Source: Tubulanus polymorphus
Taxonomy: Eukaryota; Animalia; Nemertea
Reading direction: 5' to 3'
Assembly (NCBI RefSeq): GCF_964204645.1
Contig: NC_134032.1
Location: 7,366,275 to 7,430,274 of the forward strand
DNA length: 64,000 nt
The notes below the pieces were generated by a model. It had not been told where the DNA came from. It ran no database searches and was given only the letters and a program-made list of their open reading frames with translations. Positions 1 through 64,000 of this stretch are shown here, one piece after another. The position numbers and the translations under genes were made by a program. The stretch's first letter is position 1. Every line of letters begins with the position of its first letter.

Positions 1-1946
1 TTGGGGGGTTGGGCCCCCAAATCCCCCTTTGAAGAAGGGGGACACCTCCCTCGAGCTCCCCCGTCTCAGTACCTGCGGTACCTCGGGTGTCGCCTGCGGC
101 GCCACTTCAGTTGGACTGGCTGATTATTTCGAATGTTCCAATTTTGACAGGTACATATTCCTTTTTGGCTAAGACCCTGGGCAGACCTGCAACACAGTGA
201 GGTCATGGGATCGATGAACGAGGTCATCAGTATCGTTTTACGGTGGCGTATCGTAAAATAATCAAGGATCGCGCTACTCAACTTTTATGATGGCGGTAAA
301 TCGGGAAATATTGTAATGCATTAGCATATGATTGTACTAGGAGATTACGTTGGCGGTGGCGGTACGCGTGGGGCGGTAAATCGGGTTTTTTCCTGTACAT
401 TTTAGATACGAATGTTCAGTTTAGTAGGTGTAGAATGAAAAGTTTAATCAACTACACATGTGGGAGCCATTCACTATTGGTGGTTTGGAGCATTCAGTAG
501 GGCCTAAGGGTTCCGTTCTAAGGACAATGAAATCATAATGATAAGTATTCTCTAAGTAGTACATGTAATATGTATATAAACATGAATAAATCAGCATTTG
601 ATAATGATAGTGGATCCTAGTAGGTGTTCCGTTCCGCAAATTACAGTTACACATGTATACCCCTAGTGAAACTGTATTTTCCGGACCGGATCAAGAAAAC
701 AAGAAAATTAATTTTAGAAAATTGTATAATTTCTGGGCTAAGCTAATGTGGAATTGCAAATTTGAAATCGAAGTTTTAAGAAATTTGGGGAATGATGAGA
801 TTTGGCGATTGGGTAGATGATACGGCGGGTCTTCGACTCTAGTAGTGGTTTAAATTTTTTTATTGAAAATTCTCAATAATTGATCACGAACTTGCGACCG
901 ACTTCATTTACTTATGCCTCTAAGCTGGTCTGCAACTTCATTGCCTCCATGGTTGAAGAAAGAGCTCTTCTGATGTCTGCTTCATCATGACTTCGAGCAT
1001 ATCGTGTGGCCTAGCCAGCCGGCCCGGGCCACGGGTTTGGCTGTCACTCGATATCCTAGAGTCTGGGTGGGTTGAAGTAGACATTGTCATTTAAAATAAC
1101 ATGCTTATGTTGTTCTGTATGAATTACCCGTGTGTCATGTTGTATTAATTCATTTTAAAATTTGTATTTATTGAATTTGGGAATTTTATCCCGAAATTTC
1201 AATGTAATAAGGATCAATAAAGAATTGAATTGAATTGTCACCTAATACACATGCCATCAGAGGACGCGGAGCCGTATATGATAGCTATGCTATTATAAAT
1301 TGCTAATCTCACGAAACCTGCATACTTCTAATATCAAACATATTTTCTAAAACGTTTGAATATTGAAATTAAATGTTTACACATTTTCATATTGACCTCT
1401 TGTAGCCGCTGATGAAATTCACGCCGGCCCTACACACATCGTAGATAGCTTCGTCATTCCACCGGCATGCCCACGTCAGGGTCTGACTTTTATATCAGAC
1501 TTCCAAATCGTGTATACATCCGCCATTTAACCGAATAATCCGATTTACTTATCATTTCTATTTATGCCTGCCGCTTCTGATATAATCATACATCCTTTAC
1601 TATTACAATTCGTCTTCTAATGATATTCAATGCAATATAACATTTCGACGTTCAAATATAGGTCATTATATAATCACAGGAAGCCATTCTACATCTATGT
1701 CAATAATATTTTGCCAGATAGCTTATTTGTGTACACATAGACCTGTGACGTTTTGCACATCGATTTACGGCTGTCGTTTGTAAAATGACGCTGAATGGTT
1801 AACATTGTTTAGGTTTCATAATGGAAACGTTTTATAAGGCGTCAAAAAATCATGTTAATGAGTATTTTCTACGTAGTACTACGTGTAGTACATGTATTAA
1901 TGAATGAATTAGCATATGTGAAAATGAAAGTCGATTTTAGCAGTGT

Positions 1947-2945
1947 TTCATTCCGTTACGCAAATTACAGTTATCCCCTAGTGAAACTGTATTTCCCGGA
2001 ACGGAAGGTAACAGGAAAAAATAAATCATGTTGGTAAGTAATTTTTTAAGTGGCACTTTATCTAATAAAATTGAATAAATCAATATGTGCATTTAGATAT
2101 ATAAAATAAACGCACAAACAACCTAAGTCGTCGTAAATACAGATATTCTGCAGATCTTGGTCTCTTTGAATTTGAATTTCTCTTTCAAAGGACAACATCT
2201 TCAAGATTCAAATTTTATAACTTAACAACCATACAATTAAGTTCATATTATATGCACATTATACTCGTCGTTTTATAGATGTTAAAGTTGAAGTCCTGCT
2301 TGAAATGTACTACCGATATTTTAAATCTAAATCTTCGCCTTAGTGGACAAATTACGTAATTGTCATTTCTAGAAGGAAAATTTGGTTCAAAAAGGGGATT
2401 GTCGCATCCACACACGACCCCTGTGTGATCAGCGAAACAATGGTTTAATGACAGCTCTCTACAGTTGTATTTCAAGCAGCTGGTGACCTAAAATCTGTTA
2501 AAAAAAAGTTTTAATTTTTCATATTAAATTTCTGCAGTCAACTCCACTCAAGTTATTCGCATTATTTAGAACCGTCGGTTGATGATACGAAGAGAATACG
2601 CGACTTTTCAATGTCGATTTTTTAATTTTCCATATCCGCAATGTGATCAACCCAAACTTTATCGTTAAAACTTAAGCCTGGATGACTAAATTGTTTAAGA
2701 TAAATTATGTTTCTCAAATATTGACGAAATCTAAAAGGAAGCAGATGAGAACGCCTTCGACGGAAAAACCCTGAATTGTGGCAACAACGTCTACAAAATA
2801 GGTAGAAATGAAATCGGGGTCAGAAATTTCTATCATTTCTACACATTCAATACAGCATTAACATGACTTATCTTTTTTTGTTCCGTTCCTGGAAATATAG
2901 TTTCACTAGGGGGTAACTGTAATTTGCGGAGCGGAACGGAACGGA
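1947..2945. repeat. Inverted pair of TTCCGTT/GCAAATTACAGTTA-CCCCTAGTGAAACT repeats (third direct copy at about 626-700)
   Basis: 1947-2008 and 2881-2945 are inverted copies; (GGAAC)n tract follows at 2932-2949. Confidence 0.7.
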
Positions 2946-3056
2946 ACGGCGTTTCCGTTTCGTTCCGTTCCGGTAATTACAGTAAGAGCATGATGGATTC
3001 AGTGACTGTCGATACTTGGAACTACTTTGATCACTGCTGTTATCTTAGTGTTGAAG

Positions 3057-3185
3057 CATCTTCACCCGTCAAGGGATTCGAACCCACTACGCTAAAGCTG
3101 TTCCCCGAACCCTTGAACTCACGAGGAGTCGTTGGAGTCGTTCTAGCCGACCAGAATGCAGTCGTACCAATTACAGCGCTTGTAA
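3057..3185 (-). repeat. Short dispersed repeat with tRNA-like B box (SINE-like), copy 1
   Basis: Reverse complement matches 18198-18324; contains GGTTCGAATCCC closed by TCAAGGG/CCCTTGA pairing. Confidence 0.6.
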
Positions 3186-3189
3186 GAAA

Positions 3190-3740
3190 AGACATTAGGC
3201 TTGGAAATTGGTTAAGTTTTGTCACATCATTTAGTTTAATTTTCATTTCTTTTTCACGTTTAAAATCGAATCCAAAGCATATACTTGGTACTACAGTATT
3301 CATATTTATTCTGCTAAGAATTATTCTTTACATCTTATTACCATTCATAAATTACACGAAAATTATCTAAATCAATTAAATATCCATGATTTCTTATTTC
3401 TAAACTAAATAATCACATTCAGGTAAATTATAGTTAAGTTGCATACCAAATTCTTTAACATGTTTAATGGTAAAATATCTAATACAATGTATACTAGAAT
3501 TACAAGTTGTATTTTCATCAGCCTCGACCTCGTTTTTTGTAGGTTCTATTAAATTGCAATAAACATAAAAATGTGAAAAAGGCATTAAATTCGGCATAGA
3601 ATCAACACTACTGCCGGTATATCTTATATTAGGTGCAATTCCTAGTAGTTTTGCTGCAGGTTTTTTTACCAAAAATGTATGATAATTATAAGCTAACTTT
3701 ATCTTTATTCTATTGGTAGAATCACTTTTGAAAATCTAAT
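3190..3740 (-). pseudogene. Degraded Polinton/adintovirus minor-capsid (penton)-like fragment
   Basis: Minus frame reads FKSDSTNRIKIKL...AAKLLGI...YTG...PNLMPFSHFYVYCNLIEP...; after a frameshift LEIRNHGYLIDL. Resembles my recollection of the Polinton penton pattern (LA.LLGF ... LYVYCDLVEP ... I.I.D..G..I); not confirmed by search. Confidence 0.45.
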
Positions 3741-3989
3741 ACCAAATTCGGCAGCACATCCAGTATATTGAAATTAGTATTTAGAAAATATTATTGATTT
3801 TCATTTCATTTAAAAAAATTTAATTTTCAGGCCGCTTAGCGACCAATAAATTAATTCAATTATATAAACATTTCGGTTTGAAATTAATAGTTTTCTTTTA
3901 ATATATTTTCCGACCTTACGACCTTACGACCTCTGATCTGAAACAACATATTCCCTATTACTTGTAGAGAATCCAAAGAATATTGGTGT

Positions 3990-4467
3990 ATAACACAAGC
4001 GACATTTCAATGATACAAGAAAACACATGGCTGCAAGACTTATTTGAAGAGGTTCAAGAGAATAATACTGAAATCAAATAAGCATTGTCTACTGAGATTG
4101 TGCCCTCTAGATCATTCCATAATGTTACTCCGGATCCGGTTCCACAAGTTCCTGGTTAAAGATCTATCTGACTCTGGAAGGCTAAGGTAGTGAAAATGAA
4201 TTAAATTTAACCCTCGACTGTCCACACATCACATGTGTTCAGCGGATACATTTTTAATTGACAATGAACTACAAACACCAGATGTCAGGCGATCTTTTTA
4301 GAACACTTTCATTAACTGATCGACTGATGGACCCTTTAAATATCCCCCAGATCCGATCAGTCACACAACTTCTTCGCCATTCAAAAATCGAGTCCTATTG
4401 GTAGAAGATTTAAGCGTGAAAAATACACTGTTTTCCCATCAATTCGTGAATCCCCATAGATGAGATC
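3990..4467 (+). repeat. Dispersed repeat, about 470 bp, copy 1
   Basis: Colinear with 16521-16988 (TAACACAAGCGACATTTCAATGATACAAGA...GATGAGAT). Confidence 0.85.
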
Positions 4468-4488
4468 CTCTTCTTATGAAAAATAATG

Positions 4489-7400
4489 ATTTATTTATTT
4501 ATTTATTTCCTGAATAATTTACATCAATAAATAAATACCAGACAAAATTACAATAGATGATTAATTTGGTTCATACAAAAATACATAAACTGATGTAAAA
4601 TAACAGCAGGGCAACCAGAGGAAAGCAGAGCTTGTAATATCAGGCACCCCAAAAGGAACAAATAGAGATGAAATACGCACGATACACACAAACACACACA
4701 CACGCACACACACTCGCAAGCAAGCAGCACACACGCACACACCAAAACACCCACCACATATAAGAAAACCACACACATATATTCACACACATTTACAAGT
4801 AGACACACACACAAAAATGTATACATATAAATACATAAAGTTATACCTTGGTTTATTCCAAAGTTATACATACATCATATGAGCATAATTAAGTACCATT
4901 TGAGAAGGTCATTGCACCTTATACATAATTATCATTATTATTATTTTCATGAATAAACTGTAACGATTAATAATGAGAAAGTAAAAGGTTTTTTGTTCGA
5001 TTTTTGAAACTTTCAATAGAAGGGGAGTTTTTAATTGAATCATTCATAATATTCCAAATATTTGGACCGTTGACTTTTATTGAAAAACCTTTTAGATTTG
5101 ATTTGAATGAGTCAGGGCGGATGTTGTTGCTGTTTCTAGTGTTGTATCCAACGTCATTCGTCTTAAAAAAATTATTGAACATCTCAGGTAACTTGTTATT
5201 GACATATAGATACATGAATTGTCCAATTTGAAAATTGTTTATATCTGCCAATTTAAGAATTTTTGCAGACTTAAATAATGGTGAGGTATGGGCTCTAAAA
5301 TCGGTTTTAAAGATAATGCGGACCGCTTTCTTCTGGAGAAGTTCCAGCTTTCTTAAGTTTGAAGGATAAGTATTACCCCATACAATATTACAATAGGTGA
5401 GATGGCAATAAATGAAAGAATAATACAACTGCAGTAAAGTTGTTTTTGACAAAATTCCATAAAGTCTACCCATTATACCAATGAACCGTGATAGTTTAGT
5501 ACAGATGCTATTAATGTGTGACTTCCAAGTAAGCTGGTCGTCAACTTGAACGCCTAGAAATTTTGTTGTCGAGACTTGTGATATAGACATATTGTTGATT
5601 TTGATAGAAATTGAGTGTTTATGTTTAGCACGACTGAAAAACATGAAATGAGTCTTTTTCAAATTCAATGAAAGCCTGTTTGCCCGAAACCAGATATTCA
5701 GTTTGTGTAGTTCTGTATTTACTATTATAGTTAACTCTTTAATATTGATATGAGAAGTGAATACATTAGCATCATCAGCAAACATGATAAGATTAAAAAT
5801 GCTTGATGCGTTTGCAAGGTCATTTATATATAATAAGAAAAGGATCGGCCCCAAAATAGATCCTTGAGGCACTCCACAGAATACAGGATAGCTAGTGCTA
5901 GTAGTCTTTTTAAAAAGAACAGTCTGAAAACGGTTTGAAAGATAGTTTCTAAACCAGAGTAATGGCGTACCTCTGATGCCATAATGGCAAAGTTTAGACA
6001 ATAGAATTTCATGATTCACTGTATCAAATGCACGCGAAAGGTCTAAAAATATTCCTATAGTTGATTTGCCATTGTCTAAATTATTGATAATTTTATCTAT
6101 GATAACAGTAATAGCCATGTTGGTGGAATGGTCTTTTCTAAATCCAAATTGACATGGAGATAGTATTTTATACTTGTCCAAAAAACTTATAACTCTTTTG
6201 TTAACTACTTTTTCTAAGATCTTGGAAATACATGGGAGTATTGATATTGGTCTGTAGTTTGAAAAATGTGAAACATCTCCAGATTTGAACAAAGGTAATA
6301 TCTTAGATATTTTGAAGGATTCAGGTACTTGTCCATTAATCAAACTTAGATTTAAAATATGAGCTAACGGCCGAGATATAGCGTCAATTACTCTCTTAAG
6401 GATCTTTTGATTGATACCATCATGACCAGTGTTATTACTATTTTTAAATTTTGAAACAATATTTTCAATTTCCAAAGAATCTGTGGGAGAGAAAAAGATA
6501 TTATTTTGTTGTGGCGGACCCAGAAAAGAGAAAAATGTTTTGTTAGTAGGTAAAATATCATTGGCTAGATTTGGACCCGCTTGTGCAAAACACTTATATA
6601 TTTCATTGGCTATACTAACATTATTTTTGTACATAACACCATTCTGTTCAAAAACATCAGGATATTTAGAATTTGATGATTTTCTATTAATTAGGTCATT
6701 AATTATTTTCCAGGTTTCCTTGGGATCTCTCGCATTGTTTAACATAGAGTTATAGTGAAGCGTTTTAGCCTTTTCGATACAAGTATTAAAAACGTTTCTA
6801 TATCTATTGTAGATATCTCTATCAGTTTGAAGTTGTTTACTAGACAGGTATCTTCTATAAAGAGAATCCTTCTTTTTCAAAGAAATCAATAAACCGTTAG
6901 AAAACCATCCGTGTTTCTTGTCCCTATATATCGAAAACTTTCTATTGATTATAGGGAAACATTCCGTGTAGTATTTATAGAATACATCATAAAAAGAGTT
7001 ATAGGCAACATTAGCATCATGAATATTAAACACATGAGTCCAATCATGTGCAATTAGCTTTCGTTTAAATCGAGCGATATCATGATCTGACATTTTTCGA
7101 TAACTAACTGTCCTAGTTGATGTATGGTTGACTTTGATTTCCGGCATAATTGCAAAAATTGGAAAGTGGTCAGATATATTAAGATCAGAATCCCTGAAAT
7201 TGCATCGAAACTAGAATAACAGTTTGAATATATATTGTCAATAAGAGTAGAAGATCTGTCGGTTACTCGTGTTGACTTATCTATTAAATTCGTAAAACCA
7301 GTTGAAAGCATATTAAAAATAAAATCTCCAGTCGGTTTATGAGAGTCGGCGTTGAAAAGATTTATATTGAAATCGCCCAAAATGAAGCACTTACGCCCTG

Positions 7401-7890
7401 TTCTAGTTAAGTTTTCTAAGAGTGGTAGAAAATCAGTATTAAAGTTATTGACACTTGCATCAGACGGTCGATAGATAGTGCCAACAATATGTTTTGACAT
7501 ATTACGTGGTAATTGGATTTCTATAAATAAACTTTCGAATGTGTCATTTACACACGTAAAATCATCCAGTATCCTAAATTTAATGGTGTTGGGGACAAAC
7601 ATCGCTATTCCACCACCACGTGTATCCTGTCTACTTATGAAAATCACTCATAATCAGGCAAATTATACATTGACTTGTTGTCATGTTGAAGTTTAGTCCA
7701 CGTTTCAGTAAAAGCTAAGATCCCAAAATTGAAACAGAGGGAGTGTATATATAATTGCAAATTCTCAAAATTCTTATTAAAACTCCTTATATTTAGATGA
7801 AACAAGGAGAAGTTTGATAATCCAAACTTTGATAATTGCGTTAAATCCTTATAATATTTACTACTTGAACCTACGATAAACTCAGGATGT
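4489..7890 (-). mobile_element. Non-LTR retrotransposon (LINE, L2/CR1/Crack-type), 5'-truncated, APE endonuclease + reverse transcriptase with two frameshifts
   Basis: Three consecutive minus-strand ORFs give APE motifs (FSLFHLNIRS, FTETW, RGGGIAMFV, IVGTIYRP, ILGDFNIN, TLIDNIY, SDHFPI after a frameshift near 7180) then RT (NYRPISILP, QFGFR, FLDLSRAFDTV, GVPQGSILGP, FADD, FLGV). A second frameshift lies near 7647. The 3' UTR has a (TG)n-rich tract and ends in a (TAAA)n tail at about 4489-4508. 5' boundary approximate. Confidence 0.93.
4967..7147 (-). CDS. LINE ORF2 reverse transcriptase portion (726 aa open frame)
   Basis: Uninterrupted ORF with RT motifs GVPQGSILGPILFLLYIND and MFADD; continues from the APE fragments at 7054-7647 and 7644-~7890 through frameshifts. 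Confidence 0.92.
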   Translation of the reverse strand: MPEIKVNHTSTRTVSYRKMSDHDIARFKRKLIAHDWTHVFNIHDANVAYNSFYDVFYKYYTECFPIINRKFSIYRDKKHGWFSNGLLISLKKKDSLYRRYLSSKQLQTDRDIYNRYRNVFNTCIEKAKTLHYNSMLNNARDPKETWKIINDLINRKSSNSKYPDVFEQNGVMYKNNVSIANEIYKCFAQAGPNLANDILPTNKTFFSFLGPPQQNNIFFSPTDSLEIENIVSKFKNSNNTGHDGINQKILKRVIDAISRPLAHILNLSLINGQVPESFKISKILPLFKSGDVSHFSNYRPISILPCISKILEKVVNKRVISFLDKYKILSPCQFGFRKDHSTNMAITVIIDKIINNLDNGKSTIGIFLDLSRAFDTVNHEILLSKLCHYGIRGTPLLWFRNYLSNRFQTVLFKKTTSTSYPVFCGVPQGSILGPILFLLYINDLANASSIFNLIMFADDANVFTSHINIKELTIIVNTELHKLNIWFRANRLSLNLKKTHFMFFSRAKHKHSISIKINNMSISQVSTTKFLGVQVDDQLTWKSHINSICTKLSRFIGIMGRLYGILSKTTLLQLYYSFIYCHLTYCNIVWGNTYPSNLRKLELLQKKAVRIIFKTDFRAHTSPLFKSAKILKLADINNFQIGQFMYLYVNNKLPEMFNNFFKTNDVGYNTRNSNNIRPDSFKSNLKGFSIKVNGPNIWNIMNDSIKNSPSIESFKNRTKNLLLSHY

Positions 7891-8167
7891 GCATGACTGG
7901 CCATCTGCTTGTGGAATTGAAGCGTGATAGTAATACTTCGACGGCACTCACCGTTACATAATAAATTTCGCTCATTATGAACAAAGTACGCATATGTATA
8001 CACAAAAAAATCAATGAAAACAAAGAAAAATTGACGATGTAGAAAATATGTAGAAACCTTTGATACCTTTGAATGGATTCTGATTGGCGGATGATGCAGC
8101 ATAGAAGCCAGACATTTGTCGAGGAGTGAACGCTCTAGACTAGTTCACTAGTCAGAAACAGATCACC

Positions 8168-9223
8168 ATGGCTGTCAACAGATCTTGGTATTGGGTCAGT
8201 AACTGCACTATCAAACCACCTATCACCACCAAATACTTCTACCATATAGTATTCTATGCGGGTATATGTGGACCGATCGCTTTGGCTGGACTGGTGCTCA
8301 ACAGCTTGTCAATCGCTGTATTCGCACGCTTGAACAACAAGGCTTACCACTCGATAAACATCCTAGCGATTGTCGATATGATTTACAGCACGAATTCGTT
8401 TTTCATGTACCCGGTAAGAGCTATATATGTGTACGCTATACTCGGCGATCTGGTGTTCCGTTGGGACGACTGGCGCTTTGGTTGGGAGTTCATCGTCTGG
8501 ACCTGGCCGTTGCTGTGGCCGCTACATCTTCTTCGAAACGGTTGCGTGGTCGTCGTCAGCGTTGAACGCGTTTTGGTGATTGTGTTTCCGCTGAAATATC
8601 ACAAATTCTGGAAGCGTTGGGTCATCGATTGTATCGTATCTATGATCGCGGTGTTTGGGTTTATCATCTACATCAACTTGATGCCCAATCGATTGCCTGG
8701 TTTGTGGAAATGGCCTTGTCTCAAGCCGAAACAATTCGCCTATACAGTTTACTGGAGACACAACCCGCCTGGGGTAATCAAAACCCCAGTCATCCAATTT
8801 AGACGCGGCGAATTTATCCCCAAATTTCCATTCAACCACAGGGCTGTATTCAACGGTGTCTTACCAATCTCGATTCTGATTTCAATCAATTTCGTGTTGT
8901 TGGCATTCTATTTCAGAAGCAAGTACCAACGCTCAAAATTAACGGCAACCCAGAGTAAATCGACTAGTGACATGGCTCTATTCCGTATGGTAGTCGCGGT
9001 CGTATTCGCCTATATCGCTTTGGAAATCCCGACGGTCGCCAATTCGATCGGACCGCTGGCGAAAATTTGGAGTTTCAAACAGTTCGGCCAGAAAATAGCG
9101 ATGGCGACTTCGTGGTTGAATTCGGTGGTTAATTTCACCATTTACTGTGCGACGAACAAGAAATTTCGCGCGACAGCGAAAGAAATATTCAAAAAACCAA
9201 AATTTATTTGCAAATGTGTTTAA
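8168..9223 (+). CDS. Intronless rhodopsin-class (class A) GPCR, FMRFamide/peptide-receptor-like orphan
   Basis: 351 aa, Kozak-like ACCATGG start, seven hydrophobic segments. TM1 GLVLNSLSIAVF, TM2 LAIVD, TM3 SVERVLVIVFPL (DRY variant), TM5 LPISILISIN, TM6 LEIP, TM7 NSVVNFTIY (NPxxY variant), helix 8 NKKFR. Confidence 0.92.
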   Translation: MAVNRSWYWVSNCTIKPPITTKYFYHIVFYAGICGPIALAGLVLNSLSIAVFARLNNKAYHSINILAIVDMIYSTNSFFMYPVRAIYVYAILGDLVFRWDDWRFGWEFIVWTWPLLWPLHLLRNGCVVVVSVERVLVIVFPLKYHKFWKRWVIDCIVSMIAVFGFIIYINLMPNRLPGLWKWPCLKPKQFAYTVYWRHNPPGVIKTPVIQFRRGEFIPKFPFNHRAVFNGVLPISILISINFVLLAFYFRSKYQRSKLTATQSKSTSDMALFRMVVAVVFAYIALEIPTVANSIGPLAKIWSFKQFGQKIAMATSWLNSVVNFTIYCATNKKFRATAKEIFKKPKFICKCV

Positions 9224-9711
9224 CGAATAGCGAGAGATTTAACATTCCTAGGTTTCCAAGTACCGTAGTAAAGTTACCATCATGTAGATAAGTATAGTGT
9301 TGGTGATACTATCATGTAGATAAGTATAGTGTTGGTGAAGAACTTTGAGACAAGGCGTAAATTGCTAGGTACGAGCCTTGCGCAAGTTTCTAAAATTACT
9401 GAGTGGAGGAGGCTTGTAGCATAACAACGACCATTACTTTACCCTGTATTCTATCATTTTTAAGTTCTGTAAATATAGGGGTGATTCGGGCTGCTGCCTT
9501 TCCACTGAGGTTGCCACGTTATGTACGTCGAAAGCCTGTTCAAAATTGACACTGATCCTCTCGATCGGGAATTAATTCAGAGAGGTTCATCCAAATTATC
9601 ATTGTGTAGAGAATCCAATAAATATTGTTATTATTTGGGGAATAGTTCATAGTATCCAATGGTTCATTAGATCCATTTGATATCATTTATATAGATGAAA
9701 AAAACACCTCC

Positions 9712-10116
9712 AACACGTTCCCAAATGTTTGATACTTTCTCAGTTTGTATCAAAAATATTGCCAATTTCTGGTCCTTGAGTCCTGAAAAATGATAAATTT
9801 ACAGCGCAAAATCGTACAAACGTGTCAATTATGCTTCTAAACACTTTATTTGCGGACCAGTTTATGAATTGAACGTGGGCCATAGAGCGCTATATCCGCC
9901 TGTGATCTCGACTTTCAACTTATTACGTAAGCTATTCGTGAACAAAATGCGATCGGCGCACAATAGAAACTTCGCTCTATGTATTCTTTCATTACCGCCG
10001 ACAAAGAGAACCGATATTTTGCAAATTGGATTCGGGAGGTTTAAACCTCCCAAGGTCAAATCACTAAAATTGTGACCTTCGTGGAGATTATCTAAAAAGC
10101 CGATGGTAATCAAATT
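9712..10116 (+). repeat. Dispersed repeat, about 400 bp, copy 1
   Basis: Reverse complement aligns with 15600-16005; contains palindrome GGGAGGTTTAAACCTCCC. Confidence 0.85.
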
Positions 10117-13100
10117 TAGCAGAACTTTTTACCCAAACGTTCAATGGTTTGAAAATCTTTCAATGGCATTCCTAAGTATTTGATGAAAGTTGAGAAATCA
10201 TAAGATATTCCTATAACCATGGACTCTAAGACCTAAATCGTTTAAGAGTCCCTGATATAAAAAAAAAACTTCGCATAACGAAGAAGCAAAAGTTCGAATC
10301 TGATTCATCTGTTTGGAATTGATTCTTATGAAATGGAAACAAATGCGTGAGCACTACTCATTCATTCAATTTACTTTGCGGCTTTACAACGGCTATTTCA
10401 CTGGTTCTGTGTGATGAGATAATTCTGATTAAAGTTATTGTAATAATTTCAATATGTATATACGTAATGATACTATTTCTGAATAAAGGATGCACGTTAT
10501 TCGAATCCCCACCATTGTTCTCTACAATGTACGTTAATCAAACCAGGGAAACCAGGAATCACACTTCCCTGATCAAACTCACGATAAAACCAGAGCCAAA
10601 ACCATGGACTCAAAAACGAAGAATCCGTGGTCAAACATACAATTCTAATTTCCCCGTTAGTTCACTGATGCCGTCAGTTTCTATCGAATGCAAGGATTCT
10701 AGCCAATCAGAGAGGCGCATGTACACATCCATTGGCATGTTAGTTATAGTACAACTTAGACAATAATCAAGGTTCGAGCCAATGTCAGTAACTAGAATAT
10801 GTTCTTTCATCAAATACAAATAACTCAGCAGTAGTCAGTTAGTTGAGTTTGTTTGACTTGATTTGTATTTCATCAATCAATCTATTTCATTTTATTTTAA
10901 AGTACAAACTAAACGCTTGAATTGTTTTTAACACGACCAGGTATGAATTAGAATAGATCGGCTTAATATTTCGAATGCAAATTTGGCGTTTAAGCAATCG
11001 GAAGTTCGAAGTGCTTGAGAAATTTTCCAATACGCACATTACTTCGAATAGCGATAAGTTCATTGACACATGTGACATTGTTGTGTTACTTTCGAATAGC
11101 GAGTCGAATAAGCTATGGGACAGCTAACGACAGCACAATCGCAATATCAACAGAAGTTCATTTTATCCTACATGATGAGGCTAAATTCAGCGAAATCGAT
11201 CGTGTTCTGAAATATATATTTTCCTGGATACATGTTGTTTATTGTAGCTATTCTATGCGGTTTTATACATTAACCTGCTATAACATATTGACCGTTTTCA
11301 AGAACCCAAAAATTACAATTTTCTGGGAATCTGTTTTTTTTCAAAAACAACCCAAACCCGAAATTGTGTACAGTTAGTACGCAGCGTATATAATGTCGGA
11401 TTAGAGAATATTGAAAAAACTTAGAAAAAGTTCAGTGAAGGAAAATAAGCTCAGCAGTGACAAATTGTCATTCCATCCCCTTCACGTGATTAATTGATGT
11501 CCAAATATGTTCTACCGTGAAAACTCTGCATTTAGCTTCAAACGAATTTTTGTATATGTATCTCAGGATGCATGCTCTTAAAAAAGGTAGCCTATTAGGA
11601 AAAAACTTACCCGGTAAAATCCTAATTTGTCCTAAACGATATTCCAACTATTATTTTGTTAATTATTCAACTAACTGGGTAAGTTAGTTGAACTTACATA
11701 AAGATATATCATTAGGGACACTTCAATTTCACACCATTCAATATCATAAGGGAACAAAATTCTTTGAAACTTGGTTAATGGTAGTTCTTAAGACTAGGTT
11801 TTGTTTCCGGAATTTACTAAATGTACCAATTCTAATAATTCACTCATTGAAGCTTCTATACATTAGAAGCGAAAGCTCGTGCGTCGAAATAAATAGTTAA
11901 CCTTTAAAGTACTACTCCTCTCTTCATTTAAATTCAAATAATATAAGTCTTTATTGATTCTTTTTTTGTTGGAATATGCATAACTTTTTCTGGGCAAATT
12001 TCTATATTCTGTCAAGTCATGGACGTTTTAGAGTCCATGGTCAAGGTATTTTGGCTATAACGAATATAACTAACTCCCTGGGGCAACGATGTGGCTGATG
12101 AAATGATCTCTCCCATTGTAATCCCACCATTTAATTACTCATTGTATAACAACTCTCACAATTAAGCCTCGGACTCTACAACGAATTATGAGTGCATGCT
12201 TTAGTATAGGCTCTGATATAGAGCATATTGTTTTGATTTAGAACATGTATGCATAAACTCTAGGCTGCAAAGAAATACGTTTTCAGCGGCTCTAATCGAG
12301 TTAAATCTTTCGTGATAGATTAACACAGAAAGGCGGCACCCAATCACTGCTTATTGACATTAGGCACAAGTCACTGTTATGTTCATTAGTAAAACCATGG
12401 ACTCTAAGTCCATGGTAAAACTAATATAGAATGAATAAGTGAGGAGGGAAAATGTATAAATTAAATTTATAAATGAATTTATAAGAATTTAGCATGCATC
12501 GGAGTGCACTTAAATTGGATTATTACAAAATAACTCACTTCAAAATTTATGATATTGTTTCATTGATATTTATTACTTTAAAGCGATTCACTTTAAGAAC
12601 TTTGGTCAACAATAAGTCTGACCTGCAAATCAAATCATCGGGAGACAAAATGCTGTTTCAAAAATTCATATTGCTTATACATTCCTAATCTTAACCTTTC
12701 GCCATAAACCTACTGGATTTAGGGCCTGGGGAAAAATCTAGGTAAAATCCTCACTTGGCGATTTCTCAAGAACATTTGAAAGCACGATATTCATTCAAAC
12801 ATATTCATCCACGATACAACTGCAATATATTTAACTGTGCATTGATCTCTTTTGTTGAAATAAATCTTTAAATAAAATCATAGAATAAATGAAATTAATG
12901 AACTTTTTATTCATACTATCTTTTCATATTCTTATTCATACTATCTTTTAATTCGAACTAAATAACTCTTTTTAACTTGTGGTATAGTATGCTTATGATA
13001 TGGATTCGATTTACGTATCAATATTTTCATGTTGACGGGGGCCTGATGATGGCTAATAGCATTAGCCGAAACATTGCTCGGAGAACATTTGATTTTTAGC

Positions 13101-13860
13101 TGAATTCATTGTGGGATTTGTCTCGTTATTCACCATACACGGATATTGTGTATTTTCTTCTCATTTTCATGTTGGTTTTGAACAACTTAAATTTTGCGAT
13201 TCTAATACCTTATTAACTTTAGATGACAGTAATACCTTCAATTTACATGTAAAATATGATCACTGCTGAACGTGTAATAAGGAATATATATTTACTCCAG
13301 TGACAATATTTTGATTCAAAGATTTAATTCAATCATCTAGTCCGAGTCTGTATGGTAAAACTTCTGGCTAACCAAGAGCTAACCGAATACCGACAATAGA
13401 AGGTGGTCGCTTAAAAATTAGTTAATTTACGCAACAGGAATCTATCTTGATTTCAAGGGCACTTCAATTAATCGTTTCAATAGTGACCACTGTAAATTAG
13501 CCAGTAGTTTAAATGACCAAATTCAATCAACCGATTCGTATCCTAAGAATGAGAATTGTATCTAACCACAGTAGTTATTCCTCATCAAACGTTCGGTCAT
13601 CATATTATACATCTATATATCATTACTATCATCTTCAGTTAATAGAAGTGAAATAAAATCTAGAGTCTATGAGTTGAGTTTTTTTGAACATAATAAATTG
13701 TGTTGATTTTATGTTAGTTAAATCAAATATTGGGAATATTTTTACGGGGGATTTTTACTTTGGGGATAATAAGCTAAATTATTTTATATCATCGGTTTTC
13801 ATTAAGAAAAAAAAACAACTATTAATCTTAACTACACTTATATTCCTTTTGGAACATTAA

Positions 13861-14189
13861 GATTCTTTCATTGAATTTAATATGTTATTTCGTACATAGT
13901 TCATCACAGTGCATCATTCACGCTTAAATGTACAAAACTTCTTTACAGAGTTCAAAATATAAACCAACAATCTCATCTCAAGCATGTACTAGCGCTGACG
14001 CTATGGGATAAAACCAAGTCTCGATTCTTTCATTGAATTTTATATGTTATTTCGTACATAGTTCATCACAGTGCATCATTCACGCTTAAATGTACAAAAC
14101 TTCTTTACAGAGTTCAAAATATAAACCAACAATCTCATCTCAAGCATGTACTAGCGCTGACGCTATGGGATAAAACCAAGTCTCGATTC
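13861..14189 (+). repeat. Near-perfect 162-bp tandem duplication
   Basis: Units start at 13861 and 14023, with GATTC at each junction (13861, 14023, 14185). Confidence 0.95.
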
Positions 14190-15599
14190 ATTGCCTAAAA
14201 TGTGGGTACATTCATTCAAATCAGGACTAAAATATGCTTATATGAATATCTTGCATGATATCATTTTACATTACGGGTGTCTCATAGGCCTGGTTTTACT
14301 TGTACATTGTCATCAATTGGTTAAACATCCCAAGTAACTTCTTTATTTACTTATGGCTTAATCACTGGTATTCAATAGCTAGTCGGCTATAGAAAGACTA
14401 ACCCGATAAAATTCCATTAACCGTTCGTCCAGAGTCGAACACTCGCGCGTTAATTCGCAACGATTTTAAAGAAAGAAAATGATTGCATGAAATCTACTTT
14501 TCGTATCAATCGGCGTCCAATCTCTTAAACCACCCTAAACACAGTCGTGTAGTAGTTTGTGTCTATTTGCTTTTGCTGATGCCATTTAACATAACAATGG
14601 AAATGTATTCGTTTATTTGGAAATTATATGAAGATATGGAGTAATCATGAGACAAATCAAATTATTACTGCAAGGCAAAACATAGCGCACTTCAGATAAA
14701 TGATATGGCCTTAAAGACTTTTCATATATTAACAGTCCAGTTTAACGTCTATTGATATGAATAGTCCAGTTTTGATATGACTGTCGCAACAGTTGGAATA
14801 AAACCTATGAAATCTAGGGGCATTTATCTCATGAAATTTAGATTTGAGATAATTGTATTGTATTGTATGAGGATTAAACATTTCAATGGCTGGTGATTAT
14901 TTGTGATGAAGTAATCAGTGAGATGGACTGTTGATGTAGCCTTGATTGAGGCACTCGGGTCAGATAATATTGTTAGATAAAACAGTGCATTTGTTAAAGC
15001 AGAACACATGATTTTAAACTAAATATAAGTAGCTAAATCTTAGGAAGAGAGTTCAAATATCTGATAAGTAATATCGGATAAGTAGCTAAACCGTTAAATT
15101 TCATTCTTAACTTTTCATCACTCCTGATTATCAAAAATAGATCAACAGTTTGATTAACGGATAGTTGCAGTTAACAACATTTCTATCTGATAGAGAAGGT
15201 ATACAGGTATACAGAGGAACAAGAAAAGAACATCCAACTAGACACTGAAAAATCTTTATTCGGGTTTTCTACTAGGGGCCTTTACCTTGGGGTATATTTA
15301 ACTAGGGGATTTTTACTGAAAGGGACCTTTACGGGGCGAGTTTTTACCCGATCACATCGATTATTGAATGACACACGAAAATATAGGAATGAATTCTGAA
15401 CAGAATCAAATCAGGTTGTTCTAATTGGTATTGTGTATACATTTCATTCATTTGATATTTCAAGTAATTCGTGTAATTAGGAAAAACTCGATCCAATAAT
15501 TGGTTTTTCTTTCGGTTTTACGTAATTTACAACTTACCAAATATGGACTACATGGTTTGACATTAAAACCAGTGAGCATTATGGTATCAAGTTCAACCA

Positions 15600-16005
15600 A
15601 AATTGATAACGATCGGCCTTTCGTAGAATCTCCCTGAAGGTCACAATTTTAGTAAATTGACCTTGGGAGGTTTAAACCTCCCGAATCCAATTAGCAAAAT
15701 ATCGGTCCTCTATGTCGGCGACAATAGAAGTACCCTGCGCGTAACTTTTTATTGTGCGCCTGCCGCGTTTTGGGCACGAGTAGCTTACGTAATCTTAATT
15801 GAAAGTTGAGATCACAGGCAGATATTGAGGTCTATGGCCCACACATAACATCATAAATTGGTCAGGAAATAAAGTGTTTTGAGGTATAGATGGCACGTTT
15901 GTACGATTTTACACTGTAAATTTATCATTTTTCAGGACTTAAGGACCAAAAATCGGCAATATTTTTGATACAAACTGAGAAAGTATCAAAACATTTGAGA
16001 ACGCG
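15600..16005 (-). repeat. Dispersed repeat, about 400 bp, copy 2 (inverted)
   Basis: Inverted diverged copy of 9712-10116. Confidence 0.85.
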
Positions 16006-16520
16006 TTCTCCCTGGTGTGATGAAACAACTAGTTTCAGTAGAGTAGGACTTTTTGAAGCCATTGGCATTGAAGCCGCATTGAAGTGTGTCTAGTACAGAT
16101 AACTCACAGGCCATGTACTTGAGGGCGATTCATCAAAGGACTTTTGCTAATTGACAAATAATTGCATGTACTGAATGTTGAGTGAAAATTGAGACTATGA
16201 CATTGATGGATTAACTTCAGTGTTTTCTGGAGTTTCTTATATTTCCTATTGACCACACTAAGCTCATAAGATTACAGATGTTCATACGTTTTTACTTCAA
16301 GTGTATGTTCCCAACAGCTGACACAGCTGATACAGATAACACAAAAGGATTTACAACGGGACCATGCATTTTTCTACGGAATAAGTGAAAATACGGATTA
16401 TGGAGCACGAATTAGACAATTTTAAAGGGAATGACGTTACTGAAAGACGGGACCAATTTATTCATACGGAATAAGCACTTAAACGGTTTAACCGGAGACG
16501 GATTAACCGAGGTTGACTGT

Positions 16521-16988
16521 ATAACACAAGCGACATTTCAATGATACAAGAAACACATGGGTGCAAGACTTATCTGAGGTTCAATAGAATAATGCTGAGA
16601 TTAAAGCATTGTCTACAGAGATTGTGCCTTCTAGATCATTCGATAATGTTACTCCGGATCCGGTTCCACAAGTTCTTGGTTAAAGGTTTCTCTTGACTCT
16701 GGAAGGCTAAGGCAGTGAAAATGAATTAATTTTAGACTGTCCACACATCACATGTGTTCGGAGCTTCACTGGATACATTTTCAATTGACAATGACAATTG
16801 ACAACTACTCGGCGATTTTTTACAAAACACTTTTTTAACTGATGGACTGATGGACCCCTAAAATATCCCCTAGTTCCGCTCAGTCACAAAACGTCTTCGC
16901 CATTCAAAATCGAGTCCTATTGGTAGAAGATTTTAGCGTGAAAATACACTGTTTTCATATTTAATTCGTGAATCTCCATGGATGAGAT
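16521..16988 (+). repeat. Dispersed repeat, about 470 bp, copy 2
   Basis: Same-orientation diverged copy of 3990-4467. Confidence 0.85.
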
Positions 16989-18197
16989 TCAACTCTTTTA
17001 AATACATCCAACATTTTATTCAATGTTCAGCATAATGGGAGCGATTAGCTCCAAATTGTCGTCAATTTAACGACCTGATATTGTCGTATAGAAAGTTAGG
17101 TAACCGAGTCACTGGAGAGCGAAGACGTATTGCGTCAGCTATTGAAACTCTGAATGGTAATAGATCAAACAAACTAGATTGATACGTCTATAATCAAACA
17201 AAGAACAGTAAATTGGAGCTTACTTTAGTCAATAGGCTATGCGTCCCTCTGTTCGGGGGCAACGTTTGATACGGGGAATAGAGCAGGTGACAGAGGCAAA
17301 GATACTTCGCGATCAATTGGTTCGTATCCTAGCCACGTCAAAAAATTCTGTATGATATGCTGCATATCGTATCAAGGTTTGAAATAAAGGAGAACATATT
17401 TATAATCATTGGTTGTAGTCATCAATTCTTCCAGTCAGCTTGCTTCCAACCACAGCGCTGATTTGGCTCGATCACGGCCGGACCTCGTCTTAATTGGTTG
17501 TCGTCTGTCCCCGATATTACGTGTAGTTTATGAAGAACCCATTTTTATATTCGAAAGATCGACAAGCGAGTTGTGTGTATGTATTACTATGACTATTATT
17601 TACAGTTTAAATGCCCATTCGACTTAAATCTGAATCTTCAGCGACTCGTCTCTCGGTCATTTTACTACACCGTATTTGGTGGCTCCTGATTACATGTAAA
17701 GATTTGATTAAGAGCATTAGCGCGGGAATTGCAAGTCACCACACTTGCCTGGTCACCAGTCACCCATCTCACGAGTTCTTGACTTGACTGGTACCTGGGG
17801 CTGGTTGCTCAAAAGGTTAGTTACATCTACACTAGTATTTTGTACCCGGGTTATGCGTCTCCACTACGCTCGAAACACGGGTTCAATGCAGAGTTTTCTG
17901 CACAACTCGGATTTTAGAAACCCCTATTGAAAAAGAAGGGCACACTCCGCATTGAACCTGCGTTCGCGTAAAACTCCGCATTTTTTGCTAGTGTAGACAC
18001 ATCCTCGCTTGCCAGGGGTCCAGTATCACTCCCGAACTCGCTTCCACCAGCCCCCTGGCCTCACGAAGCGTGATTTCATTACTGGCGCTGTTGCGCATGA
18101 CGTCATATATCGATTTGCGAAATACTTCCTTGTTCGGTAAAACGTTCTGATTGGTCCATTTAACGGGAAAACCAACAGAAGTCTACTGAGGGTTTGT

Positions 18198-18324
18198 TAC
18201 AAGCGCTGTGATTGGTACGACCGGATTATGGTCGGCTAGTAACGACTCCAACGACTCGTGAGGTCAAGGGGTTCGGGGAACAGCTTTAGCGTAGTGGGTT
18301 CGAATCCCTTGACGGATGAAGATG
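18198..18324 (+). repeat. Short dispersed repeat with tRNA-like B box (SINE-like), copy 2
   Basis: ACAAGCGCTG...GTCAAGGGGTTCGGGGAACAGCTTTAGCGTAGTGGGTTCGAATCCCTTGACGG. Confidence 0.6.
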
Positions 18325-19884
18325 GTGTAGACAGTGACCCGTGTTAAGAGTTAACCAATAGATAGTTGACATAGTGGCAGCTGGAAGTTTTTTGTTGATA
18401 TGGTTGTTATCCGGGTTATCTTAAATCAAGACGATTTCATGATTTAAGACCACTTCTGGACTCAAGTTACGACGTCAACGTTGCCCAGGCAAATGATGTA
18501 AATTCCAACTGGATTGACCGCCAAAGATTTGAATGGTTTACTTCGAGTCGGTGTTGGCCGCGCGCGAAGACATGAACTACAATTCAATGAAAACTAACTT
18601 CAATTCAATGAAAACAACAAAAGATAATTATCATAATTATCAATATCATTATTAATATTATTATCATTGTCATTACTTACTATCATGATTTATTTTCAAT
18701 AATTACTTAAATCAGCGAAATGAAACTTTATTTTTACATTCAAAGCGTTACGACATATAAAGATGAAATAAATCTTTTTAGAAAGTATACATATTTTATT
18801 CTATCTAAGCTGAAACAAACTCCCATCCTTGGTTCGATCGAAATTTATTCAATATTAGATAATACTCTATCATATCCAATAGAATCAAGTTCTTAAAAGA
18901 GTTGGTGATATCTCCGAATTTTTCTTTTCGAAATCAAGAATCCCGTGTTAGCCACCATATGTTATTTAATCTGATAGAGTAGCAATTTGACAATTACATA
19001 GGATCGCTTTTGAGTTACCGGGTATGTCATCAATGGATACATATTCAAAGATAGTCAACGTATCATTTCTTCATGTCAATACTTTCATCTAATACAGGGC
19101 GGTCCAAAATGCAACCTCTTACTTCTTTTAGAATCCTTCAATATTCATGGATGGATAGGAAATTTTTATACAACAATTTTCAAAACCTTTTCTGGCTAAG
19201 TCTCAGGAGAAAGTTCGTTTCCGGAGAAACATGATAAGCTTAAGATAGGGGCGATGCAGCACCCAGAGCACCCCACCCCTGGATCCGCACCTGTTTTGTA
19301 ATGTAATACAGGCAGACCAATCTAGTGAACAAGGGTTTTAAGCTAATCCACTTGGAACTCTCCCGGATGGCAAGGCCTCTGTACTCAATCGAACAGAGAC
19401 ACCCAATGGTCCTCACAACCGATTGGAGAACCTGTATTGATACTGTTCACGTAGAAGGACACTGGGAAATGGGTATACTCGTTCTGTTAAGTTTTTAATT
19501 AATTTTAGTCGAGGCCCCGTTCAATCAACAGCGGCAAAGCTCAATTGTGCCATATTTTCCAACATGATGTTCAGTTTGAAAATAAAGTGTATTATCTTAT
19601 TCTATTATGTGTTCAGTAAACAGTGTGTGATAATCCTAGCGAAGCAGAAATTGGGCAGTTTGTTGTCATGGCCCATTCAATAGAGGCTCTGACTGGTTCG
19701 CAACAATGACCCTGGAATACAAATAACTTGACCGAATCGAGAGTCATTTTCACCCTAACAAAATTTCCGATCCATCTGTATGAAAATTGAAGGCCTCTGA
19801 TGAGTTGGAGTGTATAACGTTGCGTTTTTGGACCACCCTGCGTACCAAACAATGAGTGGCGTGGTCGTTTTAGTAAGTATACAC

Positions 19885-20680
19885 CGGTGACAATCTTAAC
19901 GATTCTCGTTTATCCCCGCCAAAAAGACGATGTTTTGTTTCACGCAGTTAAAAAGACAATTCCACGCCGACATTTTCGCGCCGCGAAGTCATGCGTCGAA
20001 ATGTCAGTAGATGGCGCTACGTACGTATGAATTATGTCATCCTGGTAACCCGGAAATAATTCTTTCAGCGTTATCATTTTAGCTGTTTTGACGTTTCGAC
20101 TAGCAATTTGCCCGATCTTCTTAAAATGACAGATATTTGGGAAACCCGGTTCGCCGGGAGAGCGTTGTTTTCTACCGGCCACAGCAGATATCCTCACAGC
20201 GCATGCGCAGTGGAAGTAAACAAACACACGTCTCTGAAACGGTGGATAGAAAAGATTGTGTAATGTCGATTTTCTATCCGTCAGAGCAGGATCGTTTAAC
20301 TGTTGTGATGGATAGAAATTAGCTTCCTATTCGATTATTTAATCGTCAAGAGCAGGATCTATACTGCAGTAATCTGGGCATTCTTTTAACTTTGATCGGT
20401 TTCTTTCGTTCAACGGCAAACATACTCCAATTATTTCAAAAGTTTTTTTGTGCATATTAACTAGCAAACTCATTTATTCTTTTTGAATGATTTTTATGTT
20501 TTGGAGATTATTTCTGGGTTTCCCAGGATAACGTCATTTACATCTACGTGGCGCCGTCTACTGACATTTCGGCGAATGACTTCGCGGCCCGGAAACGCCT
20601 ACACGGCGCGGATTTGTCTTTATCGCGGCTTTATTACTGCGCGTAACTAAACACAGTCTTTTTAGCGGGGATTGTCGCCC
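19885..20680. mobile_element. Old MITE/non-autonomous DNA transposon with diverged TIRs of about 160 bp
   Basis: CCGCGAAGTCAT..CGAAATGTCAGTAGATGGCGC..TCCTGG at the left is mirrored by CCAGGA..GGCGCCGTCTACTGACATTTCG..ATGACTTCGCGG at the right. Confidence 0.7.
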
Positions 20681-22469
20681 ATACTCGTTTGTTGATTATT
20701 GCATAGTGTGCCAAGGGACGATATGGGAAGTTTTTCTAAGTGGGCTAACTAAATATAAACATGCTAGTATTTTTTTGCCGAATCTTCATTCGGCGATTGC
20801 CAAATTCGCCCACTGCGCCACCTTTACCGAATAGGCGAGGCGAAAAATGGTACATACAGAAATTCGCCTAGTCTGTTGCAGGCTCAAGTGTCTTGCACCT
20901 AATTCGCATAAACCAGTTTAAATCTAAAGTTTTGTGATGTTTGGTTGTTAAAATATGTTTGTATAAATGTTATAATGGTAATAAATTTACAATTACAATT
21001 ACATGTACTGTTAATTCTTCAAATAAATTTGCTGTAGACAGTACAAATAAACAGGACACAATGTTTGCTTAAGGCATAATCTGATGTATGTACCCTGCCC
21101 CTCAAACAATCTGCTGCCAGTACCCTGCACTCAGACAAACCGTACCCACCCCTCAGATATTCTACTGTCTGTACTCACCTTCAGACACTCTGCTGGGCTG
21201 CAGGGAACCTTGGGGTAACCATTTGACTTGAATGATTACACCCAAGACTAAACTGACTTGGAGTTCGAGAACATCCCATCCCTTACCCCCTACCCGGTAC
21301 AACGTCAGAATGCAAGTCAACAGTCTTTCATAAACATGGAAATCGCTGATTGAAATCAATTTCGACTGGTTGCAGTGTATAGGATGTTGTACATATATTA
21401 GAAATTAAACAATATCATTGGCGAACAGTAACTAAAAGAAAACAAAGTTCAGATTTGGTTTTGAGCTCAGAATGTTCTAATCTCAAATCAGAGTTAACTC
21501 TAACGCCAGTGTAACTGATTCATTGTTGTTTATATTTCATTAATATTGTTTTTTTCTTCACGGATATTTTCGAATACTAGATTCGTTCTATCAAAATTCA
21601 TAGATATATACAAAATGAAGGGCTTTTAGATCAGTCGCTGAAGATGTACAGAAAAGTCAGGTTTTTTTTTAATATTGTGGGACGTACGAAAATCGTCGTC
21701 GGTTTAATCCATGTTAGGGATCCTGATCCGAAGCTGTGAGTTATGATTTGTGATTTGACTCGGAGCGAACCCATTGAAAATGAAATGATTTTTAATCAGC
21801 ATAAGATCCAATTCACAAACTATGGAACTGAGTTCTTGGCTTTAGATACAAATATTGTTTAATTTCCGTGTACAATAAAAATGATCCGGGATCCCGGGTC
21901 TGGGATGACCCATTCCAAATCATTTCTCTTTCAAACTAGAGCGTAGCGCTTTACACTTTTTGATGAAACAAAAATAAAACATTATATGTTTGTCCACGCG
22001 CTGTGTGTACGTCAATATCTAAGAATCTCTGGGTCGTTTTTAAAGACTGGTATTACCTTAACGTGGGGTCAACTCAATTCATTATCGATTGAGTAGCCCT
22101 CGGGTTAAAGGTTAAACCAGTTCATGAATCCGGCCTCTAGAAATTTCTGAAATCAACATTGAAATATCAGGTCTATACATAGGATATATATTCAATTCTT
22201 TTCGAATTTGCGCATAGTTATTTGATTCGAAAAAAAACAAATTATTGTCCGCTTATTTTCACATCAAATTCAAAATTGAAAACGTTTTCTCTCGAGGTGA
22301 AGGTCGTCGGTTTTTCAATGACGTCACGCCAAGCGATATCGTTGATATATACGAGGTGAAGGTCGTCGCCATTCTATGACGTCATCTTTGTAGAGACGGA
22401 GCGAAAACCAAAAAAAAATTAAAATTCTTCAATTTCATTTTTCTTTTAAATTTTTCCTTACAGCTGCGC

Positions 22470-23004
22470 TTATTTTGACGTCGAAACCAGTAAGAAAAGG
22501 GCTAATATTAAACTAGATATTGCCAAAATTGTGTTTATACTATTCGACCGCGAGGTGGCATTACCAGTCGTCGCGGATGCATCCGGGAATCGCGCCGGAG
22601 TTTTGAAAGTATTTCCCGAGCATTTTGTCGCCCACCATTTCTCTACTAACTTCTTCAGTTGCCCATTTCTTCGCATTTCCTTCAACACGAAGTCGAACTT
22701 AGATTTCCACGGAGACAATTTTTGCATCGGTAAAACCAGCGTTTCGTGTTTGAGCGTGTCGATAAGGATTTTGTTGCATGGCTGCTGGCCGGCCCAGTAA
22801 TCTGCCAAGTTGAACTCCATGAACACCGTAGCGTTACCCTGCTCTTCCTCGAGAACAGCGACGGCTTCGTCTGCCGTGCCGAATAGTGGGGAAAACGGCC
22901 GTGTCGTGCGGACTATTTTTCTGTATAGTTGTTTCACGTAGGCGTCTTTGGAATTCTGAAAGAACTTTTCGGTTACGCTGCTTTCAATCAGGCCGGGTAG
23001 AACG
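22470..23004 (-). CDS. Paralog A last exon (S2 lobe + hydrophobic tail)
   Basis: Acceptor tttttag at 23005; encodes VLPGLIESSVTEKFFQNSK...KWWATKC...ILAISSLILALFLLVSTSK*. Confidence 0.9.
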
Positions 23005-26000
23005 CTAAAAAAATCGATAGGAAACAAAAGTATTAAAATCAAATTCGGATGCGATTTTGATTTCAGGAGAGGCTAAGTTTAGACTTGTTTTTCGATGATT
23101 TCAAAATCCAGTTACATAGCTCCGGAGCAGGGTCTGCAGTTTGACGAAAAAAGTAATACGATTTTCACGAAAAAAGCTTACTCAGATCGTTTGTTTTTTT
23201 CAGCCCAAAGACGTTTTCATGAAAATGCACCTTCCGACCATTAAGATCAGTAGTTGGTTCCAGTGTGTGGGATTTTTGGGGGTTTGCACCCGCACCATCC
23301 CCAATAAGGCTGCTGTCAATGCAGATATCACCAAGACTTCGGGAAATGTACCATAGTTGGGTGCACTCATGAAGGGTCGCAGAGCCCTAACCAGTCCCAT
23401 TCCAAAGATAGGGTGAAGTCAAAACATTGGCAGCCATTCTTGGAAATTTTAGGTTTTCTGGATGTATTTTTTCGGACAATTATAAGGGGTTCCAACAGAA
23501 AAAGAAGAGTATTTCCCAGATAAAGCAGCCACGTTTCTTGGCGGCGTTGAAAAGGTCTAAAGAAATGCATCAGAATAGATTCGATTTCCAACCTAGAAGG
23601 TGAGTGTCTAATTTGCAGCAAGTTTCAATAATTTCTGTCTTGACAATAAGTGCACAAATTCAATGCGAAAGCAGGGGTACTGACCCCCACCCCAAAGCCC
23701 AGAGGAAATATTCTGGAGCCATCAAATATTCTATATCCATCAAATATTCTGGGGCCGGATTTTATCATCTAAGCCATAGCAAGAGGCAACCTCCTAGATC
23801 AACACATGCATTGTAAAGCGTCTCAATGACAGTTGAGTTTAGGATTAAGACTGATTACATACCGTTGTTTCAAATCTCTGAATGATTTATATGGTATTTC
23901 CTCTGACCCCGGTTTCCTGTAAACCATCATCACAATACCGCTCTCCATATATGGAGTAGACATTGTCAGCCTGTCTCTAACCAACTGAGAACTGTTAACA
24001 AATATGGCTGCCGCTACATCAGCTTCCTACAAAGAAACAACATACGGATAATTGAAATCTCCCGAAGACACTTTTTAGGAACATATATGGCTGAATATAG
24101 CGATGTATAATCCATTCCACGGAGCCCTTATTAATTACTGCTGCCTGCGTGTGACGTTTTGAACCGTTATTTCGTCAGTAATCAATTGATCCACCTTTAT
24201 TTATGCATCAGTTTGTTCATCAATCTTTGTGTATTCACAAATAAGCTATGATTTCGCATAAACGTGTTTTGCTTTTAGTGATTGTCACCTGGAATAAGCT
24301 CACGTAATTATATCGTGCAGTCTCGCAGTCATCATCAGCCACCATTACCATTCGACCTGATAATGGCTGTTTAGATTCATTTCAATAAGTTCTATCATAC
24401 AAAATTTAAATTTTGGAACTTCTTCTTTTTACACGGATTTACGTGTTTTATTCGGCTACTCGCTCACGTAATGTTGAAAATGGCATTCCGCGTACCATAA
24501 TGTGGCACCAACTACTGTATCATTTTATGCAAACGTTTAGGCGAAAACGTCATAGCTACGTCCCCGAGCGTACGCGGGGCGTTTATGCGAGTATTCTTCT
24601 AGGTAGAAATTCGCTGATAGATGATAATAGATATAAGTTTATCCCAGTTCTAACTTATTTCTGAATGTAAAATCCTTACTGAACAAAACTAATGAATTAC
24701 GTATATTGACAGATCAACTAACTATTAACGAATTTACGGATCGAAACGTCGCACGAAGGGGATGTGTGACGTACTTCGATAACCGAAGTTCGTCTTGTGG
24801 GTCAGGGCGGATCTAAAAAATTGAAGGCAGGAGTCGGAGAAAATATGATTGAGGCATTTTTCAGATAAAGCAGGGTGTCACAGGCTACTATCAGGGTCCC
24901 ATTCAGGTGTAATTAGTCACTTTTGGTAAAACTCATCCGAAAATATGGTATCTTCGATTAGGATGAGTGTCATATTCACAGGTTATAACGATCTTCATCT
25001 TGACGAAAAGGGCAATCACAATGAGAGGGGGGGGGGTCCTACGAACACCCCTAATATAACTCCAACTCTGTGTTTCCAGGCTACAGCTAGTTCGAATTCG
25101 TGAGATTAGTACCCGGTATACGGTCTCTTATCGCGTACCTGTTGCTCCAGTTGACCTAACATACCGGTTAATCGGTTATCGGGTCCGACTTCGCCGTATG
25201 TCTCATCTGGCACTTCTTTCACCTCAAAATCAGCGTCTACAGCCGGGTGACTGGCGATCTCTCTAATCAGTTCGAACAGAAACCCCGTGTATTTATCATT
25301 ACCCCTTTGGGTGTGATCTCTGATCTTCATAAATGGCTCTTCCTACGTAGAAAATAACGATAAGTTTATTAAAAAGCGATACAACAGGATTTTAACAACC
25401 TCGACTTGATTCTCCAATATCAAATAGTAGTAGTTTTCGATAACTAGGGGTCCAGGGACACCATGTCCACTTGGGAAGTGGTTTCAAATGCTCAACAATC
25501 TAACAATTTCAATATTCAATGCCCCCTGGTGACCATATACAAAAACAAAAACCAATGACCTTGAAACTCCCCACAATCATAGAATATGTCAGCAGCTATG
25601 ATTTTGTAATCGATTGTGATAACAAAATATGCTTCGTTACCAAATTAATAAAGAAGTACTAAGTTATTCTTCTATTCAACGCCCGCTGCTGACCATATGG
25701 AAAACCCAATGACCTGGAAACTCACAACAATCATAGAACATGTCATGATCTACAACTTTGCAATCGATCATGGTAACCAAATATCTCTAGGTACCAATCT
25801 AATAAGGAAATACCAAGTTCTTCTACTATTCAACGCCCCCTGGTGACCATATGGAATAACTTATGTCCTTGAAACTCACCACAAACATAGACGATGTCAT
25901 GAGCTACAACTTTGCAATCGATCATAGTAACCAAATATCTCTAGGTACCAATCTAATAAGGAAATACCAAATTCTTCTACTATTCAACGCCCCCTGGTGA

Positions 26001-29000
26001 CCATATGGAATAACTTATGTCCTTGAAACTCACCACAAACATAGACGATGTCATGAGCTACAACTTTGCAATTGATTGTAGTTACAAAATATGTGTAGGT
26101 ACAAATATAATATAGAAATACTAAGTTATTATATTATTCAACGCCCTGGTGACCATATGCAAAACCCAATGACCTTGAAACTCACCACAATCATAGAACA
26201 TGTGATGAACTACAACTTTGCAATGAATCATGGTAACAAAATAGCCCTACGTACCAATCTAAAAAGGAAATGATAAGTTATTCTACTATTCAACGCCCCC
26301 TGGTGACCATATGCAAAACCCAATGACCTTGAAACTCACTACAATCATAGAACATGTCATGAACTACAACTTTGCAATTGATCATGGTAACAAAATATCC
26401 CTAGGTACCAATCTAATAAGGAAATACATAGTTCTTCTACTATTCAACGCCCCCTGGTGACCATATAGAATAACTTATGTCCTCAAAATTCACCACATCA
26501 TAGACGATGCCATGAGCTTCAACTTTGTAATTGATTGTGGTCACAAAATATGCGTAGGTAAAAATATAATATAGAAACACTAAGTTTTTGTATTATTCAA
26601 TGCCCCCTGGTGGCCATATACAAAAACCAATGACCTTGAAACTCACCAAAATCATAGAAAACGTAATGAGCTACAACTTTCCAATACATTGTGGTAACAC
26701 AATATGCTTAGGTATCAATATTATGTGGAAAAACTTTTTCCCATCTACGAATGAGTACTGATGACGCCAAGATGGCTGCCAATTGTGCCATAATTGGATG
26801 ATCAAAAATAAATGTCTCAGGTATAAAACATCCCTTTCCAAAGAAAACCATCACAAATTGCAATGAGAAATGGCAAACCAATAGGATGCTACAGGACTCA
26901 GAATTTGGGCCAAAATTGACATTTTTTCGGCACTAAAAAGGTCATAGGACGGCTATCTTGAGTCCGATCGACCCAATTTTTCTTATGTTGATGGGCCCTT
27001 GGGAGCTACAAATATACACAAACAATCAAGGTTATTGATAAAAGTGTCTTCAAAATTTCCCTCGGAAACTTCGAAAATGTGTAAAAAGTGCTAATATTGG
27101 CGAACAACAATGGCTGCCATCTTGAATCTGATAGGGCCAGTTTTTGGCCTGAAGATGTGTCTAGGGTAGATACATGTATAAACTAAATATCATGACATTA
27201 CCTTGAAGCGTCGTCAAAACTTCCCAAAATAACTGGATTCCGTCTACGGACGAACGGACGACGGACGAAAAGTGAACGCAATAGCCCGCTGGGACTAAAG
27301 TCCCAAGTGGGCTAAAAATGAGATGATTTGACATAAAAATTCTAGTCAGGGGAACTGGTAACGCCACTGTGGCAAGTGAAAATTCAACGATGATACGCCA
27401 TGTTAAGCCTCTCCTTATTAAATTACGTATATATTAAAAGTCGGACGTGCTTTTACGGTTGTGGTGGTTCACAGCTTGGCTTTGTTCTGTAAGGCTGTAC
27501 TTATGTGAACTGTGTGTCTTCCTTTGTACAGTTTGGAGTCTGTCGTCCGGGGTATTCCACTGTGTGTGGAAGTCTGATGTATTGTTGCCTGCTGTGCGCG
27601 GGCTGGAGGGCTGTGTGTGGACTAGAGGTTGTGTGCCTCGCAGGACTGTGTGTCATGTTTGCCTGCTGTGTGCGGGCTGTAGGGCTGTGTGCCCCTGAGT
27701 CTACTGTGTGTAGACTAGAGGCTGTGGTGTGCCTCGCAGGACTGGTGTCCTGTTTGCCTGCTGTGTGCGGGCTGGAGGGCTGTGTGCCCCGGAGTCTGCT
27801 GTGTGTGAGAAACGAATCGTTACGTTTAAAAAAGAAAAAAAAATGATAATAACATCAAGAGTATTAATGAATTATGAATTTTAGGTCAGAGAAAAACTCG
27901 AGAGGTCAAGGTTATTGGTTCTCCATTATCAAAGTGTATTTCGATATTCTACGTTAGTCCCACTATTGTGAGATTTATCGGTCAGAGAGTTCGTCTATTA
28001 TTTCGGTTTTCTGATCTGTTTCGGCGATTTTATTTAGGGCATTTTCGTTTCCATGGAGAGTTTAGTCGCACTCAACGCATGATTAAGTTAGCTCCCCGTT
28101 CGTGCGAGACGCGTGACATATATCCTACATTATAGCTTTATGCGATCCTTTTGACTACTCAGATTTTAGAATGTTTTTTGTTTGTTTATGGCTGGTCAGC
28201 TTCTTATTGCATTTGACACGGATCAGGCTCTGGCCAAAATTGGCCCGTGCCTAATTAGAGAGCGCGTTCACACGCAAACCATTCACTACTAAATTCGATA
28301 CTAGACAATGCTCTTACGAAGCGACCATTTCCGGTGCCAGTTGCTATTCAAACGTAATCATTGTCTGGTGCTAAAATTTGGCTCGGGCCTGGTTCGACGT
28401 TTTTGGTCGGGCCAAACAGGCTGGGGCCCATTTGGCACCCGTGTGAACAGATGGCACGGGCCAAATTTGGCCCGGGTCAAAAATGGTCGTGTGATCGCGG
28501 CTATTGTATTTCACCGTTTTCGAGGTGGAAATAAGTAATAGGGGTTCAGTTGTTCTAGATCAAAGGTCGAACGGTCGAGCTCATAAAAAATGAAAAATAT
28601 GAAAATAATAAAAATTTCTATTTGAATTAGTAGCGAAACTCATAAAAAATGAAAAATAATTCTCGCAAACTCGAATTTCATTTTTACTCGAGTAATTAAC
28701 GAGTTGTTTGAATTGATATTTTAAACATATTTCAATATTTATATTTGTATGAGTTAGATTTTTAAACATAAAAGTGTGGGTAAAGTGTGAGTGAAATAAT
28801 TCATATTTAAAACATTGAATATTTATATTTGAATAAGTTTTAGTAAAAATTTTGTTATCAAAATGAAGAAAGAAGAAGAACCCAACTTTAAAATCGAAAT
28901 GAATTAAACCAATTATTCATTTTCACAGTTTAACATTAAAAATTATATTTCAGCAACAAATTTAGTGTCCGCATGGTATTATAAAATTGAAAATATTACT

Positions 29001-30607
29001 GTAATTAATCAAATATTATCAAATGAAACATATTTAATTACTGAACTAGTAGATACTTTTGATAATGGCGTTAAAAATCCTAAAATGTTCAATACAGTTT
29101 TTAATTTTAAAGGAATAATCAAAATTGAAATAATATAATTGTCTTTTTTCAATTCTTAAGTTAATCAAATCATTATAATCTTTAGAAAGTATTAAATCAT
29201 CATTTCTTTCATTAAAAGGAGTTTTAAGAATATTAATTATGTTTTCATCTAAAGTTCCTTTAAGATTAAAAACTGTATTGAACATTTTAGGATTTTTAAC
29301 GCCATTATCAAAAGTATCTACTAGTTCAGTAATTAAATATGTTTCATTTGATAATATTTGATTAATTACAGTAATATTTTCAATTTTATAATACCTTGCG
29401 GACACTAAATTTGTTGCTGAAATATAATTTTCAATGTTAAACTGTGAAAATGATTTATTGGTTTCATTGATTTCGATTTTAAAGTTGGGTTCTTCTTCTT
29501 TCTTCATTTTGATAACAAAATTTTTATTAAAACTCATTCAAATATAAATATTCAATGTTTTAAATATGAATTATTTCACTCACACTTTACTCACACTTTT
29601 ATGTTTAAAACTCTAACTCATACAAATATAAATATTGAAATTTGTTTAAAATATCAATTCAACTCGTTAATTACTCGTTACTTTTTTAGCGAGTAAAAAA
29701 TGAAAAATAAATTCGAGTGTGCGAGAATTATTTTTCATTTTTTTATGAGTTTCGCTACTAATTCAAATAGAAATTGTTATTATTTTCATATTTTTCATTT
29801 TTCATTAGCTCGACCGTTCGACCTTTGATCTAGAACAACTAAACCCCTATTACTGAAATAGCCGATTTGCAAAGGATTTGAGCGTCCTAACCTGTTGATT
29901 GTCTATGTTGGAATAAAGTTAGATCGTCTATCAGTTTCAATTTGTTGTTTTTGTTGCGTCCTGTTTTCAATTCTCTAGCCGCGGGCCTCTTAGTGTCCGT
30001 TGTCATGGCTTCGTTGTCATGGTTTAGTATACTCCTTTTTAGTTGCTTTTGGGTCACGGTACGATCTTATTTGACGGGCGGTGTGGATTCTATTTTCCGG
30101 TGACGATTGTGATTACTGTTTGGTAACTTTTGAGGGGTAGCTTTTCCTTCCCTCTGGTCATGTTACCGTGGCCGATGATGCTTATAAACCATTGTACGTT
30201 TTTCTTCGAGCGTTCAGGGAAGTTCAGTCCCGTAGGGCTTTTACATGTGTTATCAATATTGCTTCTTTGCGCTTGCTGTTTAGATCTTATGTTCAATTCC
30301 CCTTTATGGTTTGGTTTTGGGTTTTGGGATGTTAGTTTTGGGGTTTTTGCAATGCCTTTTCGGAGTGTTTGGGGCCGTCGGTTGGGTGGCCCCGGTTTTT
30401 TTCCCATATCTATATATTTCTGCAGTATGTCCGCACAACAGGGAGTGAGAATATTATACACATCACTTTGAAATAGTCAAAGTAAGGTCTGCCATCTTTG
30501 TGATGATACAAAAAAACGATGCAACTCTCACGGAAAACTTACTACAATAGTCGTCACTTTGATAATCGGCTTCTTTTTGCCCATATCATCAAGAATAGCC
30601 GCAAATC
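22470..30607 (-). CDS. iGluR-related ligand-binding-domain-only protein, paralog A (S1-S2 fused, no pore, hydrophobic C-tail); 5' exon(s) not located
   Basis: Four GT-AG exons in frame: 30607-30543, 25342-25139, 24026-23863, 23004-22470; about 322 aa. iGluR motifs KVTTIVEEPF, KYTGFLFELI, PDETYG, GMLGQL, EADVAAA, STPYMESGI, KFFQNSK, VFME, QQPC, LVEKWWATKC. Confidence 0.9.
23863..24026 (-). CDS. Paralog A exon containing the S1-S2 junction
   Basis: ctttgtag acceptor, gtatgt donor, 164 nt; EADVAAAIFVNSSQLVRDRLTMSTPYMESGIVMMVYRKPGSEEIPYKSFRDLKQ(R). Not in the ORF track; translated by hand. Confidence 0.9.
25139..25342 (-). CDS. Paralog A S1 exon
   Basis: ctacgtag acceptor, gtacgc donor, 204 nt, phase 0/0; EEPFMKIRDH...TGMLGQLEQQ. 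Confidence 0.9.
25441..27318 (+). mobile_element. Non-autonomous Helentron/HINE-like element carrying a tandem array
   Basis: Starts TAACTAGGGG, has an internal tandem array, a (GGAC/GACG)n tract at about 27247-27268, then terminal hairpin TAGCCCGCTGGGACT-AA-AGTCCCAAGTGGGCTA followed by an A-run. Confidence 0.7.
25515..26725 (+). repeat. Tandem array, about 154-bp unit, about 8 copies
   Basis: TTCAACGCCCCCTGGTGACCATATG-like unit starts at about 25515, 25675, 25829, 25983, 26137, 26289, 26443 and 26596. Confidence 0.95.
27580..27808 (+). repeat. GT-rich degenerate minisatellite
   Basis: Repeated TTGCCTGCTGTGTGCGGGCTGGAGGGCTGTGTG and GACTAGAGG..GCCTCGCAGGACTG units. Confidence 0.85.
28262..28501. 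mobile_element. Small MITE
   Basis: CGCGTTCACACG ... CGTGTGATCGCG inverted termini with internal GGCCCG/CGGGCC repeats. Confidence 0.55.
28534..29854. mobile_element. Non-autonomous Polinton/Maverick-like element (mini-Polinton) with very long TIRs
   Basis: Termini AGTAATAGGGG...CCCCTATTACT; arms about 28534-29115 and 29255-29854 are near-identical inverted copies around a 139-bp spacer. Exact 6-bp TSD GAAATA at 28528-28533 and 29855-29860. AG...CT ends and 6-bp TSDs are Polinton hallmarks. Confidence 0.8.
29046..29537 (-). CDS. AT-rich N/K/I-rich ORF of unknown function inside the mini-Polinton
   Basis: 163 aa open frame in very AT-rich DNA. The mirror copy in the left arm lacks the first ATG and has an early TAA. 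The last about 23 codons read into the opposite arm and are probably not native. Confidence 0.45.
   Translation of the reverse strand: MSFNKNFVIKMKKEEEPNFKIEINETNKSFSQFNIENYISATNLVSARYYKIENITVINQILSNETYLITELVDTFDNGVKNPKMFNTVFNLKGTLDENIINILKTPFNERNDDLILSKDYNDLINLRIEKRQLYYFNFDYSFKIKNCIEHFRIFNAIIKSIY
30543..30607 (-). CDS. Paralog A 65-nt exon (start of LBD)
   Basis: cttttag acceptor, gtaagt donor; (x)FAAILDDMGKKKPIIKVTTIV. Same length and phases as paralog B exon 43505-43569. Confidence 0.85.
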
Positions 30608-32032
30608 CTAAAAGAAAAAATAGAGAATAATTACTTAAATACGGTACATAATTCTAATTTACTCAACGATTAGCCTGCGATTGCCATTTGTAATGTTTCT
30701 AAAGACCATGAATTCAACAATGCAAGGTTCATCCTCTTATACTATTTACATCGGCTTTTAAATGCTTGTACACGCGGGTTAACTCAATTCATGCAGGACT
30801 TAGTCATTGAACTGTTCCATTAGGCAAGACAAGTGCTTCAGTACGTACAGTCTAAGTCCTAAATCTTCAGTACGTACAGTCCTAAGCCTAAGTATTGGTA
30901 ATGTCATAATCCTGGAGCATAGAATGATTACTTCAAGGTATAATATAGTTGTGTAGATGATAGGTTTGGCTATTTGTTTCGTTTAAAATGAGATGGCATG
31001 ACCGGTCTGACGTTCATGGGTCTTCCCCCGACATACATATATATATATACATCCATATAGCTTATATATACGTACAATAGAAATCTCGTTAGAAAATGAA
31101 TTCGGTTATCTGGACTCTCTACCTGAGAGATACATACATGTACACGCACTGCAGGCATGTCACGGTGAACGGTGGAAAAGAAAATACGTTATCGATTTCA
31201 AAATACATTTATATATAAAGTTCATTTTCCACGTAAAACGCAATAGAATCAAACGTTGATCAACGAAATCTGGACACAAAAACGGCACCTGAATTGAACA
31301 ATTGAAATTAGTCTAATGCACGAAGAGAAATGAAAAATACGTCACATTCGTCTAGACGTATATAAAAATTACGTACAACATGTGGTATGACTATGTTATA
31401 TTTTCATATACGCGGTCTATCGTGTGTGTCATATGTCTATAGTATGTGTCATATATACATTGCGTCAATGAATGTTTAGTCGTCTCGTTGCGCAATGTCA
31501 GTACGTACATGCTCGCACGAGTATATGAATTCTACCATCCGAAAATCTTCTAATTCCAAAGAGAACTCAAGATAATTCCTTACAAAACGTTGATTAAATA
31601 GCGTACTGCTATGAAAGGCGAAAACTATACAATCCGGAATTCGCAATCGCTATACTTCGGTGCGTTCTACTTAGTGGAAATGATGACCCCATGAAAATTC
31701 CATTCTCGACCATTCGTAACCAAACGAAAATATCAATCTGACAAATGTCACCTCAGGAAATTCATTACAGTCTATGGAAATAAATCGAAAATACCAACCT
31801 GATAAAAATCTTCAAGAAAGCATAAGAAAATCATAAGAAAATCTGACGTTTCGACTCAATTCTATGAGCTATCTAATTAATTGAACATATGATAATAAAG
31901 AGTCACTTGGAGGTAACTAGGTGATGGCCAACTGCTAGGATGTATACAAGATTTTCTTTCTTCATTTTACTGTGTATTTTTACTTAATTGATATCAGACA
32001 GTCACTCGTGTATGGAACAACCAAACCTGTTT

Positions 32033-32773
32033 TGTTACCGACAGATGTGACTGGTCGGTTTGTAAGAGAAACATTGGCTATTCCTTCTTTTGAAGATCAA
32101 TAGAGCGAAAAATTCAATCTCATAAGATTCCCACAAAGCCATTCACAATAAAACTATATCAATAAAGACTCATCCAATACACCTAGTACTGTTAGTACTG
32201 AACCTGTTATTGCGGGTTATGGTGCAATGTTTACTGCTATAGCAACCAGACGGCTAATCGATATAGTGACGTGTTCTAGATCTATATAAACCAGTACGAA
32301 ACTGCGGTTCAGCGGACTCGACAGACAGCGACTGACAGCGAGCTACCCCACCCGGCTTTAGTCATGATGGAAATTCGTGATTGGAAATGGGTGTTGTCGC
32401 ATTCTTGCAAACCTTCGTCTTACGACCAATAACGCTTACTTCGTATCCTCTCACAGTGTTCGGACTGCGGGAAAATCAACAAAAGGTTCCCTAGTTTAGC
32501 CTTACCGTAGCGGCCCCGCTATCGCCCAGCCACGGGCGCTCAGGGGTTGGTAAGGTCATGACTGGGAGCCGCCTCGAAAAGACGGTCAAATAGTTCGCCT
32601 GGTTTATGAAATATTGCAGCTGTTTACTGTCTATTCGTGGCGGAACCAGTCTTATCTTCATTTACGCTGCACAGTACCGGGACCGATCTAACCATGGATT
32701 AAAGGTAAGTAGCCTAACGCTAGGGGAGATTTTTGGCAATTGATATTGAGTTATTAGACAATGTCGGATAACA
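32033..32773 (+). mobile_element. Probable solo LTR
   Basis: TG...CA ends with inverted termini TGTTACCGACA / TGTCGGATAACA, TATATAAA at about 32283, ATTAAA at about 32698, near-match 4-bp flanks gttt/attt. Confidence 0.5.
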
Positions 32774-35700
32774 ATTTAGCATGGATTTTGTGCCTTCCTT
32801 TTTATCAAAATTCTTCAATTACGGTACTGAAGTCATTTCTTTTTTAAGTTCAAATTTGTACTTGCAATTCAATTTACTGAGTGTAAATCATCATTTGTAA
32901 GTTAACACATTACTGAAGAACTGGAAGTCTTTATTTTTGAGTCGGAAATTGTATTGCAATTCAATTTAGGTATATGAATATAGCTACTGACTTTTGTAAG
33001 TCTAACTGTACAATACAGTTGAAAATTGATTCAGATATATTGTCTAATTTTGCCAGTTGTCAAATCTCCCTGTGGTGGTTGGTAACGGAGCACGGAATTG
33101 GATATCGTGTCTGGACAGGCTGTCTCGTTCGAGGCTGCGAAGTAAGCGTAATTCGGTCGTCAGCGAAAGTTTTAAGTGTCTGGCAACACCCCGGTTCAGT
33201 CGCCGTAATCAGACTCAAGCCATAACTAGTCTGTTAGTTAGCTAGTTGTTCAAAAGTTTGTTAGAGCTACGAGCAATTATCTAACTAGTTAGATAATTGC
33301 TCGTAGGTTAGAGAACTGCTGGGCAAATACCTTGGCCACAACACGACGTCACTATGGTATTTATTCAACAGTAAACAAAACCAACATTTGAGCAACTAAA
33401 CTCCCTTGTTTCACTTGATTGCGATCAAAATTGTAGACGGTTCGTGGGTGTTCATGCGAACCCCTTAAAATTTTCAAAGTGCTCCATTTCGTACGAAATT
33501 TACGTGAAGGGACTGATTCTAGAAAAATCGACTCGAGGTTCTGATAAAAGGCACACAAACTATGGGGATAAAAAGGGCGGCACTAAACACGTAATTTTCG
33601 CGTAAACACGTAATTTCAATGAAATTTTCTTTGCGCCCTATGAAATCATCGTAATCCACGAGCGAAATTGCCTCATTTGCTAAATCCCCTCATTTGCATT
33701 CACGCTGGTAGTCCAAACATGTCCTTTGACGAAGATGAGCTAAGGAGTAGATATTAGATTGGGTATAGAACCGAAATGATCTTAGACTGGTCTTAAGTTG
33801 TTAGATTGGCTACCGAACTAAGTTTGTCTTAGACTGGACGTGTATGTTTTTAGATTGACTATAGAATTATAGGATGGTCTTAAGACTACAGTCTAAAATC
33901 TAAGCCCTGACTGTGCTATTTGGTCTGCCAGACTCGTAAAACCATGGACTATAAAAAGAGATAAGCTTTTCCTACGTTAGGTATTCACAAGGCCTATTTC
34001 CTTAAACAAGAGCATCAGAAAAAGCAAATATTCCAAAAAAACTAACCAGCCATTTGACCACGAAAATATAACAACAGTTTATTAATGATAAACAGACGAT
34101 CACAATCAGACATTAGAAATAAACAGTTACAAATATTCAAATATTTGAATAATAACGGTTTCATTTTTTTGTAAGAATAGCTGTCTCACATGGATGAGGA
34201 GCGAATTGCTGTACATATTGTTGTAGAAGGTCCATCTAGGAAATTATCAAAAACGACTGTAGTACTATTTCTACTTCTACGGACTTTTTTGATTACTTGG
34301 AGTATGGAAAGAGGACAAATAAAGAATGAAAAAATAGATGAACCGGAAGAAAAGAAATAAAATTGTTTTCATTATTTGAGTATTTTCCACAAAAGATTTT
34401 AGAAGGACTGCGGAGTAAAAGGAGTCAAAATTGTATTGAATTGAATTCAAATGATGAAGGAAACGGAGGGAAATTAAGAAGACAAAAGAAAAAAGAATAA
34501 AGAAAAACATTCTTACTCTATTCACCATCATATGGGGGCGGGAATCATGACGAAAACTGCCGCCATGGGTGACTAAAAGATGCTTTCTTTTTAAATTGGC
34601 TATTTTCGTTAGATTCTGAGCAATGTTTGCGAGTGCTCCAAGTAATTAAAAGAAGGCATATTGGTGAAGCAAAAAGTAGGGACAGACAGTTGTTTTTTAG
34701 GTTACGCCTAACTAGTTTCATTTAAGATACTCAGCTGTTGCTACTGTATAGTAGCTTCATCGGGTAAATCAGTAAATGTCAACGGAAAAACGAACACTGT
34801 CAATAGGAAGAGTGCGCTAATTAGAAAATACATACTGAGTAAGTTATGCAACTCATACATTCAGTTATTTCTTCTGGTAACACTAATACATGACGTACAA
34901 TTCATATCTACACAAACTCATTAGATTGATTACGTGATGGGTCTTTTTATGAAAAACAAACGGGTAGGCTAAAATAAAGCTACATACATATATTATATCG
35001 TAAAATACAGATGGCGTTTTTTTCCTAGAAGAGAAAAGAACACGCTGTCATATCAGCTAGTATACACATGATTTAGCAATGTGGTCGTAGCACCTCTAAT
35101 GAAGTTTTGCATGTGTTTTTCATTAAAATCGGAATTAATAAAAAAAGTCGCCAGTAGAAAATTGTTTTGCTGCCGAATTTCAATTTGCGTTTTCTTTCCC
35201 TTGTCTAAGATATCTTGCGCCACCTGAGAGTTTTATGAGGATAAAATCGTAGTTAATTAATACTACACCAACTTGTATCTTTCACACATATATTCATTAT
35301 TAATGCAGATTAAGATTTCTTATAATCAAAATACACCGCAAAAATACGTTAAAACTTAAACTACACGTTTTTGGTGACCCAGAAATAGTGGATAACTTGT
35401 TACAGATTAATCCATTGGCCCTCATAGTTTTTACCAAGCAAACAGTCTTTACGAAGTACCTCATTGAAATAACTTACACTGCATCTTATTGTATTTACAG
35501 TCTCACTAGCTTTTAAGTCATCAGATAAATCGTCAGATAAATCAAGTCGTCTCTATTTTTGGAGTCCCAATTTGTGTTTCTAATTCTATTTACTAAATGA
35601 AAGTCGTTGTTTGGTTAAGACGTAAGATAAATCGTCAAATAAATCAAGTCGTCTCTATTTTTCTAGCCCCAATTTGTGATTCCAACTCAATTTGCTCAAT

Positions 35701-38700
35701 TTGATCATTTTCCAGTCGCCATTTGGATAAAGCGTCACAGTATCGAAGTCTTTATCTATTTTAGTCCCAATTTGTATTTGCAATGGAATTTACTAGGTGT
35801 AAAACGTCATTTGAATAAATCGATAACCAATTACGACAAATTAAGTGAGTGAGTCACTGTATATGCTGAAAATTCAGAAGAAACTGAATTTAAACCCAAG
35901 AATATGTATGTAATTCCACCGGTCTACGGCATCCTAGAAGAACTAAACCAGACTTGAGAAATAATACCTTCTATCAAAATGTATACAAAATTTTCAAATT
36001 CGTTTCGACATTTAAAAAATATACATCATGAAAAGTTCTGAGAACAACCGAAACAAATTCGAAATGTTACGAACTTTAATTGATGCATGAAATGTTCGCT
36101 TTTTTAAAAGGAGTTTTCGAACTCGCAAAACATATTAGTAAAAATGATACGAATGGAATGTAACGCAAACGAATAAATAAATAGATATTGTATAAATATG
36201 ATTTTCAATCGTAGGTCTAACAAGTACTTATAACAGTATCATATACGACAACATTGCGTGTATAAATTCGATAATCAATTAATTAAATAGTGACAGCAAA
36301 TAATAATTTTCTTTTCTTTTCATTATTTACAATTAACAGTTTTGAAAAGAGTCATTAATCGGTTGACGCTCTGAAACTGGGCCTGCGGTCAAAATTGCGA
36401 AATATCCCTTAAGCCCAACGCCACGCGACGCAGGGAAATGGAAGGCGGTATCAAAAATGTTTGATCTCGGAAAAACATTGTTTCCCGAAACCATATTTCT
36501 TATGGAAATGCACACGATACAGGAAAACGCTAAAAACATGCTTCTGTCTTCCTGTTTCCGCGTTTCCCCGCGTCGTGTGCGTAAGTCTTGAATTGTTGGA
36601 TTGGCTCTAAAGCCAAAATGAGATTAGACTGGTCTTAAGTTGTTACATAGGTTATAGTATTAAATAAGTTGGAAATGGCCCTATTATATAAAACTGCCCT
36701 GCTATCACCGCAGTAAGATAATGCCCATATCCTCTACTACTGACTCCGTCAATGAAAATACCCGAATTCTTAAAAACATATCAACGGTCATGTTTTTTTC
36801 TTCTTTCAAATATCATAATGTATATTCGATTTAGTTAACAAACACAGATATGCAAAATCAACGTCTTAATGATCAATAATTAGCTGCACGGGAATAGTTA
36901 TAGCTTATGCCCCCACGAATAACGTCGTGCGTAAAATGTTATGGCCTATGAGTGGCGTCACGCCTTAGAAGTGACGTCACACTCAGAAGTAGTGACGTCA
37001 CTTAAATTACAACATCAGAATATGAATATACAGTCAAAGCGGTTAATTCGTCATTTGGACAAATCGTGTATCTTTTTTAAGGTCATAATTTGTACTTCCA
37101 TTCATTTACGAAGTGTAAGTCATCACTTGGATAAATCGTAACAAAACTGAATTCGTCCAATTTGTTTTGCAATGCAGTTTACTAAAGTGCATGTCATCAT
37201 TTCGATAATTCAATTATAACTTCGACGACTAACGTGCGAATTTTACACCCTACTGTATTTTATACGCGACTGAGTTAGCCAGACAAACAATCAAATAAAT
37301 GTTGAATGCATATCGATTCGACGATGCAAACATTAAAGGTTAAAAAATAGAATAAATTTGATAACAGTTGAATTCGTAACGGTTATAAAATTGTTGTGAC
37401 ATGGATAATTACGTTCACACGGAACAAAAATATCGATAAAATAGAACAACACCCATAAAATTCATTCGTTCTATAAGCGAACTGTTTTTTCAACAATGTC
37501 ATGTGATAAATCTGTACTGAGTAAGTTCTTTAAGTTGTGTTTGAATTCAATAACAATTCTACAAAATGACCATCGATTAAAATTTCAAAAAGGTCAGATT
37601 GTACATTCGTGGCTTAAAATTAAAAAAAAACGGTATCTAACCATCTCTAGACTGGCCTTAAAACTGGTCGATTGGCTGTCAAAACAGTGTAGACTGGTGT
37701 TAAGTTGTTAGATTGGCCATAAACTAACGTCAGCTAAGATCGGTGTTAAAGTTGTAAGATTGGCTATGGAACCTATACAGAGCTTAGAATGGCTCTTCCT
37801 TTGGCCATTGATTTAAGATGGTCCTAGGTTTACGTCATGGCCGTGTGCAACCATCCCTGGCTTCACCCAGTGCTTGAAGTGCTCCTTAATCCTAAGACTA
37901 GTCCCTGATTGGCAGAAGAAATAACAAGGTCTTAAGTCTCTCACCGTTATTATACAACTGACCCTTACTATGTGATAGTTATGCTATACATTTTATCACG
38001 TAGGCCTATCCATTAAATGACCTTGACTTATCCGACCTTTACTGACCTATTTACCGATCACTGGCCAATTGACTGATTTGATTTATTCCTGATTTTTTTA
38101 AATGCGATTTCACGATTATTTTTCGCTGAGAAATTTGAACGAAATCTATTGAGCAAATGATTTACTACTACAAAGTAGGTTTACACAAATCATATTCACA
38201 CATTTCTAACAAAATATGTCAATAAAAATAAATTGAAATATAATCCAATAATGAACAGCAATCCCTAGGACTAAAATGTCAGGCGAAGACGTATTTTTAT
38301 TATGAAGGGAGTATCAATTCTTTTAGTATCAGATGAGTAAAATGAGTATTTTTATACATGAGTAAATACAGAGCATACTGTGGCAAGCGACTTATATGAA
38401 TAGTTATACAAGTATATACAAGTATACCAAATAGCCATATTAACCATTAAGATAGATATCATTCTATTGTTGATAAATATTATTAAACATCATTTATTTA
38501 CTAGTAACTACATCTATCAGAGCTTTATTCGTATTCTAACGATCTACTTTCTTAGAGGTCGCGTTAAAGCTCAATTTTGATGTGAGCGCAGTATTAGATT
38601 TTCTTATGAGAACGCATTTTTCGTCAACTGACTTTCTCTTTCTACGGGAGATCTTGGAAAAATCGCCACGATTTTCAATGAAAAATTAACATTTTCATAA

Positions 38701-40134
38701 TCTATGATGATGAATATAGCTCTATTCGATCACTTCGCGATTGATGGAAATGGTTTTTTTGTGATTTACGGTATGTTAATCGAGCCGTTCTTCGTTGTAA
38801 TAACAGTGTGGCACGTGGCACCATAGTTTTTTTTGCCCTTGAGTGCTGGAGAATTGCCTTACATAGCAACTAAAGATAATCAGGGTATTTATAACCGTCG
38901 AGGGTATATGTCATGTATATCAATTATTGTGTTTGACCACCAATAGAGGGCGGTGCATGTAAACGTCATAGTTTCTTAGCCCGTCAGTGCTGGAGAGTAA
39001 ACATCCATAACAAAAGATAATCATGGGATTTATAGACTTCGAGGGTCTGTCAGTGATTTTTGGTATAGCTGTTAAATGCGTTTAATGGGATGAGATGTTG
39101 TTTCCTATTTACAGTTGGCACATTATCAAAACAACTCACATTCAAAATGTCAATCAATTACGTCGTGTAAAAAATGCAGCTTCTTTCATCGCGATAATAT
39201 CTTTTTGTTCGTAATACCCATTTATTGTTCTACACCTGACTAGTATATATTCCGCGTATTAGAAACACGTGACAAAAATGATAAACTCCATTCGCAGAGG
39301 TTCCTTTTGGTCATTGAAACAAAATGCCTTTTATATATTTCATTTTTTGTGCGGGTTAGTAATTCGTCGAAAAAAGAAAGCTCGGAATGGCAATACCGAT
39401 TGCTACGATTAGAAAGATAAGATAATTGTAATGGCCCCTAATTTATGTTCCCAAAATCGCGGCGGCATTTTTCAGAAATAAAACATTGACCCGGAGTAGG
39501 GAAAAATTTCTCGATTTTTTCTTTGGCGAATAAATCTACTTTAATTGTTATTCAAGAAAACCGAAATGTCCAGGTTTAAGAATCTGACATAACACAGGGA
39601 TTTTCCATTCCCCATCCTCATTTTCAAAGTATTGCCTCAATGTCCAAGACTTGTTTGATCACATGCCCTTAATCTGCCCTTAAATGCCTTCAGTATCCAA
39701 ATTGTAAAAAAAAACTTTTAAAACGTACCACCTAGCAGATTAAAAAGTCGACAGAATGATGCATACAGCTGCTGTGGTACACTTCACCCAGAGCAAAATT
39801 TTCCTGCACAGATCGATCAGTTAAACTTTCGTTTGTGTCGTTTGAGGGAGTCCCCAAAAATGAGGACGGAAAACCCCCGAATGACGTCATCAGCAATATA
39901 CGCAATGTGAATACAATCGAGCTAAGTTGACATGGACATATAAACTAGATATCTAATTTATACATCCGCGGTTAGAGTTAACTCAGAAGTCAGGAACCAG
40001 TTCCATAGTTGGAAGGGTTAAGTTACAGTGTTGTGAGTTAAGAGTTAACTCTGAGTAGAAATCGGTTAATCTCCTATGTAATAACTCAAATCTTAACTCA
40101 CAACACTGTGGAAGTGAGTCCAAGCATCGAGTGC

Positions 40135-40818
40135 TCATTGATGGTTCAATAACCAACAGATGAACACAGTATAGGCGATGCAAAGAGCGGAGGCTGTTAG
40201 GAATCTAGCGGCGCTAGTGTACCGGTTTATAGGTACGTTAAACACCCGCGCAGGGCACTCCGACTTCCACCATTTATCAACCATCGCTTTCAGCTGGCCG
40301 TTAGTCTGTAGCTTCAACAGCGCCCGGTCGAATTTCGCCGTCCAGTTAGACTTTTTCTGAAACGCCAGCGCCAGCGAATCGTTCGACAGGTGATCGATGA
40401 CAACGAGATCGCACGGCTTCTGTCCGACCCAATAATGCGCGAAGTTGTACTCCAAGAACAGCGCGTAGTTGCCCTTCTCGCTACGGACTCTTCTCACCCC
40501 ATCTTCGACCGTCGATACTAGCGGCATATATTGACTACGATCCAGCGCCGTTTGCATCGTTTTAGTTTTTTCGTTTAACTTTTGGATCAACGGATCTTTC
40601 GAGTTCTGGAAGAACTCATCGGCCGATCCGCGCAGGACAAGACCGGGCACAACCTTCGTGAAGTTCACGTCGCGCCATGATGTAATCGGCGGACCGCGTT
40701 TCATGTCGTTGTGGTACATCATCAACACGATTCCGCCGTTCAAATATGGCCGTCCGAAACTGATCGCTTTTTCGTATTTGGCGTTCTTGAAGAAAGCGGC
40801 AGCAGCGACATCTGACGT
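40135..40818 (-). CDS. Paralog B last exon (end of S1 + all of S2 + tail in one exon)
   Basis: cgttgtag acceptor; 684 nt open; TSDVAAAAFFKNAKYEKAISFGRPYLNGGIVLMMYHNDMKRGPPITSWRDV...TVFICWLLNHQ*. Confidence 0.92.
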   Translation of the reverse strand, partial: TSDVAAAAFFKNAKYEKAISFGRPYLNGGIVLMMYHNDMKRGPPITSWRDVNFTKVVPGLVLRGSADEFFQNSKDPLIQKLNEKTKTMQTALDRSQYMPLVSTVEDGVRRVRSEKGNYALFLEYNFAHYWVGQKPCDLVVIDHLSNDSLALAFQKKSNWTAKFDRALLKLQTNGQLKAMVDKWWKSECPARVFNVPINRYTSAARFLTASALCIAYTVFICWLLNHQ

Positions 40819-43569
40819 CTACAACGAGAAATATAGATGAATACAAGTGTTAGAGAGCATTAAACGAATATATGATAATTACGATAATGTGTGAAATTTG
40901 CCACGGGCAATCTGATTGGTGCTTGCGCACCCGGTCTAGTGTGGCTGGGTTTCGTGACTGCTGAGTATAGCGATGCCATCAGGTTTCGAATCCGCACCGG
41001 GGTTTTTTTTTTGTTATGTTTTTGTTAAGCCCTAATCATCAATTTGCGATGCTATCGTATATCTTGCATTTCTTATCTTGCATTATAAAGGCTGTACAAT
41101 CACTATAATCGTTGAGGTCCTTTGGGGGAAAAGTTTAAGCAGTAATCATGCATGAATAACTCAGCAGGAGTTTTTAGTAAAGTTGGACAATATGAATTTC
41201 GATGTACCGTACCCAAAAACAAACAGATAGATAGACATGGACAATCTTTTATGATCTTAACCCCTTATAGTTATTTTCAAATCTCGAAGTATGAAATTAA
41301 GAAGTCAACACAAATAAACCCCAATCAGTCGCTTGTCGGTTCAGGCTGGATTGAAGAGAAATTTCCAATTATGTATTTCGATTTAAACAACAAATTCTGT
41401 AAATTCGACCGGCCACCCGAGTTTGTCTGTACTTCGATTTTCGGTTTCAAAATCAAACCCCTGTTCAGTTCCAGGTGTGACTGGTGGGTTTGTAAGGAAC
41501 ACGAGAAATATGTATTAAATCAGATTAAATCAACCAAATGAATAGTATAGCGACGATCGTGAACTTGACTATATCGAGATAATAAAACACAACACATTGG
41601 AAACGAATGTCAGACACATTACTTCGGATACTTTCTCCGCAGAGCACCGAATGCAACTACTGGTTACCTTATCGACTAATTCGCGGACCATCCCGTTCCA
41701 ATCCCCGCGTGTATCCTGATGTCCGTAATTCCCGTCATATGCCTCCACGAACTCGACGTAAGTGTTGACTTCCGGGTCGGCGGCCAGTCGTTTAACCAGA
41801 TCGAGGAGAAAGCCTTCGAATCGAGCGTTGCCGAATTGCCGAAAGTCCTTGATCATCATGAACGGTTGGACTCCCTGTTGAAATACAAAATCCCAGTTGC
41901 AGCATATAATTTTAAGAAAATCAACTATAAGGAACACGGTTAAGATTATCATCATGAATGCATTGCCAAACCAAACCCAGTATTTACGAGAATGAATAAT
42001 AGTTTTCATACAATTGAATATTTGAAAATACATGTATTTGTAAGATTTTTTTAGACACAAATTGAAAAAGATGACTTCGCAAATGCAATTTTGTTTTTTT
42101 TAGTATCATCTTCTCAATAATCATTAAGAATAACGTCATTACATTAAAACACTTCAAATACAATTCGTCTGAATATACACGCAAGAACCGCCCTCTTATT
42201 TGGAAATTGATTGAATATATAGGATCTTAGCGGACACAGCAGATCTTTCAAAACGAACAATATTGAAAAGCGACAAAAATTGCGACGAAACGGGATGTCC
42301 TGAATTGAGAGAAAAACGAATGCCAGAGATGCACGATAGGCACCAGTACCCTTTTATACCAATGAAGTTTATAGGGAGGCCTTGTTTATTGCAGTTGTTA
42401 TAACCAGTCTTTTTTCAACTGCATATTATTTGCGACGAAGTGTCACCGGCATCATTGTAAGATGCGTCTAGTCTATTGAAAAGGTTATAACGTTTGAGGA
42501 CTAGTAAAGATCTATTCTTATGACATTGAAATGGATCCACATACCCCTAAAAACATGAAATAACTATAATATATTAACTAACACCCAGCGAACATTTCTT
42601 CAAATCTATCATTCCTAATTCTAGGGTGGGGTGATTGCTTTCTACCGTAGCTGCGCACAAAAGATACTAACAGTTTTTGTAGTGAAAACCAAAACCACTG
42701 CTCAAGAAGAAGAAATAGCCTAAACATCGAAAACCATGCGACATAGAGATACATTTTAAAACAGGTTTCGTAGACTGGAGGAATTTTCGTAGCGATGGAA
42801 GGACACTTTGCAAAACTACGAACGCCGCTCGTATCGCTCGTGTGCAATAGGACATCAACTACTGCGGCAATAGAGGATTCCACGACGGTTTTGCAAAATG
42901 GATTTAGTGAGGAGTGGAATGATGAGGAAATGTGACGATGACAATAACGATGATAACATCTTCAACACTATGATAACATTCAATACAATATGTGACCTCA
43001 AGACAACTATATAGGCCAATACTAGACCAAGCTCACAGACGAACACTTAGCTTCCACTTAACACACCGCGGTCCAGTTACACAGTCGTGACTGAAGTCCA
43101 AATATGGTCTGAACTCATAAGCCTGGTCAAAGGTTGTTAGATTGGCTATAGAACCAAAATGAGCTGAGATTGGTCTTAAGTTGTCGGATTGGTTATACAG
43201 CCAAAATGAGCTCAGACTGGTCTCGAGATTGGTTTTAGAACCAAAATACGGTTTTTACACCTTAGTCAAGCTAAGTTTTGTGACTTATATATCACAGAGG
43301 GAATCGGTGAAAATTAGAAGCTTGTGTAAGTCGAAACTAATCATATGCTTCTCTGGCTAAACCGACAAGGAAATCCTCCTCAAACACGAGCCATTATTGT
43401 ATCAGATTAAAGTTCACGACATAATGTAGGCCTGAATGTTCATCATTTGATGTTTTCTAAGGTTGCCCAAGGTCACATGGGGACCGATTGAAAAATTTAC
43501 TTACCGAAGATAAAGTCGTCACCTTAAGCGATTTTTTCTTTTCCATTTCGTACTGCCCAAAAACTACAT
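40135..43569 (-). CDS. iGluR-related ligand-binding-domain-only protein, paralog B (S1-S2 fused, no pore, hydrophobic C-tail); 5' exon(s) not located
   Basis: Three GT-AG exons in frame: 43569-43505, 41874-41668, 40818-40135; about 318 aa. Motifs LKVTT, QPFMM, RFEGFLLDL, DGNYG, WNGMVREL, SDVAAA, FGRPYLNGGI, GSADEFFQNSK, NYALFLEY, QKPCD, MVDKWWKSEC. Confidence 0.92.
41230..41540 (+). repeat. Dispersed repeat, about 310 bp (second copy at about 61980-62310)
   Basis: Shared CCCAATCAGTCG..GGTTCAGGCTG..TTCGATTTAAACAA..TTTCAAAATCAAACCCC in the same orientation. Confidence 0.75.
41668..41874 (-). CDS. Paralog B S1 exon
   Basis: ttcaacag acceptor, gtaacc donor, 207 nt; GVQPFMMIKD...GDWNGMVRELVDK. 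Confidence 0.92.
43505..43569 (-). CDS. Paralog B 65-nt exon (start of LBD)
   Basis: ttttacag acceptor, gtaagt donor; (x)VVFGQYEMEKKKSLKVTTLSS. Confidence 0.85.
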
Positions 43570-44340
43570 CTGTAAAAAGATTGCGCACCTTTCAGTGTCT
43601 CCTCATACAAAAGGTGGCGCGTTGGTATAGACAACAAAAAGTGTACTAGCGAGTGTGTGTGTGTGTGTGTGCATATGTTAGGTGTGCACGTAAGCGCCAT
43701 CTGTAGGAAGACTAAAATACAATTGCCGCGTGAACAGTGTCGACACTTAGCGACAATGTGCCGGAACATCTAAACATTGATGACATTCATGGATTGGTGC
43801 TTTACGGCATCGAGGATACATAGCGTGATTGGAAAACTATTTACAAAAACAAAAAACAAAACGAAAAAAGCATGCCCGCGGATAATAGAATCATCCAGTT
43901 AGATTTTGCGAGAATGTTATTTTTTCGTATCCACATTTCTAGCGTCTCGTTCAATAGAGGCACGGGGTACTTTACCGGGGACGGAGCATTTTTCAGTTAC
44001 TACAGGAAAAGCCTTTTACGTGTAAACAGCAATAAGACAACAGCTAGCATGCTCGAATTCATACTTTGTGACAAAATTAAATTTATAACGAAAACATTAT
44101 CAAATTATTTTGTAAAAAAACCGGAAAAGAAAAGGACGGCAAGTAAGACGTTTTCAACTTTAAAAGTATGATGTGGACTAGAGTCACCCATCCCTACCAT
44201 ACAAATGTCATTTAACACCAGGTATTTTCGGAGACAGAAATTCAGGGCCAAAGGCATTTCAGGTTTCAATGATTCTGAAAACCCTGAAAGTAAACTATTT
44301 TCAACCCAAGAGTTAAACCTTACTCACAGCTGTGGGACCA

Positions 44341-44480
44341 GGGGCTGGTTGCATAGTCATGGCTTAGACTTAAGACTAGTCTAAGACCAACTTATTTCTA
44401 TAGCAAATCTAACAATTAAAGACCGGTCTTATGATTTAAGACCACTTTTGGACTTAAGTCATGACTGTGCAGCTGGCCCC
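44341..44480. mobile_element. 140-bp MITE, representative of an abundant local family
   Basis: TIRs GGGGCTGGTTGCATAGTCATG / CATGACTGTGCAGCTGGCCCC. Related TAAGACC/ATTGGCTATAGAACC subrepeats at about 33750, 36600, 37640, 43070, 48100, 52750, 58010, 58890 and 61300. Confidence 0.75.
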
Positions 44481-44701
44481 AGAGCTATTACACTTTGTCT
44501 AAGAACTTATTTTGTCTAGCACTTAGTTAAACCTAACCCCTGATAAACCAGCATACTCTCCATAGCAAAAAAATACTAACTCACCACTGCGGGTGCCATA
44601 ACGGTGGTTAAATGGATATTTGTGATCAATTTGTGGCCAGCAGGGGACGCCCGCTACAACCTCCTACCTGTCCCACACGATCGCGATGAGACACTCTGGT
44701 T

Positions 44702-45163
44702 CAGGTGCGGATGCAGGGCCATACAGTGACTACAGCACAGTGAAAAAAGGGCACCAACTTTGAAAAGGGCCAGTATTAATGCCCAGCGAGCGAGTTTGAG
44801 TTTGGGTGCCATTCATTGGTATCATGCCACTAAATTTGTCTTCACATTCAATTCGCTTTAAGCCTTTTTTAGATTTTTGGTCGAAATTTGCCCTTTTTCG
44901 ATTAAATATATAGAGCGTCAATAATTTATTTTTTAGAATAGTGCCCTTTTGAGTAAAAAAATGCCTTAGATTGCCTTTTATGATTTTGGGCAATTTATTT
45001 CATTCACATTTTGCTTTAGGCCTAGTACAGAAAGGCAATTATTCTTTTATGACGCACAAATTGTGTGCCCTTTTATTTACTTTTTTCCCGCAACATAAAT
45101 TTTTCAAGGGCATTTGAAAACTGCGACTACCGCACGTGCTGCATGTGCGATAGATCCGCGCCT
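44702..45163. mobile_element. MITE with CAGGYGCGGAT termini and internal TGCCCTTT repeats
   Basis: CAGGTGCGGAT at 44702 and ATCCGCGCCTG ending at 45163. Confidence 0.6.
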
Positions 45164-46172
45164 GGGTATTGCGAGATAGTCCCTGTTATAACCGCCGTGC
45201 GCGTTACAGGCTGGCAATAATAACATGACCTTCGCTCTTAATCGATCAAGGACACGAGAATTGCTACGCGACAACTGATCGATACCGGTATGATCCGTTA
45301 ACCAGCATCACCAAGAAGATCTTACGGTATATCGTGTTGCGTTAATTGCCTAGTAAGAACTACAGCTTACCGCAGATGATGTGCAGTATAAAAGGGCAAT
45401 CATCACTCCGACATGGCAGTAGCTCTGAACCAGGAGCAGTGAAGAACTCGAATTGTTGAAACTTGCTTTTCCTATAAGCAATCATCTCTCTTAATTAACC
45501 GATTTGGTTGCTCCTTTTTGTCAGAAATTTGTGAGCTCCTTTTTTGTAAGAGATTAGTGTGCTCCTTTTTGTGTGAACATGTAACTATATTCATATCCGT
45601 GGCAACAATCAACAATTTACTAAAAGTGCATTCTTCAAACTGAACATTTACATTGCCATATCTAGTAACATATTGAAAAACACAATAATTTTGAGCTATA
45701 AATAAGTGGATTCAATCGGTGGCCAGCATGTAGATTACATCTTTAGCAAGGAGTATTTTTATCTGGAACTGCGGATTGTGTTTTTATGTTTAAATATTGT
45801 AATCAATATTTTGCCAGGTCATTTGTAGCTAAGAAAACATATTTGTAGATTTTTCCTATGTCCATTAATGGATCTAACCCTTAGTCTTTGTCACTTTTAC
45901 CCGGATACCGTTTTGGCAGCTCAAGTAGGCTGTCTTGTTTATTGAGTATTTTGTCTGCCTAGCGAACTGGCTCTATTTTTGAATAAGTGATGTAATAGCA
46001 ATATAAACAACTCTCAACTCACCTGCCCTCGCAACTAGTTTAGCTCTCATCAGGTAATTAGTGTCTTAATATGTCATTAAGATTTGGATGAACCAATCGC
46101 TAGAAGTTTTGGTCACTAATTTCTTGATGGGAGTGTCTTAATCAACTTGGTTTTTGGCAGCACAGATTTGAT

Positions 46173-46647
46173 CACTCTGTGCCTGCTATCCAACTGATTA
46201 AGACGTAAAATAAACTGGTATTAACACATAAATTCAATCGTTTGAATTTTCAGGTGAGTTACATCTATTTTTCATAGTTAAATCTTATATATGTTTTGGC
46301 ATAAATGTGTACCTAGGCTTAGCTGAGAAATCAGACCTTTATGTAACACGTACATTTGGTACTGAGAGTCAATTTTTATAGATTAGGTATTTAATCTAAA
46401 ATGACGGCTAATGATTATTTGTTTGTAGAAATAGGCCTTTGTATTAAGTATGTAGTTAAAGAAAAGTCATTGTAGGACAATCTCAGTTACGATCTGATGA
46501 AGTATGAGTAATCAAGTAGTATAATATTCGATTCTATTCTGTGTATACTGTAACTAATTATCATAACACTCTGTGCCTGCTATCCAACTGATTAAGACGT
46601 AAAATAAACTGGTATTAACACATAAATTCAATCGTTTGAATTTTCAG
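46173..46647 (+). repeat. Perfect 81-bp direct repeat separated by 313 bp
   Basis: 46173-46253 identical to 46567-46647 (CACTCTGTGCC...TTTGAATTTTCAG). Confidence 0.95.
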
Positions 46648-49600
46648 TTTTTGTAAAATTGGCAACGCGCAAAAAGTCCGTTGCTAAACATCGAATTCAT
46701 TGCGTTCCATCATACATGTAACTCGTATTATCTATGTAATACCATCCGTATTATCTATGTAATATTACCATGTAAATCACTTTGTACATTTGATAAATCA
46801 ATTTATAGATAACATAAACAGTAAAAGGAAAATGCGATTTGTATTGATATTTGAGTGTCCTAAATGTACATCTCTTCGACGAGGAATCTTTTTAAAATTG
46901 AAGAGTCCGCTAATTATCCGTAAGAGATCGGTCATGCTACGTATTAAGGTATACGCTAGGCTCTATACGCCATTTTAGTGGAATCCACGATTACCACAGT
47001 ATTATAGTTGGTATCTCCGAATTGCTAGTGCGAAGCGATGTGTCGGGGACATAAATTAAATTTTTAAAGTAAATTTTGAATGAAAGATTAGTCTCATTTT
47101 CATGCATTCTGAGCATTTTCAGCCCCACTTTCGATGTAGCCATCCTGTCCCATCACTACTCGGGAATAATACGGAAGGAGTTTTCCTAAGGGGGAGCTCT
47201 AGCACGAAAAGCACGTGCGCCTTCCATTAATAATAATGCAACCATTCAATTGATTACCAACTGTGCACAATATTAGGGGTAACTGAATTCTGAATTCGTA
47301 GCTATACCTCTAACTCACAACTGTGGAACTGGATTCCGGTAGAATAAATCATGGTATATGAATATGTATTTTTAGGTAATTTGTGCAAGTAGCTTCATCG
47401 GAAGTGTGAGATAAGTCGATGCAGAAACAACAGTAGGCATTTTATAGGGAGAGTGACATTAATAAGAAAATACAAAGTGAGCAGGGTATTTACAAATCAT
47501 TTAACGAGTGACTACTGAATATGAATAATTAACAACCCGATGAAGCTACTATACACTTTTAGTACATTCGACAAGATCAAGATAACCTTCAAAGTACTAT
47601 TTGTGCCTTTTGCGTTAACTGGTTTGATCACCTGAGCTCCTCCGAAACTCTGATCTCCTGACTAGATTTGGACAAGGGGACATGGACATATTGTCAAATT
47701 TAAATTTGGTAATGCTAAGACAAAATTTGGTCAATTTATAGTCCTATATCACGTTATTGTAAGCGCAGGTCTCACGCAATTAAAGTTTCTGTAGTTATTT
47801 AAGTAGTAGGCGAGCTAAGACTGATTTCGGGCTGTGTTTTCAGACAGAGCTAAATGGTGGCGTCCTCGTACGTACACAAACGAACTAAAACTGGTCGTTT
47901 CTGTGGACAGATACAAAGCAACCTTGTAATTATTGATCGGCTGCCAACGCACAGCGTCGATATTAAAATTAGTTGTAATCTGCTCCGTGGACCGTTTTCA
48001 GAAACAAGGTAACAAGGCGATTCAAATAATTGTTTATTTATCATAACGTTTTTCACGCTGAAAGATGTTGACCTTGTGATTGGTGGTTTTAAACTGGGGC
48101 CAGTTTGTTCGCTAACAACTTGTTCTGAGCCTAGTTTTGGCTCTAGAACCAATCTAGCAACTTATGAGCAGTCTATAACCAATCTATTAACTTAAGACCA
48201 GTCTTAAGACCACTTTTGGACTTGATTGTCATTTAGTCAACTATCAATGGTAATCTCTTTTTAGTGTGCAACTGAAACAAAGTACAAACTGCCTCGAATC
48301 TTAATGGTCTAACATCTTAAATATTGGTCTCATTTAAGTAGGGAGCTAGATTTTTTTTCCAACCCAATGAATCGTCATTAACATTATATTGAGTCGCTAC
48401 AATAACAACCCCCTCCCCCTCAGAGATGATGTAAAATCCGCATCACTACTAAAGACATTGTTACCTAGCAACCGCACACGGCTGAGCACACCAGATTACT
48501 TTACGCAATGTCGACCTCGGAAATGTTGCATTTTTGTTTTTTGATCATTCACTTGCGAAATGCGTTCGGTGTAGTAGTGAAAATTGTACGAGTGAACTGT
48601 TGCTTCAAAGCAGCCATTCATTTGAGTTTTAATCAAATTTTTGACGCCGTTATAGTAACGGTAATGTTTATTTTTGATTGATAACTACTATTCGTTATTT
48701 AAGGGGTACTGTTGTGCAGTACGTCACCAATATTGCCATTTCAGGATAATAACTATAGAATGTGATTTTCAATGCGAATTTTTCATTTTCTGATCAAATA
48801 TATTTCATGGTTCATAATTTCTATTGTATGAATTTTTGATGGATTGCAGGTTTGATGTATGGTGCCCTATGTCATCAATATTGGGCTAGCCCGGTTAGCC
48901 TGGTTGCCAGTCAATACAATCTAATCGTCGATATACTCAAATTCAGAATATATTTTAATCCTCATTGTCGATTAGGAAATATATACTATTCTACTTCAAG
49001 GCGTCAAAAAGCTTTCGGGTTAATTTGCTTGTTAACATCTATACTGTTCATTGATCAATTTTGTATGAGATTTGAATATGTGAAGATAAATCATATATTA
49101 ATTGAATTCTTGTCATATCAAATACTATTACAAAGCCTAAACAGTATTACCACGATGCCATGGCGCTACGAAAAAGGATAGCTTTCCAGCAAACAAAATA
49201 CAGTAAAAGTCGTATATTGTGACCGCTATTGGGTCCAGTGAAAATATGGCGTCAAAACGAATTTGTTCTAAAAAATGGTGGCGTTAAGAGAACAGTGGCA
49301 TTAAGAAAGGATGGCGATATAACGAACTTATATTCCCTATAGCTATTCTCTATAAATCCGAATTCCTCAATTGAACTAGAAATACAACCCTTTACGCTAC
49401 GCTGTCATTATGGTGATATTTCTTTTTTCAGATAGGCGATCTCAATGAATACTACGCAATTCAGTTGACGACATTATTTCGGTCAATGATAACTGGGGAA
49501 ACAGTGGCGAATGTGTACTGATGTAAGGCCTAGGCCTACGCGGCATTCCTGGTGATAGCGAGTTATTTTTTAGTTAGATAGAGGATAAATGCTATTTCGT

Positions 49601-50869
49601 ATGTGACCCAATCATAGCGATATATTAACGGGCTAATTCTATCACTGATAAAAATATATACTAAGGGTTTCTGTTTATCTAATCATGATTGCTGTGGCAT
49701 TATCTAATTTGTGCTAAACACGTATTTACAAATACGTTGTTTGGGCAGGGTTCGTTACGTGTTTTGGAAAATCTTGGAAGTTAATGGAAATTGTATTTCT
49801 TTCCCAGGCTCTGGAAAAGCTATGAAATTTACGTATTGTTCTCTGTGGCAATGGGAAAAGGTATAGGAAATTACAAATGGTCTCGAACTTTCACTTAGAT
49901 TTTGTCTTATTAATAATATTGATTGAACGTTGTCACCTTTTCATAGCCGCTACGCATTTGATAGAAATCTTTATGAAAACACTTCGTCCAACGGTATTGA
50001 AAGCGCTTTCAAAGGGCGTCCATATGCTTAATAAAAGGTGGGAAAAGTGTGTAAAGATTCATAATTTGGGCTGGAAAGGTAAGGAAAATGAAATATGTTG
50101 ACGAGTAAGAACCCTGTTTGCTGAAAAAATATGGGAATCGAGCCCACGAATTCTTATACAATCCCACGGATTCGTGTACACGTAGCCGTATCAATTAAAT
50201 GATCACAGAAATTTACGATTGAATGTCCGTCTTTGAATACTTGTAATGGGCAACGGCAACACCATATCCCAACAGATGAACACTCTGTGATTACGTTGCG
50301 TGAATCTTAGTTCATTAAGGTTCCCGAATCCAAACATTAAAAATGGACTCCCAAATATACGTTAAATTCATTTATGGGTTTGACTTGGGCCGAATCGTCT
50401 CCGTTATAAATAATTGAATGACAAAAGGACTTTTAGCTATGTTCTAAAACTACCATTTGTACCACTCTCACCACCACGATCCATATCAAATAGCTAAACC
50501 TCATCAAGTTTTTATGAGAAGCAATGTTTATTGAAGTTAACATCATGAGTGTGGACTTACTTATCGATTTATGAGTAAAATGTGATTCATCGCTTTAGAT
50601 GAATTCGCTACGCTGAGTGGCGGTGCAGTCACAACGATCTGACATAAAATATAAATCACACCCGAAGGACTTTGACGAGTTAATAGTTACCACGGCTAAT
50701 AGCGAACCGGCTGAGATTGAGAAATTATTTAAATCCCCTACGTCAAAATCTGGGGTTTATATCCATATGCTTAGTAGACCTCGCAACCCGAGGGCCTGGA
50801 TACACAGTATATATCATATAAAATCATATAAGAAGCTTTCTTTGTTTAGGGATTTTATATTATTACAAC

Positions 50870-51165
50870 ACGGACTCAATTGTCTCATCAATGGTTATAA
50901 CGAGGACAACATCAGTAAATATTCCTGAGAATGACTATTAGGATATAGTCGAAATGTTGAATAAACTATACTAGCTCCAAGATGCATTTCAGATTCTTCG
51001 TACTGTATATCAACCATAGTTTGTAGCACATAATAATTATCTTTGTTGTGGGACTATATATAACGCATACTTCTGTTATGAGACTAGAATTACTGAAGAT
51101 GACTATTAGGATAGTCGAAAGTCGTATAAACTACTAGCTCAAGGAAACTTTTTGGACTCATTTTT
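50870..51165 (+). ncRNA. Tandem pair of minimal type-I hammerhead-ribozyme-like motifs (retrozyme/Penelope-type repeat), degenerate
   Basis: 50920-50963 TATTC-CTGAGAA-T-GACTAT-loop-ATAGTC-GAAA-TGTT-GAATA and 51088-51128 CTGAAGA-T-GACTAT-TAGG-ATAGTC-GAAA-GTC, about 168 bp apart. Confidence 0.6.
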
Positions 51166-51935
51166 CGTAGGTGTGTGATTTTCTATATCATCACCACCAA
51201 TTTCTCGCTAGAACGTTGATTCTAAGGTCTCCGCTAATTGAATGTTGACAGAGTGAACATATTCACAGTCAATTCTGTATTAATTGCTGTTTGAATATTG
51301 ATAGCAGCATTAGCGGCGACCTTGATTCCATCATACACACAGAGAACATGTCAGGCAGAATAAGCATGAGCATAGTTACAGTAATTGGAATAGGCAATCT
51401 GATTTAACCAGGGGTGGACCCATGATTCTGTTAGGAGAGGAGCCCATGGCAGGAGAAACATAAATCCTGTATCTCATTAATGGAAGGGGCTGGGGGACAC
51501 TCCTAGAAATTTCGAAAAATTTAGGCCTTCAGATGCATTCTGAGAATACGTGCTTGAGACCATTCGAGCAGATCCTATAGATATTCAAATCCCATATAGA
51601 CAATGATTTTCTTTTCAACAACCTTTTTACTTTAGTTAGAAAAAAGTCGGTCCAAAAACATGCCCCCCGAATCCGCCACTGTTTAACTGTTATCCCAAAC
51701 GAACTATCATTCGATGTTGGGGGCCAATTCTAACGAAGCAAGACCCGATTAAGGGAGTATCTCTGAACATGGTACGTAGAAGTACAGGAAATGCGAATTT
51801 CCAAGCGCAAAGGCACCAAAGCAAAGTATCCTCTATTCATCGTACAAAACCTAACTGGCACTCTTAATTAGTCAATTGACAATGAATATGGTCAGGTCCG
51901 TAATGTTCACTAGTGGCACGAGCGGCAAACACAGC

Positions 51936-52007
51936 GGCTCGGTGGCCAAGTGGTAAGGCGTCGGCGTCGTAAACCGAAGATCCCGGGTTCGACCCCCGCC
52001 CGGGCCT
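51936..52007 (+). pseudogene. tRNA-Thr-CGT: tRNA-Thr(CGT) second copy, probably pseudogenised
   Basis: Differs from 53819-53890 at 3 positions: C.A mismatch closing the anticodon stem, G at position 32, C.C mismatch at the base of the T-stem. No adjacent T4 terminator. Confidence 0.75.
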
Positions 52008-52117
52008 AATATTGTCCCTTTGAAGGTTGAATCTGGAAGAAGGTGTCCGGGTATCCGGGTGTCCGCGTTATTCGAATAGCCATATGGATTCTGGGGGTTA
52101 TGAGATTGTGATATGAT

Positions 52118-52708
52118 ATCATCATATATAATAAATCAAGGTTTTTCAGTATCAGGTGTTGACGCCGATAAGCGTGGACGTTTTTATCAACTGATTTAGA
52201 GAAATATAGGTAACTAAAGTTTCGAAGTGGGCCGCTGAATCACCGGAAACCAGTCAAACGGAAAACCGAAAACACTGAATCAGCTGTTTATTTTGACCAA
52301 ACTTTTACATCAAATTAAACAGATACAAATCATCCTCGCTTATAATGAAATTGCTTCATTAGTTTTTCAAGTACAGCAACCCGAAATCAGTGGAAGACCT
52401 CTAGGACCATTCCAGTTGCTCATTGCCCAAATGCTATTTGTCAGTATTCAACTGGCATGTCCCTTCAGCACTTCCAATGCTTTCCAGGTCTTCAATAGAA
52501 ATCTGACTCTCCGCGATTTCAATCAATTCGGACTCGAAATCAACTCGAAAATGTAATGGCTGCCCACTTCAAAACTTAAGTTACCAATTCATTGGAATTT
52601 AAAGCGATCTTTTACCCAGCTATTCTAAATCAATTGATAAATAAGGTCCACATTTATCGGCGTCATTATCTTATATCAAAACACCCTTGTTTAATATATA
52701 TGATGGTA
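52118..52708. mobile_element. Old MITE with diverged TIRs of about 120 bp between the two tRNA-Thr copies
   Basis: ATCATATATA..TGACGCCGATAA..TTATCAACTGATTTAGA..GAAGTGGGC mirrored by GCCCACTTC..TCTAAATCAATTGATAA..TTATCGGCGTCA..TATATATGAT. Confidence 0.7.
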
Positions 52709-53818
52709 CCGTAGAATGGGCCCATCTGCTACCCCATGTTTCACGGAAACCCTTAGATTGGTTGTAGAACAAAAACCAGCTTAGACTGATCGGAAGTTGT
52801 TGGTTATAGAACAACATGAGTTTAGACAGGACTTAAGTTGTTAGATTGGTTTAACAACCGAACGAGGAAGATGGAGTAACTAGTAGCGCCACCAGGTGGA
52901 TCTTCTCTTGCCATTAGATTAATCCTCGATCGCCACAACATTGTTGGTAGCACCGATTTGGATGATTTTCGCGGGTTATCTCATCATTTAGGGACTAAAA
53001 ATAGCTCCCAGAATGTTGGATATAATCTAATGCATTTCAGTCATCCCGCGGTATTTGTGCAAGTATGTTTTCTTCATATATAAGACTTATATACTTACTC
53101 AGTAATGTATACTTGTATATGCTTAGAAAAATAGAAAATAACATTTTCCGCGCTTTATCTGTCAATACGGTTTAGTTTTCGAAAAGTGCGCTGCACAGAA
53201 TTGAAGTGCTCATTAAAAAAGCACTGCAGTTATGTGAATTCCTTTTCTAGAGTATAATTTAAGGATCTGATACATTGAGGGTGTCGAGTGACAAATCCTG
53301 CTGTATTCCATGTGAACAAAACCAACAGTTGTGAACGAAATTTCAGATTATCCCTTTTGGGCAACTGGTCCTAGGTTCTAGTTAGTTAGAATCAGCACAT
53401 TCAATTTTTCAACTTTCTCAGTGGATGTACTCTTTTATCAGATCGACTAATCCGTTTGCCTCCAATCGTGCCCTGTTATTGGTCACATGACCTTTTGAAG
53501 TGTCCGAAACCTCCCTTCTGTCGAGGTGGTGTGATCATCGTTACTTTTGTGGAGATCCATTTTAATGGACATTAATTTAACCTTTCGCTTTCACTTATCG
53601 CACCCATCATGAACATGTATATACTTTAGACAATATCCCTAAAAGGCCATTATTTAGTTAATTGTTTAATCTGAGTCAATGAAAATTTTATTTTTTTTCA
53701 TGGAGATTCTCAGTACCGGGGATTCATTTAAAACCCGTAAATAGTTGATAAATGGTGACGATAATGAACATTGAGAACGATTTTTTTCGCAGTCGAGCTG
53801 CTTGCAATCAATCACAAT

Positions 53819-53890
53819 GGCTCGGTGGCCAAGTGGTAAGGCGTCGGTCTCGTAAACCGAAGATCCCGGGTTCGACCCCCGGCCGGGCCT
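53819..53890 (+). tRNA. tRNA-Thr-CGT: tRNA-Thr(CGT)
   Basis: 72-nt cloverleaf: acceptor GGCTCGG/CCGGGCC, A box TGGCCAAGTGG, anticodon stem TCGGT/ACCGA with loop CT-CGT-AA, T-arm CCGGG-TTCGACC-CCCGG. TTTT Pol III terminator 4 nt downstream. Confidence 0.95.
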
Positions 53891-54879
53891 ACATTTTCCC
53901 CCCGAAAACTAGCTATCCCACGGGATGGTGTGCTGACGTTATCATGCACACATTATCACAGGACCTACTAAATGTACTTTGAATTCATTTTTCTACTGAG
54001 TTGTTGGTATAGATTTCGCTCGATGTAACTGAAATCGGAAATTGAAATTGACGGCGGAAGTTGAGTAACTTAGCGACACCTCGCTTGAGACTTATAAGTG
54101 AGTGGAATCCTAGTGAATTGTCACAGTAGCATTGGATGTTCCCCCACTAGAATGAAATATCTAGTGTCTGTAATTGATCTACTAATACAATTTAAGATTT
54201 CTAAAAGATAATTCAAAAGCATTAATTAATACACGTAGTCTGAAACTAAATCAACAAAATATGCTAACGATTTCTGTTAGTTTTGGACGTGTTTCATATT
54301 GTGCCCACGCATGGATAGATCAGAATTAAAGGGTTCATTCCTGGTTCAAGTAGCCGCTTCGATCAGCTTGTTTTATTCGAGACCTGTTTACATGTGCTAC
54401 ACACACAAACAATGTCTGAAGTTCGAGGTATCATCTGAGCGGCTTACAACATGCTCGTCTGGTCAAGTCGAGGTCAGCCCGTTTGTTCGTGCTGGGTTTC
54501 GACAATTCGAACGTTTTTTTTAACTCAATCGCACACATTATGTTTAAACTAGACACGCTACAGACATTTTTCCAAAAAGGCCCATAATTTCTTTAAGGAT
54601 AGATAATTATTTCATCTACGTAAATGAAAGTCAATGAATATTAGCTCCCAAATATGTCTACAGTTTTTTGTTTGGATCTGAGGGCTAAGGCTAAGGTTGA
54701 GATAAGTTGATTTGTGTGTATAATCGAAATAAAGTTTATCAAGCTATGGTAGTATTGACCCTATAACCAACATTTCAACAACTTTATAAGTATGTAGAAT
54801 TAAACAATGCATGGCCTGTGAAAACTGGGCTTTGCAAATGTCGTACATTCACAGTAGATATTATTCAAATGGACCTATA

Positions 54880-55135
54880 GCTTCCTGAAGATGATTATAA
54901 GGACATAAAGTCGAAAAGTCGAATAAACTACTGTGCAGGGATTTTCTTATCTTTACGGACTCAAAGTGTTTCATCAATGGTTAAAATGTATGATGAGGAC
55001 AACATCAGTATCCCTGAAGATCACTATGATATATCCGAAACGAATGAACTAAAGTTTTTATCCCAGTGGTTATGATCGCGGTGCATCAAAGGGTTATTCC
55101 ACACTAGCTCAAGGACACATTTCAGACTCTTTCTA
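54880..55135 (+). ncRNA. Second degenerate tandem hammerhead-like repeat of the same family
   Basis: TTC-CTGAAGA-T-GATTAT...AAGTC-GAAA-AGTC-GAATA (54881-54925) and CTGAAGATC...CCGAAAC (about 55013-55041). Shares flanks (GGACTCAA..TCATCAATGGTT..GAGGACAACATCAGTA; ACTAGCTCAAGGA) with 50870-51165. Confidence 0.5.
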
Positions 55136-56804
55136 TCCTAACTCTGGGATTATAGCGTATTGGACCAAGCAGTACTTTTATTTTGTAAATTTCGTTAAGG
55201 TAACTAAGATTTCTATAAATCAAAATGGGCGAATCATTTGATTAATCCAACAAACAGCGAGTGAGATTACGATTTCCAGCTACAAAGTTCACTAAGTCAC
55301 CGGGGTATGAATAGACCCCCTCACTGAGTGAGTGCCCTAGAAAACTAATTCAGGGGTCACGTACATCAAAGGTTAAAATGGCCAAGAGAGCGAAAAAGTG
55401 AAGTACAGGAGTTGTCAGTTCTTATTAAAACGCTCGGGTGAGAATAGACGGATCTTAGTGCTGAGTGATGTTAATTGAGATAAAGACGTCCTGAATTGAT
55501 ACAACGCACGTCGAAGCATGCTGTCAAAATACATAGACTCTGTAAGTAAGCAAAATATCACGGGATCTTCATCGTATCAATCTGTTACCTGGAACCAAAC
55601 CTTCAAATACGTACACGATACCTTTTCACCTGAGACATTTTGATTCGAAAATGAACTACAAACAGCAGAAATATTAGACATTTATCAGCGAACTTTCAAA
55701 AACTGATGTAACACACCTCACACGTGTGCGGAACATCACATATTTTCAACACCAGACATTAAGGGTTATTTTATCCGCTAAATTTCAAAAACTGATCCAA
55801 GAAGACGGTATGCTATGCTTCAAATTAATACCAGTCTAACTTTCATTGGTATACAACAATTTTGAGGGGTAGGGTACCAGTTACACGATCTGCCAAAATT
55901 CGGAATAACATATGCGACTTAAATTGAATCTAAACTTTTCGCTACATAGCACAATACTTCGGGTTGAGTTGCGATAATATAAAATGGATCATATTATATT
56001 TTTTTACCACAAATATTTGGTGTATTTTTAAGTATCATTGCAAGATTTTTTTTGTCTGGTATGATTCAGAAAATGCCGGTATTTTTCCAGTATAGCTTCG
56101 AGCAACTCAAAACGCGATAAACACACAATAAAAATATCTTTGAACATAATTTCCGCATTGATATTATATTTCGAAGATAAATATACATAAATCTTAAGTG
56201 GCGCTTAGCCATAGAGTGAGCTACCTACATATACCCTAAAACCGGTTCGAAAAATGATTAATATACACATACCCAGTAAACCTTGCGTAAGTCGGATATT
56301 TTGGGACCGAGAAAAATCCCCCAACTCAGAAAAAGTCCGCCTTTGGATAAGTCAGATTTCCTGCCTTTTATTTAGAAAACTTATGAATTAATTTCCGTAA
56401 ACGGAAAAATTAAATCAACATCTGCAAGAAAAGATTCAAACACACTGAAATATATTTCGGGTTTTTCTAATACACCGAGCAAAACTAAAATAACGACTGT
56501 TGACATGTAACGTCGATTTCGAAGGAACAGGGGTCGGAACAGGGTTTGAAACCAGCGGCAATTTGAAAATAGCCGTCCGACTTTCGGTGAGTGACCTTAA
56601 CTGATTTATTATTTTGGAACAAAAAATACCACGAGATGGGCGAGTTTCCGATTTAAAAAATCCGACTTTGGAATATAAAATTCTCCGAAAAGGCGAAGGA
56701 AAAAGCGGGACCATCAATATTCACCCGATAAGCGATTATTCGGCTTTCGGTGATCGGACTTACGATAGGTTTTCTGAATTATGAAAAAGCAATGGTCAAG
56801 CTTC

Positions 56805-57225
56805 AGCAAATGTGAAGCCATTGAGAATGTTGTCATCAATGGATCATGATTTTACTGAATCGTTGAAGTCACTAATGCGATCTTACTTTAAAATCTAACT
56901 TAATCACTGAAGTCATGGAGATGAGAAGGTCGCATTATAAGTAACTAATGCGTTTCACTGAATCGTTGACTACTGAAATAGTAACTCATCAATTCTACTG
57001 AATGGTTGAAGTCATTGAAAATGAGAAGGTCAGTAAGTAATCATAATTTTATTGAATCGTTGAAATCGAGAATTAAAAGAACTAATCACAATTCTACTAT
57101 ATCTTTGTAGTCATAAGTAACCAGCCTTGATTTCGCTGAATCACTGAAGTTATTGAGAATGAGAAGGTCGTGATTAGTAAACATCATTTTACTGAATCAA
57201 TGAAGTCATCGAAAATGAGAACGTC
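56805..57225 (+). repeat. Degenerate minisatellite
   Basis: Recurrent ACTGAATCGTTGAAGTCATTGA(G/A)AATGAGAAGGTC units. Confidence 0.75.
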
Positions 57226-58554
57226 GTATATTTTAGGTAGATAGCGAATCTTTCCCACAAACATTTTCATAAACAACAGCGGGAATCTTCAAACTTAAAC
57301 AGAACGTCGACTCATGATCCAGAAATTCTGAAGATCTTATCTAACGCATACCGGGATGTAGCTGGATTCTGCAGTTGTTTATTTGCTACCGCGTAATACG
57401 CACCATCGATTCGAGAAAAAATTACATCGTACGTAAACAATCTGAACGGTTGAGCGGAAATCCAGGTCAGTGGAATACGTCAGCGCGACGGGTGGGCGCG
57501 TGAGTTTTGGCACCTGACTGTAACTAGAGGATATTTCCCGTCAAAATCAGCAGCATCAAGTGAACTTGGGATTCGGATCCGTTATACCGCAATACTTTTG
57601 AAAAAAGTTAATAACAACACTGCCAGTATGTTTCTAATTTGAAAATCAATACAGTAATGGTTTATAATCCCTGTTTATAATTTTTTTTTCAACTGGCGAT
57701 GTGGTTTAGTTGCGGGGTGGAGCCGTGCGGTCATGACGACATCGTTCAACATAGCATTCTCTGATAACAGAGCCGTTCTCCACAATGTCTCCAATTATAC
57801 TCTATTTCACCGAAATCGCCGGCTCATCTGGATTTATATCCGGACGTATTAATATAGTCGGCCCTTCACGTAGTACATGCTACGGTCGAGTTATCGGGTG
57901 CTTTTTTCATCTACGGTCATTCGGGGATTTATGAATAAAAAAGCTGCCATACTATCAGGGAATTAAAGATGTTTCATAAGGGTTTTACAGGAAACCAACC
58001 TTCTCGAAAACAGGGGCCGGTCCCCTAGTCGATACAGTCCAGAAGTGGGTCTTGAATCTGAACACTGGCCTTAGTGTTGTCATATTGGCTATGGAACCAA
58101 AATGAGCTAAGTCTGGTCTTTAGCGGTTAAAATAGCTCTTAGACTGGTTTAAGGTCTAAGCCATGACTATGGAACTGGTCTCTGAATAATTCGATGACGT
58201 CATAGGAGGTTATTATGAAGGCATATTCCTGTTCTATGTATAAACTTATCTATTTCGAGTTACTGCTCTAAGCGCCTGATAGGGTTTTTAGAATATATAT
58301 AAAAAGGGTAAGTCTAGTACCCGCTCCGCTCCTTAAACGCGCAGATGATGCTTTAGCATCGATCAAAAATAAGTTGTCAGAAAAACTTCCTCGACGAAAA
58401 GAAGGAGAGCTCATCGAGTGAAGTGATAAATAGAGTCAGTCAGTAGTTAAATGATGGGGCTTTAACAACATATCTATTGACGATAAAAATACATATATAT
58501 GCGCAGCATGCTTGAGAGGGGTAGGGTTGAGGGAGGGAAATGAGTTTAACTGTT

Positions 58555-58576
58555 GCAGCAGCAGCAGCAGCAGCAG
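58555..58576 (+). repeat. (GCA)n microsatellite
   Basis: GCAGCAGCAGCAGCAGCAGCAG. Confidence 0.9.
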
Positions 58577-61500
58577 TATATACCAGACCTGCGGAGGGTC
58601 GGCTGGAGTCAAGGCTGAGATATCCAGAACAAGTGAGCCGCTGTGTTCCTACGGTTCATCAGATGAATGAAAATAAATTCTAGAAAAATCCTATCTTCAG
58701 TTTCATAAATCATAACGGTGTATCAGTCATTTTAGCTTCAGCGTCCAGGATGTCTATTCAAAAACGTGGTTTTCTATCTCAAGGTCAAGTTGCGCGGTCT
58801 AAGGCTTCGTTTTATGAATAATTCTTTTTGGCCTATGTTTATGCATAGCTGAAATATTGAACAAATTAAGCCCAGTCCAATGACATTTTGGTCATATTGC
58901 CAATCTAACCACTTAAGTCTGAGCTTTATTTTGGTACTAAAGCCAATCTCTTAAAACCAGTCTAAACTCATTTTGGCTTCTATAACTAATATAACAACCT
59001 AGGACCAGTCTAAACTCCTTTTGAATAGTAACCATTCTAACGACTTTGACCAGACCAAGATCATTTATTTCCATGGCAATCTAGCAGATTTTAGGCGTAC
59101 CGTATATGATAAACTAAAAAAGATACCCCCGCATGTGTGCCGAGAACTAACCGTATGAAATTAGACTTGATGAAACCGAAGATATTTTTTACAAAAGTTT
59201 CAATAATCGACTTGATTCTGAACATGTTTAAAAAGCCACAGAACGGAACACTTAGTAAGCTTATGTTGAATCTTCCCTACTTTTCGATTTTTCTATTTCG
59301 AGCCCAAGTGGCGCAAGTGGTTCAAGCGTGAGAGAGATATGGGAAAATAATCATCGTTTTACAAACGAAGTTTTACACCGCAGCTTTTGTTACTGTAACC
59401 GAATTATTTTTATCTCGACGAAAGCGTACGGATAACGAGTCAAAAGAAACAAAATAAAAATTGAAAGGTTTTTTCGTGTTCATTGAGGAATCGTGTTGAG
59501 ATATAGGGTTTGTTTGACAAGTTACATGCGTTAAAAACTGAGAGTTCTTATCGCAATACACGCGAATACAGCTCATCATAAAATGGTTTTATCGTTAACC
59601 ATGCCACGAGCAATCATCTCAACACGATGGGATGATTGCTCGTAGATCCATGGGAGGTATAATGTACATTATACGGGGAGCTGGTGGCAGGAACCTGTAG
59701 CCTTGAGTGGCACCCATATTTAGGAGTTGACATTTCTGAGAATATGGTGGTTTTTTATAACCTTTTTTTCGCAGCTGGGGACAAAATGCGCAGCATTTAT
59801 ACTTTTACACGGGAATACCGTTGACATTTCATATAAATGCTGACAAAGCATACGGTCGTACGTAAATAGCCTTTTCCGGGATTTGGAGTGAACGTATACG
59901 CACACAGGATGCAGGACACGCGCACGCGGGATTCCGGTTTAGCATTTTTACTCCACTACGATTTTGAAGCTGGCTCATGAATCCAAGATTTTTGCATTAT
60001 GAGATGGCTGGGCAGTCTCAAACTCGTCGTTTTTTCAAAGCCTGTAATATTTCTAGCCCATCTAGAAACATAGATTGTAAAACAATCATAACATAAATTT
60101 CTTCCCACTCAAAAACAGGCCCGTGGCGAAGGGAGGGGCGTTCGGGGGTGTTTCGATGAAATTATAATGTTTTCTGGAAACGGGTGGGGGGTGTGAAAAG
60201 TATATAATCCGTTCTCAAATGATTTATGATTTATTCAGGTATATACGTATTTAAGATCTGTCCTTTTACAATAGGAAAGTGCCCCCCCTCTTCACGGAGA
60301 AAAACTGCCCTTTTTCTTGAAATGGGACTGCCTCTCAAAAAACTCGTCATGAGTCGGAACGGATATGATGTACTGTACGCTCATGAATTAAAATCATGTG
60401 CACGGCATTAATCTCAGGGGAATGAATCTATTAAGATGAATTGAAATTTAATTTGATTAGCGTTTTACTGTGCATTTCTGTCGCCCGAGACTACGGGCAG
60501 CACTGCACAACCCATACACGAGCGGATTATTATCAAAGAGCTGCTTTAGGCTCGTCTCATTTACTCTTCAAATCCCAGGGACGTGAAAAAGGGCATTAAC
60601 CAGCAAGAAAGGTATAACATATCCTGTATATTCTCCTTTCTTCTTAACCGACACAGGCTTGTAAACTTACAGTCTGCCACCCTAGTGATACTTGCACGTA
60701 TTACTAACTCTTACTCATTATTTGACACCAACTCGGCCTAGAGTTTTACCGGTCTCAACTTTACAGCAGTAGGAGAGATAGAGTCTACTGTATTTCACAA
60801 ACTCTTACATAGTATTTGACAGCGAATCTCGGGGTAAAAATTTAACTTCTCAACTTAAACGCAGTGAAAGAAGTGTATTTCGCAAAATCGTATTCAGAAT
60901 TTGACATTTTATACTGAGCGAGTGAGAGTGAGGATGGAGAGAGAGCTCCCTTTGAAAAATACCCAATAACATGATTAAACTGTGATTACGCGGTGTACAT
61001 GTATACGTAATTGACTGGTGCCCTATTCCGTATTACTGATGCTAGATTAGGAGTAAAAACTTATCGTGAGAAGAATTTTTCTCGAATCAGTCATCATCGA
61101 ATTAAACACATTCCAGTTTTATATGTAACAAAAAGTGCTGCGCCTATGATCGCTATCATCATACCGCAGCGGCTCGGGGAACAGTTACACATTAGTCAGA
61201 GATACGTAAAAATATTAGTTTCACCTTACTATCTTTGTAGATTCTATCTAACAACTAAAAAAAAAAACAGTCCATAAGCTCAGGAGTTTGGTTCTATCAG
61301 TCTAACCAATCTCACAACTTAAGACCTGTCTAACCTTATTTCGGTTGAATAACCAAGTTAACAACTTGACACCAGTCTAAACTCATTTCGGGTCTGTAAA
61401 CCCTATCTAAAACAAGAACTTTAAAGCTCAGCCAATCTAAAATCGCGATGGTTTATAGGCCGGTCTAAGACCATTGTGATTCCATACCAAATCAGAGAAC

Positions 61501-64000
61501 TTAAAAAGACCAGTCTTAATTAATTTTCTGCCGATCTCAAAGCTCGGCTCACCCGGTAGGCCTACTACACCAACAAAACTAAAGAATCAATTTCAACCCG
61601 CAAATGCGGTTCTAAAATATAGAAGAATGCTGGACATTTAGTTTTTGAATTTTTAAACAATGCACATGGTTTCTAGTGTTTTCACGTACTGCTGAAATGA
61701 AAAAAAAATCAAAAGGTGGGAGAAAGGGTATTGTGCGGTGCACCGCAGCAGGAATGGGTTTAATGTGCTGTTGCGTTTTGTGTGGCTACAGAAAGAGCGA
61801 ACGTTTCCGATGCGGCTAATAATTCACAAGATAATTTGCGTTTCGAAATGTGCTTCCTTTCTATCTAGTCAAAACGCAGGACAATCAACTCAGAGGACTT
61901 CTACATCAACATCTACCCGAGAAAAAACTAAAATAAACTATCGGATTATTTACACGTAGAGAACGACCAAAAAATTGAAAATGGACAAATGATCTTCAAC
62001 CTTGTAATATAGCTATTTCCAAATTTCGATGTATTAAATTAGGCAGCCAAGAAAATTCAACCCAATCAGTCGTTTGCTGGTTCAGGCTGAATGGAAGATT
62101 GTTTGAATGAACCGGAACCGAATTTCCCAATTATTTACTTCGATTTAAACAAAATACTTTTTGTAAACTCGACCGCCGATCACACAACTATATCTGTACT
62201 TCGATTTCCGATTTCAAAATCAAACCCCCTGTTTCGCTCCCGGCAGGTGTTGTGGGTCTGTGAGGGACACTCAATCAAAAAATCAAACGAAATTTACCAA
62301 CCAATTAAATAACAGGGACAATCCCTATTTTAGAATAAAAAAGAAATAATTCACAAGGCGATTCGAAAGAAATCTAGTCGAAGTGTGGGCGGTTATTACA
62401 GCACCATCCCTTAATCATTACTAGTTCTTTTCTAGATCATTAACCGGAGGTACGATCGGATGAAAGGGGGGGGGGTCGACTTAATTGATTTATTGAGCCT
62501 GAGTCTTGTGGTAAAGTAGCACAACTCGTACAGTTCATTCATTCCTGTTACATTTCATGGCATGTGTGACTGAACAATAACAGGTAAGGAATTGCGATCA
62601 TTTCTTCGGTTGACTTCTCTATGACGTAGCAATCGAGGATTCTATTTGAGGCAAGTGATGATCTTCCAAGTGTCGCTAGTGTGCAGTAGGACATCAAAAT
62701 ACGATAGCAATTGAGTTCCGCTTGCGGAAAGTGAGAAACAAAACAACTAATTCGACTTTATCTAGAAATGTGATTTTTGTTATGGTTCTTTGTTTATGTT
62801 GCCCGCTGAATTACTCATTAATTCGACTTGATCTGGAGAAGTGACTTATCTTAAATTTCTTGAGGCTAAATTTGGATGTAATTTCCTGAAACGCGATTCC
62901 AGACTCGTAAGCTGGGTTTATTAAATCAACAGTTATCAAGATTACCGACTGATCGTTTATAGTTCATTACAGAAACAAAGTTCAATCTGATAAAAGAAAA
63001 GTTATCTATTATATACACTGTGACATGACATGAATTGTGTTGTAACAAACTCGAACAAAATTATGGGTTCAGTACGTCCTGGTTGGTAAAATGTTCAACA
63101 AAAAAGGCTTTCTTTTACCCGAAATGACCACGAGACGGCCAAATTGTTTGCAAACAATTCTGATGCTAGGCCCTTACGGTAGTAAGGGCGCTACGAATAC
63201 ACGCAAAGCCAACAACAAGTCTTCCCTGAAAATCTGAAAAGTCATGAGGAGCTGATCTTGGCGAGCCGCCAGAACAAACCAAATATCAAAACAATCCATC
63301 GAAGGGTCTTCAAAATTCACCGTCACAAACATCATAATAGTGCAAAGAGAGCTGATTTTGCCTAACAACAGTGGCTGCCAGTCGGCCGTCTTGATTCCGA
63401 TCGGGCCACGTCGAAGCAGCCGCAATATCGATCCACTGACATTTGAGTACAGTTTTTGCTAACGTCTCACGGGACCAAGAGATAAAAACAAATACAGCGA
63501 CCACAAAATGACTTGAGAGAAATCAACAACGCATTTTATGAAACTACCAGTCGCTATTACTCAGCTTAATCCGATGAAAAAAAATCACAATAAATTAGAT
63601 ACCACCACGGCGTGGGTATGAGCAATGTTAGCCGTCCCCTGAGTGACTAATGGACCAGACACTCACAACTATTCAGCGATGCTTCACCGATTTTCCAATA
63701 TATTTCATTTAAAAGCGCGAAATGTTATTAGGCTCTGTACACCCGCGGAGAACTTACGACCTATCGCTCTTCTGTCTCCGGGTTGTTGTTGCTGCAGCGG
63801 CTGCTGCTGCGGCTGCTGCTGCTTGACTATAAATAACAAATAAACTCGCCGGTTCGTCGCCCAGAAGGAGAAAGGTCCCGCGCAATCGATAGAAAATAAT
63901 ACTAATTCGCATCAAATAAATCATTTTTGCCGTTCGTATCCCTGGTGATAAAATGACGGGGACCATGTCCGCGCAGTCCAGAACCCCACCACACCACATT

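What the first reader, a model, noticed from the sequence alone, without database searches (positions are those of the whole stretch)
22470..43569. Tandem pair of natural pore-less 'S1S2' iGluR ligand-binding proteins: a candidate iGluR counterpart of AChBP
Seen: both spliced genes encode a complete iGluR-type ligand-binding clamshell, but the S1 end runs straight into the S2 start inside one exon (A: STPYMESGIVMMVYRKP-GSEE-IPYKSFRDL, 23863-24026; B: RPYLNGGIVLMMYHND-MKRG-PPITSWRDV, inside 40135-40818). Known: in AMPA/kainate receptors the equivalent motifs (SKPFMSLGISIMIKKP and PIESAEDL in GluA2) are separated by M1, the M2 pore loop and M3 (SYTANLAAF); none is present here, and an in-exon junction cannot be a missed exon. 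The layout copies the engineered S1-linker-S2 crystallography constructs. Both frames are intact despite strong divergence, keep the S2 disulfide cysteines (QPC/KPC and KWW..C), and use different linkers, which argues for old, selected genes rather than decay. Inference: a family of non-channel ligand-capture proteins (buffer, decoy, co-receptor or chemosensory presenter), analogous to molluscan acetylcholine-binding protein for Cys-loop receptors. I know of no described metazoan example but cannot search to confirm novelty.
Basis: partly seen in the sequence, partly recalled or inferred. Interest (0 to 1): 0.96.

Follow-up and report, generated by a model that had tools for sequence, protein, structure and literature searches.

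The report
Pore-less glutamate-receptor binding-domain genes
Two neighbouring ribbon-worm genes encode only the ligand-binding clamshell of a glutamate-receptor channel, with the pore cut out and a short membrane-anchor tail, and they belong to a widespread invertebrate family that I could not find described.

Summary
The window is from the nemertean Tubulanus polymorphus. Two minus-strand genes encode an iGluR S1-S2 ligand-binding domain in which the S1 end runs into the S2 start within one exon (A 23863-24026, B 40135-40818). There is no M1, pore loop or M3.

- **Domain and fold:** Pfam finds Lig_chan-Glu_bd and SBP_bac_3 but not Lig_chan. The best PDB sequence hits are the engineered GluA2 S1S2 constructs, aligned straight across their GT linker. 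The AlphaFold model of gene A matches those crystal structures at TM 0.85-0.89.
- **Gene models:** Gene A equals RefSeq XP_074656520, "putative glutamate receptor". Read contigs from two samples confirm the assembly at B's junction.
- **Family:** At least 54 divergent protein clusters share the contiguous junction. Named members come from Capitella, Helobdella, Owenia, Bradysia and a tardigrade. Most carry a signal peptide and a terminal hydrophobic tail that looks like a GPI signal.
- **Selection:** Between A and B, synonymous sites are saturated and non-synonymous sites are not.
A and B are probably membrane-tethered, not soluble. Both lack the conserved ligand arginine. B lies inside A's 57-kb first intron.

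Function and expression of B are untested. Eight literature searches found no description.

The parts
22470..23004 (-). Gene A last exon: most of S2 (QPC, KWW..C), a Ser/Thr-rich spacer, a terminal hydrophobic tail and the stop codon
   Evidence: Translation and AG acceptor; 100% match to RefSeq-derived P0151 residues 164-340
23863..24026 (-). Gene A junction exon: S1 end, GSEE linker and S2 start in one frame
   Evidence: matches P0151 residues 109-165
25139..25342 (-). Gene A S1 exon (EEPF...LEQQ)
   Evidence: Pfam Lig_chan-Glu_bd, E 2.7e-8; boundaries
30543..30607 (-). Gene A exon 2 (65 nt; enters in phase 1, ends in phase 0; ...MGKKKPIIKVTTIV). Exon 1, the signal peptide, is off-window at about 87421-87483
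40135..40818 (-). Gene B last exon: S1 end, MKRG linker, whole S2, KWW..C, terminal hydrophobic tail and stop codon
   Evidence: (SBP_bac_3, E 6e-8)
41668..41874 (-). Gene B S1 exon (GVQPF...RELVDK)
   Evidence: Pfam Lig_chan-Glu_bd, E 6.8e-11; boundaries
43505..43569 (-). Gene B exon 2 (65 nt, the same length and phases as A exon 2; ...MEKKKSLKVTTLSS). Its upstream leader exon is not identified

Best explanation
Genes A and B are real, selected descendants of an AMPA/kainate-like iGluR subunit without an amino-terminal domain. The M1-pore-M3 block was deleted, so the protein is signal peptide, S1, a short linker, S2, and a short C-terminal hydrophobic tail. The tail sits where M4 would be and has almost no cytoplasmic residues after it. 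It most likely serves as a GPI-attachment signal, or otherwise as a minimal single-pass anchor. The product would then be a bilobed clamshell displayed on the cell surface that closes on a small ligand but cannot conduct ions. It would act by holding or presenting a ligand (sensor, buffer or decoy) or by pairing with channel-forming iGluRs.

Shown: the architecture, the fold, membership of a large family, the assembly at B's junction, and purifying selection. Inferred: membrane tethering, ligand binding, and any partner. In A and B the ligand is probably not bound in the canonical amino-acid manner, because the arginine that holds the alpha-carboxylate is replaced. Gene A's signal peptide comes from a leader exon about 57 kb upstream, and B lies in that intron. 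B exon 2 has the same length and phases as A exon 2, so the two genes may share that leader exon by alternative splicing. This last point is a hypothesis.
For: - **Architecture:**
- **Fold:** the model of P0151 has pLDDT 86.6. Foldseek's top hits are GluA2/GluA4 S1S2 crystal structures, with TM by target 0.85-0.89 and rmsd 2.2-2.9 A.
- **Control in the same genome:** P0009/L003 has M1-M3 and M4 followed by a cytoplasmic tail. Of about 25-30 iGluR loci in the genome, only A and B cross the junction in one frame.
- **Family:** the junction insert is bimodal, 0-14 residues in 53 natural rows (54 counting the engineered GluA3 S1S2 construct P0032) and 95-132 residues in 35 channel rows. Named members come from Capitella, Helobdella, Owenia, Bradysia and Paramacrobiotus.
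- **Transcripts in other species:** L007 is a cDNA-type contig with an adaptor, a 5' UTR and a complete coding sequence. One cluster member comes from a marine metatranscriptome catalogue.
- **Gene structure in another phylum:** Owenia has the same terminal exon layout.
- **Tails:** most contiguous members end in small residues after KWW..C followed by a hydrophobic stretch at the very C-terminus.
- **Selection:** between A and B, pS is 0.74 (saturated) and pN is 0.35. The disulfide cysteine is kept in 52 of 53 family members, R485 in 46 of 53 and E705 in 40 of 53.
- **Gene A model:** it equals RefSeq XP_074656520-23.
- **Assembly:** read contigs confirm B's junction.
Against: - No RNA evidence for gene B. 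The three runs that hold it cover the intron next to its last exon as well as the exon itself, so they look like DNA or Hi-C. The one possible RNA run holds none of it.
- B's product did not appear in the representative search, so I could not show that it has a public gene model.
- B's signal peptide has not been found.
- RefSeq isoform X2 of A starts at an internal Met and has no signal peptide.
- A and B lack R485, T480 and P478, so they may not bind a ligand at all.
- The GPI reading rests on inspection only; no GPI predictor was available.
- The species behind most family members are unknown.
Confidence: 0.7

Rival explanations
1. Auxiliary or dominant-negative subunit. The clamshell, with its M4-like tail, pairs with the binding domains or the membrane core of channel-forming iGluRs and modulates them. 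It does not act as a free ligand binder.
For: iGluR binding domains work as back-to-back dimers, and M4 packs against neighbouring subunits (established knowledge). The tail sits at the M4 position. A and B lack the ligand arginine, which fits a non-binding structural role.
Against: Most family members keep R485, T480 and E705, which argues that ligand binding matters in the family. Many members have long mucin-like stalks or no tail at all, which does not fit well with packing into a channel. No complex was predicted or tested.
Confidence: 0.2
2. Decaying relics. A and B are pseudogenes of a channel subunit that lost its pore by deletion.
For: B was absent from the protein search and no RNA evidence was obtained. 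Both pockets are degenerate, and A has a long branch in the tree.
Against: All exons of both genes are open, with intact AG/GT sites and conserved phases. pN (0.35) is far below the saturated pS (0.74). The disulfide cysteines, the WW motif and the core glycines are kept. The same architecture is conserved in annelids. A has a RefSeq model with four isoforms.
Confidence: 0.05
3. Assembly or annotation artefact, or a bacterial solute-binding protein acquired by horizontal transfer.
For: Pfam's best name for the S2 exon is the bacterial family SBP_bac_3. JGI names some relatives as ABC-type substrate-binding proteins.
Against: Independent read contigs match B's junction. The genes are spliced and share an intron position with the channel paralog. 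Lig_chan-Glu_bd, the KWW..C motif and best hits to AMPA-receptor binding domains mark them as animal iGluR derivatives.
Confidence: 0.02

Closest known systems
Engineered GluA2/GluA3/GluA4 S1S2 ligand-binding cores (crystallography constructs, e.g. PDB 1FTJ, 1MM6)
   Same: Same layout, with S1 joined to S2 by a short linker at the same residues. They are the best sequence and fold matches.
   Different: A and B are natural and spliced, with a signal peptide (A) and a C-terminal hydrophobic tail. Sequence identity is about 26%. The ligand arginine and threonine are replaced in A and B.
Acetylcholine-binding protein (AChBP) of molluscs and Capitella
   Same: It is a receptor's extracellular ligand-binding part encoded as a separate gene without the channel, found in spiralians. 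It works as a ligand decoy.
   Different: It belongs to an unrelated fold and superfamily (Cys-loop). AChBP is a secreted soluble pentamer, while A and B probably stay on the membrane. Function is shown for AChBP and not here.
SmGBP, the truncated metabotropic glutamate receptor of Schistosoma mansoni (PMC3206071, seen as title and abstract)
   Same: A glutamate-receptor binding module that has lost its membrane-signalling part, in a spiralian.
   Different: It derives from a class C GPCR Venus-flytrap module, not from an iGluR S1S2 domain.
ATD-less channel iGluRs (Tubulanus P0009; vertebrate kainate-binding proteins, from my own knowledge)
   Same: No amino-terminal domain, the same binding-domain family, and a shared intron before the xADxAAA motif.
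   Different: These keep M1, the pore loop, M3 and M4 with a cytoplasmic tail. A and B have none of M1-M3.
Bacterial periplasmic amino-acid-binding proteins (SBP_bac_3)
   Same: A free-standing bilobed binding protein with no pore, and a Pfam hit.
   Different: A and B carry iGluR-specific features (Lig_chan-Glu_bd, KWW..C, the S2 disulfide). They have introns and group with animal iGluRs.

Membership tests
iGluR ligand-binding domain (S1S2) | Pfam Lig_chan-Glu_bd in S1 | tested here: met
   A scores 34.3 bits and B 42.7 bits; both exceed the 30-bit cutoff.
iGluR ligand-binding domain (S1S2) | Bilobed fold superposable on a solved binding domain | tested here: met
   Gene A model: TM by target 0.85-0.89, rmsd 2.2-2.9 A to GluA2 S1S2.
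iGluR ligand-binding domain (S1S2) | S2 disulfide cysteines and the KWW motif | tested here: met
   The C718 equivalent and WW are present in A and B. KWW is followed by a Cys.
Channel-forming iGluR subunit | M1, pore loop and M3 (SYTANLAAF) between S1 and S2 | tested here: not met
   The junction insert is 1 residue in A and B, against 95-132 in channel relatives. There is no Lig_chan hit.
Channel-forming iGluR subunit | M4 followed by a cytoplasmic C-terminal domain | tested here: not met
   A hydrophobic stretch sits at the M4 position, but only 3-4 residues follow it. P0009 has a tail of more than 30 residues. Homology of the stretch to M4 is not shown.
Amino-acid-binding iGluR pocket | R485, T480 and E705 equivalents | tested here: not met
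   A has L, V, E and B has Y, F, E. The family keeps R in 46/53, T in 28/53 and E in 40/53. The placement in A is uncertain by one or two residues.
GPI-anchored surface protein | N-terminal signal peptide | tested here: inconclusive
   A has one in isoform X1, from an exon outside the window. None has been found for B.
GPI-anchored surface protein | C-terminal signal: small residues, a spacer, then a hydrophobic stretch at the very end | tested here: inconclusive
   The pattern is seen by eye in A, in B and in most family members. No GPI predictor or experiment was available.
AChBP-like soluble receptor decoy | Secreted, with no membrane anchor | tested here: not met
   A and B end in hydrophobic tails. 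Tail-less relatives exist, such as Bradysia P0052, P0123 and P0135.
AChBP-like soluble receptor decoy | Binds the transmitter and lowers its free concentration | not testable with these tools
   This needs binding assays and physiology.

The most novel reading that the evidence does not exclude
An old family of pore-less iGluR binding-domain proteins acts as extracellular small-molecule sensors or decoys. It is widespread in spiralians, where the members are membrane-tethered, and it has independently arisen secreted forms in ecdysozoans. This would be the glutamate-receptor counterpart of AChBP. Receptor surveys would have missed it because they filter on the pore motif. In Tubulanus, one distant leader exon may feed two family members by alternative splicing.
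Probability: 0.45. Interest if true: 0.85.

Novelty: new variant of a known kind. Interest (0 to 1): 0.76.

Why it matters
iGluRs are understood as channels, and their isolated binding domain is known only as a laboratory construct. A natural, conserved version without a pore would show that animals use the clamshell on its own. It would add a new class of candidate amino-acid or metabolite sensors, buffers or receptor modulators in invertebrate nervous and chemosensory systems. It would also supply natural S1-S2 proteins without transmembrane segments, candidates for structural work and for biosensor design. Finally, it shows a blind spot: one published survey discarded sequences lacking SYTANLAAF, so it would have excluded this family by design.

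Tried and rejected
- **Word-index protein search:** the search with exon B found nothing. Its length window and word filter explain this, and the exhaustive search found 751 relatives.
- **RNA evidence for B:** the runs that hold B cover the intron next to its last exon at a similar depth and show Hi-C-like chimeric joints, so they are taken as DNA. The possible 2015 RNA run holds none of B. Expression therefore remains open.
- **RefSeq neighbourhood of A:** Whether B has a RefSeq model is unknown.
- **Signal peptide of A:** it is not in the window. It was found 57 kb upstream of A exon 2, off-window.
- **A second copy of the leader exon for B:** none was found in the genome.
- **dN/dS as a ratio:** rejected as a number because dS is saturated. 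Only the contrast between pN and pS is used.
- **Single origin of pore loss:** not supported. Well-supported branches force at least two changes, and the deep nodes are weak.
- **ESM Atlas look-alikes:** these gave only sub-threshold leads.
- **Literature:** eight full-text searches and five papers gave no description of the family.
- No complex prediction was run, because no specific partner is claimed.

Full report
**What is there**

The window is G000:C8:7366275-7430274 of a 268-Mb assembly. Exact protein look-ups name the organism as the nemertean Tubulanus polymorphus. Two genes lie on the minus strand.

Gene A has these coding exons, all flanked by AG and GT:
- 30543-30607
- 25139-25342
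- 23863-24026
- 22470-23004

Together with one exon outside the window, they reproduce RefSeq XP_074656520.1 exactly. That entry is "putative glutamate receptor isoform X1", 340 aa, stored here as P0151.

Gene B has exons 43505-43569, 41668-41874 and 40135-40818. Each was translated and searched separately by reference.

**The junction**

In A the exon 23863-24026 reads through the S1 end, the four-residue linker GSEE and the S2 start. In B one 227-codon exon holds the S1 end, the linker MKRG, all of S2, KWW..C and a hydrophobic tail.

- **Pfam:** Lig_chan-Glu_bd is found in both S1 exons and SBP_bac_3 in the S2 exons. The channel family Lig_chan is not found.
- **PDB sequence search:** the best matches to exon B are the engineered GluA2 S1S2 constructs. 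The alignment runs without a break across their artificial GT linker (E 4e-19).
- **Control in the same genome:** the nearest paralog is P0009, 496 aa with no amino-terminal domain. It has M1, the pore loop and M3 exactly there, then M4 with a cytoplasmic tail.
- **Profile alignment:** A and B each have 1 inserted residue at the junction, against 122 in P0009.
- **Whole-genome scan:** about 25-30 iGluR loci were found, and only A and B cross the junction in one open frame.
- **Assembly:** contigs of three runs from two samples cover B's junction with no differences, so an assembly deletion is excluded.

**Fold**

I modelled gene A with a 19-row family alignment. The model has mean pLDDT 86.6 and pTM 0.78. 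Foldseek against the PDB returns GluA2 and GluA4 S1S2 crystal structures first. TM-score by target is 0.85-0.89 and rmsd is 2.2-2.9 A over about 270 columns.

**A family, not a one-off**

An exhaustive search with exon B found 751 relatives. I analysed the 150 best representatives, each standing for a cluster at 50% identity. The junction insert among them is sharply bimodal:
- 0-14 residues in 54 rows that include both the S1 end and S2. One of these is an engineered GluA3 construct.
- 95-132 residues in 35 channel rows.

Named pore-less members are:
- four Capitella teleta proteins
- Helobdella robusta HELRODRAFT_167133
- Owenia fusiformis CAH1773235
- Bradysia coprophila XP_037035873
- Paramacrobiotus metropolitanus XP_055338557

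The rest come from unnamed transcript-like contigs of 1-2.5 kb. One of these, L007, starts with a sequencing adaptor and a 5' UTR and carries a complete uninterrupted coding sequence, so it is cDNA. One cluster has a member from a marine metatranscriptome catalogue. The Owenia gene is spliced, and its terminal exon holds the S1 end, S2 and the tail, as in gene B.

**Ends of the proteins**

Full-length members begin with a signal peptide. Most end a few residues after KWW..C with small residues followed by a hydrophobic stretch that reaches the last residues. Some have long Ser/Thr/Pro-rich stalks in between. This is the usual look of a GPI-attachment signal. The stretch also sits where M4 would be, so it may be a remnant of M4. 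No GPI predictor was available, so a minimal transmembrane anchor is equally allowed.

A smaller group has no tail and would be secreted. It includes Bradysia and three unnamed clusters.

**Evolution**

A and B are sister genes (SH-aLRT 97) on long branches, within a part of the tree that holds only pore-less rows, including Capitella members. The pore-less label needs 10 changes on the tree, against 27.9 when labels are shuffled. Well-supported branches force at least two changes. The tail-less Bradysia group nests among channel-type AMPA/kainate-like rows, so pore loss probably happened more than once. The deep nodes are weak, and most rows have no species name.

Between A and B, synonymous sites are saturated (pS 0.74) while non-synonymous sites are not (pN 0.35). 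This means both copies were under protein-level constraint for most of the time since duplication.

**Ligand pocket**

Counts below refer to the 53 natural pore-less rows.

| GluA2 position | Family | Gene A | Gene B |
|---|---|---|---|
| R485 (alpha-carboxylate arginine) | kept in 46 | L | Y |
| T480 | kept in 28 | V | F |
| E705 | kept in 40 | E | E |
| Disulfide cysteine (C718) | kept in 52 | C | C |

These values argue that the family as a whole binds amino-acid-like ligands. A and B differ at the first two positions and also lack the proline at 478. The placement in A is uncertain by one or two residues. Two B-like relatives from other samples keep the arginine. The Tubulanus pair therefore has a remodelled pocket, as many insect IRs do (my own knowledge), or it has lost ligand binding.

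**Gene arrangement**

The signal-peptide exon of A is not in the window. It lies at C8:7453695-7453757, about 57 kb upstream of A exon 2, and ends with a phase-1 GT donor. Gene B therefore sits inside A's first intron on the same strand.

B exon 2 and A exon 2 are both 65 nt. Both are entered in phase 1 and both have eight codons before a Met-x-KKK motif. No second copy of the leader exon exists in the genome. No other family member lies between the leader and B. A shared leader exon that splices to either A or B is therefore plausible, but it is untested.

RefSeq also lists isoform X2 of A, which starts at the internal Met and has no signal peptide.

**What is not shown**

- Expression of B is not shown. 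The three runs that hold B cover the intron next to its last exon at a similar depth and show Hi-C-like chimeric joints, so they are taken as DNA. A possible 2015 RNA run holds none of B.
- B's product did not appear in the exhaustive protein search.
- Ligand binding, the type of anchor and any partner are all inference.

**Literature**

Eight full-text searches and five papers gave no description of iGluR binding-domain proteins without a pore. A major survey states that it discarded sequences with fewer than four conserved residues of SYTANLAAF (PMC6307864), which would have excluded this family by design. The nearest precedents found are AChBP and the truncated metabotropic receptor SmGBP of Schistosoma (PMC3206071).

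**Verdict**

The AChBP analogy holds as a concept. It needs correcting for A and B, which are probably membrane-tethered and have a non-canonical pocket. The sequences are already in public databases as unstudied predictions, and the family appears undescribed.

Noticed in passing
off-window, G000:C8:7453695-7453757 (about window 87421-87483); locus L009:1501-1563: The signal-peptide exon of gene A lies about 57 kb upstream of its exon 2, so gene B sits in A's first intron. B exon 2 mirrors A exon 2 in length (65 nt) and phases, which suggests one leader exon shared by two genes.
   Followed up: partly
window 4967-8102 (-): A non-LTR retrotransposon: a 726-aa ORF with a reverse transcriptase domain (RVT_1, E 1e-35), preceded by ORFs with weak matches to endonuclease families.
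   Followed up: partly
window 8168-9223 (+): A single-exon 351-aa ORF with a weak match to nematode-type serpentine chemoreceptors (7TM_GPCR_Srv, E 1.8e-5, 24.7 bits against a cutoff of 21). It is possibly an orphan GPCR gene next to the retrotransposon.
   Followed up: no
window 42658-43248 and 44234-45218: Read-contig depth is in the thousands here, against about 35 elsewhere, with many loose ends. These are high-copy repeats in the introns and upstream region of gene B.
   Followed up: no
L003 (G000:C1:8911378-8914785) = P0009: The nearest channel-type paralog has no amino-terminal domain. It is 496 aa: signal peptide, binding domain, M1-M4 and a short tail. It is a likely model for the ancestor of the pore-less genes.
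   Followed up: partly
L011:5487-6544: In a B-like relative from another assembly, the S1 end and the S2 start are split by an intron estimated at 100-200 nt, too short to encode M1-M3. The junction therefore need not lie within one exon in every member.
   Followed up: partly
window 29046-29537 (-): An AT-rich 163-aa ORF inside A's intron has no Pfam match. Part of its sequence is repeated on the opposite strand nearby.
   Followed up: no
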